Assembly (NCBI GenBank): GCA_976226885.1
Contig: OZ320316.1
Coordinates: forward strand, 39,618,001 to 39,682,000
Direction: 5' to 3'
DNA length: 64,000 nt
DNA from: Iphione sp. A-MEVVRFRX5
Taxonomy: Eukaryota
Position numbers and translations under genes: made by a program. The notes beneath the pieces are model-generated. The model was given only the letters and a program-made list of their open reading frames with translations, searched no databases and had not been told where the DNA came from. Within the stretch, counting starts at the first letter, position 1. The number at the start of each line of letters is the position of its first letter. Below, one piece after another: positions 1-64,000 of this stretch.

Positions 1-3000
1 TTGTTCAGCAGCCTGTCTGCGGCTGCTCAAAACCACAGCTATGCAACCAAACCCACCGCAGAATCTTACCACCAGTCATCGACCTGAACTATCACCTCTA
101 ACCTGGTTTCAGGTGACCCGAATTGGTTCAGACTGCCGTCAAAGTCCGTGCTCTTTGAAACAGCCCGCTGTTTTTCATAGGCATACGAGAGGGAAAAAAG
201 TATTCCGTGCCCTATGACTGCTGGGCAATTTCAGTGATGCCTATGTCGGCCATCAGGGCTTTGGTGATTATGATAAACGCAATATTTATGGGCTGGTGCT
301 GCGAGAGGGCTAAAACACGGCGCCCAGCTGCCGACGCCGATAGCCCTGACAATATCACATACTTATACACAACATGGGTGGCGACGAATTTAGAAGGGGG
401 GGGCTACCTTTTTGCATTCGTCGTTGGATTTGTCGGAGACGTTTACGGCGTTATAAACATTGCCGAAGTGCGGTATCAGGGTGGCTATAATGGTAATAAT
501 AGCATCATCCGATGTGGCCTCGGGTGAATCTTGCTGCAATGTGGTCTCAAAAGACAGACCCTTGCCCACTCGACGTCTGTCCCCGGCCCTCGCCCGCTCG
601 CGAATCCTGAGATTTCCACTTGGTGTGGCGTAACTAACCAAGGCGCACACATAATGGGCCTGAGCGAGGGACCGACTCCCTAAATTACCTACAGTTTCTT
701 CTAGTTCAATGAGGATAATTATACCACATGGTTTAGGGCCTAGACTCGTCGCTGCTTTCTCCCGACCACCCAGCCAACTGATCCAAGCTATAGACAGTCG
801 CTTATTAAAGGACAAGCTGGACTAGAGGCGCCGGTGCACGGCGAGAGGCACTGAGGGTGCTACCAGGACACACGCAGGCCAATTCTTTGTGCATGAGAAC
901 TTGAGGCCAGCCTCCCCTTCCTTGAACAGCACTGGTGTGTTATTTTCTACTTGTCTCTCTATTTTCTCCCTTTTCTCAAGAATATTTAAATTTCCATCGA
1001 GACTACACGTGTAACAATACATGGTAGTGTACACCCTTTGAAGAAACAGCACATTTTCACTATTTTCTAACTTAATGTATTTGTCCGTAGGGCTTTGCTT
1101 TGGTATACATGTGCATGTAATTTTCTTCCAACGGTTGCCATGCTCATGTTTGCCATAACGCTGTAAACACATGACGTGGGTATAGTTCTGATAAGCATGG
1201 AGAACTCACATCCTGCACCTCAGTATTCATCAGCATAACGTCCAATCCATCCGGACTACCCCCCCCCCCCCCTCCCCCTAACAGCCTGCCCATCTACCGC
1301 ACACGGACTCCTAGCCGTCCTACACGCATGTAACCCAAACACCCCTCCGCATGCACCTTCACTACCGTGTCAGCATTAGCCCAGTCTGTCTCATCGCTCT
1401 GTGTGCCTCGTGGCTACCTTTTTTTCTCTTACACGCTGCGAATTAATGCAGCCATTCATGCCATTATTTCAGCCGCCGGCCAAGCCCATCTACAGCTCTT
1501 GGCGCCTCGGCGTGGACGAGGATGACAATGGCGCCGCCTCTAGTCAGGGAGCGCTTGGCGGCGCACGGGGCTGGTCAGGGGTACGGCTGGCTGGACCAGG
1601 TAATAACCCAGCTCCGTGCCCGGCATGCCGGCCCCTCGCCGCCGTGGCCAGCCGGGTGCACACAGTCTCCCTCGGCTCATTGTGTGCGACCACCGTCCAC
1701 GGCAAAACAGTCTCAGTGTTTGATTAAAAGTCCGTTTTTAACCCCGCGCTGGATGAAGTGATTATTAAGATGAATGGGAGGTTCCGAGCAAAATGGTGAT
1801 TTTCGCCGCATTTGCATACGTAGACTTGCCGCTTTCGTGTCGGCAAATGTACATCTGAGGCTTACATGATCGCGTGTGATTACTGTAATAAGAGGTATTA
1901 TCATCAATTACCAATTATCCTGAATTAATATAATTGACACAACCACTCTAAAACACTAAATCGACCATGCTTTTAACTTCCCATTATGCCATGCATTAAC
2001 TATAATATTTCTGCACATGCTTTGGGCATATCAGAAAAGGCCAATGAATGGCTGCGAAATCCATCATAGCAAACTCTCAATTTTCACACCCTCTTCTAAG
2101 TGATGGCATGAGATATATGAGACAATGAATGCTAGTCAACAGATATTGGCTGTGCAGCCTGATACTAGGAAAGACTTATGAGAGTTGGGGAACAGGCAAC
2201 CGGTCTATGGTGATCAGCAATTGACGCATTGACTACTGGAGCTTTCATCCTGGGTCAATAAACAACTCCAAGATTGAGACAAGCGCTAAAACGATCCGGC
2301 CAAACTTTAATATATTGTCTAATATTTTCAATAACAGCTCATTTGTAGGATAAACGGACCATTAATCACGTTTATGTTGACACCGGGCATTGTTTCGAGC
2401 AAGAATTACCTACTGATAGAATAATTTGTCATTCCATAAACGAATAAAATAATCTACATGGAAAGGACGTGGGCAATGACTGCTTGACAAATGATGAGGA
2501 CGCCATACTTTGCCGAATATGTTTGATTCAGATGTTTAGAAAAAGTGTACATTCGCCATATTCATATACTACTCAAAGGACGTCCTAAATCGTTTCCAAA
2601 AATATCGATTTTTTCCCACGCTCTCGCACTAGGGAAAGACTTGAATCTGTGCTTCTAATGGGAAGGTTGAAAGCATTTGAGAAATTGTATTTTTCCTCTG
2701 ACTAATGAAATGCCAAGATACTCCTATACTGAAAACTTTAAGGGTGGTGAAAAGTATAAGCAGTGTCGGTACACTTTAGTGAACTCATCGAAAAGCAATA
2801 CGTACGCGTAAGGTCTACAAAATCAGCCAGTGGAGTGGGAGGTAATCATAAAGAGGCCAACCTTTTCTTACTTTCAATTTCGTCAATTTTCATTGCAAAT
2901 AGCGCCGACGAGGAGGAAGAAGTCAGGGCATTGGCGGTTCCATAAGATGGCGCTACAGTCATTCTTGAGGCCATGTTCGATCTTGCATACATTAACACTT

Positions 3001-3494
3001 GGGGCAGCGGCCTTCGTTTCTTCTACCTTTTGTTATAAAAATTACCCTCAAGAAGTGAAAGGGTATTATTTTTCTGTCTGATTAGGTTGCCTGGTGCTGT
3101 CTCCGGCCAAGAGGATGCCACCCCCTTAATGGCGTACACCTGTACACGAACGGCTAATTAAAGGCCCCAAGACGTGCAGGCTAATTAGAAGCAAGGGATG
3201 TCCATTAAATTTTTTCAAATATAATGTGATCCAATCCATTTCATATTCATGCTGGACGTCGCCACTGGGTGCTGACAGCTTCCATCATCTCTCTTCTTCA
3301 AACATCTTGAGGTCAGCTCTGGTACATGGCGATCCCGCTAAATAATCACTGTCTCCATGGTGGTAACGCCACCACCAGTACCAGAGAGTTGCTTGTTGAG
3401 TCATGCTGTATCGAAAGATCTCATTCTGCAAAGATTCAGTATAGGGCTATCAAACCATACGGTGACATTGTTCCCCTTGTTGTGTCTTCTCTAG

Positions 3495-3529
3495 ATATAT
3501 ATATATATATATATACATTATATATATAT
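3495..3529. repeat. Interrupted (AT)n microsatellite
   Basis: About 10 AT units, a short interruption, then more TA units. Confidence 0.85.
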
Positions 3530-6500
3530 CTATAGGCGTATAATTATATGATCATTTATTCACAAGCACATACACCGTATAATAAGTTTTAAACACGAGT
3601 ATTTCCTCTAATGTAACCCAGCAGACCTACTCTTCTGTAGGAGCTATCTTTTGACAGTAGCTACTACATGTACATGGACTTGCTGCGAGACAGAGATGTG
3701 AAATGTAAGAATCACCAAATGAGAAGAGAGGATATACTGTGGGAAAAAGCATTTTCGTAGCATGGGCACTATCAGGTAATTTGTATGGGAACAGAGCTGT
3801 GGCTCGTTCGTGAGACAGAAATAAAAAAAGTGGCTGTCGATTTGACACATTTCAGATGAGGCCGGTCAGATAGCTGTGATTTCCGTTCCATTTTCTCACA
3901 CTGTTTCAAAGCCTTAGGTGGACAGTATGGGACTGATGCATGTTAATTAGGTTCGGGTTGCCGGTACATTTGACTAGCCTCATTAGTCAGGTTCCCTGGA
4001 TGCCCCATATCTTTCTACAACAACAACCACACATTTCAACCCTCACGCTCCTCTTTCTCATGTAAACCCCTTTTTCTTTTTCTGTGAATTACCAAGAAGC
4101 TACACATCTACCGCTAGGCAGCCAGCCTGGCCTTCTTTGCAGGCACTTGAAGCACATGTTGTATTTGTCCACAAACACAATGCCCATTCCTTCCCCTCTG
4201 CGCCCCTTCCCTCCATATCGCGTGTGCAACCCACTCTCTGATCTCTTCTACGTCTCAATGTCTTTTCAATATTTCACTCCCACCACCTCCTCTCTGTCAA
4301 TTTTTTTAAAGGCAGGAAAAAATCCATTCTTGTCAGGCTTCCAGCGATGCATATTTTATGTCCGTCCAAGCAGCGCTAGTCCACGGTTCTAATCTGCTGC
4401 TTCCCCGGACGGGCCATCACCATCAATTCTCCCATGGATTATCTCTCGCGCCCAATCCCATTTCAACATCCCTTCATTTTTTTCGCACCGTGCGTTTTTC
4501 AGCCGCCAACTCCAGATTTAATTTATTCCGACTGGTCACTAGCCGCGTGTGCATATTCAGTCGGACGAAGGAGGTTGTCCATGCCAGGCCTGCCAATGCT
4601 AATTTCTCATAGCTATCTGGTCTCCCTTTCGCTCTCACTCGCTTCTACTTTCCACCCACACCCACCGGATACCCCCAACAATTTCCTCCCACCCACCGCC
4701 CAAGTTCAAGCCGCCCACCCAGCAATCCTTTTCAATACAACAGGCTTCTTTTTCAGAATTTATTCTGGTCAATAATTTACACAAACACCTCGGCGAGGCG
4801 TTTCAATTTTCTGACATCATCAGCCGATTACGTTGGTCCCTAATACCAATACTTGCCAGGCCATCTTCGCCCGCTCTGGCCATCTTCCTGTCTCGAGATG
4901 GCGCCTTTTTAAAATTCATACCCATTAAAGTTTGATGGCGGACTGATGCGAAATCCCCTCTACCCATCTTGGCCATTACCATTAATTCTTATTTCCTTGG
5001 GCACCAACCGCTCTCCATCGCCCACTAATACAGCACTGTCCCCAATCCCTCTCCTGCTCATTTTTTTGTGTTCACTGCTTTTAATTCAATTTTAATTTAT
5101 TTATGCTTGTCCACATTTCCAACATTAGGAGCAGATTCAAACCTTCGGATTTGCATGTCCTGACTCTCTAGAGATAGCCGCAGCGGGGAGGCAGGGCAGG
5201 TTTGCCAAGATATGATAACACTCCATATTATGTCGGTCGAAACCATAGCAACCCGAGCCGGACTTGTATCAAATGAACACTCTTAAGCAATAAATCTCCA
5301 TGGAGTTCGTCGTCTAACAGTCATGTAAAACAGGAGCAGTTTTAAATTTTTCTCAAGGTATTCATTATTTTCCTAATTTTTTTTTACAATGAAGGTGACC
5401 TTATTCTCGTCCATCACTGGGCACCGGCGGTCTTTGTGGTTTTGCGGACTATTTTTTTTATCGAACCAAAAAAGGCTGGTCAATACTTCATGTGCAGATG
5501 TGAACCTTTTTCGAAGTCAGTCAAGCGGAAAGCAGGCCAGGGTTATGCAGTGTGTTATAACGGAGGAAGTCATGGGTGGGGAGGCCTGCGAGAACAAGAT
5601 GGCGGCCTAATGTTTAGTTGCCATCCCTGAGGGTGGTGAACATAATTACTGTGGTTGTAGATATTCCAACGTTAAATGGGCACCTTCGTGCTTCCTCTTT
5701 AGTCCAAAATATCCAATTTACTACTTTGAGCCTTCTCTTTCTGGTCGCAGGCTGCGGCCATCTCAGGCGGACAACCCGAAGGCCAGATACGCCCCTTTTC
5801 AGTCGGAGACTCCATCCAACTCTCGTCCACCCTCGCGTCCCTCCCCGCGTAGAGCGACACTCCACTACCCCTACCCACCACCCCCTCCCTCGTCTCAACC
5901 ACCGCGAGAACCCCCAGCCCTTACTGCCGTATCACCTCTAACCATCCCCCCATTCCTCTTTGGAGCGAACGCCCACGCCAATTACGCAACCTAATGCAAT
6001 AAGTGCAAGCGCGGCGTTCCCGGCATCATGCCATTGATGACCTCGCTTGGCCGGGCCCTGCAAGCGCTGCATCTGCCCCCCTAAACAGCACCCGTTCCTC
6101 CATATCCAACCCCCACCAACCTTCCCACCCACCCTCTTGCTAAGCCGCCTCTGCAGCGGACCCGCCAGCCACTGGCCATTGTCAGTAGTCAAGGCAATTT
6201 AAATTTAATTCGGTTACGTGGCGCTGCACCGGTCTCACCCCGGGCTGTCTGGCGTCCTCAGTGTCCAGCAGCCACGCTGGGCTCCCATAAGGCACCGCGC
6301 TCGGGCACAGCAGCGCCACCGGGCAGTGGCGGTGATTGATGTCACTCGGCGTAACAAGGCTGCGGGGCCGGACACCTTCTAATTTACGTTTATTGTGCGC
6401 CACTATTCGTCCATAATGAGACCGGAGCAAGAACATCCGTACGTTGGAGCCGCACAGAATCAAACTGTCACCCGCCCCCCTCTTGTGCAGCTATGAGTTC

Positions 6501-9500
6501 GCCCAGCAAATAATATTCAATTACAAAAAGAAAGGAAAACAAATTGCACGAAACGACATCACCTCCCCCTTAGTGTTTCGATTCGGTCCACGGACGCCGC
6601 ATGAAGAGAAAGAAAGTTGAATTCTTATTTCATCTTATCCATCCATGGTTGCAGCAAAGCATTGGGCCGGGCGGTGTTTTCATAAGAGTAGACAAACGTC
6701 TGTTATCATCATCCCAATATCACGCACGCATACGAGGGACGAACGTGCCTTTTACACTTCGTCTGAAGAGAAAATGCAACGGCTAACAAATAAGATACAT
6801 GTACATGTACATAGCGTGGCAGTAGGCGATGCAACTTGGATGCGCCTACCCGATGTGTATTATGGTTCGGTTCTCAAAGAACATGGTCTTGCGTTAACTT
6901 AATTTGACTTTAATGAAGATTGTAATCGCGGCGCAATACTTTTTTGATACGCGCTTTTTCATATCTCTTGGTTATTATGTCATTGTTGTCAGTAACAGAT
7001 TCACGCAACAAATATGCATGGTAAACACCTTGTCAACGACTGCTAAGGCATGGAGCCTGCGGTGGCCAAGATTTTCTTAACTGAATCCTTCCAAAACCGA
7101 ACAAAAAATAAGATCTTGTCTTTTTTGAAACCTGCCTTCAAAAAAAGAAGCAAAAACGGCCGCGGCCTGTCCATTATTTATGCCGGTCGGTGCGGCTCTT
7201 TTAGTCAATGAGATAGGACGTCATGGAACGATGCTTCCAATTCGGATTAGCTAAACATTCCATTCAATTCTTCTTAACATCATAAACGTTTTTCCGAAGA
7301 CCTTCTTTCTTCTATATGTTTGATTATTTATGCTGATAACGGTTACAGTTTTATGTAAAAACTCAGAACCGTTTGGATCAAAGAAGAGGTCAAAGGTGGA
7401 GGTATACTTGGTATTGTAGAAATGGTCCTCGACTGCCTTTGCTTCGCTGATGTTTGATCGAATTGTTCAGCGATCAATGAAGGTTCAGCTGAACACGGGA
7501 GGTCATTTCAAGGGAGCAGACAATGGACTTCCTCAAAGATAAGGGTACATATGTAGGTTAGCCCAGCGGGAGCCAAGAGATCCGTGTTTGTAACGTGCTG
7601 CCCAGATTTCGTTTTCAAATCAACCTTGTTGGGGTTAAAGAAGTCAAGGACTAACGTGGGAGAGAAATACTGTGTACAGCTGTGGACATTCTGAATCACA
7701 GTGAAAGCACTAGACTTACCTGTCTCTGAATAACAAATACACACATCTCACAGCACATGTGCCTAGGTTTTGTACTGTAATTTTCTGTGCATAACTATCC
7801 AACCGCAACACTATTTAGCGTGTGTGTATATACATAAATATACAGTGCACATGAAATGTTATACCGGTTACCAGAACATTTTGACTTTGAAACTGTGCTC
7901 CCGTAAATAGGATATATGTAAATTTGATTTATATAAGTAAGAAAGGATTTCATTACATGTAGACATTTACATTTATTCAAAATACATATGTAGGCCTATG
8001 GGCGCGCTTTTGTTTTCTCGAGTTACTTACATGTATTTACTTTTTAATCAGTTCTGCTGTTCTTTTTTGTTACGGAGATGATCTTTTTTTGTTTTAGAAG
8101 AGCAATCGATAAGAGCTAAATCCACAGTGGTGTGGAGTTTAGCGCGAGCTCACGGTTACTTCGACTGACGGCTATAGCGTCGAGATACTGAGCGGGGAAA
8201 GATGCTAGAGAGACTGGGGGTGAGCCTAGAGGAGGTGTCCACAGGTGGCGTGTGATATAGCGAGCACCTGTCTAAACGCCTGGAGGAGACCGGCATCATT
8301 ACACCCAGGAAGACCTGGCGAAAGCCGCCTCCCCATATTTAGCTAATGGTAGTTCACCAGGAGGAGGAACAGGAGACGCCAGGTCCTGAGAATATCACAG
8401 AACTCGTTCACCCAGAGGCAGGACCCAGGAGCGGCCACACTTAGCACTCGGCGGGGGGGGGGGCGCTAGCAAAGGTGGGGCTGTGGACAGAGCCGCCCCT
8501 GCCCTGGAGAAGATCTGCTTTTACCCCACGAGGTGACGACTGGCCCTCCAGAATGCGCCGGAGCCAGCTCATGGTGCTACAAGTGAATGGCTAGAAGGTG
8601 TTTAACTCCTCTGGGGATTGGCGGGAAAATATTTTCTCCAGGGTTACCGTATTAGACATCAGTACGGTAGTCATGGCTGCATGATACACTAATACCTGTC
8701 GGTGTAAAACATATGCCCCATGTTAAGACGTTTTAGAAGCCTGATGTCTTTCTACCATGCTACATTGACCAACTGAATCCACTCTCTTTCCTAAACACGT
8801 TTTTCTTTCTATGCGCTCTACATTGCGATAAGTGAGACTGCTGATGCTATCGGCAACCAAACAGACCGACACAGATTAGCACATCTAAAAATCGCACACT
8901 ACATAAGATCGAGCAATATAAACGCGGTTATAAGCTTAGCAGTTTGTACACAGTTATGATTAGGGCAGCCTGTTTTCACTTTTTCTATTACTTTTTTTTC
9001 GCCGAGCCGACACCAGACCCGACGATCTACGCCTGGCCTGTCATCTCCAAACTTGCAGAATGTAAGACACTGTTGATGACTCGCTTCTGGGAAATGATGG
9101 CTATGTCATGATGCTTTGCGGCGTTCGGTGTCGCTGGCAGCGCTGTGCTCCAAGTCAGATTGAGCGACCAGAGAGCGTCGATCTCTCGATTGAAGAGGGC
9201 GCTGCGATCGAGTATATATTTCCTGTCAACCCTCCCACTCAAAATACCGGATGTAAACGGGAAAAAGATCTGCCAACCTAAACAGTTGTGAATAGGTACC
9301 ACTTATTGTCACTGGTATCAACAAACTTTCAACAGTGGTGCAATGATGACAGAGCTCCAGAGTAAGAGCCTATACTGCATAGGTCAGGGGACAAACAAAT
9401 AAGCTACTACCAGCAAAGTTTCATTTAGAGGATGCTCCACTCGAGACATCCAAACTACGTTGCATGGACATATTTCCATCGACTTTCGTACTAAATATGT

Positions 9501-10166
9501 TTTGATGAACTCCTTAATGGCATGGTGACAGAAATGTAACAGCTGGGATGAAAACAGGAAAAAATAACTGCATAAAGATAACAAAACCTAAATGGAGTTC
9601 TTTGTAATCTCACCGTTACATAATGCATGAAAATGAGTACCTTAATAAGGGTGATTGTCAAAGTTTGGCTGCAGTGGGAAGTCAAATCTGGCACTGCTTT
9701 ACCGCTACATCTATCATTCGACAGGAAACCGGAGTGGTGGCAAATGAATTTATCAAATCACTGTAGAGACAGCGCACGAGCAGTAATGGCCAACCTTCCA
9801 AAAAGTAACTAAAATCCAATTTAGCCACTTTGAGCCTGGCTGGTTCTGATGGACTCTCACGTTTCTGCTATCTCACAAATTCAGCGGCAGTGGAGAGTGA
9901 ATGCGCTGAATAATTTCGAGCTGGTTAAAGCTAAAAAGGCAGCCAATCAGACAAATGTATTTGGCGCTTGCCCAACGGATGATAGTCCGATGGGGGTTTG
10001 CTACGGATTCCATGACTCCTCATTTGCCCAACTCTCAATATCATTAAACCACGACTAGGGTGCGAAAAGAAACGGTCTAATGCCTTCAGAAATCCCATCC
10101 TGAGCTTTTCTGAGATGGAGTGCGTAAAAAAAAGCTTGCACTAGCGCCTTGTATTAGCGTCCAGTG

Positions 10167-10202
10167 ATCACGTGATACAATGTCCGCGAGCAGTGACGTC
10201 AC
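10167..10202. promoter_or_regulatory. Candidate regulatory element: palindromic E-box (ATCACGTGAT) and CRE (GTGACGTCAC)
   Basis: Two perfect 10-bp palindromes 16 nt apart, followed by a (GCT/GTT/GCG)n tract at about 10290-10335; no linked gene identified. Confidence 0.3.
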
Positions 10203-13200
10203 GTTTGAGGGAAATATGAGAGCGGATTAATGAGCTACTCTGAACAGAACCAGTTTTAATGAACGAGACGGGTGAACTGCTCCAGCCATCGTTGCTGTTG
10301 TTGCTGCTGCTGCGGCAGCGGTGACGGCGGCTGGTGACAGAGAGTAAAAACGGACAGGAAGAAATTCTAAGTTTGCCTCGTGTGCATCTGGCAGCTGCGG
10401 TGATATCAAAACAACTACATGTATCTCGCCTTATGTGGTTGCGTATGCATCGCGGAAAAACACTATCCTTTCAACTGTTTTTCATCCGACTGACCGTACA
10501 TCGATCGGTGAATTTTGTCTCCCATTTATTATCGCCTTTGTTTCATCTATACGTGTTGAGGGCGACCCCGCGCCGGCGATCACGTGTTCTTCTTATACAG
10601 AAGTATGAAAAGGAAATAGTGCACTCGGCATCATTTCAAATGGAAGATGTTCATCTGATGGGGCCTTTGAACTGGGCATGTCTTGAAAGACATCATGTGG
10701 CCATGTTCGTGCCGTGTTTTCATTTGTCGTCGAGTAAGAAAAAAAGCAAACTACAGAGGGCCCCCTGTCCTTGAACGTTAATGTTTTGCGCTCGTACTTT
10801 TTTCTTGGCGTTCACAACTTTCCGGCCCTTGTTTCTGGAAGCATGCGCCCTAAGATGCAATGCCATCATTGGATTGCCGACGTGGGTTGGCTGGAAGGAC
10901 ATGATGGCGACTACCAGCAAAAATAACAGGTAGAAATGACGTTTCGCTGGCTTCAAGTAGAAGGTTGACACCGAGGGGCTACGAAAGGAGAGGAAAGGTT
11001 AAACGAGTATGTCTGAAATACTGAAATGCACCAAGTTAACACAATCTTCACATTTGGTATGCAGCATAAAATGATTTCTATGACTCTACATTAACATTTC
11101 AGACCATAAAGCTGATATCTTGAATAGCCAGAAGTAATCAATGGTCGTCAAAACGATCAACTGAACATTAATATCAGTTCATAATTACGAGGAAACCCAT
11201 ATCTCCTTATTCATCACATTCGTAGCTGAGGAAAATGTGTTGGTGAGGCGGTCAGCAATGAATACGGGGGAGCCATTGACTTTTGCGGACAGCTCTAGGA
11301 CAAAATGTGTTATCAGCATCATTTGAACATATCATGACAAGGTGTCGTCACCAGAACCAGGCACTGATGCTATCACAACGTGGGCGGGGTCAAGTTTGCC
11401 TGGCAGCTGTAGGCCCAACACAGTCATGTACCTAGCAACATACCTGCCTGTCACTCGCCTCCTTGTAGCATCGTAGTTAACTTCTCGCTCTGTACCTCGC
11501 TCCATCGTTCTCACTCTTCCCTTTCCTACCTGAATTTTGTGAAGCGTCCTTATTATAATGTTTATATCTCCCTCTCGAGATCTCTCTTTCTTGCACACAC
11601 ATTATCAGTTTTTCTCCCTCGGTTCATCATTGCATAAGTTGCTTATCTGTCAGCTTGGGACTCTCCTTCAACTAGGTCATTTCTCATTTTTTTCTCAGAA
11701 TGTGCCCTGGTAAACTCACTAATCCCCTCCAGGGCGCACCGTACACCCCAGAGACAGTTATAAATCAGCAGCATTAGTGGTAAGGACGCCCGAGTGAAAC
11801 CTGCTGGTCAGCGCCAGCTCATATTGCGAGGTAAAAGCTATCGTGAAAAAGCTAAGTTTACTGGAAAGAATTCGTTAAGTGTAAGATAAGCTTGCGCATT
11901 GGCATAGTTGCCCTTCCTTTGTGGTAAAGCGTTGGAATGTGGGCGAGAGGAAAAAACTTTACACGTGCATGTGCATGTATACGTATACACACCGTACAGT
12001 ATGTACAGGGGAGAAGAATTAGAAGGCATGCAAGCAGAATGCAAACGTTAGCTCATCAAAGCTTGCTGAGGGGGGAAGGTTGGTCCAGTCCGCTAACACG
12101 TAGAAGGGGTAGGCGTGTGAGGGTGTGATGGAGGACGGTGTTGTAGTGAAGGTTGGGGGTGACGAGACAAGAGATCGATCCATTCTCTGGGTGCATCGTT
12201 TTCTAGGCCGTGAGGAGCGCTGGCTGCCGATCGATTCACGGCTTTGTTACGGGATGTCCGCCGTTAGGCCTCAATTTCCAGCCGACTAACGCTGCCGGGA
12301 ATAGACGACTCCATCCCCCCAACCTCCTGCTCCCACCACTCTCTCCTCTCAACCAACCGACGTTTCTCCGGTATACATGTACATGTGCATGAGAGAGGTA
12401 GGAGTAGGCGCACCTCGTAGAGTCATGATGATTGTTATGTCAGTCACCAATTAGATCGCTGACCCTCCCCTGGGGCGTCTAGACGTATCAGTGAAAGGCA
12501 GCAGACATTTATCCCAAATTCACATTCTTAACTGATGGCACACAGTCGTAACTCCTCTCCATACTGCTGTGCTGGCGGCTCTGTATTATGAGAGATGGTG
12601 TTTCTCATACAAAGTACTGTTATTTCTGTTTTTGACGTGTTCATATTAAAATTATTTAGATGTGCTGTCACTTAAAAGACCGGACCCCCCACTCGTCGCA
12701 GGTTGCCCTGGGAATAGGCCAGGTTGACCTAGTATTGCTACACCTCAACGATATGAATCTATATGCACCTGGACGGACATGTATCCCAAATCGTGTTGTT
12801 TCATCTGTTTGCTATCAGCGGGCCATTCATCTCCAATATCTGACACGTTGGATGTGCTCGGCTGCCACAACATGAGCGGCTCACCCCGCCGACGGAGGCG
12901 CTCCCTATCAATGCATCCAGGTTCGGGCCGTCGGGCGGTCCTGGGGCCGCGCGCCAGACGAGTGTCGTGGCCATTAAATAACCATATATTCGCCCCTGAA
13001 ACACAGCCCCCACACATAACATCACAACACGACAGGGGTTCCCCAACCATTGATCGAGCAGCAGGCCCTTTTTTCCTAGGCTTAAGGTGGGCTGGCCATT
13101 TGATGTTCAAAGGGCGGAGGAGAAGGAGGAGGTGGAAGAGGCGGAGGACATGGCCGAAGGCATCGATAAATCACATGGGTGTCTTCCGTCTTGGTAGGTA

Positions 13201-16200
13201 TGGATGTCAGAAAGTTTTTTTTTGTTGGGATGTCCTCTCATTCTCCCAGACCTCCGCTGCCTCTTTTTTTTTTTTTTTTTTACTTCACTTGGATATCACT
13301 TACTTACAGGTGTAGTTAGTGCTATAGATTTATGGCTTTGACCACAGAGGCTAAATAGTTGGCGATTAGTGGGCGAACATCAGAGAACGGTCATCACTAC
13401 ATACTTCACCTCCCACTGAGTGTGGGAGGGAACAGAGAATACCAAATGGGTTCTCCTGATAGGGACCTGGGGGAACCGCAAGGGGTGTGCCGTACCCGGG
13501 GGGTCCTTGGTGCTGCCAGTCTGCACCTTGTGGCCACTACAGCAAGCTGCATCACAGGCCATCAACGGGTCTCATAAATTCATCACGACCACTACTCACA
13601 CCAGCTATTGCGAAGATGTGGAGTGTGGGTGGCTGCAGGCAGGAAAGAGATGGGGGTGACCCTAGGCTATAGGGAGCCTTCGTCCCCGACGCCATGTAAA
13701 AAGTGACTTGTACCGTGCACAAACACCACCTATCAACATAAATTCACCTGAGTGAGAGAACAACATACACGGACCTCAAAAAATGCCTACGTGCATATTG
13801 TGTGTGCACATATTTTGCCATAGAGTTAAGTGTGCAGAGTAAGCTTTGCCCTAACTTGATTACAAGCCCTTCGGACGGACTGTTTTAGACTCTGATGGTG
13901 ATTTCCCCTTTTCCTCAAACGCAGGGATTTTCTGGAATGTTAGCGGAATATTGCGACACGCACAAACCTCAACATAAACCCTTTTTCAGTGAGCTTTTGT
14001 TTCGGGATGTGAAGGCGGGTGGTCGCCGAGGTCGGGTCAGTCGTACTGATGTAGCCGCATTCCGGCCAGGAATTAGCCTCATGGAGCGTCGACATTCAAT
14101 ACCATCGCGTGTGTCCAGTCGGTCGGGGCGGACACGCTGCCGACCTATCTTCCATGCTCCGGATGTCAGCCGCGCGCAGCACATCGCTGTTTTGCCGATG
14201 TCGGCGCCAGTGGAGCTGGCGGATTTATTTTCCATTTTCTGTGATGCAAGTGTCCCTCCCTCACGACCCTCTACCTCCCCTAACGCCCCTTCTTCTGCCA
14301 TCCCCGAAACTGCACCCCCGCCCCACCCACATCCCCACCCCCAGCCTCGATTACAGCAGCCTGTCCTTGCCTTTCGCTCTCCCTCCCGCCTGCCAGAAAG
14401 CACCGAGAATCGGCATTTGGTTTCAATAGTGCGCGCTGGGTGTTTCTTTTATTGGCGCTGTCTCCGGGAGTTAAGTGATAACATCTTGCCGGCCTTATTG
14501 GTTTCTGACTCCAGCCGCCTCCGACCTGTCTGCTCCGCTGACCCGAGGGTGGCGACCAAAGTATGACGATTTCAGTCGCCAGTGGACAAGATCCACTACT
14601 TCTCTCGCTGATAAAGCTGCTGTCTCTGCGCAGCTATGGCCGCTGTCATGCTGGATGTCCAGGCATGTATTGATGGGTCAGAACAGGAATGGCCAACTGC
14701 TTTGTGGGAAGCGGGGAAGGGGACGAGACGTCGAGAGACTGTCCCAATCTGTGGCAATATCAAGGCCCTAGTTGCTTGTCCAGCACCGTCACTGCAAAGG
14801 TAAATGTTTACCGGCGCTACAACCCAATTTATTTGAAAAGCAAACATGTATTAGACGGATAAGCCCCGTATCAGCGGTGAGGGCGCCACCCTTGGCTCCG
14901 CGTCTCGGTCAGTGTCTCCAGGGAGCAAGATCTCATTGACTGCGGCCAAAGGCCCCACCAGCCAGGAGCCACTCGCAGCCACTCACAGTGACTCGTAAGA
15001 ATCTCACTGGACCCTGGGATGGTCAGTGTATTGATCGTGGTGGTCAGTCTAATCTGGGATAATCCCATCAAGGGTTTATCTATGAACTGGCTGGCCCCAC
15101 TGGGAATACATATTACCCGCGGATGCGGTCAGTGGATGGGTCCTTCTGGGAGACTTTGGCAGGACTTGGTCAGCCGCCAGAAATTCTTCACATATAGGCT
15201 GAAGCAATGGAGAAATGGGGCAATTTGGGACAAATGGAATAAAAGGGGGAGTTGTTTACTGTGTGGCAGACTAAATGAATCATACGCGACCTATAAATTC
15301 ACTGGATCTGTACAACTGAATACAGAGAATAGAGCCTCTGCGATCCTTTTGTTTTAAAACCCATGTACGTAAAAATGTGCATGGAAACTGTCTTCTGAAC
15401 AGTATAACTAGCTTACATGAACTATTTAAGCATATATGGCACAATCTATTTCTCCCTAATTATTTATAATGAATATATGTACATGTATACATCATTTCAA
15501 TAGGAAATCACGTAGATCTATCCTTTTGTTTTGTGCAAGTGATCATTTTCCTCGTAGCGATTTGTGATTGACAAAATCACTGCGTGTAATGTTTCTCTTA
15601 AAAACAAAATCTTTAAAACAAGCAAAGTGGCTGGCTGCAGTGAAATGAACAGACCACTGATCCCATACAATGACCTCTTCATAAAGACTCCCACCTATTC
15701 TTCCCCAACAGGCTTAAAGGACTTGGACAAGGCATGAGTTGATCGGTGGTTGTGGCGGTGGCGAGTTGAAGTGGACTTGTGTCCAGGGATACCATTGCGC
15801 ATAGCCAGCCATAAGCTGTAGGGCTGGCGGGCTGATCAGTACAGGTCCCATAAGGTTTGGATTGGGCAGCGGAGACCCTGTAGGGATCAGCGTCTCTGGT
15901 AAGCTTACCAGCCAATAGGGCCCTCGTGGCACTGTCTGCTAGCGAATGCTCTTTTACAGGCAGTATTACTTGAATGTGGCCAGTGGTCACTTGTGGTTCG
16001 ACCACCAGTCTGAGCTTAGCCCCTCCGCCAGGACCGGTCCGAGCAAACAGCAGTGGTCATTGATTTAGGACTGAAGAGGAAAAGTTGGGTCTTGAGGGAG
16101 ACAGTCCATCCTACTGGGCGCTCTCTGGCATACTAGACGGACGCCCAACAGGCCCCTACTGACCACTCGAACTTCACCATTTTGGACTATGACAGACCTG

Positions 16201-19200
16201 TCTACTCGCTGGAAAGGCCAAATGCTAATGAGGAGGTCCAGCCAAGACACAGCAGCCATATTTACGGCACTATAATGGGCCCGTGGAGAAACAAACCTAT
16301 ATTCCCAAAATACCACAGGCTTGCAGGCAAATAATGGTACGATGGTAAGGAGGCTTGGGTTTGAGCTACCAACCGGCTATTCGGACGCGTTTCCGTGACC
16401 GGTTCACTGTTGTAGTGGAGCAGGTCCTTTCTGTGATGTCCTCCATTTGGTCCATACAGACTGCGCCTCGAACCCCTCACTTAATTCATTAGTTCCAGCG
16501 TCTCCTTGTCGACATTCTTTCATAACAAACATTCAGCACCAAAAAGCCAGGCTTTCACAGTGGCTGGCCATTAAAATATTAAGCAGAGGCAGGCGCAAAT
16601 GGTCCGAGTGTGCCACGGGCCGCTGACTCTTGATCGGCTACTTAGCCCTGACAAAGCTAGAACGATTGACACCACTAGGAGCATGGACCATCTTAACAGC
16701 CATGGGGCATACATCTTGTCGAAGGCTGCAGCATGACAGAGAATTGTACCGAGGTGAAGCAAAACGCCAGATTTGATTGGCCCACGTGAACCGCGGGTGC
16801 TGCGCTATCATCAATCTTCTCGCCATGCAACGCGCTTAACATCTCCCCCACACCGCAGCACTACCAACACTCAATAAGAAAAAACACCGCCTCCACCTGA
16901 ACCTCCCTGCCTCCGCTGTGCTAAACCCTTCCTGCTTGTACCGACAAGCTGCAGGAGAAGGGTCGTCCATCGTGCTGGAAAACGAAAAGGTATGAGTCGG
17001 CGGCCTTTGCGAACCGGCTTGCGTTTTTTGGGGTATCCAGGGCCTGGATGCCATGATCTGCCGGTGTGGTCAAGTGTCTGGTTTCCTCGTGATGGCCCCG
17101 TTATGTGCATGTCTTTCAGGTCAGGAATGCTGAGAAGCTGTCAAGCGTATAGCCCGCACTAAGTGTCGGAGGAGAACCGGAGGGGGCGCAAAGGCCTGCT
17201 ACTTCGAATGCCGCACAGCTTGGCTCCTCTCTTCTGCCCTTTTTGAGCGATCAGGAACGTTGCCGTTGTGGCCTGGAGCTGCTCTGAGTAACTCAGCCGC
17301 TTCAAACTGCTCGCAGACGTTGCCTGGAAACATACCTGGGCATCGACTTGTGTTTTGACTCTGATGAGGAGACTGATACCTCTGATCTTTATGCACCAGC
17401 TGCCATTGTGGCAGGCATATCACACTTACTTAGTGCAGTCGACACCGCGAAATATCAAAGACTCTAAACTTGTAGTTAAGTGGAACCCCACTGTTTCAGC
17501 TATTCGCGGAATAGCTTTCTGTGTATATAGCGAACAGATGCATGTATATACTTGGTTTCTGATCGATGCGGTTGGTCACCTACGATAAACATTTTAGCAG
17601 ATTATCTGACATCTAGTGTTTGCCGAATATTTTTTAGCATCACGAACATCTAAGTATTTCCGAGCAAGAGGCAACACATGCAGGCTCAGCCTTTAAGGTG
17701 AAACATGCCACTCAAACGACTAAACTCATAGCTGATTGCAGTTCCATTAACCCTTGTCGAACCACTGTGGTGATACGTACTGATACACGTTCTCTCTTTT
17801 CACAAATATGACTTCATCGGAGAACTGATGTGTTTTCTTTCTGCTTTAGACCCCCCAAAAAAACTCTCGATTGATGCCCAATTAGAAAAATGGAAGGGCT
17901 GTTTGCATTGGTTGCTCTCTATTTACAGGAGAAGGCCCTCCTCGTGTGCCTGCAAGAAACCGGAAGGGGAGCATGATGGAGGTGATGCCGCCCTGAACAC
18001 TACCAGTAACACCGCCGGTTCGGCTTCACCCTTCGCTAGATGAAGACAGTTACACTCAAACTGTCACCTATCTATTTATATTGTGTACATCTATATTACT
18101 GGGGAAGGGATTAGACTGGAAACTTTTTCATGTGTCCATCGGAGGGTTTATTCCCATAAAGCAGTTGTTTGGTACCGTTTCAGATGCCGCAGAATGCTTT
18201 ATACCAGGAGTGATCTACACAGTTGTTAAAATGAATTTCTATTATAGAAAACATCACTTTGGGTCCATTGTACGATGGCCTAACATTAACACAACGCACG
18301 GAACCGAGAACAGTTGGTAGGCAGGGCCAAACAGTACCTGCTTCTGGTGGTTGTTCTGTTTAGGCCATGTGTCAAGCTAAGAGGGACAATGCCCTAGATG
18401 TATAGACCATCATAACGCTACGTCGGTCGCTGCACCGAGTATTTTATAAGTCCTTTTTAGGCTGATCAGACAAGAAGGGACTGAAGGGCACTGATCTTTG
18501 CCGCAGTCAGTCGTCCCCATCCATTCGCCGTTACACCGAGTCGCCTGTGTGTATACAACTCCGTAACTGCTCATAAATTGTGTTACTAGTGGCAGCTATG
18601 GCCAGTACCATGTGCCGGGCGATTGTTATATCGCGACGTATCAATTTTATAAATGGTGGAGGCCCGGCAGAATAATGTAGGCACCTCGGATTACAGCATG
18701 TCTGTAAACACAGCGGACAGGGCCTTTGCGAGTCGCTAGTGGAGCCCCTCGCCGGCGTGACGTCGAGTCACCGACGCATAAACCACGCTAACTGATGGAG
18801 TGCAGTCGGCCGACCCCGCGCCCCGCCGACCCCCTGCTGGCAAGCGGCCCGCGATCCTCCGACTGGACACGAGGGCCTTTATCGTCGATAAATCGGCCGT
18901 TGAGTAAATTAATGTCCGCCGGTATCACGAATCTCTGATGGGTTCCATAGAGCGCCACGTCCCTGTTGGCCCCGTCAGTCCCTGGCTGCCACAGTCCCGC
19001 CTGTATTCCATCGGCCAGGCCCGAGGGCCGACCTTATCTGATGCTGGTCAATTGACCGCTCGTCGGGCAACAGTCACCGCGCGGCCGCCGGGCAAAGTGG
19101 ACATGGCCAGATGCGGTGGAAGGAGGGGGCGGTGTACTGGATCATCGCTAAGTGACATGGATGAGGACGTGGGCCAGTATGATTCTATCAAGCAGCATTA

Positions 19201-22200
19201 CGGTATTATATTTGATGAGGACTGATGTGCGCGCTCATGTAAATGTCGATGTGGCGAACGTCGGACTCGTTGGTAGGGGACTGGGTAACTGGTGAGGGCT
19301 ACAAGTGTATATGTAGGCAGATATACTGGCCGATGCCCTGTTACAATAACACCACAACAGTACTGGCGCCCGCCCTCAGGTGTGGAAGCCTCTATTGAAA
19401 GTGTCCATACGCCTATCCGGCACGACCCCTCGAGGGAAGTTGGGGAACTACACGTTATCAGCCTTACTTCCGACGGTAACTATCCTCCCGTGACCTTGTG
19501 TGACTTTTCAATCCGCCTGCGGACTAAATATAACCAAAAAACGCGGTCGAAGAGGAAAACACAGCTGCCACCACCAATCCCCTGATCCCGCTTCGGCACA
19601 TGTCATTACCGACGGTAATTAGTGAGATTTACCTGGACACTGCCCTATCATGACCCCACCTGACGGCCCCTCAGAAGTCTACCTTTGAGACTGCCGCCGT
19701 ATACACGCACCAATAATTAGCAACGGAAGCAGTTGCGAGCGACTCAACGACAGCAGGGGGTCCTCCCAGCCTGTGAGCAAGTCCTGATATCATTACGACA
19801 GGCTGACCAGATCACAAGAGAGGCGACAGATCAAAGAGATCCACCGACCAGGTAAGGTCACAGTGGGATCACTTCATTAACACTATTCAGCCCTCAGTTA
19901 ATTAAAACCCCTCCTGTGAGCATAGCCCTTAACTATGTACCAATCAAGAATGTGAATTCTTGCGTATGAAACGTTCAAAAGCTTTCTTCAATATGGTTAC
20001 ATGAAGAGACTTATACAATAAATATTATTTCTAATGCGGTCGCATCGACCTCAGAAAGACACACCCCCCCTTCATCATCTCCTTCCTATTTTTCTGCCCT
20101 TTGTTCCCCACACAGGTCAATTTTATAGTCTCCTTCCTTATGATGGCAAAAAAATCACGTAGACGTATATATGATCATATGGTCACATACCACATGAAAG
20201 GAGTACGGCAAATATATTACATTGGCCTTATATACTGACCCCCCTCCCTGCAGGTAGATTGGCGCTTGGCTGAGCTGCTCCACCTATAATGGGCTGCGTG
20301 CTCCCCATGGGAAGGCCAGTGTGGGATTACATGAACCTCTTCCTCCCCGAACTCAACAGCCACCCGCAGCCTTAACGGTACCTTGAAAAACGACCCTCGG
20401 CTGACAACTATGGCTTCTCACTGCTTGTGACAGTAATGATTCATATCGAAAGTGATATGAAGGCCGATGCCGTAGCCATTGGTAACCGGATTAGAACAGG
20501 TGTCGCGGCCGTGTGTCTCAGGTATGAGAGACTGAGCGCACGTCCTACGACAGACTCCCCCTTCTTTACTAGTCACTGCCTGGTCACTTCATTCACATGC
20601 TTCCAATACAAATAAATACCTATAAAATATTTTGATGCTGTTTAAAACAAACAGCTAGCCGTCCCCAGAGACAGTATGCCTGGGACATGAATCTGACCGG
20701 AGAGAGAGGATGATGAAGGAGAAAATACATGTACATGTACAATGTACACTTCTCCAAATGTCCTATACACGTCTGACAGGCCAGCGATAATCCGCGTGGA
20801 AACCGAATAGCCTGCGATTTGGGCGACGTGCTGCGAGTCGGTATTAAAATCAATATAGGACATGTTTTGACCTACATCGCTTGCTTCGCTTAGCGCCTCG
20901 AGCACTCGCAATAGTGTCTCTGCTACCTGTCCATCAGCACCTGCAGGAATGCCTTATTCTCGTCCCTTTGATGTCCATTCGTTGTTGATCCTGCCCAATG
21001 AAGAGCGGTCAAACCCAAGGCCAGCAGTGACCAGCCGTTGTGAAGGCTGTCCTTGGGGTGTCCCTTCTCTGGGCTTTCTTTGACTTTGATCATTGGTTAC
21101 CTGGATGGGAGTGGACAGGTGTGCAGTCCTTCAGAAGACAAGGGCTGGAGTAGGTCGGACTGGGTGTTCATATACCTTAGTCATACTTACTTCGATGAGA
21201 TGCATGTTTTACCCTCGTATGCACATCTTTTGGTAAAAGAGGAGTCTGCAGTCATGCTTCCCTTCACAGCCTTAAGGAAGGGAGATTTAATGGCCTTCGG
21301 GGGTATGAGGGGACGAGCTCGACCGTATCTCGGCCCCAGCAACCGTTGCTTTGCAGGGGTTACCCTTATGTCTGCGTCTAGACATGATAGCGTAGAAAGT
21401 CTCTGACCCCGGACGACTTTGCGTTTCAAGATTCGCGGTGGGCTGATCACTATAGTTTTGGGGTGTTTGAAGTAGTCTGGTGGCCATTTTGAGCACGGTT
21501 GACTCAGGCTTAACTGCACGGGGTATAACCATATCAACTTAAGGCAAAAACCGTGTAAGGAAAAACCAAGTTGTGTCAAAGCTCGTTTTTTTCTTCTGTG
21601 CCGCTGGTATGCAATGAGGTGAGAGCAGCGTTCAGTTTTTATACTAGCTTTAAAATGTCAACGACTAGACGCCTACAGGAGTGGTCGCCCTCACTGACCA
21701 GCAGCCGGATAGGTTAGACGGTCGATATATCTTTTTTTCCCTCGACATTTTCGTGTTCCTGCTCGAATTCAAGAAGAAGCTGAGAACAAGTATAGTGCCG
21801 GCTGTAGAAGCAAAGTGGGTGCTGGTTGGACGACGTAAAGGCGGCTAGGTGGAAGAGGGATCAGATACTACAGATAGACACACAGTCGGGGGCTACTGAC
21901 GAGGGTCATACATGCCAGGGGTGGTCAGTGCTGCCAAGGCGCTCTTTGATCCCCTTTGATCGTCACAGACATCGGATCCCCGAAGTGGCCAGTCCTGGAC
22001 ACAACACAGGCACAACCAGCAGACCCGAGACATCTGAAGCTTGGCACTAGCCACATCCGGCGGCCATATTTCTCCTCGCCTGGCCAAGCATCCCCTGTCG
22101 CCTCCCCACCTCCCCAACGGGCCGCCCACCTAGCCACCACACCAACTAGCACTGACAAGGTCGGTTACTAGCTGCAGTCAGCAGGGGGTAGTATTTCAAG

Positions 22201-25200
22201 TAGCGCGTGGTATTATATGCACATTACAGTGGACACCGAGGAGGACCAGGCATACAAAGGTTGTGGGAATGAACCCCCCACCCCGATTACTGCTGAGAAC
22301 AAGATCCATCGAATGACCAGCCAATGACCCCGAGTGACCTGACCCGAGGTCAGTCGAACGCTTGTCTGTTCTCTGTCAAGGCTGGTGGTCAGTGGTTACC
22401 CTCCTGACACCCATAACTCAAACTGTACGTCGTGGTGTACAGGGCCACAGCCACCGTCCCCTTTAATGGTCAGCCACTCCGAGGCTCTTCCCACATCAAC
22501 AACAGCTGACCTGGGAGAGGGCGCCCGAATGTTGCCCCACAGTATTATAGAAACAGTAACTGTCAACAAGTAGACTCATTTATCATTATATGGCTCTCTT
22601 TAGTCACTGGTTTTAGTGTGCACTGTCTGGCTTGGTATTAGAAGTAGCACCCTTTCATTGTTCAGTTTCTTTTTTTTTTGGTCAGGATTAAACCAAAAAC
22701 ACGGTTTGATACTGATAAGAATGAAGCATAGGCGAGAGATGTTCTCTCGACCTGCACCTCTGACCGGTGTCTACTGAGTACTGGGTAAATCCTGTCGTCT
22801 CCCCCCCCCCCAAGCAGCAATCTCTCCAGTTGGACTGATCATCAGATCCATCTAGACGGAGCTGGCTGCTGCTTCTCGAGACGTGCTCGATTCGAATACA
22901 CAGTGATTCTATAGGCTGCAGTGGAGAGGCAGTTCACCCCTCCTAGATTGACCACTGGTCAGGGGGCCGGCCTGACTTCGGCATAGCATCGGGGAGGGGG
23001 AAGAGCTTCATCTGATAGCAATCGGGTGTCTCGGATCGTGGCCGGGAACTCTTCGCCAGCATCTCAGGCGACTGTGAATCAACCCTGACCAGCATACCCA
23101 CTTCGACGTCCCCCCAACTTACCCGTGGACAGAGAATTCACATGCTAAACAACTGCAACAATTCAAAAGATAGAATCAGTTCGGTAAATCACTTTCCAAT
23201 ACCACTTAAACGTCCATCTCCAGCAACAGGGTGACCGTATATAATCATACATAATAAAAAAGCAATTCTAGAGGATGTATGCCAATGCAGTTAGAAGAAC
23301 AACAGTCAAGTATACATGTATTTCGCAAAGAACATCAATGCCTGGCTGTCGGCAGTAGGCGCGCACCAAACAGAGCTATATTGGTCACTATGTGCACGCA
23401 TGCGTGATGGAAAGCGTGCCCCTGGTTGATCCATGCCCTTTGATCCCCACTCTCCGCCCCTTTGTTTGATCCGAACACATCAGGTTTTACTCATCTGCAT
23501 CAGTGCATGCCATGTACATGTCCATCAATATAACATCCACTAACACGAGAGCGATGCACGCAGCTCGGTTGCTTATTACCCCGCCCAGATATCAGGCAGG
23601 TGGTGCATCATTGTATACAATGTAACTGAAATTCTATACGTGTAGAGAACCATGCGATTATGCCATTTCTCGGAAATTTGACATCAATAATTCATATCAA
23701 TGTGACATGAGTGCCACATATCTGTAAAAATGCCACTTATTGAAATACCGAGCAAGAATACAATTATTAACCGAAATGCTTGCATACAATATTTGGGTCA
23801 CGGCTAATGCATTTGTAGACGACCAACAACACAAAAATGACCCGTCAGTGCCTGGTATGATAGGCCACTGCCCCGCTTTCATCGGTCGGCACCGCCATGT
23901 ATATTTGTATATGGGCATTTTTTTTCAAATGCAGATGGATTATATACAGTAAATGGAAATGAATGTCTGGATATTGATGAAACCGTTATCGGCCTTCAAG
24001 AAAATTTATCAAATGTTGCGATTATCGCGCTGTACCGAGTATGTCACATCCTACTCAACCTCACCAAGACGGCCACGGCCTGCGTGGTGGCAACTGCCGG
24101 TGTGAGGGGTGCCGGCCGTGGCTCATTACTGCCCACCTGTGTAAAGTAACACCACGCTAGCTTTTGTCGCATTGACCACAACCGTGCCTCACACAAAAAG
24201 CCCGGCTCCGCCCGTGCCCACATCTTCTTGTATGGCGCCCGTGACGGCGACACTCCATCATAGGCAGCCGATGTCTCGCTTGAGCTGCCGTCGGCAAGAG
24301 AGGTGTGGCCAGTCGGTCAGCGATGACCCCCCACCTCAGTGGACACTCCAGGTAATGATGTCTCAATAGCGGAGACAACGCCCTCCCGGGGCCAGATGGA
24401 GCGACGGCCGGACGGGCTGTTGACATAGCCGGACCATTGATAGGGTCTGGTCTGTAATCTAGCCGGACAGCTCACGATATGACTACAAACAGGAGGGTGT
24501 GTATCATAAGGAAGCTGTTGAGGGTGCAATGGTGCTAGCATAAACTAAACTAGTTGGTGGTCTTTGTTACTGCGCGTTGTCCACTGAACACCCAGTTGGC
24601 TGCAATTACTCAGACACGCAGGGTTCTGACGCCTTTATTTTGACTTGTAGGAGGCCCCCCACACCATGGAGACAGCTGGAGGTTCCTATATTGTATAAAT
24701 CGTCCTTTGAGCCACAATGGACAAGGAGCTCTGTAGAAATGGTATGGGTTGACTGGGTACATTCTGACGGTGAATGAGACCTAATACATGAGGGGTCATA
24801 TCACCGTATCTTAAAGGGACCTGTCCGTTATACTCTTGGCGGCAAATGGTCCATCCACGACCAGTGTCCAGTTGACATGGGATTTCACTTCCTGTACGCA
24901 TGGCCTCTCCCATCCCTGTCCTCCTTCTAACTAAATTACTGCTTTATGGTCCATCGATGGACGCTAGAGCCGAACGCTAGAGTTTGGTGGGGCTATTTGC
25001 AGTGACGTTAACACAACTGTACCTCGCCCTGTTAAGGTCTTTGTTGAAGATTTCTTCCAAGTTTACCCACGTTCAATATACTGACCACTACAGGCAGATG
25101 ACCAGTCGCTGTAGCCCCTGCCGCCCCAGCCCATTGCCGTCCCCACTGACCAATCCATCAATTATCGGACCGCTAATAAAATATCAATCAGCTAATGGTG

Positions 25201-28200
25201 CGCACTGCTGTTCCTCAGTGTCAGGCCACCGCCTTCAGGAGGAGCAGGAAGAGCACAAATAGGCGACGTGAGTACTGCGTGGGGATGTGTTTCGGGTGGG
25301 GGTGGGGGTGAGGTGGGCTGGTAGTGGGGGTGTTGCTGGTTAGGCGAGCGACGGCAAGTCGGGTAGGAGGAACCGAGCATACGCCCTGATGGACAACAGT
25401 ACTAGCGATGGCTCTAGCGGGGCCCTAATAGCTGTGATTAAATCCACTAAAGCGGCGGCCAGGTGCTTGCTGATGGTCGCAGCGGCGCTGGAGACGATCT
25501 GCGTTATTGTTCTACGCAGTAGCCTGTCGTGCGTCGGCCTAGGGCCGGCCATCACCTCGGCCGGTGATCATAAGCCATTTAGGGATCCAAACGAGCAGAG
25601 GAAACAGTGCCCACCGAGTAATTATTCCATAAATTTGCATAGAGTATTTGTTGCATCTCGTGGCCTAATTGCGGGTCGTGGCACGAGCTGGCGGCAGTGG
25701 AAACAATAAGGCGGTGATTAATTTGTGCGAGTTGTAGTAACCGGTCGACGGCTCGGGCCCGCGGTGAAGTGCTAAGTGCACGGATGGAGTAAGGGCGAGG
25801 GTGATCAATCAGAACTGTCCAGCCCCATCCTACCTCAGTAATCACCACTAAGTCTTCTGTACACGGGAACAATGGGCGCCAAGACGCGGCCGTCAAACGC
25901 AAAGAACGGCCCACTACTGACCAGAGCAACTCAAGGCAGCACACTATACGTATGGGAGCAGCTAAGTAGGACGTATTCAGCGAATAATCCCCACGGACCA
26001 ACGCCTTGTGATGGTGGCATTGACTCGCGTTATCACCTGCTTTGCCTCAGCATTGTGCCAACAGTACTGTAAGAGACAAATACACAGAATATCTATCGCT
26101 GATAAGGGCAAGGTACTTTTAGAGGCAAAACGGCCATCGTGTTGCAACCGTGTTAGCATGCCGGTATTCATGTTGCTGTTGCTCTCGGTGCCAACGCCAC
26201 TGGCTACTTTGCGTTCCAACACTTAATAAGACGATCCCACCTCTTTGACCCTGCTGTCAACTCGTCCGCCTCTCCCCTCGCCAGAAAGGACAGGCTGACC
26301 AGCATGAGAAGCCCTCTTCGTGTAGCGGTCGTATCGGCCAGCTGACAGGCCATTGTCCAAACTAGGCCCCTTCTGACAGATTTACATCACACACTGGACA
26401 GTAAGCTTAACAGCTAATTGTAGCCGAAGCCTGGTCGTGATCCTCAAGCCCGACGGCTTGATCCCTGGCCACTTGGACGGCGCGCTTCAGACAGAACCTT
26501 TGGCCCCTTGTCAGGACCCTGACAGTCTCATTTTCCGGGGCCTGTTTGGCGCCTGACCCCTTGAAAAAGGCGGATGTGGCACAGGGGTGTACCCAGGAAG
26601 CCGGACAAGTTCCAGGGAGCCTCGGTGCTTCTCCCATTGGGGTCCCTGCTAAGAGACGATGGTCAGTCCCCTCCCGTGTATGCCCGGACTTGACAGGTTC
26701 ATCTTCTGCAGGGACGTGCAAGCAATTGCCTTAGTTGCCCTCACCACTGGTAGGGAGCGCGCGCGAGGCTGCCCCTGGTGGAGGGTCTACCAGGGACAAT
26801 GGCTCTATAATCAAGTATACTGGTCAGAGGAGAGACAATGACTCCTCCAGTGAATGGCAAGTGGGGACACCACCCCGCAATAAACCACTTCAGTGGCGGC
26901 CATCTTGTTTTGTTTGAGAAGCCCCCCACACCGCCAGATGGCCGCTCCTTGTGCACACAGACCGCTCACCTTGTGATCCCGAGCTTATTTTGACATGGCA
27001 AAAATAATCACGCCGCCAGGTGGTTGCTAGGTAAGCGGAAACAATCATCCCCATAGCAACGACCGCTACCAGGGTGACCTTGGCGCAAGGTCGCGGCCAG
27101 TTTGTCAACGTCATCTTGGCGTAGGCGCTCTGCCCTCTGATGTGGCCCGACGGACAGTTCTCGGCAATGTTACTTGACAACTAACCTTGAAAGCGATTAT
27201 CCCTGATTGCCTAGCTTTCTGTGGATTACCGCTGCCAGTGATGACCAAAGAGATTAAGGCGAGGGGATTTGCATGTCAATGGTCAGGGGGATTAGACAGC
27301 CTTCCTTGGCTCTGATCTGCCGCTCAAGTTTACTAGTTCTAAACTGCTGCTGATGCTATCCGTACGGAGCCCCAAGCCTCATGAAAGCAATCCAACAACT
27401 ACATTTCCATTTAAATGGGAATTCGATCGAGAACCTGAATTATGTCGAAGCAAACATGCATTTGCCACGGCTTCGCGCCTTGTTCACGCCCGAGGCCAAC
27501 TATGCTACGTGCAAACTGTGATTAAGTTGAAACTTTCATCAGTGAGAGTCCATACATTTCGAGGCATTAATTGCGCAAACTAAAAATGCTCAAACTGATA
27601 GAGAAATATGAGCGGACGATGGACGACCATCGTTTTCACTCTATTGCTCTCACACAGACGGACCGGGGGATGATTAATTGTTGCGTGTGAGCAGCGAGGA
27701 GACATGACTAACAACTACAGGTGACCAAACGTTATTGGAATAATTATAATTTGCGAAAATGCCAAACTTACAGTTGTCTGATACATAGTCTCATTTTAAA
27801 TTACGTTTTTGCATTGGAAGCCTTTAGAGAATCAATAGAATACATGCTTGATTATATCGTCCTGTGGTAACAGTTTTTATTAGAGGTTTCCCTGATTGGA
27901 TGCAGTATTATGACAACACTTGCTATTGTCCGTTACAAGTATGACTCCGTGCGGTCAGCGAGCTGTGCGTATTGCTCATCGCTTGTGTGTTTCATCACTG
28001 ACCACTGATCCCGGATGTGTTGGAGGGGTGGAGGGTGTGTGGATATACTGGGGTTACAAGGAAAAACACAACGAACCAGAAGGCCTGTAGGAAAAGCAAT
28101 CTTGACGGATCCATTGGTTGTGAAAGTCATGCTTACTCACCGGGTCGATCCCAGTGTGGCATCACGTGAACCCTGGAGTGTCAATCTGACAGCAGTTTGA

Positions 28201-31200
28201 CAAGCCAATCTCTATAACTGGCCATCGGGTAAAGGAGACAGTGGACACTCGCTGGCATCTGACCGACTGTGAACAGGAGCGAGGAAGGTTAATTGCCTTG
28301 GACTAGTCGACAAAAAATGTCATTCGCTGACTATTCACTTTTTAGAGAGGGTTTGGTTCTGGATGGCAGCAGTGTGTGCCATGTGGATGCCATGGTGAGA
28401 TTGGATGAGGGAGTGGTAGTTCTTGTTTAGGCTCTGTTGTCAACTCCCAACCCATGGCCATTCCATGCTGACTCTTGTAGCATCAGGCTGAATGGCACAG
28501 TTAAAGGTGACGCGGCTGAAGCCCGCAGGCTGTGCTTACGATTGGGCTGCACGGTGTGCTTGGCCGGGCAGCAGGCAATGGTGCCCACCAGGGTAGGGGC
28601 AGAGTCACGCTGACATGGAGTCAAATCTCTGTGTGGTCTCACATGGCGTCCTGAATGATGCCCTGGAGGAAGAGTGACAATGGCATGTTACTGGAGACAA
28701 GCAGGGTCTTTGTGTGGCTCGGGCGAGGTTGTGCGGCCAAAGTTTGTCATCGCTGCCCAGTTACAACTCCTTTATTGTCAGAGTCAGGGAACAGTTTTGG
28801 TGAGCGGTTAGTCAAGATGCTGTCAGAGGCTGAGCCGACTGTCCTTCGTCCTAACCGCTTTAAACAACGCTGCCAGAGCAACGAGGGTTCAGATGAACAG
28901 TACTCTGGACCAGTCAGCCAACTGGGCTTCGAGTGTCCAGCAGCGCAGGTGTCCATCATGCCGCTGTGATTTATGAATACATGTCAGTGACATGCATTCT
29001 GCACACACCAGTGGTCACTCTTTGCTCGCCCGCGGGGCACACAATGCCTTCAGACACAAAGGCGAGAGCCGCCGCACCACGGGGTACCTTATTAGACCCA
29101 CCATGCTACCCACCAATCAGCTAATGCCCAGTGAATGCAGCATTGTAGACGCGTTCAGCGGTCATGTCAAACTATATTCTCACCTCGCTGGGTCGAGCGG
29201 TCCACCTGGCCCCAGCATGTGTGGCCACATAATACTTGCCGCAGTGCCCTAACGTGGACCTTTTGTGGGCCCATGATCTACCCCATAGCTTGGCCTCCAT
29301 CGAGGACGTGCGCGCGCCCGCCATAATGGCATATATTTGGTACTTTGTCGCCGTGTACAATAACCGTCTTTCTTCGTGCAACGTACGCTAATGGTTCTCG
29401 TGGTGCGCGCAGAGAGGAGATGTCCGCAGGGCGTGTTTGGATCAATGAGCACACGGCCCACATGTCTACAGGACCCGAAGGTCGACTAACCTCGTCCTGA
29501 CCGCTAACTCCTCTCCTCCAGCTGGACTGGCCCTCCTCAAAGTCGGGGCCTGTATGTACAATCACAACCTCTGGTCCCCGCTTCCGAGCAATCAATCTGT
29601 TAATTCAGATGGCCTGTCTGGAGCGTCCGTACTCTATAATCAAAATGTCACGGCTTGTAATTATGCGCTGACACTGCGTACTCGTTGATAAGATTACGTT
29701 CGGGTCGTGGGCGCGGGGATACACTCGGCCATGGTGAACAAGGCACACAGGCGAACATGGAGGAAACTGTGGGCGGAGGGTCGGGGCCAGAGGGCGTCTG
29801 ATGACCAACAGTTGACCAGTGTATTTACCACCAGCGGTCCCTGACTTAGTTATAGGCATCGCCTTGGTTAATGTGGCTATCAATGACGAGATCAGCGAAA
29901 GGCCATGGGGGGAGTGGCCCCTGCCGACCTCACCGACGACGATCAATGGCCCCCGCCCCCTTTTCTACCAGAAACCCCCCTCCACCCCCACCCCACCAGC
30001 GAGCCGGCCTCAGCCACGATTTACTCAGCGTAAGCCTCCTTCTGGCAAATGTCCACTTTGATGTCCAACCGGCCACCAGGTGGTTGGAAACCATGGTAAC
30101 AGGGGGCGTTGACCGCGCTGACGAGGCAGACATGCCACCACTGACGACCGCCAGAGGTAAAAGGGGGGTGGGAAGTGGGAGAAGTACGCCTTGACACACG
30201 TTACAAGGGGGCGATGGGCTTGGGGGAGGTGGGAGGGTGGAGAGTGAGCAGACAACATCAAGTAGCCTTGTCGGCGAGCTTGTTATCGGCGCCGTGAGCA
30301 AGCATTACAGAGGATAGGAGTAAGAGGTCAGGCACCGCTGGACAAACCACATAATGGAGCCTGACAGGATCACAGGCCCTCAACGACCAGGGTTAAGCAG
30401 GTGATCCGGAATGGCCGGCGTGCGCTGGGATTGGATCCTAATGGACACACAGCGGCAAGCTGATTGTAACAGATTAAGTCTGCCGATAAGCCACATGAAG
30501 GGCTGGATAGAGCCAATTGTGGCTGGCACCCTGGACGGGCAAGCCAATCACCTCTGACTCCAGGGCTGGGTATAGATGTGCTCCCACGCCCAAGGGCGCC
30601 TAATGCATGGACGGACATAGAGAGTGATCACCTCTCCGGTGACCGTAGGCGGATGGGTTGGATGGATGGAAGGCCGGCTGCACGGCAGAGGATTCCCCAC
30701 ACAAAATGAGTGATCATCTGGGCACGGCAAATTAATCGCCGACGCAGCGAGCAACTCGGTACAAACCATTGGGAGCAGCTCGGCCAAGATGAATCGACCA
30801 TGTTTTCATACTTCTATCAATCACCCCACGAAACCGATCGATCACGCATGAATCGAGTCAAAACTGTACCCCATTTCTAATAACTGGTTTAAAATCACGG
30901 GCGGCGGTTCATGCTAGATGCCTTAATTAAATGAATAAAAAATACTCTTAACCCACATCATCATTTAGCACAGCGTAAAAAGACTCCTCTCAGAAGAAAT
31001 TGTATTATAGAAAAAGAGAACGGTTTCGCCGCTTGAAATGGCCAGTTGGGATGCATGAAAGACGTTCGATTTTCCATGTCATTCTGATGAACTGAAGTAA
31101 GCAATACGAAACTTGCCGTCCTGAACAGCTTCGTCAGTAGGGTTCCTTCCCGAAGATGCAATAGGCAGCGTGCTTTGGTGTGGATGTCAGTCACATGCTT

Positions 31201-34159
31201 TGCCACCGAAGACCGACAATTATGGGACACAAAGTTGTACCTTGCAGTCTGAGAACGTATACATGTACACATAAATCACCTCGTCAAATGTTCAAGTTGA
31301 AAAGTCCGCGGGAACACGAATAAAGGGGACATCGACAAACCGACCGACAACAAGGTCACAACCCAATACCTACACGTGTGCTGTTCATGTAGCACCTCAG
31401 AAAGTTGGATTTCACCAACAGCCATTTGAGAGGCCCCCGTAGGTTAGATCTGCTGTTAGCTCTACTCTTCTGACACTCTTATGTTGGAAAAGGTTGGACC
31501 AGGTGGACTGGCACGGCCATTTTGCTTCTGAAGTACATGTACATGTATACTCGACGGGTTTGAAAACTTCATGAGATCGAACGGTTCCCATGCCCCATGT
31601 GTAGATGGCCTAGATCCAGTCCCCTTGGTAACTGGCGACGTATACACCTGGCCGTGACCCAGACAATGGCGGCCATCAGATGACCAGCGAATGACCTCCG
31701 AGGTCAAGAAGCATCGGAGGAGTACGAAAAGCGACCTGAAGAGGCGGGTGGGAGTAGGAGGTGGGAGGGTCTAGTTTACGGTCACCTAGACTTTATACCG
31801 CTATCAACCAGGCCCTCCAGGTGAGATAACATCGTCCTACGTGATGTCAGCTGTGGTCAGATCGAGATCGGGCTGACCGATAACCAAGATATGATGATAG
31901 ACTGCCCACTGTGAAAAATGGGCGACCTATAAATCTCACACAATGTCTTGACCCTGATGATCCCGATAGCCCTTAATTGATCACATCCTGTGTTTGAGAC
32001 CTTTTACCTGCGGATCTATTTTTATGCTTGACTCGTGTATACACCGTATACACCAGTTTGAGCTATATCGAATCACTTTCTGGCTTCTAGAATTTCCTTA
32101 ATGGGTGGAAAGTTTTCACCTAATTGTACACACGAAAATATGAGGCAAGAAATGCAGTACACATAATTATTGGACGTTTTCCCTAATAAATTCAGATCTG
32201 TATTACCACTGTATAGTGTAGACCAATTTCCTAAAACATGAAATTATCTGATGGCTGCCCGGTCCAGATCAATTGAAGCTAGTTTCATTATTGTGTTTGT
32301 CAGTGACTATCGCAGACCACGATAAGTCAAGGGGCTATCCGTCACAAAAAACACATACCGTAAATGGTCAGTGCTACGCAGTTAGTTGAAAAGAAAACCG
32401 AACCGTGAGTACACCCCCGCCTCCCAGCAAGCAAATGCATTATGTCAGATAATGTGTGCGGGAGTGGGAGTCGGATGGGGATGGAGGGGATAGATAGACA
32501 GAAACAGAGACAGAAAAATAAATGGAGCTGCAGACGGTTGTGGGTTGTGAGGTCAAACTTCTCAAGGACTTAATTAATTTACCTGCAAGTTCTGTACCAC
32601 CTGACTGTCTAGATTTGCTACCTGATATAGGAGATAAGGTGAAACAATTGGTCAGGGCTACGACACATATTTAGATGGTGACCAAACTATCTGACACCGA
32701 ACGCCGAAAGCCCGTGAAAGTTGGACGTGATAAAAACTGGGGGTTATAGATAACATCGATCAGTTATCGTCGTGCTATTCTGAGGAAACTGAGAATATAA
32801 TAAAGTATTGAATTTACTTGCGAGGAATATTACTATGTAAAGTACCCCTCAATTCAGTGGCGGGCAGGATATTGCGAAGCTCAATGCGGCTCATACTGAT
32901 AGTGAACCAGAAAAATGCTCTGCAGTAGTAGTCCATTTGTATGTTTTCTAAGTGTATTGATCCTTTCGTTAGGGTTATGCGTGTCACGAGGAGAACATCC
33001 ACTTAAATTGGAACAGGAGGATAAGATTTAACATGTCAGGAAATGCCGGGCAAGATAAATTGGCCAGTTGCTAGGACTAACGAGGCTTGAGTTGATCAAT
33101 GACACTTCATTCTCACAACTGTAACATTTAGATTGTAACAAAGATCAGGCCACCGTAGTGATCGGTAAAAATCTCTGCCTTCTAAACGAAGCTACAATGC
33201 AGTAATAAACGATACATGCATTGTAGCTTCTTCACATACGTGTTTACATAATATGAACAAAGTAACTGACTACTTGCATCAAATCTACAGTGAGAAAGTG
33301 TTGCCGGCGGGTCCGTGCAGATAATGAATAAAGGTGATAAATGAGCGTGTAGCCTGCGGGCGTTTCGACCAGACATGTCCCGTGCGAGCGCACAAGTTGA
33401 ACAGACATGTATAACCATGTCAGACTGACCACGTAGAGGGTGACAGTGATCGGTTCTGGAAGGAAGACAAAATCAAATCCAGCTGGAGCACCTCGAACCA
33501 TAGACCAGTGCCGCCAGATCGCCCCTAAGCTGCTCGCAGAGCCGAGCGGTCTGTGCTTTTTGACCAAGTGAGCGTGTCATGAATGAATGGCCCCTAGTCT
33601 CAATTATATGTGGCTGGGTTGCCCTCCCCAGATCTGTCACCCTCCTAAGATAACGCCAGTTTGGGCATAATGGACACTGTTCGGTCATTTATTCGCGTAC
33701 TGGACAGTAACTCTTTTATTTGTGAGCGCCTCAGCCAAGTAGCTTGACATTTTTCAGAAGGCTCGGGCAGCTGGTCTGTCAAGTCTCACGCCATTTATGC
33801 AACGTAGGCTTACGGCGTTGTCTAGTTAGTGTGACAGGCGGCCTGGACTAACCCACGGTGAGTAATGCCTCGCTGGACACCACTCGCTCGGGCTCTGATG
33901 CGGACTGTCTGTTGGCTGCTGCGGTCAAGATTTACTGTAGCTTTTCATGCGACACGGCTCGTAATGGTTTTCGGCTGGGAAGTGCCAGACTGGGCCAGGA
34001 TTGATCCAGGCGGCCAGTTAAAGATGATGTTTCAGGGGTGATGGATCCCTGACCGGCCCTGCGTCAGGCGCGGGGGAAGGGGGTGTCGGAATAGATGCAG
34101 GACACGGGGAGGGGGGGCAAATGAAGGGTGGATGAATACGTTACGCTGCCGTGCGTTGG

Positions 34160-34288
34160 NNNNNNNNNNNNNNNNNNNNNNNNNNNNNNNNNNNNNNNNN
34201 NNNNNNNNNNNNNNNNNNNNNNNNNNNNNNNNNNNNNNNNNNNNNNNNNNNNNNNNNNNNNNNNNNNNNNNNNNNNNNNNNNNNNNNN
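34160..34288. other. Assembly gap (129 N)
   Basis: Run of N. Confidence 0.99.
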
Positions 34289-37200
34289 CATGCCCAGAAA
34301 GAGGTTACTATATAATTTCACACGACACTAAGGGTTACAATAAGAAGGGTGCAGAGAGAATCAGGACACCAGACATACTGCCCCAAACCTCAAGCATTGC
34401 CCCTGCTTGTATAATTATTTGTACTCTGGTTGACCTAGAACAACCAAGCAGCATAACGGAAATGAGCATGCGTATGTATGTGTGTGCACAGTGTAAGTAA
34501 AACAAGACTTACTTTGAAATGAATGTATCTTTGAAATGATGTTAAACACGATTATTCATACATTTTAAAACTTTCCTATGCAGACCTATATTGTAAGGGG
34601 CCATCCTTCATGTACAAGTACTTCTATGTTAATAACATAAAACAATGCATAAAGTAGTTGCTCCGTCGTCTACTATAAAGAATAGGCGTACAGCTTATAG
34701 ATTTGCGAAAATATTCTTCCCCTAATAAATGGCTTGCTGCATCTACAGATGAATGGAAATACGACCCGTACATGTACATGTATTCTAAACCAGCGCATCA
34801 CTGAACCCTCATGGTTCGGTAAAGTACCATCACTTAACTCATCCCAGCTACCCTTCTTCAGCTCGTCTAGCTCTATCTGCCCTCCCCCCCCAAACTCATA
34901 CCCCCATAGTATACCGTTCCCCACGCGAATAGTGACCTCGGAAGTCGGTCTAACAAACCTTGGGCGAGTTGCTTATGGCCCAATGAGGACACGTTCGAGG
35001 GCGAGTGGTGCACTGCAAACTAGGGCCCCTGCTGCTTGCTATCATCCAAGCGGCCCATCCCTACCCAGCCACGACACTACATTTCACCCCGGCCTTGACA
35101 AAGTCCACAGAAATCTTTAGCACAAATCTGCCTCTGCTTTATAAAGACCGCAACTCCACAGGGTATGAGAGTATTTACCCACGAAATGAAGTCCATATTT
35201 CTGGCATTGGGACCCAAAAAGGTAATGAGAGTGTGACATAGACTGTGAGCGACTGGTTGATAATCTGGAACTTGAACAGACCCTTAAACTTGGTATGATT
35301 GATTTGCCTCATCTCTGATAAACTAGCCATTTTCTGGCCATGGCGGGGGAGTGGTGTCTGTTGTGTGATCCTATCAGTTCTTATCTGCTCTCCAGGTTAG
35401 AAGGACAGTGTCTTCGCTGCCCAGTCGAGTGGACGACGCCCCTGGATCCGCGGGCGCAAAGGGCTCCCCTTGACCGACATCTTACGGGACCGTCAGTTTA
35501 GCCATGTTGCCAGCAGCGTCCAAACAGTACAATCTGTCAGAGTGGGGGCCAAGATGTTCGCCTCAGGTCGCTGTGGGTGTGCCTGTACATATGTGCGATT
35601 TTAGTCTGGAATGTGAAGGAAGGGTATGGGCAAAGCTAAGCTGGTAGGTGGTAAGCTCAACATGACCCATCTTTTTTCCGTTTTAGCTCTAGCAGCGATT
35701 GAGGAATTTTGGAGTGATGGTGTGTACTGCTGGCGGGTCTGAAGAGTGGAGTGGAGAAGTTGTTGGGGGGTTGGGTGTGTGTGTGTGGGGGGGAGGGGGC
35801 CGTGTCCCGGGTTATGGGTCGAGCACTACTTGTAGACGTCCGAGCACTGTTACACACTATTCCCCAGGTCTGATACTAGCTAGATGGCGCCACGTTTGCC
35901 ACCGAAGGGCGGATGAGCCGTACCGGACGTGACGTCAAATGATCTAACCGCGCGGCACGCCGCCAGATACGGCAGGTGACCCTTGACCTGGCTGTGATTA
36001 CACGCGAGCGCCGAGCGGCCATTGGCTCTTGTTGCTGCCAAGATAGCCCAGTTTCGCTGAGACAGGGGTCCGCCAAGATAAGCTGCGGCGGCCGGAGGCG
36101 GGTCAGGGTGGGCCTCGCGTACTTCACACATTACGGTCATCTAACAGACCGTCTACGCCAGAGAGCAGGCCCCACGGTCCCTGAGCAACAACCCCAAAGG
36201 CTATCAAAATATTGGCAACTGGCGGTGAAATTATACTCTTCAATTATTGGTCAAGCTGCCTGCCGCTTGGCTCAGGCATGTGCGGTCCCTGCTTCGTGAG
36301 GCTGCACCGCATTGGGCACTTTGGTCGGAGCAGCTCATAGCTTGGTCAAACACATGGCTGAGCTTCTCGTGTGACAAAGTAGCAGTTAGGGGACGACCCT
36401 CGCCAAACAATACTGAATTATGCCACTGATGAGAGGAATATGCGATAATCGCCTATCCCCCCACCCCCGCCCCCCACCAAAAGCGGACCTCGTAAACAGA
36501 CTGAGGGTTATCCCCCTACCCCACGTCTCCCTCCTTCCCTCAACATTCAATCCGTCCAAACCACCCTACGGGCTGAATGTTTGCCACCGGTGCTTAAAAG
36601 TTAAAATCAAGAATCATGGGGAACTAACAAACGGTTCTAAGCTACAGTTTAGAAGTGGTAAATTCTATCATCTAGAGAGGGTCAATACCATTGATTGAAT
36701 GCTATTTGATAGGGTCAGACCGAAGCAATGCTGATCAATGCAATAATAGGCTTGCTGGGCGTACAAACGTCAGTACCCGCTACCCAGGGACGATTACATT
36801 GCTTGTTTTGCCCATTTGAACCTAGCCCAGACAGCCACTGGTCAATATGTTGCCCCAACTCCAGTCACACTCCAGTGTCCACGGATAATACAAACTTTCC
36901 GCCACATTCAATTTCAACTTTAAATTTTAATTTTCAATACTGGCCTGCCAAGTTTTCACGGCCACAAAAATCAATGTCCGTGCGCACCCCGGCCGGCCAT
37001 TGAATAATACATCAGTGACCATCTTGATGGTGCAGGTAGAAAAAAATGGCCCCAGTGTAGACCGGTGCCAGGTGGGTATGGGCAGGGGGGTTCAGCTCGT
37101 CTCCCAGCCGTATGACCATGGACGAAGCAGATCAATAATACATAAACTCAAATCCATGTGGCGGGGTTTTAGTCCCCACCCTGGAGCAGTCCCCACTCTA

Positions 37201-38176
37201 CACTGTGGGAGGGCGAACGGGGCGACTGTACCTGGTAACTCGCTGACTGAAGCAGGAAAAACCCACCTTGCTCCTGCGCTGGTCACTGGTACCAACGCGC
37301 CTGGCAATTTGCATAGAGTTAAAGCAATTAGAGGGGGGAACTACATGAAAAGGCCATTGGCATTAACAAAGTCCTCTCCTGCATAATGCGGCGCCGCTTG
37401 GGCAGCGCTGGATCAGAGTATGCCAGGTCCCTGCTGCAGTCCCACGTCTGTGTCAACACTGGCCGCGATTAATATTTACCAAATAAAGCATAAATAAAAT
37501 ATTGAATGCGCTCTGGACAGCGGTGGAGTGGTCGGCAGTGTGGACGCCAGTTCCACCGGTCGCCACGCCACGTGGGCATGGGCTTTGCCCGCGGTGTATC
37601 GATCTGCCTTTGGCATGTTTCAATGGACATGGGCATATTCAGTTCCATGATCTCGGCTCGGCCAATTTAAAAAGGCTGGACTCGGGGACCGCTCGGGGGT
37701 GGGCTGACAGACTTGGGGAGCGCGCAAAATAACCACTGCGATGATGCTGTTTCAGCTTCTAGCCACTAGTGGTCTTCACTTTGAATGATGAAGAAATGTT
37801 GTCACACATTGTGTACTTGTGCTGTGGGCTGACAACATCCTCTCAAGGACAAGCTGGTCAAAGTACAAACTAAAAAAACCGCCATTGAAGTTGGTACTCG
37901 AACCCTATTGCAAGTAGCTTTTCCTTGCAGGACAGTACTAAAGTGCACTCGCCATTCTAAAACTTACACCGAAAAACTCGACGCCCTTCACATCTCCAGG
38001 AAAGCCATACTGGTTCAAAAGAAACGGAACTGTAGGAGATAAAGCTTTCTATAATCGGCTTACAGCATACTAATTAGAGTAGAGACGGTGGTGGTGGCAT
38101 GAAGTCAGAAAACAGCTCGCACTGTATATCTCTGTCTAGGCCACAAAATACATGTGAATATACACTTATTTTCATC

Positions 38177-38180
38177 CAAT
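38177..38180. repeat. Target-site duplication CAAT (left copy)
   Basis: CAAT immediately precedes the left LTR and immediately follows the right LTR (46702-46705). Confidence 0.9.
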
Positions 38181-38235
38181 TGTAACACAATGTGACAAGT
38201 GACGCCTTTGGGACTGGAGTTGTTTTTAAAATTGG

Positions 38236-38241
38236 TTTATT
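38236..38241 (-). terminator. Candidate polyadenylation signal (AATAAA) near the end of the 3' LTR
   Basis: AATAAA on the element strand about 55 nt before the LTR end and downstream of the TATA box, as needed to define an R region. Confidence 0.55.
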
Positions 38242-38334
38242 GAAATAATATAGTTTGAAGAGCAGCACAGTTCCACCACCCAGCCACCGCAGAGAAGAGG
38301 GTCCCTAGCACTGTCTACTCAGGGGAAGGCCTAA

Positions 38335-38406
38335 CAGCATCATCAGCACAGCACGGCACAGCAGCACAGCATCACAGCACGGCACAGCAGCACAGCACAG
38401 CAGCAG
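38335..38406. repeat. (CAGCA)-type low-complexity tandem array inside the LTR; copy at 46265-46336
   Basis: Contains a 26-nt unit CACAGCACGGCACAGCAGCACAGCA(T/C) repeated twice (38347-38398) within CAGCA/CACAG monomers. Confidence 0.85.
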
Positions 38407-38771
38407 GACATCGGTCAGCTTGGGCAGCACTTCCCCTGGTAGCAGCAGTGGAGGGCCTCCCTCAGGGTAGAGTCAGGCTGGTGGTCTTGGTGGTTCGGCC
38501 GGTTGTTGTCGTCTCTGCTCCTCCCTCCAGTCTGTCTGAGGTGGATGGATCCCACTCCTTATATACAGGCTGAAGCTCCTCCTATCTTGTCAGCAGGAGT
38601 GGTTCCCATCCATCCGACATCTGTCCGGTCACGCGCTGCTCCTCCACCTTGATATCTGTAGGGAGATATCATAAAGTCCTCCCCCCTCCACCAGTCACAA
38701 TAATATACACCTTTTATTTGAAATAACAAATTAAAGTCTCAAATTCTTCTTTTGAGGGGCATTGTGTCACA

Positions 38772-38780
38772 CGCGCCCCC
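38772..38780 (-). promoter_or_regulatory. Candidate polypurine tract (GGGGGCGCG), atypical
   Basis: G-rich run directly abutting the 3' LTR start; short and interrupted by C, so assigned by position only. Confidence 0.4.
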
Positions 38781-38839
38781 AAACAGGCGAACAATGACCG
38801 ACTTGCGTCTGTGTTCGTCACAGCTCTTCTGAAGAGTCA

Positions 38840-40849
38840 TCATTGGGTGGGGGACGCCAGTGGTACTCCCAGCATACTGGTCTTTGGGTCCTGGAGACCC
38901 TCGTCCCCGGAGCGATGTTCGCTGCCCGTCTGGTGACCTTCCTTCCGCCGCTGGCCAGGAGTAAGCCTCCCGGCGATGCTAACCGCATCTACCTCCATCG
39001 TGGATCCAACGACCTCGTCAACTGCAACAGACCTATAGTCCTCCCCCTTTCCCATGACAGACCAGCGCTTCAAGTACCTTCTGCATGAACAATATATTAT
39101 CATCGGTATAAGAGAGCTAATTAAACCCATTCCTACTGTTGTTAGCAACATTGTCCACATGGGCCAAGTATGGTCCTTTGTCTTTTGGCTTTCCTTCAGC
39201 TTTCTTATGAGGTGGGGCATCGGAATCTCATTAATTTCCTTAAGCTCACTTGGGATTTCTAACTTGGTGATATTTGGTATCTCCTCAACAAAAGGAGCCC
39301 AAATGGTCTCTTTGGTGCGATTTCCTAGCTGGATCACATCAAAGGAATGTGGTGGCAACCTCAGCTCACTCTCTTTATAGAAATAAGGTAAAAGGGTGAT
39401 CTGTTCACTGGTAGCTGAACAAGACATATTAAGTTGAACTATAGCCATCGGAGGAAGTGTGATAAGACTGCGTTTGTATGGGGTGGTCTGCTGACAATGT
39501 ACAGTAAAGCTTTCAGCCATTTGCGAGGCAACAACCCATGTGCCATCTTGTATATAATAGGCTGCTGGTAAGATTGCATTTGGCTCTACTATGGCTTTAC
39601 AGTATTTGTCTGTCCGAGCTTGATGTTTTAAAAATAGGGCAGTTATACATAACTTGCTAAGGCTAATTGGTTGGACAGCCTTCTTTAGTGGACAGAATTT
39701 TCTTATTGGATGGACACAAGATGTCAGCTCAGCATCTTCTAAAGGAATGTATCTTGTCCTCTGGGGATCTACAGCTATGGCTTTTGCTTCTAAGTGGTAT
39801 CTAGCTACCATTGAGGGGTTTCCTTTTGGATTAGTTTGCCTGCTAAGTAATGGAAGTGGCAGATTTATGATTTCATACACTTCAAAATCCCCCTCTACGT
39901 CTAATAATGGGATATGTACAACAGTAATGATTTGGTTTGGTTTGATGATCGTGCTACATGTGAGAAATTGGTAATAATTCCAGATGCTTCTACGGGGGTC
40001 ATCTGGGAGCTTCAGGTGGTATGGCAATTTGCTTTGGATGTCAAGGAGAAGATGCTGCAAGCTATGAGGGCTTAAAATATTAGGTGATACTCTTCCTAAT
40101 GACAACATGTTTAGTTGTAATTCTAGGTGTGATAAGTATGCAACTGCTTGAATAATGGTTTGCCTCACATCGGTAACTACCATGTCCAGTTGCATATGTG
40201 ATGAAATGAGGTTTTCCAGCTCTGACACTCTCCCAACTACAGCGAGAGCTCTAGAGAGATTGGTGAGTGTACTGTCTATGCGATGTAAGTTTGTGATGAT
40301 CTCATTTATTGATTGTCTATTTTCCATAATTTCTGTATGGGATACGTTAAGAATGGTTAAGCTGTCTTCGACTGAATGAGCGATCTCCTGCTGGTTCTCC
40401 TCAAGAGTCTCAACATGTCTTGTTACCTTTCTCAACTCGTCTTCTGACACAGTGCCAGTGATAAAACTTAATGCTTGGCCTATTATGGGTATTAAGGAAC
40501 GCTTAGTGCGGCTAAGTGTTTTCAGTCCCGTAAAACTGTTTAGAATCTTTATCCTAATTCGGTCGAGGTTTTTGATTTCTGCCTTCAAAGGTGTAAATAA
40601 ATGGCGGAACTGCAGGCGATGTGGGGAATCATACCTTTTAACTACAGTGTCGCTCAGGGTTGTAACTTCGTCTACGTTTTGGGCTACTTTGTTCATGAAG
40701 TGGTCAAATGGTTTTAAGTCCACTATGAGAGAGACTAGCCATCTTGACCTGGTTGTAGTTACTACATTCACTCTTTTAAATACTACATTATTGTTAATAA
40801 CCAAAGCACTGGCTGTCATAAGGAAGGCTACAACTATCAGTCTGATCAT
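38840..40849 (-). CDS. env: Envelope glycoprotein, class I fusion type (baculovirus F / errantivirus Env-like), 669 aa
   Basis: Third ORF inside the LTRs; hydrophobic signal peptide MIRLIVVAFLMTASA; furin site RTKR (aa 114-117, nt 40499-40510) followed by hydrophobic SLIPIIGQALSFITG; heptad-like region; Cys-rich ectodomain; five N-x-S/T sequons seen; C-terminal TM (WTMLLTTVGMGLISSLIPMIIYC) and cytoplasmic tail. Family assignment is from motif layout, not a search. Confidence 0.88.
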   Translation of the reverse strand: MIRLIVVAFLMTASALVINNNVVFKRVNVVTTTRSRWLVSLIVDLKPFDHFMNKVAQNVDEVTTLSDTVVKRYDSPHRLQFRHLFTPLKAEIKNLDRIRIKILNSFTGLKTLSRTKRSLIPIIGQALSFITGTVSEDELRKVTRHVETLEENQQEIAHSVEDSLTILNVSHTEIMENRQSINEIITNLHRIDSTLTNLSRALAVVGRVSELENLISSHMQLDMVVTDVRQTIIQAVAYLSHLELQLNMLSLGRVSPNILSPHSLQHLLLDIQSKLPYHLKLPDDPRRSIWNYYQFLTCSTIIKPNQIITVVHIPLLDVEGDFEVYEIINLPLPLLSRQTNPKGNPSMVARYHLEAKAIAVDPQRTRYIPLEDAELTSCVHPIRKFCPLKKAVQPISLSKLCITALFLKHQARTDKYCKAIVEPNAILPAAYYIQDGTWVVASQMAESFTVHCQQTTPYKRSLITLPPMAIVQLNMSCSATSEQITLLPYFYKESELRLPPHSFDVIQLGNRTKETIWAPFVEEIPNITKLEIPSELKEINEIPMPHLIRKLKESQKTKDHTWPMWTMLLTTVGMGLISSLIPMIIYCSCRRYLKRWSVMGKGEDYRSVAVDEVVGSTMEVDAVSIAGRLTPGQRRKEGHQTGSEHRSGDEGLQDPKTSMLGVPLASPTQ

Positions 40850-40857
40850 AGCTTAAC

Positions 40858-40880
40858 CTGGAAATATATATACAGAATGA
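40858..40880 (-). promoter_or_regulatory. Predicted splice acceptor for env mRNA (TTTCCAG|G)
   Basis: T-rich tract ending TTTCCAG, 8 nt upstream of the env ATG, in the 83-nt pol-env spacer. Confidence 0.6.
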
Positions 40881-40932
40881 TTATTAACCCTTCCCATCCG
40901 TATTGTCGCCTGGTGAGACAACACGCTTACTT

Positions 40933-42087
40933 CTAATAGTCAACTGCTAACCTGAGAATGGCTTCAATGCCTTTCACGGCTCGGCGTAAGCTTTTGTTCT
41001 TACGGCTCGCAGTTGCTCGTACATTTTGTACCTGTACATCCATATCGTCAATGTCCGTTTGTCCATTTTCAGTCTCACTATCCGTGGGCATTTCTAAGTC
41101 AGTGGGTCTATTGTTGGGAATGTTATCTTCTTGTGTGCTAATGTCCCCCTCTGTATGTTCGTCGCTACTCTCCCTCTCCATTTGTTCTTTTCTTTCCTCC
41201 CTCTCTCTCATCCGCTTAGCTAATTCCATCAGAGGAATATCTTCTTCCTCTGCAGAATCCTCCCTCTCCTTACGATACCGTTTCGCTAATCTCGCTAGTG
41301 GTTCATCCATTTCAGAGTCATCTGTCTCGCTGTCATGTTCTGTCCCATCACTACTGTCGTCTGGTACAACATAGCGTGAGGGTCTGAGTACTCGATTTTG
41401 GGCAGTTTTGTTTGATGGTATCTCCCAATCTTCGATATTTGCTTTCCGAAGGTTAGTAGCATGAGCTTTCAAGGTCTTACCGGTTAACTGGTTCTTTATG
41501 ATAAACGTAATTGGAGTCTTTTTCTCGATGATTCTATAATAAGGAATCCAACGTTTGTCCAGTTTGCCCTGTCTTTGGTGATTTTTATAGTAGACGGGGT
41601 CTCCTAATTCGAGTTCAACATAGTTTTGACTTTGGAGTTTGTATTTTTCTTGTTTTTTCTTAGCTTTCTTGACACGATGGTAAACAGTTCTAAAAACCTT
41701 ATGTTGGTTTTCTAATGCTTTTCGATGATGTTCTTCTCCCATGTATTTCTGGTGTGGCTTCATGATGTTGTCAATGGGTAAAACCACATCACGATTGTAC
41801 AACAAGAAATATGGGGAGTACTTGGTGGTCTCGTTTACATTGAATCGAATAGCAGCTAAGGCCTGATTTAAGTGTAAGTCCCAAGTCTCTCGATTATCAT
41901 TTGCTAACTTGCTAAGGATGTCATGCAAGGTTCTATGTGATCTCTCGACTCTAGCGTTACCAGCTGGATTGTAAAAGGATGTTTTCACATGGTGTATATT
42001 GAGTTTCTGAAGTGTTTCCCTAACAATTTTGTTTTCATTTTCTGTTCCATTATCTGTTACTAATTCCAAAGGTGAGCCGAAACGTGG
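40933..42087 (-). CDS. pol: Pol, C-terminal part: integrase catalytic core, GPY/F-like region and acidic tail (continuation after a 1-nt frameshift)
   Basis: Reads PRFGSPLELVTDNG (second Asp), GNARVERSHRTL (Glu), KYSPYFLLY, KRWIPYY; joins the upstream IN frame if one base of the run at 42088-42093 is removed. Confidence 0.92.
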   Translation of the reverse strand, partial: PRFGSPLELVTDNGTENENKIVRETLQKLNIHHVKTSFYNPAGNARVERSHRTLHDILSKLANDNRETWDLHLNQALAAIRFNVNETTKYSPYFLLYNRDVVLPIDNIMKPHQKYMGEEHHRKALENQHKVFRTVYHRVKKAKKKQEKYKLQSQNYVELELGDPVYYKNHQRQGKLDKRWIPYYRIIEKKTPITFIIKNQLTGKTLKAHATNLRKANIEDWEIPSNKTAQNRVLRPSRYVVPDDSSDGTEHDSETDDSEMDEPLARLAKRYRKEREDSAEEEDIPLMELAKRMREREERKEQMERESSDEHTEGDISTQEDNIPNNRPTDLEMPTDSETENGQTDIDDMDVQVQNVRATASRKNKSLRRAVKGIEAILRLAVDY

Positions 42088-45031
42088 AAAAAATTTCTTC
42101 TAGCAACAGATGTGAAATAGTATCTGCCGTCTTATCTGGTGTGGCAAATGACTCTGGCCATCCGCTATACCAGTCTACGAAGCTTACGATATATTTGTTT
42201 CCTGATAAGGTCTTTTGATATGGACCGGAAAGGTCTAAGGAAACTTTAGCCCAGGGATACGGTGGAAAGTCCGTTTCCTGCATTGGCGGTCTAGCTTTAG
42301 TGAGGCTTCGTGTTTGGCAGGGCACACATTGGGTTACATAGGCATAAATTTCTTTATAGAGATTTGGCCAAAAATATTTTTGTCTGATTGTCTCATATGT
42401 CTTATCTATTCCCATGTGTCCATTTTTATCATGATATTGTTGTAGAATTTTGCTTCTAAGTTGTTTTGGAATACAGATCCTGACCAAAGGGTCATTATCT
42501 GGATCTGTCAGGAAGCATAATACACCATCTGCTCTTACTAGGTAACGGCGACTAATGTGTTTTGGGGCTTCTCCCTGTCGTAATTGTTCTACTATCTGTT
42601 TTATGTTTTCATCCTTGCTCTGCTCTTCCCTCATGTCTAAACCTTGGAAGTCTTCAGCTTCATCTACCTCTGTTTCATTTATCCCATCGTCTTGCTCGGC
42701 AGTGAACTGTGCAAACTCTCTGGGGTTAAATTTGTTGGAATTTATTGCTCCTATATTCAGTGTTCTATCATCTACATCCAGATCTAGTTCAGCATCCAGT
42801 AACTTAGGGCTATTCGGGGATCTTGACAATAGATCTGCTATGGAGTTTTCTTCTCCCTCTAAATATTCTATTTTACAGTTGTAACCAGCAATACTTAGGG
42901 CCCATAGTTGTATTTTCTTATTTTGCATAGGGGACTCCAGAAGGTGCTTCAGGGGTTTGTGATCAGTCCTAATTACAAAGGTAGCATTGTGGAGGAAGTA
43001 ATCTAACTTCTGCAGGCTGTAGTAGATCGCAAAACATTCACGTTCGATGGTAGACCAGCGGGATTGTGTATCGCTAAGTTTATGTGAAAGGAAATATATT
43101 GGTTTTTCATTCTTACAATTTTGAATGGGTGGAAATTCGTCATCGTCGTCACAAGCTTGCATTAGACAAGCGCCTATGCAGTCTTGAGAGGCATCTGTAT
43201 ATAGAACATACTCTTTCTTGGTGTCAGGGTAGGCTAAAATAGGGATTGTTGTCAAACTGTCCTTCAGAAAATTAAATGCTGTTTGGCATTCATCGGACCA
43301 CTTGAATTTTGAATACTTTTTTGTTAAGGCCACCAGTGGTTGTGCGATCTGGCTGAAATTTGGGATAAACCGTCGATACCAGGAACAAGCACCAATGAAA
43401 CCTCTTACTTCCTTTACACTACTGGGAGGTGCTAATTTTCTTATAGCTTCTACTTTGTGGGGGTCTGGCTTAACTCCATGCTCGTTAATCATGAAACCAA
43501 GGTAATTTGTTTCTTCTTGCATAAATTGACATTTTTTTAGCTTTAGTTTGAGGCCATGCTCACGTAATCTGTCAAAAACAGCCTGAATGTGTGTGATATG
43601 ACTGTCGAGGTCTGGACTATGTATCAGTACATCGTCTAAATATGCAAAAGCAAAATCTTCTTGTCCCTGCAGAACAGTTGTCATAAGTTCCTGGAATATG
43701 GCAGGGGCATTGGAAAGTCCGAAAGGCATCTTAATGTACTCATAAAGTCCCTTGTGACAGGCAAAGGCACACTTTTCTCTGTCGTCAGGATGTACCCTTA
43801 CTTGCCAATATCCGGACTTTAAATCTAAGCTTGTAAAGAATTTGGAATTTCCCAGTCCAGCCAAGATATCATCTATCAAAGGTAGTGGGTAGCTAATTGG
43901 TTTCGTGATCTTATTCAATAATCGAAAATCAGTGCAAAATCTTTTCGTTCCATCCTTCTTATCTACTATCACCACAGGGAAGCTCCAACTTGATCTGGAT
44001 CGTTGAATTACACCTGCCTGCAACATGTCTTCAACTGCCTTCTCTATAATTTCGCGCTTCATAAGTGGGGTGCGGTATGGCTTCAGTTTGATTGGGGCAT
44101 TGTCTCCTGTGTCTATTCTCATCTGTACTGTTTGTGTATGTCCTAGATCTAGATCAGTGGCTGCGAATAGATCTCTGTTCTTCTCAACTAGTTTAGTGAT
44201 TAGGGATCTGTGTTCTTGTGGTGCAGAAATATCTTCTAACTGAAGTGGTTCTTTTTGTGTGTTTTGAGGTGTGGTTGTCTGTGTTATTTCTGAGATCTCG
44301 TGTTCAACTAAGGGTTCAATTCGTCCTAGAATGCAGCCTCTTTTCACTTTGATTGTCTTGTTACTGCTGTTGATGATGTTAATAGGTAATTGATTTTTGT
44401 CATTTAGTGTGACCACAGAATTTGTAATAGCTAGTCCTGGTTGTTCGCTGATAAAGCCCTGTCCTATCTCTTTCAGCATATACTCTGCCATCCTGTCATC
44501 CTTAATTTTCACCCTTGCCTTGCAAAGCATCCCTGTCTGTGGTGCAAGCACCACTGTCTTCATTGCCCTTACCACTGTTGAAATGTGGATATCTTCATCA
44601 AGGTTCACATACTCATCATTGATGCGTAAACTACCCAAATCGAAGTACAACCTCACGCCATACTTTACCAGCCAGTCCCGTCCTAGTATAACATTTCTGT
44701 TAAGTCCGTCAACTATAATGAATTTCTGGGGAATATTCTGCCTTCCTATTGTAAACTCAATCTTTGCCTCTCCTACAACTTTTAATGGTGTTCCATTAGC
44801 AGATTGTAACTGGATAGATGTTGGTTTCAGTGGGGTCTTCTGTTTTAACCTCTTGTATACTTTTTTATGAAGGAGTGTCACCTCTGCACCTGTATCTACT
44901 AATGCTCTGTATTTCTCTTTTCCGAATTTAATAAGGCATGATGTGGGGTTTCCTGCAATATTAATTATATGGGTAATTCCCGTTCTCTCTTCACCATTGA
45001 CCCTATGGGAAGAGTATCTTAGTTTTCCTCT
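42050..45031 (-). CDS. pol: Pol, N-terminal part: aspartic protease, reverse transcriptase, RNase H, integrase zinc finger and first catalytic Asp
   Basis: Frame is open from 45031, upstream of the ORF-track GTG at 44881, and includes protease ALVDTGA and ILGRDW; RT LDLKSGYWQV, MPFGLSNAP, YLDD; RNase H YTDAS, ERECFAI, TDHKPL, ADLLSR; integrase HDKNGH...CVPC and SLDLSGP. The frame goes out of register at the homopolymer 42088-42093. Confidence 0.95.
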   Translation of the reverse strand, partial: RGKLRYSSHRVNGEERTGITHIINIAGNPTSCLIKFGKEKYRALVDTGAEVTLLHKKVYKRLKQKTPLKPTSIQLQSANGTPLKVVGEAKIEFTIGRQNIPQKFIIVDGLNRNVILGRDWLVKYGVRLYFDLGSLRINDEYVNLDEDIHISTVVRAMKTVVLAPQTGMLCKARVKIKDDRMAEYMLKEIGQGFISEQPGLAITNSVVTLNDKNQLPINIINSSNKTIKVKRGCILGRIEPLVEHEISEITQTTTPQNTQKEPLQLEDISAPQEHRSLITKLVEKNRDLFAATDLDLGHTQTVQMRIDTGDNAPIKLKPYRTPLMKREIIEKAVEDMLQAGVIQRSRSSWSFPVVIVDKKDGTKRFCTDFRLLNKITKPISYPLPLIDDILAGLGNSKFFTSLDLKSGYWQVRVHPDDREKCAFACHKGLYEYIKMPFGLSNAPAIFQELMTTVLQGQEDFAFAYLDDVLIHSPDLDSHITHIQAVFDRLREHGLKLKLKKCQFMQEETNYLGFMINEHGVKPDPHKVEAIRKLAPPSSVKEVRGFIGACSWYRRFIPNFSQIAQPLVALTKKYSKFKWSDECQTAFNFLKDSLTTIPILAYPDTKKEYVLYTDASQDCIGACLMQACDDDDEFPPIQNCKNEKPIYFLSHKLSDTQSRWSTIERECFAIYYSLQKLDYFLHNATFVIRTDHKPLKHLLESPMQNKKIQLWALSIAGYNCKIEYLEGEENSIADLLSRSPNSPKLLDAELDLDVDDRTLNIGAINSNKFNPREFAQFTAEQDDGINETEVDEAEDFQGLDMREEQSKDENIKQIVEQLRQGEAPKHISRRYLVRADGVLCFLTDPDNDPLVRICIPKQLRSKILQQYHDKNGHMGIDKTYETIRQKYFWPNLYKEIYAYVTQCVPCQTRSLTKARPPMQETDFPPYPWAKVSLDLSGPYQKTLSGNKYIVSFVDWYSGWPESFATPDKTADTISHLLLEEIFSTFRLTFGISNR
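44971..45028 (-). promoter_or_regulatory. Predicted -1 programmed ribosomal frameshift signal (gag-pol)
   Basis: G GAA AAC heptamer (45022-45028) directly before the gag TAA; 7-nt spacer; stem CTCTTCCCAT/ATGG(T)GAAGAG; gag and pol frames overlap only over about 45022-45031. Confidence 0.75.
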
Positions 45032-45924
45032 TCAATGAGGTTCACTGACTTCTTCAGCATAGGACAGTTCTTCTTCATGTGACCCTTCCCTTTACACTTG
45101 TGGCACTCCAACTGGGGGCAACTACTCTTGAAGTGGCCTGGCTGCTTACAGTACCAGCACCCTTCCTCACTCTTTGTCACCTCGACCTCTTGTACTCTGG
45201 CCTTGCACGGGCCCTGGTGATTTCGTCTACAGGTGCGGCATACCCGCTTCGGCCGCGTATAATCTACTTCCATTGGCTCTTCCTTACGTTCAGGCTTTGC
45301 ATATCCATATCCACTAAGGCCCCCCTTTAGATCTAGTTTCTTTCTGAGGTTTTGTTCCCGCATAGCTATTTTTATGGCCTCGGTTAAGTCCTTCGGATCT
45401 GCCCTTAACACTGACATTTTCATGCCAACGTGGCTGATGCCATCCACAAATATGTGTATGAGCTGGCTTTGTACGACAGCTTCTTTTTCCTTTCCAGGGA
45501 AGGCCTCCGTCGCTAACTCAATGACCCTCTCTCCGAATACCTGCACGTTCTCCCCTTCCTTCTGTTTAGCCTTCCTTAGGAGAGAGAAGGCATATTGACT
45601 ATCTGTTACTTCCGAAAATCGTTGAGCTAACTCTTTTTTTAGGTCCTTCCACTCTGCTCTGGGGTATGTGAGAAGATATCGATGAATAAAGTCCCCTGCT
45701 GGTCCTGCACTCGTTTGATAGGCCACCTTAGTGGTCGCTATCTCGTCTAAGTTTGCTAATAACTGACAGCGCTCTATAGCTCGTACCCACTCTTTGTATT
45801 TGCTAGGGGTGCCTGCAAATTTCTCTATGCTTTGTATGGCCCCCTGTTCCCTGAAAGCAGTGGACATACCATTCATGCTTCTGGTCAGAAGGTCGAATAG
45901 CTGCTTCAACTCTGGTCCTGCCAT
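45019..45924 (-). CDS. gag: Gag (capsid/nucleocapsid), 301 aa
   Basis: First ORF after the PBS with a strong start context (ACC ATG G); retrotransposon-Gag-like core (WVRAIE..., FVDGI); two CX2CX4HX4C knuckles (CWYCKQPGHFKSSC, CHKCKGKGHMKKNC) plus a variant CX2CX3HX3C. Confidence 0.93.
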   Translation of the reverse strand: MAGPELKQLFDLLTRSMNGMSTAFREQGAIQSIEKFAGTPSKYKEWVRAIERCQLLANLDEIATTKVAYQTSAGPAGDFIHRYLLTYPRAEWKDLKKELAQRFSEVTDSQYAFSLLRKAKQKEGENVQVFGERVIELATEAFPGKEKEAVVQSQLIHIFVDGISHVGMKMSVLRADPKDLTEAIKIAMREQNLRKKLDLKGGLSGYGYAKPERKEEPMEVDYTRPKRVCRTCRRNHQGPCKARVQEVEVTKSEEGCWYCKQPGHFKSSCPQLECHKCKGKGHMKKNCPMLKKSVNLIEEEN

Positions 45925-45939
45925 GGTACTAAGAAAAGG

Positions 45940-45948
45940 ACTTACCGG
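45940..45948 (-). promoter_or_regulatory. Predicted splice donor in the leader (CCG|GTAAGT)
   Basis: Consensus GTAAGT 5' splice site about 20 nt upstream of the gag ATG. Confidence 0.6.
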
Positions 45949-46077
45949 TTATGAAGATACACAGTCGGTCGCGATGATGGTTCTGCGGGTCGTACAGCAG
46001 CAGTACTTCTTTGCGTTGTGTCTGTCTTCCTTCGTCAGGAATTCAGCAAGCTGTAAATGTAATAGAGCTTTCTGGTT

Positions 46078-46095
46078 ATCCTGGTCACGGCACCA
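46078..46095 (-). promoter_or_regulatory. Primer-binding site complementary to the 3' end of tRNA-His(GUG)
   Basis: Minus strand reads TGGTGCCGTGACCAGGAT; the plus strand ATCCTGGTCACGGCACCA matches the 3' 18 nt (including CCA) of invertebrate-type tRNA-His as I recall it. It lies 15 nt inside the 5' LTR boundary. Confidence 0.85.
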
Positions 46096-46110
46096 AAAAG
46101 GTTAGTCACT

Positions 46111-46701
46111 TGTAACACAATGTGACAAGTGACGCCTTTGGGACTGGAGTTGTTTTTAAAATTGGTTTATTGAAATAATATAGTTTGAAGAGCAGCACAG
46201 TTCCACCACCCAGCCACCGCAGAGAAGAGGGTCCCTAGCACTGTCTACTCAGGGGAAGGCCTAACAGCATCATCAGCACAGCACGGCACAGCAGCACAGC
46301 ATCACAGCACGGCACAGCAGCACAGCACAGCAGCAGGACATCGGTCAGCTTGGGCAGCACTTCCCCTGGTAGCAGCAGTGGAGGGCCTCCCTCAGGGTAG
46401 AGTCAGGCTGGTGGTCTTGGTGGTTCGGCCGGTTGTTGTCGTCTCTGCTCCTCCCTCCAGTCTGTCTGAGGTGGATGGATCCCACTCCTTATATACAGGC
46501 TGAAGCTCCTCCTATCTTGTCAGCAGGAGTGGTTCCCATCCATCCGACATCTGTCCGGTCACGCGCTGCTCCTCCACCTTGATATCTGTAGGGAGATATC
46601 ATAAAGTCCTCCCCCCTCCACCAGTCACAATAATATACACCTTTTATTTGAAATAACAAATTAAAGTCTCAAATTCTTCTTTTGAGGGGCATTGTGTCAC
46701 A
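46111..46701 (-). repeat. 5' LTR (591 bp)
   Basis: Matches 38181-38771 base for base on visual comparison; ends form an imperfect 12-bp inverted repeat (plus strand TGTAACACAATG...CATTGTGTCACA); lies upstream of PBS and gag on the minus strand. Confidence 0.96.
46488..46495 (-). promoter_or_regulatory. Candidate LTR TATA box (TATATAAG)
   Basis: About 205 nt into the 5' LTR on the element strand; copy at 38558-38565. Confidence 0.55.
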
Positions 46702-46705
46702 CAAT
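46702..46705. repeat. Target-site duplication CAAT (right copy)
   Basis: Same 4-mer as 38177-38180, directly abutting the terminal ...CACA of the right LTR. Confidence 0.9.
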
Positions 46706-46731
46706 TCGTGCCATCCCCTTAATCCCTTCGT

Positions 46732-46870
46732 NNNNNNNNNNNNNNNNNNNNNNNNNNNNNNNNNNNNNNNNNNNNNNNNNNNNNNNNNNNNNNNNNNNNN
46801 NNNNNNNNNNNNNNNNNNNNNNNNNNNNNNNNNNNNNNNNNNNNNNNNNNNNNNNNNNNNNNNNNNNNNN
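46732..46870. other. Assembly gap (139 N)
   Basis: Run of N beginning 30 nt outside the 5' LTR. Confidence 0.99.
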
Positions 46871-49800
46871 TGGTGTGGCCAGGCTTGAATAGTGTCCACT
46901 TCACGACCACCGTAGCTGCGAGGGTGCTTCCAAGTGAACCAGCCACCACCGGCACCACCGTCAGCACCACCGTGCTGCTACCACTGGGATATTGTGAGAC
47001 ACTGAGCCAGCAACACATCCGCCCTGTCCAGCGTGCACCCTGAGTTGCCCCAGAAAGAAGCGTTCCAGCGTAACTGCCGGCTAACACGAACGTATAATAC
47101 ACCAATTACGTCCTTTTGAAAATGTAAATAGTTGCGCCGCCTGCCTGATTAAATGTGTTTTCGTGGAGTGATGAGGATAATTGCCGGCGTCCAGCCTGTG
47201 CCGTCTGGGCGGCCCAAGCCGGACACTGCGCGCCGCGCACTGCCGGACTTGGCCGGGCCGCAATTGGGCCGTGCTCACAGGGCTATTGTGGCCGGCCATG
47301 CCAGGCCCCTTGCAAGCCGGCCTCTGATGAGTACTAATCACTGTAATTTACTCCGTGCATAAAGAGGTCCCTTTTTGCGCAGGCGAAGCCTCACCCTTTA
47401 ACAACTAGGGTCACTGACACATTATGCAGGCACCATCCTGCCACCTTCCTACTAACCGCTGTTTTCTCCGCTTGTTTCACATTGGTCAGCTGCCGTCAAC
47501 CGGGGTGCAACACAATCACAAATAATCTGATAAGGGTAGGCCGCTCGAGATGATCAATCGGCTCCTGTTTGAGTCGGTGAAATTAGATCTCCTTCGTCTA
47601 CATCTCTACCTGGCCACTAACAATGTTTGAGTAGTATTGTGTTACAATCTTTGGGCAAACGGAATGTCAAATGGACAGACTCTCCTGAAATAATCAAAAA
47701 GTACTTAAAGTAGAAATGCACCTACATTGTTGTATATCTTTAAAGACAGCTGAATGAATGAATGATTGGGGTACCAAAGACATTTTGTCATTCTTTTACG
47801 TGATAGTCCCTTCAACCCCCAGGTTTTGTCCCAGATTTACTGTCCCTCTTGGGTGTGGCTGAATGAATCCAGACTGTGCGCAAGATGCACCGATTTGCGT
47901 GTTGTGGTGGACATTCCAGGCTAAAGCAATGGGTGATCGAGGGAACAAAGTAGGACAAAGTGGGAAGAGATGGACTGTCCCAATTGCCAGGGGGAGGAGC
48001 TACTCAGTGCGGGTGTCCGGGACATGAGCTGCTCTATAACAACGGGGGCGACAAGATGGATCGGCGTTATTGTGCTTATTGACCACTTAATCTAGTGTTG
48101 TCATGGCAAGGAGGCTGACCCGCGTCTCCTGGGTGGAGGCAGTTACTATGGCAACAATGGCGATGGTGTGAGACCAGGGTGAGGATGCGGACGGATCATC
48201 TGGACCCTGGAGGAAGATGGACGACAGTGACACCTCCAGGTGGCGCATCCCTCACCGGGGAGGGGAGGTTACTCCCCTTCAGGCTCCCAATACAGATTAA
48301 TCAGGGTGGGCGGCCGCGCCATTGCGTAAGGGGTCTCGCGGTGCGGCTGCCCGGTGACAGTTGCTGTTAATAATGCGTGGACAAATGGACTCCCCTGGAC
48401 CCCTCCTGTTAATGAATTGATCCTGCCGCGTCACCCCGGGTGGAGAATAACTGCAGCGTGTCCCCCCACTGCCTTTTGTATTGTCTGGCAGCAGGATTAA
48501 ATCACAACCCCTTGCAAGCGTCTCGTTAGCTTGCCATCCTGTGGATCCTTCGGGATCCAGTGACCACGGCTAGATCTATGTTCACCTGGTCGCCACAGAC
48601 ACACCTAATGGCCTCAGCCTCCACCAATTAATGGCTCCCCCGTGCCAGCATCCTCCCAATAGTTTTGTTTTTCCAATTATAATTGGCGAGTGGTGGGGAG
48701 ATCTACCAATTGTAAATCACTGCTAATTGGGACAACTGGTCGGCTTCATAACTCAACACCGAGTTATTGATAGTGAGAGCTTTATGGCTTGTTCTGCTGT
48801 CGTTGTCTTTATTGTGATAAATTGTCTGCTCTCTGCCGCCCGCCGAGCTGCTCGGACGGCGACCCGTGAGCAACTCAGTGCTAAAACACATTAAAACGTC
48901 TAGCAAATCACAACAAAGCAAATCCCTTATTAATTTCATATACAAGGAGGTTTACTACGTCTCCCAGAATAAAAAGGATTCCTCGCTGAAACAGTCCTTG
49001 CAATACACCTCAAAGTTAATTTGTGTACATGTACCTGTAGAAATCCAAAGGTTTAAATATCTAAAACCAAAGATGACAAATGGTGAGCACACAGTTTACG
49101 TCGCAAGCAGTTTTCGGAACTCCTATATTTGACTCTGTGCACCCCTGGGTTGAGAGCTCAGCGGCTAAAATGGATGGAGGGCTAGAACAGACAACAGATG
49201 AACAACCTCACAGCAAAATCAACCTCAGAGGAGAGACGTACAATACATGACAGTTTCACAGGAAATAAAGGAAAGGTCATGAAACCACAACATGGTATTA
49301 ACACACATCACGGATGTTATTTTTATAGTCCTAAACGTTAGACAGTGTCACCTATTTCAAATCCCCTGGCCAATAAGCGGTGAAGGTAAAATGTTCCACG
49401 CGTATGAGATTTGAGAATTCAGGGTGAAGATGTTAGGTCGAGAAAGAGACAGACATGCTGGTGTCCACATAACTGAGCATGACTCGACCTCAGAAGTCGA
49501 CCTAACTGTAACTAGCGGTTTCCTGCTGGTCGAGCCATCGGAGACCTACCTTTCCTTGTCTGTCCCCTACTGGCCTCGAGGCAAGAGGCCAGAAACTTTC
49601 TAAATCTCAGCATAACGTCCCCTTTGTTTGCAGGTCCAAGAGGTGAACGGAGGAAGAGGGGGAGTTATAAGGTTTCGCTGTGCTGTATAGCTTTCAATTC
49701 TGCACTAGTTTTCCCTTGTTACATTGATGGTGTTTCCATTATGGTTGTATGCGTATGCTGACGAGGATAAAACATATGATGAATATTGACGTCGATTAAA

Positions 49801-52800
49801 CTATGCTGTAGTGAGCGGGGGATTATTTGCTGTCCAGGCTATCGTTTTCTCACAACTGCCGCCCACCCCCCGAAGGCCGTAACTCACGCTGGCCGTCCGA
49901 TCAGTCAGACGTGGGCTTGCTCGTCGGATAAATGCCTCCTTTCTTCCAGGTGTTGGGTTTACGTTGGGCCAATGGTGAGCTATGCTACCTACCGAACACC
50001 GACCCCCTGCCCACTGAACCGACTGGCCGCCGGCCGGCAGCCCGCCTGTCCAGCCAGCCACACCCGCCGGGGACTCGGGCGCCGGTGGGCCCTTTGGCGC
50101 CCACAAGACGCAGCAGGTTACCGTCATTCCCTGGAGCGAGTGGCAAACTTTAGAGGCACAGGAATGTGCTATACTTCTCCCGAACGTAACCGCCGCCATT
50201 GTGTGCAAGGGCAGCTAAGAGAAATCATGGCCTATGGAATACGGTATAATCTTATTAGGCGTGCACGTACATGTCTGCACTTACGCACAGATGAAACTGC
50301 AACTAATGACACTGAAGCATTATATTTTCCCACAAGAACTTCGTAGCACTTTTATTTTTGATTGCCCTCCCATCCAAACCTTGCATGCAATTCTGGCAGA
50401 AACCATTTACGGCAATAACGGAAGTTTCTCTTGTTAATTTTTTTTACAACCACGGTCCAGGTGGACATTTATCTAGTGGCAGGTGTTAATGTGTTAGAAG
50501 TGACCCCAGGCTAGCCTGGAACAAAGATAGCACACACAGAACAGAACAAGGAAAAAAATAATTTACGGCGAATTTTATTTGATATAGATTTGTGTTCGAG
50601 AGTGTTCCACTGCCAAAGCCTTCTTTACTGTCAACATGCTATATGTGGTCCCTACCTCGGACTGGTGTCGACTTCCTGTCCCAAGGTACCCACAGCGTGC
50701 ATGCGTCCTTACCTGTAAGAACAAAAAAAAAGAGCAGAGTGAGAGGTCAGTAATTACATGTACAAAAAGTACACTCGACGCTTGCTATAACAGTCAATGG
50801 GAACTGGTGGACAAATGGATGAGTGCTTGCGCTGACCACAGGCACGCTCATCCGATGGGAGCAGGTGGTTGAATGGCCCAAGTGGACATTGTCGGGCGTG
50901 GGTTCATGACACAGCTTGAATGGAAGGGGTTGGGGGCAGGATGAGAAGGGCGGATGTAATGGTGACGAGGGAAGGTTGGCGCGATGGGAGTCAGACAGCA
51001 GGGGGGGGGGGGGGTTTGAACGTACGCAGAATGGCCAACGCTGAAGGACAACCACATACACATACGCACGCGCACACGCACACGCATGGAGTGTCTATAT
51101 CGGCACATGCATGCCATCCGTACGTACATCAAACACCGTGACACTATCAAACCTGTAGGAAGACCCGAGCGTCTGCTTTATTAAAGAGCAGCGGCCATTA
51201 CCCCATTACGTGGAAGGCCAGAAGCCAGGCCAATCAAAGCCAGTGCTTGCAGTGCAGCAAACCTGCCATGGCCTGACTCCACCAACATGCAGAACATAAA
51301 AATGTCCTTTTTAATATCGGGGGGTCAGCAGCAAAGTCCGCATCCACACTATCCGCGAATAAGTTAACTCGAAATACAGGTCTTTCCGCACCAATTTGAC
51401 TATAAATTTGATAGTTCTGCTGAAGGAGAGCTGTGATTTGTTTTAGAGTAGACAACAAAATGCTGTAATCTTTGGTACAAAGTGGCATGTATATTTACAT
51501 GACACAAAATTATCTTTAGGCTCTCCCGACAGAATTAGGGGGCGGCCAGACATGCTGGGTGTGGTTCCTATGAGACACATCTTGTCACGACAGGTGCCAT
51601 ACAATACATGTACATTTTGATAAAGAAACAGATCTGCAGGTCATTCATTATAGTTTTCGGGTCAAAAAGAACGTGACGTTTATGATAACAAATTTAATAT
51701 TCAGTGAGATGAACAAAGTGACAGTCAATGAAACGAAATGAAACAAATCATTAAAACGTGAAGACTGGTTGTTGCTCAAGAGGCTTTCAATGCATCTATG
51801 GGTTGTATAGGAATAACAGAATTACGTATATTACGCATGATGGCACCTTTCAATCACTGAAAAGAGTTCATTTACATGTACTGCGAGAGAGATATTAGCT
51901 TATGTGTTAACCCCGGTGGATAAAGCGAGGGCGATTAAGGTTGAATTAGTTTATCGTTAGCTATCCCTTGCAGACAGCTCTCCCTCTCAGATGGGAAAGA
52001 CTAGTCAAAGATAGCACATGCAGCAGAGCATTTCTTATAATTATCAGTGAGGAATATATGTCATACTCAGAAAAAAGTGAAAAGAGGACGACAACCGTGC
52101 ACGGGGCGATGAGAGGTATGGGCAGAAGATCGATTGAACTGATGCAACCAAACTTGATAGGACATTCAGATAATGGGGAGAAGGTTGAAACGGGTGGAAG
52201 GTGCGGGGTGGGGGATACAGTCACCCGTCCATCCCACCGTCCATCGAATCATGCCAAGTAATAAAACATGAGGCTACGATTTGCGCAATCAGCGACGCAA
52301 ATTTAGCATCAAATTCAATTATACAGGCCTAAGCCCTCAAAAATGCATCCGGCGGCCGCCGAGGACAGCGGTCAATGCCGACTGATTTGCCTAAATGGGC
52401 AAATCATCGGTGGCCACATAAACCCGGCGACCAAGTCGGGGTTTATGGTGCTGGTGCTGGCCTAATTAGAATTGGTGATGATTTCCTTGGTTCTAGCAAC
52501 CGCTCAACCATATTCTTATCTTATTACTGCGCACGGCCAACTTCAATTCCTGTTCAATAATCTTACCGTGCCTGATGCCCAATTGGGGCCCATTTGTTTG
52601 GACGTAATCTAGTTTGCATACATAACATCTACCCAAGCTGAGCCCAGAAATATCTGAGCAACAATCGATATATCCCTAATGGCATACATAATTGCAAAAG
52701 CTTGCGTTAATTCGGTGTTAATGTTTCAGGAACAGCAAGGGTTAGTAGGAAACTATGGACGTTTGGTGCATTTGCATAAGTCACAAAGCACATATCTCAA

Positions 52801-55800
52801 AAGCATCGCTTGCCTCGTATGGTAATTAGCAGCCATTTGTAAGTCTTTACATGTGGATAATCTTGGCTTTCAGTCAAAGCGCCGGTATTATGACCCAGGG
52901 TCAGCCATGCCTGTTCTTATCATCCTACCTAGTATCTGATATCACAGGTAGTATTGTATCAGATCTATATATCACACAGATATGTCTCGTTTCTATATGC
53001 CTACCACAGCTGTTGTAACTTTATCTTTCTCTCGATTACTTTTCGGTCGATATGCAAGAGACAGGCCACGTCACACGCGTATACTTACATCATGTCAGGG
53101 ATGGGCAAAGCTGCGTCTAATATCGTATAGATAAGTACGCGAGGAACACATATCCACAATGTACTGAGAATGTTGTTGGTGTGTTGCTAATGATATATTC
53201 ATTCTGTAAGAAAATGAGAAAGTTAAAAGCCTTCAAATCATACTAATTGGCAGCAGCACGCGGCCCGTGGGAGCAGTTAAAGGGGGCCCCACCCTTTTAG
53301 GCCGAGCCAAGCAGTAACTCAAGCTGCCAGAGCATCTCAGATCCTGACTGAGATAAACATGAAGCACATGTATATGGCAGGCCATGGCGGACACAGCCCA
53401 GGGTCCAGGTAGGTTCTGATTGAGCTGATAGGCCGGTAGAGGTGATGTCGTGCTAGCCCATTGTTCTCAACAAACATGGCAAGAGAAGCAGGGCTCGTAT
53501 TTGCTTTCACATGCATCACCTACCCCCAGCACCCACCCACCCACCCCCTCCCTCTGTCTCCTCCATTTTCCATTCCCTTTTCCCACTGGTCTGCTGGTGG
53601 CCCAAGGCTAGCATTACCAGCCACTCTCCCAACCCCCCCCCCCCCTCATGTCATTTGGACATGTGCTAGGACTAGCTGCTGCAGTAGCACAGCATGTCAG
53701 ACGGGTCAAGCGTGGAGGCCAGGTCAGGGGTCGGGGTCGGTGACCTGTTACACTGAGGTGGAGAACAGGTCATTTCCATGCAGCTGTTCAGTCAAGTCCA
53801 TGTTGTTTGTTTGAAAATGCTCGTGATGTCTTTGTCTACAACATGCTAAAATTTAGTCTTGCAAGTCATAGATGAACGAAAGGAATGGGACAGTTTTATC
53901 ATCGTGGGGGTCCAAATAGGGTGAAATCGTGAGCTGATCTTCCAGACCAGGCGAGAATACCGGGTTCATACAAAGGGTAATGGTGGCTTCGGGGCCTGAC
54001 GGACAGCCATCCACGTTTCCATTCAGTATCTTCCACGAGGCACAAGCTATACCATCACGCGGTATCATCTTCATGCAGGTCTTGGTGCACCTGCTAGGAT
54101 ATCATTTATTGGGTGTGGCTAGGTTGGTAACATACCACATCGTACTAGGGAAAAAAATCCCAGGATAATACATTCCGTATTCGTGATGTCAATGTTTTAT
54201 CAAAGTATGGCGTTGGGTCATTATGGATTATCCACTTCTCCGTGAATGCCATATTGAACGGAAAGTAAATGTAGTGTCTTTGATATCAAATACGCTTGTA
54301 CTATTGTTATTGTAAGGCACTCAATCACCTTTGTTTGCGCTAATACACTAAGCTTTCTTCATTTAACAAAATGTGGCCTTTAGAAAGTAACCTATATCCC
54401 ACTGACTGATAAGATGATATAAATGTAAGCTTAGTGTAGGCATATGTATACAAGAAGTTCCGGTAGATGTACCGTTTACTGTGGCATTGTGAAACTTGAG
54501 TGTGATACAATAGCTTGATCGGCAAGTACAAATGTATAGGAAAGCGGGGAGACAAATGTGTGTATCTCAAACATTTGGTCAGGTAACAAAACAAAAATGT
54601 GCGTGCATGTGTGTTAAGAAAACTGCCTCTGACTTTTTACATGAATAACGTATATATTACTTGGCTACATGGCCCATCCTGGCCATATCAGGGGAATCCA
54701 AAGCATGCATGCTTAGGGGAAACTTCCATCGTGAGAGAAGCTGATGGTCAACTGGCCAGGTCAGATGAGTAACTTCGCTGTAACCTTGGCGACCCCCACC
54801 CCTCCCCGCCCTTCCTCCATGCCCTCTGTATGACACGAACATGGTGTATCAGCCTGCCGTACACACGAGAGGGGTCAGTTTTCATGCGGCATTCCGTACC
54901 CCTCCACGTATGACGACGTTTCTTTTTCCCCTTTCATTAGGCAGGCAGTCAGTGATGCTTCCATGCGGCATCGCGTGATAAGTCAGATAAGCTCCAAGGA
55001 TGACGACATGTCATTTCTTGTTTCTATATCATCTTTATGACAGAGCGTGTGCTTTTTTCCTTATCACGGGAAGCAATGCGCTGAGTATAAAAACGCCTGC
55101 AATAATATGTACGTCTACGTAGTGCGTGGGTATAGGGAAAGGTTGGGGTCACTTTACCCATTTATCTGGTGATCTCAATCTGTTGTCTGTTCAGTGTTCA
55201 ACCGGCCGTACCTTGCCACGAAATTACCAACTAATAAGGCATATTAGGGCTACGTGCGGTTTAATGCTGTCTGTTCTTCTCGCCCGCCAGACGACGTCAT
55301 GATACCCCAGTCAGCACAATGGGCTTTGGTCTGGTACCCATGTTGCGTCCGTGTATCCAGTCACCCAACCGTCGCTTGCCCCTGAGGAGTCCCACGTATG
55401 GGACAGACATCACCTCTCTAGTATGCTTTAAGTATCTCGTCCGTTCGAGCGAACCTCACCCGGATAAACCGCAACTTGAGAAAGTTAAGCCTGTCCATCA
55501 CGGTGCGTTCGGGTTAACCGCCGGGCCCCCGATGTGTTTTGGGGACGAGTTGGTCACATTTTAATTCAGTGCACTATGGTGTGGTTTGTGGTTACACAAA
55601 GATGGCGAGTTATATAGCTACAAGGGTTTCAGCAGACGGTGGTCATAGTCGGATATCCAAACACAAAGAGCACTTTCTAGGCTCCGCCTTATCTTAAACC
55701 ACTGAAACGTGATTTACAACTCGAGTATGCTGGGCTTATTGAATATGGTGCAGATATTAACTTTTGACGGGCAAGGTAGACGACGTAGACATTTGACTGT

Positions 55801-58800
55801 TCCGCTTTTAATGCTTGTCGCCCGAATTCAAACCCCGTGCCCCCATCCCCCAACGCTACCGATGGCAAATTCAGCCAAATTTGACATTCTACATAAATAT
55901 GTATGTCTGGACTGCATGGTGACTAATTTTGGATTCGAGGGTTCACCGCGGGGTTGCCATATACATGGACATGATGTTGAAGCAATGCCCCGTTGACCAT
56001 GCTGGGAGTGGGCATGCCATATGGTGGCGGTTACCGACTAGTCATTACTCTTGGGACCGGCTTGACCAAAAACTGACCCAGCCCTCCTCGGATTGTCATC
56101 CATCAGAGGCCGATCCAGAAAAAAATCACACCTTTTAGACTCTCCTTCATCCACTGCATGCCGAAATGGCTCCACTGCCTGGCTGGACCTACACAACATT
56201 CTCCTTCTTCGCCCACTTTTTTTTGTCTCTATAAATCCCCCTCAAACACAAGCGATAGCTTTGCTGCCTTTTCATGGCCTCAATGATCTCGAAAACAGCT
56301 GCTGATGACGGTGTATACCTGTCCGTCAACATACAAATTAATCTGGTGGTTACAGCGGCTGTGGTAATACCCGCAGCCTTTCGATTCTCATTTTCTATGG
56401 CCGGCTCTCGTCATGCATTGAGCAGACTTTAGCCGGCTGGCCAACTTTCACCCAAATATGTATGGGAACATCTGGCCCTCGCTTCAGCAAGGCAACCTGA
56501 CTGAACCAACCTCAAAGCCCCTCTCCTCTCTGACTAGACATGCTCACCCCGTACTACGCAACAGCCACATTAAAATATCACAATCATCCAGAAAATACCA
56601 CGAACAATATTTGCATTAGCATATTGCAAGACTCTCTGTCACACGGAAATTCATATCAATAATGAGGCGTAAAGGTAAGAAAGTCCGTTCGCACTATTGA
56701 CACAGAATAACCCTAGTTATTCCAATCTTTTCTTTCCTCATCGGGTACTTTTTAATCAGTTTAGTGTAGACTTGAACTCATCTAGTGTCACTGTGCGTCA
56801 TGTCAGCGAGCAGGGCTGGCGGACTACCTTTGTCACGGGGGCCCTCTTACCACTAGTTACGACTGAGTGACCCGGCCCTCTCGTCATCACCTGGCCATGT
56901 CAAACAAATTGTGCTGACCCCCCTATATCAGTGTCAGTCGATGGCGCCGCCACCCTACTGTCATTATGGATGGGGGTCTCGCTGCCGCCTTGGTCGCCTT
57001 GAAAGCATGCTTCAGCGTGGCCAGAATGTGCCTCAACTATGGCCGCAGCCAGAGAATATTGGTCAGTTGGACAGGGGGTGTGCAACCAAATCACATCATT
57101 ACCAATACATTACTGCGTATTACATGAACAGGACTGGAGATCACTAAAAATTATAGTCTCTAAAAGACATACACACTCTGGTAAATAACGTCAGTCGATA
57201 AAATGAAATATTGTGATGAGGTGAAAGGTCTGTAATGTAAAAAAAATGGATATTTTTCCATTCCTGACATCCTGAAACGTCTCTGCGATGCCTTCTGTAG
57301 AGGGGAGAACAAGGATTTTGCTAAGAATTCGTAGTAAGCAGTGGAGGACGACGGTCAACGCTCCTCAACAGACACACAGTTAAATAGAAACTTGAAAGTT
57401 GGCTGGGGCAGGAGGACTCCTTTGGGGTTGGGCCCAGGGTCTCCGAGCGGCAATTAATAGCTAACTGATCGTCTTCTAAAAAAAAGTCGGAACCATTGAG
57501 GCCGGTCTCTCTGGGGGAGAGAATGGGACGTCGGGGACGGTGGTCCTTGGTCGAGGGGACCGGGCGTGGGCGACCGGGTGGGCCGTCTGACCGAGAGAGG
57601 GGGCCGTCCTGCTAGTCACGGCCACTGAACAAGGAAGCCGTCCACAGAGAGCCTCCATATTGGACGGGGGTGCGTGGCCGGCGCGCTATCTAAAGATAGG
57701 CACAAGATGATCGTCACCCCAGCAGAGATCAAACCATTTATCTGGCTGTAGCACGGGGGCTAGTCTAATCTTGGTAACACGATACAATGATGCAGGTGGC
57801 CACAGCCACTAAAGTCTATTTGAAGTTAATGTGAGGACTTACATAGAGTTCAACTTTGTTAAGTGTAGGGTCAATGCAAACAGATACCATTTTCAGCTTA
57901 CCTGTAATGGTACACAACGTGCATGTTCATATGTTTACCTGTCCGCGCATCCGAAAATGTAAATACTAGTCAGGTGCTTTGAATGTTTGATACATATTTA
58001 CCACACGTGAGAATACTGCATCAAAATGTGGTAAATGGACGTATTACGGGCATGCACTGGTAAAACTATGTTTTATTCGTGATTTAGAAAGAAAAACACA
58101 AGAAAGTATAGTATCTTTCGAGAGTGGCTTTGCATAAATCCTCCAAAGCCGATGGTGCGGCGCAACTGCGTGCAGCAACGACCTCTTCTGTACTGGTTAA
58201 TTTCATGTTTGTGTTGTTGTCTGTGTCTTCAAGTTTGAGTGTTCGGACCTTTTGAAATTCTATACGTTCAAGTCCGAGCAATAACTGCAGACCAGCAAGA
58301 AACCAATATATGTATTTGTACATCACAGAAGACAGATGTTTCAAACAGGCCCTTGGATATGCAAATAAGTCCTGTTCCACATGGCAGACCACTGGCCTAC
58401 TTGAAAGCTTCACTCCAGACGTTTGAGAACAGAGGCTTGAGACGGGGGTCGTCATTTAACTCATTAAAATTAAATTAAACCCACCACGCGTCCTACTCCA
58501 ATCCCACAGGAAGTTATCCTCAAAGTCGTCAGAATTCTACAGTAAATAATATAACGAGTACGCTGGTACACGATACAAATTATTGCCTGAAACACATGAC
58601 AATTGTTCTTAATTGATTTTTTTCTTCTTGAATAATTGTAAGGAAGCCCCGTTGGGAGCCCCGCGTCCTGGTGACCCTGACTGACCCTGGGCAGGTGTGG
58701 TCGGCCTTAGAGTGTGCAAGCTGCCGTAACCTCCAGTAACAAGCATAACCCCCGGTAAACTGATGTAACGGCCTACCCCCTGCCAGCTCCCCTCTCCCGT

Positions 58801-61800
58801 CCCTCCCTAGGCTCTCGTGGCCCCCTACCCGGGTCGGACCGACGCGGCCAGCCAGTCCCATATCGCACCGTCCGGCACCCATTGTACGCTTCTTCGTCGG
58901 TGGACCGAGAACGAGGAGCGAGGGAGGGGGCTAGGAGTGAGGGGGGAGACTTGGTGGGGGTATACCGAAGTCGAGTAGGGGTGGGCTAGGGAAAGGGGCC
59001 AGTGAATGCTTTGCATATAAACCGGAGGTGCAATATTCCTCCATCATAAATTCACCCCCCAACCATTGTACAGCCAAGGTGCTGAATTTAAAAATGGGCG
59101 CGTCCCGCTGTCAGATGACCATTTTCTTTATGTGGGCCACATTTAGTGCGTAACTACCGCATTCACACCGACATAAAGGAATGGCGAATTATAGCCTTGG
59201 TGATTACGTTTTGCAAATATGATATATAACCTTTCAACTGGAAAGCATTTGCTTGCCCGCCGGTGTCTGTGGAGACTCTGGGACATGGTGAGGAGTGGGT
59301 CAGAGGCAGTCGCCGTGGACATATTTAAGTTCACACCTGTATTTGCACATGACCACGAGCTCGACGCCCACCTGAGCCGACCGGTCTGGATTCAACATGT
59401 TGTTTGGATGTTGGTGATGGGAGGGAGGTTGAGGAAGGAGGAAGGTGGTGATAGTTGTGGTGGTGGTGGTGATGGCGGAGGACGGGGGGGGGGGAGTGGT
59501 CAATGGGCGGCACGGCGCCGTCAATACATCTATGAAGTACAGCCGCCAAGGTGACGACCGACTGTGGCCGGAATATGGATGAGCAGTGCGCCGGCGCACG
59601 TTTGAACCGCTAGGCCCTGCTACTGTATAGGTGCAGGCTATTGACCTGCCTCATGCTAATGGCGTGAGTAGGATCATTAGAAAGCGACGGACAGACCGCG
59701 CCATGGTAGTGGATATAACCTGGTCATGGTAACGATGTGGCATTAGATCGATAAGGACGGCTCATATTATGTGCTAAACGGGCCTCGACACTGAGTATGC
59801 TCTGCGCTCCAGACAACGGGCACTGGTGTCAGTGAACTACACTGAGAACTTACTTTGATAGGATCGTTAAGATCCGCCTAGTGTGGGTTGCACACTGTGA
59901 GTACATAGGCACCGACAACCCGCATGTGAGGCACATAAAGGGCCAGTGTGCGTGAGTGCATGTGTGTATGTGTTGTGTAGGACAAGGCATCAGGCGACGA
60001 TGCGTGGGCTGCGGCTGGGAGGAGATGATGAGTGTGATGGGGCCGTGGGATCAGTAGCCACAATGTCCAGGGACAGGCCTGAGAGACCGGCCCCAAGTCT
60101 GATACCACCCACCTCCCTCGTTCCTTCCTCCTCCTCCCCGACCCACCCACCTCGCTACTGGCCGCCATGATGGTTCACCCTGGAGGCCAATAATGGCTGC
60201 TTGATGAAGTCGGACGCTTGTTTCGGCGGGCTGGGCGACACACGGACACATGGGGGCCGGCCGGAGCCCGCCAGCCACGCGCACCAAGCGTCGGGCGCGT
60301 TCGGACACGCGTTCTCTCGATCTACACATGTCACAAGCCACTTCTTCGTGTGCAGCCAAACCTTAACATCCAGACGACTATCTGACCATTTGTCTAGGCG
60401 TTTATCTTAACAATGTACTAATCTCACGTGTATATGGCGCCGACAAGATCAAATTCCAACCAAAACCATCTCTCCTAACACACGGCTGGGCAAATCATTG
60501 TGAAGAGTCAGATCCCACAATCTTGGTGGGCTGGCGGTTCGCGAACGCGACCGCTTTTGTAAATGAAAGAACATTACCAGCATGGGCGGCGCACGCAGCA
60601 TTATACGAGTGGTCAATATAATGATGATGCCGTAATGGCTTATACGATAATCATACACGCAGGCCGGCATTGTCCACCGGCGAGATCTGTAACCCAGATT
60701 GGACAATGATGTGCCAGTGTCCGACCATCCGGGCTGCCCTGACCAGTGTCGTATGTTCAATATCAAACCCACCAAGCTCATGAGCTGTATGTACGGGCCT
60801 CGTGTCTGGGTTATAATAAAGCATGGTAGACTGATGTATTTTCTGCCTCTGTGGTCAAAATATTTAGTTCCAATTTTTTAACGAGCGGACCTAATCAATT
60901 CATTATTTTAAAGACAAAACAATTTGTCGAACAAACAATATTTACTACAATTTTTCAACATGGTAGATCATTAAGTTCCTGGGTTACTCCCAACATACGC
61001 AAACGCATACACTGCATTTATGTATGCCTGTCAGCAGTTATAACCCATATCGGTTGAACTCTGGTGGTAACGACCTGCAGTCTGTATACCCTCAGACCAC
61101 GTGTAATGTGATTTCCACATAGCCAGCAGTGGTGGAGACATAAGTCACATAGCCAGTGTGTTCTCTGATATGCCGACACAGCAGGGGGAGGGCTGGTCAG
61201 TTACCTGTCACTGCCCATATGGCATAACGACTGCATAGGGGTTGTGGTTGGGGATGGGAACCAAGGGCCCCCGGTAGCCTGCACATGTCATGTCCAGCTC
61301 GATATGCTGTCAGTGCTGGGTGAAAGGGACGTGTCCATCGTGACAGTGGGTAAGTGCAGCCACATGTCCTGTCCTCGAACATAACGCCTGGTCAATGTTA
61401 GTCGGTGACGAAAAGGGATGGATGGTCGATAGGTAGGGTGAAATGCGTAGAATGTGCCACTTCTTTTTCATTTTGTTAAAAGAGACTGTTCGTACAACGA
61501 ACGGGCCCACCCTTTTCTTCCGAGCGCAGTTTGGCAACATTTCAGCATCAGGAGTTGGAGCTGACCGGTAAGAAGCCGTCTCAAAGAAGCGCTATATGCT
61601 CATGTGTCAGGAACTTCTCCATCTCCCGCCACGAGGAGGTGAATGATTCACCAGGTGCCGGGAGGTCTCGTAACAGGGCCACGCCGGGGCATGGGAAATT
61701 TCGGCCAGGGTGTCTGTCCTCATGACCATCACATGCTGACCATGTTGGACCAGGGAAGCAGGGAATGCTGCCAGGTCACTCCAGGGTCCGACAGGGTCAT

Positions 61801-64000
61801 ACGGGGTGAGGCCCTGGAGGCACACCCCCTCCTGCGCCCAATACCCAATGCTATGTAATAGCCTGCAGATTCCGACTCCCTAGCACGACGGGAGTTTGGG
61901 CCAGTTTGCTAGGCCCCGCCCTGGAGGAAGGGTCCTGGGGCAAGAGGAAGGGACCTGAAGGTCAGCTCAGGCCGCTGAAGTTGGGGGAGTTTCCATCGGT
62001 TCATCGTTCATAATCTGTCAGTTGCCCCTTAGTAGAGTCCCTGCCAGTATTTTCAGAGTTGTGGGCAGGCGTGCTGACAGGGGATACAAGCAGGCCGTTA
62101 GAGGGGGCGCGCCGAAATCCAACCCCCGGGCAGCCATGTTCACAGCGGAGCTGCAGGGTAATACATGGTGGGCGCATACTTCCCCGGGCATCATGTGCAA
62201 ACTAGGGCGCCTGGGTCCCAAGCGCATGCCTGCTCGGGCGAGAATACGGGACATGGCAGAGGATGTATTCAGACAGTCGAAGGGCGCAAGAGCATGGAAA
62301 CCACTTAGTATCAGACAAGATGTTCTTTTTTTCTCGCAAACATGCGTGAAGCATTTCGCCCCGCCTCCTCCGTGAGCGACGCCGCCGATGACATCAGGTG
62401 GCAGCGATTTAGCAATTCGCGCTACATTTGCACTGTGACGAGGATAGACCAGGGGAAATGCTGTTTTTTTCGCCTTTGCTCCTCAGCAAAAGGGGCGCCT
62501 GGGCCTTGGCCTCCAGCTGGGTTGGACTAACGCTGACTGTCGGCCGCTATCAAGTGGACGGGGCAGCAGGCAGCGACCGTAAAGCTGCCAGTGCGAGTGC
62601 GAGACCTTCCGTCTTCTGGAGGACCTCTCCACTGTGTGCTGGGAAGTGGAGAAAGGTGGCTGCTTAAGTTGCCTTCAGTTGGGTGAGTAGGTGGGTGGGC
62701 GGGATCTTATATGGAAGTGCAGAGAATGGGGGAAAGGATGGCGGCCGCCGAGTGAGACTGGCCGCGTGCCCTGACCACGGTCTAAGTTATGAGGTGTGGA
62801 GAGGCTCGCGAAGGAGAGATGGGAGTTCGAGACCGACAAGAAGTGCAGTTTTATGTCTGGCCTCGCCGCAGTTGTAGAAAGTATGGGCAGGTCTAAGGGT
62901 GGTAGTGTACAAGAGCAGTTACCGCCTTCCTACCCCCCCCCCCCCGCGCGCCCACCTCCATCCTACAACCCTTGTGGTATGACATTACCCCTTCCACTTA
63001 GAGGCTTTCCGACCTAACCCACGGCCCTGGCCCCACCACGTGGAGTACCTCTGAAGGTATACAGCAAAAAGAAATCGTCTAAAGTGGGCAGGTGGCGGTT
63101 TGTTATGACAGGTGCAAAGATTCCTCGTGTAATCTATCCCTCGTACAGAACGAGGAATGTAATTAGCTGCGAAAGATTTCAGATCGGATTCAAACAGGTC
63201 CTAAAAACGTCCATAAAGATCTGACCAGCCCTCATGAAACATGTGGCATTCTCTTCCACTCTGTCATATAGCTTTCGAGAGCACCCTAATTGTCGTCCGA
63301 CTGGTATGCGCATTGCAAGATAGCGCTAATTGGATAATTAGCATACTGCAATGTCTCAGAAGCCATAGTATGACCACCCAAGGCAGCTTGTAGACGCATC
63401 TTAACAGCCTGTGGTATTTTTGTGGGTGGAGGCGAACAAGGGACTTGCGTATCTGCTTGTGCCTGTTGGAGGTAGGAATGGGATGAACGAGGAACGGTAG
63501 ATAGGGTGTCTAGTCGTAGCCATAGCAATCTGCGGGTGTGCCTGGAGGATACGAGGAAGGGAGGCTATATCCATGGGAACAGATGGGCATTAGTCGAGGC
63601 GACGCCAGTGGTGGATGACACCCCTCGACTCCAGTGTCAATCAGATGTCTGCAGTCCAAGACACCAACTTGCCGGTCCGAGCTGAGAAAGCAAACTTAGG
63701 TTACAGTCTTCCTCTCATCGGTTCCCCAACATTCGCTTCTTTTTTTCTCTTTCTGTTTCCTGGCAATTACTCTCCCGTTTGGCCCTGCCCGTCATTGCGG
63801 TGTAATGCCAGTAGGAGGGGAGATACTTGTCAGGCCCTAAGTTGCAAACAAGGCACAATTATCATACCTCAGGGTGCACCTGATGATTTCAGTCTTCGTG
63901 GTCCAAGCCAACAACACAGACAACGCGACTAGATGATGGATACTTAAATCATTAGATAAAACTTTGATTCGCACAAGATACGTGCGCTTGATGGATGAAT

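Follow-up and report, generated by a model that had tools for sequence, protein, structure and literature searches.

The locus examined here raises the question of how a retrovirus-like element in a 64-kb window (the whole stretch of DNA that was analysed, 64,000 nucleotides) is built, how recently it was inserted, to which lineage it belongs and whether its family may still pass between cells. Our analysis makes it highly probable that the locus carries a full-length Ty3/gypsy provirus whose LTRs are identical, whose gag and F-type env are open and whose integrase has one frame break. The insertion likely dates from roughly the last million years, and the element likely belongs to the mollusc and annelid 'ancient errantiviruses'; a life cycle can be proposed for its family. 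The kind of element is a known one, being one more young env-carrying gypsy beside the approximately 1500 already listed, and it matters as a clean and compact example in which the signals predicted for gag-pol frameshifting, for env splicing and for a stem at the primer site can be read.

The provirus lies on the minus strand and runs from 46701 to 38181 (8521 bp), and it is the single copy within the 64-kb window, where neither another copy nor a solo LTR was found. Its LTRs begin with TG and end with CA and carry 12-bp terminal inverted repeats with a single mismatch. They are flanked by a CAAT target-site duplication, for which the chance of a 4-bp match is approximately 1 in 256. Together with the primer-binding site and a weak polypurine tract, these are features expected of Ty3/gypsy elements (Metaviridae); the domain order of pol by Pfam is protease, RT, RNase H and integrase, and the matches to RT_RNaseH and Integrase_H2C2 are consistent with the same assignment. 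Homologues of the open gag are 37-45% identical to it. A sequence-only reading of this DNA had described LTRs without visible difference, an intact target-site duplication and uninterrupted gag and env, and had taken the element to be a young, env-bearing Ty3/gypsy provirus; this is supported by an alignment with 0 mismatches over 591 bp, by CAAT on both sides and by open frames of 301 and 669 aa. The U3 of each LTR also holds an inverted pair, TGATATCT-N6-AGATATCA (46601-46580 and 38671-38650, minus strand), a possible site for a dimeric factor.

Table 1. Features of the provirus and its target site, in positions of the 64-kb window.
Feature	Position	Strand	Basis or remark
Target-site duplication CAAT, left	38177..38180	.	
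3' LTR, 591 bp; poly(A) signal 38241-38236	38181..38771	-	
Polypurine-tract-like, short G-rich stretch adjoining the 3' LTR	38772..38780	-	Weak, inferred; L002 has a similar G run before its LTR start
env, 669 aa, predicted F-type class I fusogen	38840..40849	-	Pfam Baculo_F, model
Predicted splice acceptor; its end lies 8 nt upstream of the env ATG	40858..40875	-	Sequence; recurrence in relatives
pol, second frame: remainder of integrase core, C-terminal domain, acidic tail	40933..42099	-	
Mononucleotide run at the pol frame break, inside the integrase core	42088..42093	.	
pol, first frame: protease, RT, RNase H, predicted 'mini' bridge domain, integrase zinc finger, first catalytic D	42050..45031	-	Pfam gag-asp_proteas, RVT_1, RT_RNaseH, Integrase_H2C2; model for the bridge
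Predicted -1 frameshift signal (heptamer and hairpin)	44987..45028	-	Sequence, folding, relatives
gag, 301 aa from ATG, CCHC zinc knuckles	45019..45924	-	Pfam zf-CCHC, 2 stretches
Predicted splice donor, 21 nt upstream of the gag ATG	45940..45945	-	Sequence; recurrence in relatives
tRNA-His primer-binding site	46078..46095	-	First 12 nt exactly complementary to the His_GUG 3' end
Spacer of 15 nt from LTR end to primer site; predicted pairing with U5	46096..46110	-	Folding
5' LTR, 591 bp; TATA-like box 46495-46488, AATAAA 46171-46166, simple CTGTG-type repeats	46111..46701	-	
Target-site duplication CAAT, right	46702..46705	.	

The one departure from an intact provirus concerns pol, which is split over two reading frames (Table 1). 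Of 120 pol homologues listed, the 78 of at least 1240 aa were kept; all 78 hold both halves in one protein, and the two alignments abut in 77 of them. This agrees with the single pol lesion noticed before and rules out a programmed frameshift at the integrase break, which is thus a lesion or an error and not a matter of design. The frame is broken at six A-T pairs between the first and second catalytic aspartates, and the second frame contains the second D and the E of integrase, 35 residues apart. As assembled, two of the three catalytic residues are absent from the pol reading frame, and the copy is predicted to lack a working integrase. The continuous ORFs for RT and integrase by which the available text of a recent survey defines 'intact' elements (Chary and Hayashi, eLife 2026; PMC13524379) are missing here, which lowers the standing of this DNA as an intact copy, not the kind of family to which it belongs.

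It is distinctly possible, though we lean against it, that the break arose in sequencing or assembly and that the animal itself carries an undamaged copy. The break lies within a mononucleotide run, the usual site of long-read and 454 errors, and it is the only lesion in approximately 6.9 kb of coding sequence; however, the six other runs of at least six identical bases in gag and pol all keep the frame, and RT and DNA polymerase also slip at such runs, so that a real lesion would be expected at the same kind of place. Beyond the break, the tail of integrase (41010-41310, minus strand) is acidic and contains two D/E-x-P-L-x-x-L repeats, a motif found in a looser form ([IVLM]PLx[EKQDN]L) in 69 of the 78 full-length homologues and in a stricter form in 48. 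It is possible that this motif serves as a tether to a host chromatin protein. A reading as PxVxL, the HP1-type motif, was rejected because the middle residue varies. Searches with the tail gave no usable Atlas match, and no paper was found that treats the motif together with integrase.

The env gene bears on whether the family could be infectious. Its product matches Pfam Baculo_F above the cut-off (E 9.9e-09) and has a hydrophobic N-terminus, an RTKR furin-type site at residues 114-117 followed by a fusion-peptide-like, hydrophobic, glycine-containing stretch, five N-glycosylation sequons, conserved cysteines, a transmembrane helix at approximately 564-592 and a tail of approximately 75 aa. 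Among its 35 homologues (24-40% identical), 27 were taken for alignment, the eight shortest or weakest being left out, and RX[KR]R is present in 26 of the 28 aligned rows. The best fold matches of a structural model (mean pLDDT 72) were baculovirus F proteins (E 1e-22); among solved structures the model matched RSV F (E 1.5e-09), with TM-scores of only approximately 0.3. A sequence search also found the PDB 'fusion protein' chains 9w4c and 9w4d (E 2e-05), and the Atlas features agree. Both the sequence and the model thus give env the look of a working class I fusogen, as far as prediction goes, and the operational mark of an errantivirus given in the survey, an env-like fusogen ORF after pol, is present (PMC13524379).

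That the family nevertheless moves only inside the cell, or that its env has another purpose, so that it is not infectious, seems to us rather unlikely. The survey, in the parts available, does not regard env-based transmission as established beyond Drosophila, and its discussion reports no experimental test outside that genus (PMC13524379). Yet the signal peptide, the furin-type site, the fusion-peptide region, the cysteines and the membrane anchor are all conserved across relatives that are only 27-39% identical, a pattern that suggests selection to keep the fusogen working. Infectivity itself has been demonstrated for gypsy-type elements of Drosophila, whereas for the present family it is a possibility.

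The absence of any difference over 591 bp places a 95% upper bound of 0.5% on the divergence of the LTRs, and if rates of 1e-8 to 2e-9 per site and year are assumed, from which the host rate may differ, the insertion is likely younger than approximately 0.25-1.3 million years. Identity of this kind speaks for a young element, not necessarily for an active one, and the currently active, possibly infectious family proposed in the sequence-only reading goes beyond it. An assembly gap of 139 N (46732-46870) begins 30 nt outside the 5' LTR, and the scaffold also holds a gap of 129 N; because of the nearby gap, the perfect identity may owe something to the assembler. That the assembler collapsed the repeat and that the insertion is older than it appears is improbable all the same, since CAAT agrees on both sides and the flanks therefore belong to one insertion, and since gag, env and both pol halves show no premature stop except the one caused by the break, although a collapsed interior would look alike. 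We thus retain a recent insertion as the preferred reading.

Signals for expression were sought in the element and in 88 related loci that were fetched and screened. The gag frame ends with G GAA AAC TAA, and pol follows in the -1 frame. An in-frame NNNAAAC heptamer lies within the last seven gag codons, with pol in the -1 frame, in all nine relatives examined, and in four of these it has the strict form; L017, in which gag is cut short, and L014, L041 and L080, in which the gag end is outside the view, were left out of this comparison. The heptamer of the element itself departs from the strict X XXY YYZ pattern. A hairpin is predicted 7 nt downstream (45014-44987); hairpins at this place have z below -2 in five of the nine relatives, and that of the element is weak (z -1.57, with 28 of 300 shuffles equally stable). 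Inspection by eye gave no consistent support for a pseudoknot at this place. From these features, -1 frameshifting is predicted to occur where gag ends.

The env message is predicted to arise by splicing between a GTAAGT donor and a pyrimidine-CAG acceptor, each close to a start codon (Table 1). A donor-like site occurs within approximately 55 nt of the gag ATG in eight of ten relatives, and a pyrimidine-CAG acceptor precedes env wherever the start of env could be inspected, in seven of seven related loci, two of them near-copies; both counts were made by eye and carry no chance control. There is also an acceptor-like pyrimidine-AG directly after the donor, 4 nt before the gag ATG (45936-45922, minus strand), and further donor-like sites follow the pol stop (40933-40925) and lie in the integrase tail (41480). 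Alternative splicing of the element RNA is possible. The main text of the survey mentions neither frameshifting, splicing and slippery sites nor a spacer between LTR and primer site (PMC13524379).

It is this spacer that sets the element apart from the textbook arrangement. The primer-binding site noticed in the sequence-only reading is real but begins 15 nt past the terminal CA, the position of which is set by the 3' LTR and the target-site duplication. In retroviruses and Ty3 the primer site lies approximately 2 nt from the terminal CA, and integration usually trims two bases. A linear cDNA made here by the standard mechanism would carry the spacer beyond the CA, and integrase or a host nuclease would therefore have to trim it. 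The primer is assigned from the His_GUG 3' end listed in supplement 1 of the survey (PMC13524379). Folding predicts a stem between the spacer and sub-terminal U5 (46133-46125 with 46113-46105; z -5.39, none of 200 shuffles being as stable), and it predicts a stem made of other letters in two relatives, L001 (14 nt, z -2.63, G-U pairs included) and L002 (13 nt, z -4.01). L010 and L023, with spacers of approximately 9 nt, form weak stems, and L005, L009, L015 and L017 form none; the stem is thus significant in three of the nine sequences folded, the LTR ends of the relatives being inferred from the terminal motif and not from a second LTR.

By analogy with the retroviral U5-IR stem, the U5-spacer stem would most likely act in RNA at priming. 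In the accounts of Rous sarcoma virus and of the similar Tf1 structure, the stem likewise stands just upstream of the primer site (PMC3601003, PMC4600332, as far as their available text goes), whereas here one predicted arm lies outside the LTR, in a spacer of 13-15 nt. In the table of the survey, the primer site is 9-21 nt from the LTR end in nine of 13 pure His rows with zero mismatches, and in a portion of that table it is -1 to 1 nt from the end in all nine zero-mismatch non-His rows, seven of them nematode; the LTR ends are BLAST-defined in both cases (PMC13524379). The long-spacer elements did not cluster significantly on a quick tree (63 of 500 shuffles), and nothing relevant on long LTR-primer spacers was found in the literature searched, which lay outside most subscription journals. 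We propose tentatively, and with slightly more doubt than belief, that in a His-primed, env-carrying Ty3/gypsy clade found in marine invertebrates the LTR end and the start of reverse transcription are 9-21 nt apart, that the spacer and U5 form a stem, that a U5 overhang of approximately 15 nt is removed instead of a dinucleotide, by an undescribed end-processing, and that the family may still be infectious. If the long spacer is upheld, the cDNA end and the integrase substrate would differ from the textbook, and tools that seek the primer site only beside the LTR would miss the primer of this clade. In a distant family with 38% RT identity (L081-L084), an identical 18-nt His primer site stands at position 350, approximately 6.6 kb upstream of RT, which implies a much longer 5' region.

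For the placement of the element, the survey of invertebrate genomes offers the main frame, with 1512 gag-pol-env Ty3/gypsy elements, of which 1386 are present at least twice (PMC13524379). According to its available text, insect elements have a pseudo-RNase H bridge and the 'ancient' ones a mini domain; 14 of its 17 pure His_GUG rows are annelid or mollusc, all 14 with an F-type env; and cephalochordates have no pol-env region in any of four genomes and no place among the listed elements (PMC13524379). Our model of the bridge (pLDDT 84.5) has an RNase H fold followed, in predicted secondary structure, by helices and three short strands; it agrees with the mini domain as the survey describes it, the comparison being by description and not by superposition, and the five-strand pseudo-RNase H bridge of insect errantiviruses is absent from it. 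The gag-pol-env order, an F-type env that has a furin-type site and a fusion peptide, an RNase H followed by a predicted mini domain, a tRNA-His primer (the 14 annelid and mollusc rows) and near-identical LTRs are all shared with the 'ancient errantiviruses' of the available survey text, from which this copy differs in its broken integrase (PMC13524379). On the quick tree, the element falls in a clade of 34 of the 48 rows (SH-aLRT 99) with oyster and abalone proteins and has no close sister. Because this tree, from which L020 was dropped, holds no GyDB, Repbase or survey reference elements, clade membership is argued from indirect traits; by sequence and model together, the element is likely a member of the mollusc and annelid 'ancient errantiviruses'.

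Drosophila gypsy, ZAM and Idefix, which have a spliced env message, a gag-pol frameshift and a 4-bp target duplication, share the three-ORF plan and the F-type env. They belong to another pol clade, however, in which the bridge is a pseudo-RNase H and the primers are mostly Ser, Lys or Leu according to the available survey text (PMC13524379), and the comparison with gypsy and ZAM first drawn for this element chose the wrong clade, the bridge being of the predicted 'ancient' type. The named homologues come from Magallana, Haliotis and Mytilus (oyster, abalone and mussel), and others come from contigs under Thiodiazotropha bins, which we infer to be host DNA. The closest unnamed relatives are L002, L005 and L006, together with P0036 and P0037; the first three are metagenome contigs with the identical gag-pol-env plan, and L002 also has the 18-nt His primer site and the U5-spacer stem. 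Among the matches listed, the best identities were 69-70% for RT/RNase H, 40% for env and 45% for gag, with no near-identical family, and as the RT/RNase H identity reaches 70% at best, the protein collection searched probably lacks this family. The novelty at first suggested for the lineage must still be set lower, as young, multi-copy, His-primed elements with F-type env are already listed for annelids, bivalves and gastropods in the survey portion available (PMC13524379). A scan of viral contigs with RT/RNase H gave 19 pattern matches, none of them confirmed, and a paper on annelid LTR clades (PMC8556966) contains no whole-word env, envelope or PBS. Animal-type retrotransposons were also met in records filed as bacterial MAGs of Sedimenticola, Paracoccaceae, Latescibacterota and Thiodiazotropha (L080-L087, P0046, P0048, P0070, P0088, P0131 and P0153), likely through host contamination.

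These predicted signals can be combined in a model of the life cycle of the family. One LTR-driven RNA would be translated into Gag, ribosomes that shift to the -1 frame over the last codons of gag would produce Gag-Pol, and splicing from the donor just before gag to the acceptor just before env would provide the Env message. Reverse transcription would be primed by tRNA-His beside the U5-spacer stem, and a furin-cleaved class I fusogen may pass particles between cells of one animal. The most plausible direction of such passage would be from soma to germ line, by analogy with Drosophila gypsy, for which it has been shown. The copy as assembled could supply Gag, protease, RT and Env; lacking a working integrase, it would depend on sister copies for its movement.

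The DNA around the element (1-38176 and 46706-64000, 55 kb) contains no Pfam match, long ORF or interspersed repeat pair. None of the 177 flanking ORFs of at least 75 aa reached the Pfam cut-off, a sub-threshold SirB match being taken as chance; homeodomain and nuclear-receptor motifs were absent from all six frames, and no Rfam family or tRNA was found in the window. The flanks have 49% GC and a CpG observed/expected ratio of 0.74, against 0.50 in the element. They contain TACATGTA 16 times where 0.9 is expected, a motif that occurs in lancelet and lophotrochozoan genomes alike. A host among the lancelets, or in another lineage from which such elements are unreported, would turn the find into a range extension, and a lancelet host would close a gap in the survey, but this reading is very unlikely: the nearest named proteins are molluscan. 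From their sequence, the flanks look like regulatory non-coding DNA. At 50713 (minus strand), a strong pyrimidine tract and AG are directly followed by GTAAG, as in the recursive splice point of a very long intron; a tract of this kind is present at one of the six YAG-GTRAG sites. If this is truly a recursive splice point, the element would lie in sense orientation inside a long host intron.

What the first reader, a model, noticed from the sequence alone, without database searches (positions are those of the whole stretch)
38840..40849. Intact 669-aa class I fusion envelope with F-protein-like layout
Seen: signal peptide, about 100-aa N-terminal subunit ending RTKR, hydrophobic fusion-peptide-like segment, long heptad-like stretch, 'HIPLL...FEVYEIINLPLP' block, multiple Cys, TM and tail. 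Established: insect errantivirus Env is homologous to baculovirus F protein and is furin-activated. Inference: a functional fusogen that could mediate cell-to-cell or soma-to-germline transfer, and a candidate for host co-option.
Basis: partly seen in the sequence, partly recalled or inferred. Interest (0 to 1): 0.7.

Follow-up and report, generated by a model that had tools for sequence, protein, structure and literature searches.

The report
Envelope gene of fresh retrotransposon insertion
This is the virus-like fusion (envelope) gene of a recently inserted jumping element of a kind already known from many invertebrate animals, not a gene taken over by the host.

Summary
The 669-aa ORF is real and lies on the minus strand (40849 to 38840). 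It is an F-type class I fusion protein: Pfam Baculo_F above cut-off, predicted fold like baculovirus and pneumovirus F, furin site kept in 126 of 161 relatives, trimeric coiled coil modelled. It is not a lone gene. It is the env of an 8,521-nt Ty3/gypsy provirus (38181-46701) with two identical 591-nt LTRs, a 4-nt target duplication, gag, pol and a tRNA-His primer site. Pol structure and primer site match the 'ancient errantiviruses' of molluscs and annelids (PMC13524379), not the insect ones. Pol is frameshifted in the integrase core as assembled, so this copy looks non-autonomous. An intact env is expected in so young an insertion, so nothing supports host co-option. Fusion activity and soma-to-germline spread are inferred by analogy only. 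The host is not identified. If it is a lancelet or echinoderm, where the published survey found no intact env-carrying element, this would extend the known host range. Verdict: new member of a known kind.

The parts
38840..40849 (-). env ORF, 669 aa, F-type class I fusion glycoprotein (P0001)
40805..40849 (-). signal peptide, residues 1-15 (cleavage point by eye)
   Evidence: hydropathy
40499..40804 (-). N-terminal (F2-like) subunit, residues 16-117, without Cys
   Evidence: no Cys in 136 of 150 relatives
40499..40510 (-). furin-type site RTKR, residues 114-117
   Evidence: R-x-[KR]-R in 126 of 161 relatives covering it
40448..40498 (-). fusion-peptide-like segment, residues 118-134
   Evidence: mean KD 1.5; G124 in 147 of 161 and G132 in 154 of 162 relatives; weak alignment to the same segment of PDB 9w4d
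40100..40444 (-). HR1-type long helices, residues 136-250; core of the modelled trimer
39086..39163 (-). transmembrane segment, about residues 563-588, followed by a tail with a Cys pair and a YxxPhi motif at 605
   Evidence: tail motifs are not conserved
46111..46701 (-). 5' LTR, 591 nt, TG...CA, TATA-like box at 46495, AATAAA at 46171, short 5/13-nt tandem repeat
38181..38771 (-). 3' LTR, 591 nt, identical to the 5' LTR
   Evidence: 0 mismatches
38177..38180 (.). target-site duplication CAAT, left copy
46702..46705 (.). target-site duplication CAAT, right copy
46084..46095 (-). primer-binding site, exact complement of the His_GUG 12-mer tabulated in PMC13524379, 15 nt from the LTR end
38772..38780 (-). 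short, imperfect G-rich polypurine-tract candidate
   Evidence: sequence
45019..45924 (-). gag, 301 aa, weak capsid matches and CCHC knuckles
42100..45031 (-). pol, upstream piece: protease, RT, RNase H, 'mini' domain, integrase zinc finger and start of the core
40933..42099 (-). pol, downstream piece in another frame: rest of the integrase core and an acidic tail; no chromodomain hit
42080..42100 (-). frameshift in the integrase core (real lesion or assembly error)
   Evidence: 89 of 120 pol relatives match both sides, in two frames, as one protein
44988..45028 (-). candidate gag-pol ribosomal frameshift signal: heptamer just before the gag stop, hairpin 7 nt downstream (inferred)
   Evidence: hairpin z only -1.7 against mononucleotide shuffles
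45940..45948 (-). candidate splice donor upstream of the gag ATG (inferred)
   Evidence: the only one of 17 GTRAG sites with G before and T after
40857..40870 (-). candidate splice acceptor 8 nt before the env ATG (inferred; an alternative lies at 40909)
   Evidence: it failed my pyrimidine filter, the 40909 site passed

Best explanation
The ORF is the F-type env of a very recently integrated Ty3/gypsy LTR retroelement of the non-insect 'ancient errantivirus' kind, serving the element's spread and not the host. Shown here: provirus anatomy, F-family homology and fold, family-wide conservation of the cleavage site, fusion-peptide glycines and six cysteines. Inferred: env is translated from a spliced subgenomic RNA; the protein enters the ER by its signal peptide, is N-glycosylated (5 sequons), trimerises and is cut by a furin-type protease after R117; the freed fusion peptide inserts in a target membrane, HR1 extends into a coiled coil of about 90 residues and the membrane-proximal helix folds back, fusing the particle with a new cell, most likely to reach germ cells from neighbouring somatic cells as in Drosophila. 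The two subunits would be held non-covalently, as the small subunit has no Cys. As assembled this copy cannot make a full integrase, so it would need Pol from a sister copy, while still able to supply Gag and Env.
For: Provirus: LTRs 591 of 591 identical, TG..CA ends, CAAT duplication, His primer site; domain order PR-RT-RH-IN then env. Env: PF12259 above cut-off; PDB 9w4c/9w4d 'fusion protein' E 2e-5 alone and 6e-12 as profile; best viral fold match a nucleopolyhedrovirus envelope fusion protein, E 1e-22; RSV F E 2e-9 and Z 10.8, 381 residues, rmsd 5.1. Furin motif 126 of 161, six Cys each in 94% or more of covering relatives. Trimer of residues 136-465: score 0.55, best of 3 controls 0.00, runs agree in at least 41% of contacts, pLDDT at least 63; the mark was reached by 20 of 30 solved pairs and 1 of 23 single chains (animals 7 of 16), and a pass may come from memory of solved F trimers. 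Bridge: RNase H then three helices and three short strands, as described for ancient errantiviruses. His-primed rows in the survey: 16 of 17 are ENV_F in annelids, molluscs and barnacles; 13 of 17 have the site 8-21 nt off the LTR. Spliced env-F RNA in insect elements (PMC12992720 passages).
Against: No expression or fusion data. The model is middling (mean pLDDT 70.3, pTM 0.58, under 50 at 156-202) and Foldseek TM-scores are only 0.25-0.47 for the top rows; unrelated helical proteins reach Z 9.3. The nearest splice acceptor failed my own filter. No close copy was found (best env 41% among full-length hits, best RT/RNase H 70.6%), so copy number and dN/dS are unknown. The survey itself says the route of transmission is unknown outside Drosophila. 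I could not place the element in the survey's tree.
Confidence: 0.85

Rival explanations
1. Host co-option: the env is kept by the host as a fusogen or a restriction factor, like Iris or syncytins.
For: env is open while pol is broken.
Against: Full proviral context, identical LTRs, intact target duplication; an open env is expected without selection (0.41-0.80); gag is open too and pol has only one break in 4.1 kb; Iris is at least 25 million years old and lacks the cleavage site (PMC1262188 abstract), while this one keeps it.
Confidence: 0.04
2. Env in this lineage is already non-functional cargo; it looks whole only because the copy is young, and the element spreads inside germ cells.
For: Youth alone explains the open frame; insect lineages lost env-F repeatedly.
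Against: The protein keeps every family-conserved feature tested while 59% or more diverged from full-length relatives; against L001 codon positions 1, 2, 3 are 51, 70 and 30% identical and four-fold sites 10 of 49 (protein-guided alignment favours positions 1 and 2), which points to long selection on the protein.
Confidence: 0.1
3. Env is functional but its main role is infection between individuals or species through water, and the element entered this host recently by horizontal transfer. Differs from the best explanation only in route.
For: RT/RNase H 64-69% identical to mollusc-associated relatives while the flanks, by recalled composition only, may be non-molluscan; no second copy or remnant in the window.
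Against: The query is a long branch (rank 114 of 121; median 66.3% to relatives against 70.8% among them), which fits old vertical divergence equally well; the survey argues for mostly vertical descent; host unknown.
Confidence: 0.15
4. The perfect LTR identity, the pol frameshift or both are assembly artefacts; the true copy may be older, or fully intact. Compatible with the best explanation on what the gene is.
For: Draft assembly with N gaps, one starting 30 nt beyond the 5' LTR (46732-46870); a single frameshift in a copy with no LTR difference is unusual.
Against: Matching target duplication on both sides; gag, env and the rest of pol carry no stop; a lesion made during reverse transcription would give the same picture.
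Confidence: 0.3

Closest known systems
'Ancient errantiviruses' with ENV_F and His_GUG primer site, RT clade G of Chary and Hayashi (PMC13524379), e.g. Csin_4, Ffra_1, Hhip_3, Mqua_1, Himp_10/11
   Same: gag-pol-env order in LTRs, F-type env with furin site and fusion peptide, RNase H plus mini domain, His primer site offset from the LTR.
   Different: LTR start-to-start spacing is 7,930 nt, against 8,254-11,268 in the 17 His_GUG rows found (my arithmetic; the file's total for this primer is 23, so 6 rows were not seen); pol is frameshifted, so it would not pass their 'intact' rule; clade assignment is inferred from features, not from a tree.
Drosophila errantiviruses (gypsy, ZAM, Idefix; insect ERV Env-F)
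   Same: Env-F layout: signal peptide, furin site, fusion peptide, cysteines, TM, tail; probably a spliced env RNA.
   Different: Insect elements carry a duplicated pseudo-RNase H and mostly Ser, Lys or Leu primers; here a mini domain and a His primer. The env ATG and signal peptide lie wholly in the last exon.
Baculovirus F (Ld130 type; Pfam PF12259; PDB 9w4c/9w4d 'fusion protein', organism not shown by the tool)
   Same: Profile and fold homology, cleavage site and fusion peptide.
   Different: 12-16% identity in the structural alignments; carried by a retroelement; no Cys in the small subunit.
Pneumovirus and paramyxovirus F (RSV, hMPV, NDV, PIV5)
   Same: Head-and-stalk fold aligned over about 380 residues.
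Domesticated env genes (Drosophila Iris; syncytins recalled)
   Same: Iris is from the same F-type env family.
   Different: Those are old fixed host genes; this is inside a fresh provirus and keeps its cleavage site.

Membership tests
Errantivirus (operational: env-carrying Ty3/gypsy, PMC13524379) | LTRs flanking gag, pol, env in that order | tested here: met
Errantivirus (operational: env-carrying Ty3/gypsy, PMC13524379) | Ty3/gypsy pol order PR-RT-RNase H-IN | tested here: met
Errantivirus (operational: env-carrying Ty3/gypsy, PMC13524379) | env of F or gB type | tested here: met
   F type:
Errantivirus (operational: env-carrying Ty3/gypsy, PMC13524379) | classification by GyDB profiles or RT tree with reference elements | not testable with these tools
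   no reference set on hand; one search has no outgroup
Intact errantivirus copy (survey's inclusion rule) | RT and integrase in a continuous ORF | tested here: not met
   frameshift at 42.08-42.10 kb; rule read
Intact errantivirus copy (survey's inclusion rule) | further near-identical copies in the genome | not testable with these tools
   only the 64-kb window; none inside it
'Ancient errantivirus' group | RNase H followed by a mini domain (N-terminal helices, three small strands) | tested here: met
   H226-255, E256-258, E264-268, E275-279, pLDDT blocks 85-98; definition; matched by secondary-structure pattern, figure not seen
'Ancient errantivirus' group | placement in the ancient clade of the RT/connection tree | tested here: inconclusive
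   named relatives are mollusc-associated and the His primer matches clade G rows, but no tree with the survey's sequences
Insect errantivirus group | duplicated pseudo-RNase H (five strands) after RNase H | tested here: not met
Insect errantivirus group | primer mostly tRNA-Ser, -Lys or -Leu | tested here: not met
   His; a tendency, not an absolute rule
F-type class I fusion protein | Pfam Baculo_F above gathering score | tested here: met
   34.8 vs 24.1 bits
F-type class I fusion protein | basic cleavage site followed by a hydrophobic fusion peptide | tested here: met
F-type class I fusion protein | homotrimer with central HR1 coiled coil | tested here: met
   model only: 0.55 vs best control 0.00, heptad contacts 139-226; may reflect likeness to solved trimers
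F-type class I fusion protein | signal peptide and single C-terminal TM anchor | tested here: met
   hydropathy and model
F-type class I fusion protein | cleavage and membrane fusion in cells | not testable with these tools
   needs an experiment
Paramyxo/pneumovirus-style F | disulfide between the two subunits (recalled feature) | tested here: not met
   no Cys in residues 16-117; none in 136 of 150 relatives
Domesticated env (Iris, syncytin type) | old insertion, surrounding provirus decayed | tested here: not met
Domesticated env (Iris, syncytin type) | orthologous fixed locus under selection across species, host expression | not testable with these tools
   no eukaryotic genome collection or expression data

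The most novel reading that the evidence does not exclude
The host is an invertebrate deuterostome, most likely a lancelet, where the published survey counted no POL-ENV element in 4 of 4 genomes (and no intact one in echinoderms). This would then be a still-active, env-bearing infectious retroelement in the chordate stem lineage, whose nearest known kin are mollusc and annelid elements, implying either cross-phylum infection in the sea or retention since the bilaterian ancestor. The host guess rests only on flank composition (49% GC, CpG o/e 0.72-0.75, TACATGTA 20 times against about 1.5 expected) and on my recollection of which genomes look like that.
Probability: 0.35. Interest if true: 0.6.

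Novelty: new member of a known kind. Interest (0 to 1): 0.3.

Why it matters
F-type env genes on Ty3/gypsy elements across invertebrate phyla are published (1,512 elements, PMC13524379), so the gene type is not a surprise. The value of this copy is practical: a very young insertion with an unbroken, divergent Env-F (41% or less to full-length relatives) is a good natural substrate for the open question of whether non-insect errantivirus Env proteins really fuse membranes, which the survey leaves unanswered. The Cys-free small subunit and an odd seventh Cys are a family feature worth a structural look. If the host is a lancelet or echinoderm it would fill a reported gap in host range next to the vertebrates.

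Tried and rejected
Host identification failed. 0 of 77 flank ORFs of 95 aa or more hit Pfam at E<=0.01; shorter ORFs were not scanned. A motif scan for homeobox, zinc-finger and similar exons gave 4 unconvincing hits; 81 candidate exons from a crude splice scan showed nothing recognisable by eye. Rfam: none at gathering score, one weak lncRNA match at E 0.086, taken as chance; no tRNA. Literature listings for TACATGTA gave nothing on animal genome signatures. Listings for env-carrying gypsy elements in amphioxus or lancelets showed no such report; this covers only the open library. Four short env motifs were not found in the survey's alignment supplement (long cells are cut there, so this is no evidence). 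The survey's figures and GitHub files could not be seen; they bear on clade placement and on whether this element is already catalogued. No paper on PDB 9w4c/9w4d turned up. The prokaryotic genome scan gave 1 relative of 3 pattern matches, on a 942-nt contig with no context. Cluster membership and source names of the env relatives stayed unchecked; the viral and metagenome contig collections stayed unchecked. Spliced gag-pol from the three GTRAG donors inside gag that I tested to the acceptor after the gag stop is out of frame in 3 of 3, so I prefer ribosomal frameshifting. A programmed frameshift in integrase is unlikely, as 89 of 120 relatives run through as one protein. The RT tree has weak support near the query and few host labels, so no transfer claim is drawn from it. 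dN/dS could not be computed: no close copy.

Full report
Observation. The ORF exists at 38840-40849 on the minus strand, 669 aa from ATG to stop. All listed features check out: hydrophobic N-terminus, the single R-x-x-R of the protein at 114-117, a hydrophobic segment after it, long helices at 136-250, the HIPLL block at 312-333, seven ectodomain Cys plus two at the membrane, a TM segment near 563-588 and a tail of about 80 aa. There are five N-glycosylation sequons; N168 is kept in 137 of 166 relatives.

What the protein is. It scores above the curated cut-off for Pfam Baculo_F (34.8 vs 24.1 bits) and matches PDB 9w4c/9w4d 'fusion protein' (E 2e-5 alone, 6e-12 as a 29-sequence profile). The AlphaFold2 model (mean pLDDT 70.3, pTM 0.58) is closest to baculovirus F among viral models (E 1e-22) and to RSV F among solved structures (E 2e-9; Z 10.8 over 381 residues at rmsd 5.1, the top four rows all pneumovirus F). 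TM-scores are modest and unrelated helical proteins reach Z 9.3, so the sequence evidence carries much of the weight. The atlas gave Baculo_F clusters at 0.96-0.97 with a low recognition value of 1619. Three copies of residues 136-465 folded as a trimer with heptad contacts from 139 to 226: score 0.55, best of 3 controls 0.00, agreement at least 41%, pLDDT at least 63; 20 of 30 solved pairs and 1 of 23 single chains reach that mark, and the pass may come from memory of solved F trimers. The family is large: 2,296 representatives at E<=0.001. Of 173 relatives aligned, 161 cover the cleavage site and 126 have R-x-[KR]-R there (background 0.0003 per position); six F1 cysteines are kept in 94% or more; C298 in 136 of 173; and 136 of 150 have no Cys in the small subunit. 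So, unlike paramyxo- and pneumovirus F (recalled), the subunits cannot be disulfide-linked.

Context. The gene is the third ORF of an 8,521-nt LTR element on the minus strand, 38181-46701. The LTRs are 591 nt, begin TG, end CA and are identical; CAAT is duplicated on both sides. Gag (301 aa, CCHC) is followed by pol with protease, RT, RNase H and integrase in Ty3/gypsy order. The primer site is the exact complement of the His_GUG 12-mer tabulated in PMC13524379 and lies 15 nt from the LTR. Pol changes frame at about 42.08-42.10 kb inside the integrase core; 89 of 120 relatives match both sides as one protein. As assembled the copy is therefore non-autonomous; an assembly error is not excluded, and an N gap begins 30 nt beyond the 5' LTR. 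Gag and pol frames overlap by only 13 nt, with a heptamer before the gag stop and a weak hairpin 7 nt later, which suggests ribosomal frameshifting (inferred). A strong donor before the gag ATG and acceptors at 40857 or 40909 suggest a spliced env RNA (inferred), as for insect env-F (PMC12992720, passages only).

Which group. From PMC13524379 I read the abstract, sections 5, 6, 7, 14, 15, the first part of the discussion, searched passages, part 1 of 34 of supplementary file 1, part 16 of 17 of file 6, and term searches in the supplements; no figures. It reports 1,512 env-carrying Ty3/gypsy elements across invertebrates and separates insect elements (duplicated pseudo-RNase H) from 'ancient' ones (RNase H plus a mini domain). 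The folded bridge here shows RNase H, then three helices and three short strands: the ancient type. Of 17 rows labelled His_GUG, 16 are ENV_F elements of annelids (4), molluscs (10) and barnacles (2), and 13 have the site 8-21 nt from the LTR; six of these seen in the clade table are all RT clade G. None has this element's LTR spacing of 7,930 nt; the file's total for the primer is 23, so six rows were not seen. Named pol relatives are from Magallana, Haliotis and Ca. Thiodiazotropha MAGs (clam symbionts, recalled; probably host DNA), and a gag relative is from Mytilus. RT/RNase H identity is at most 70.6%, median 66.3% over 120 relatives, and the query is a long branch. Four of 35 env hits share an exact contig length with a pol hit, indirect evidence that the env-pol link is family-wide.

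Co-option. Nothing supports it. With 0 of 591 LTR differences, the upper age bound leaves an unselected 669-codon frame open with probability 0.41-0.80. Selection is visible at the family level instead: conserved motifs and saturated third codon positions against L001 (30% vs 51% and 70%, with the caveat that the alignment is protein-guided). The domesticated relative Iris is at least 25 million years old and lacks the cleavage site (PMC1262188, abstract only).

Mechanism. Most likely a furin-activated trimeric fusogen on the element's particles that lets them enter other cells, probably germ cells from neighbouring soma. Anatomy, homology, fold and conservation are shown; splicing, cleavage, fusion and route are inferred, and the survey states that the route is unknown outside Drosophila.

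Host. Not identified. The flanks gave no coding hit in the scans run, are 49% GC with CpG o/e 0.72-0.75 and hold TACATGTA 20 times (40 vs 3.0 expected over both strands), none in the element. From memory this suits a marine invertebrate and lancelets in particular, but several other phyla share the motif; this is a lead, not a test. It matters because the survey lists 0 POL-ENV for 4 of 4 cephalochordates and no intact element in echinoderms, though its final rule would drop a frameshifted copy like this one. Searches for a lancelet report found none in the listings.

Verdict. Observation confirmed; interpretation partly supported; new member of a known kind; interest 0.3, about 0.6 if the host proves to be a lancelet or echinoderm (probability about 0.35).

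Noticed in passing
window 42080-42100 (-): Single frameshift in the integrase core of a provirus whose LTRs are identical; real lesion or assembly error.
   Followed up: partly
window 44988-45031 (-): Gag and pol frames overlap by 13 nt with a slippery-like heptamer and a weak hairpin 7 nt downstream; 1 of 120 pol relatives is fused to gag-like sequence.
   Followed up: partly
window 39956-39958 (-), env residue 298: Odd number of ectodomain cysteines (7 in 80 of 127 full-length relatives); C298 has no obvious partner and the small subunit has none. Possible free thiol or inter-chain bond.
   Followed up: partly
window 46235-46341 (-), repeated in the 3' LTR: Four upstream ATGs (uORFs of 9-22 codons) in the LTR leader, overlapping a 5/13-nt tandem repeat, after the TATA-like box; the R region appears to be about 300 nt long.
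   Followed up: partly
window 46096-46110 (-): 15-nt spacer between the 5' LTR and the primer site; similar offsets in 13 of 17 His-primed elements of the survey.
   Followed up: yes
window 40933-41400 (-): Long acidic tail on integrase without a chromodomain hit.
   Followed up: no
window 1-38176 and 46871-64000: About 55 kb with no recognised gene or repeat, 49% GC, strongly enriched in the palindrome TACATGTA; looks like a regulatory gene desert or very large intron.
   Followed up: partly
window 9940-10340: Promoter-like patch seen by eye: CCAAT-like and CRE-like motifs followed by a short GC-rich trinucleotide run.
   Followed up: no
L001:35-907; P0182, P0188, P0198, P0215, P0264, P0288: Env and pol relatives are deposited under bacterial MAG names, probably animal host DNA binned into symbiont genomes.
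   Followed up: no
window 34160-34288 and 46732-46870: Two assembly gaps, one 30 nt from the element's 5' end.
   Followed up: no
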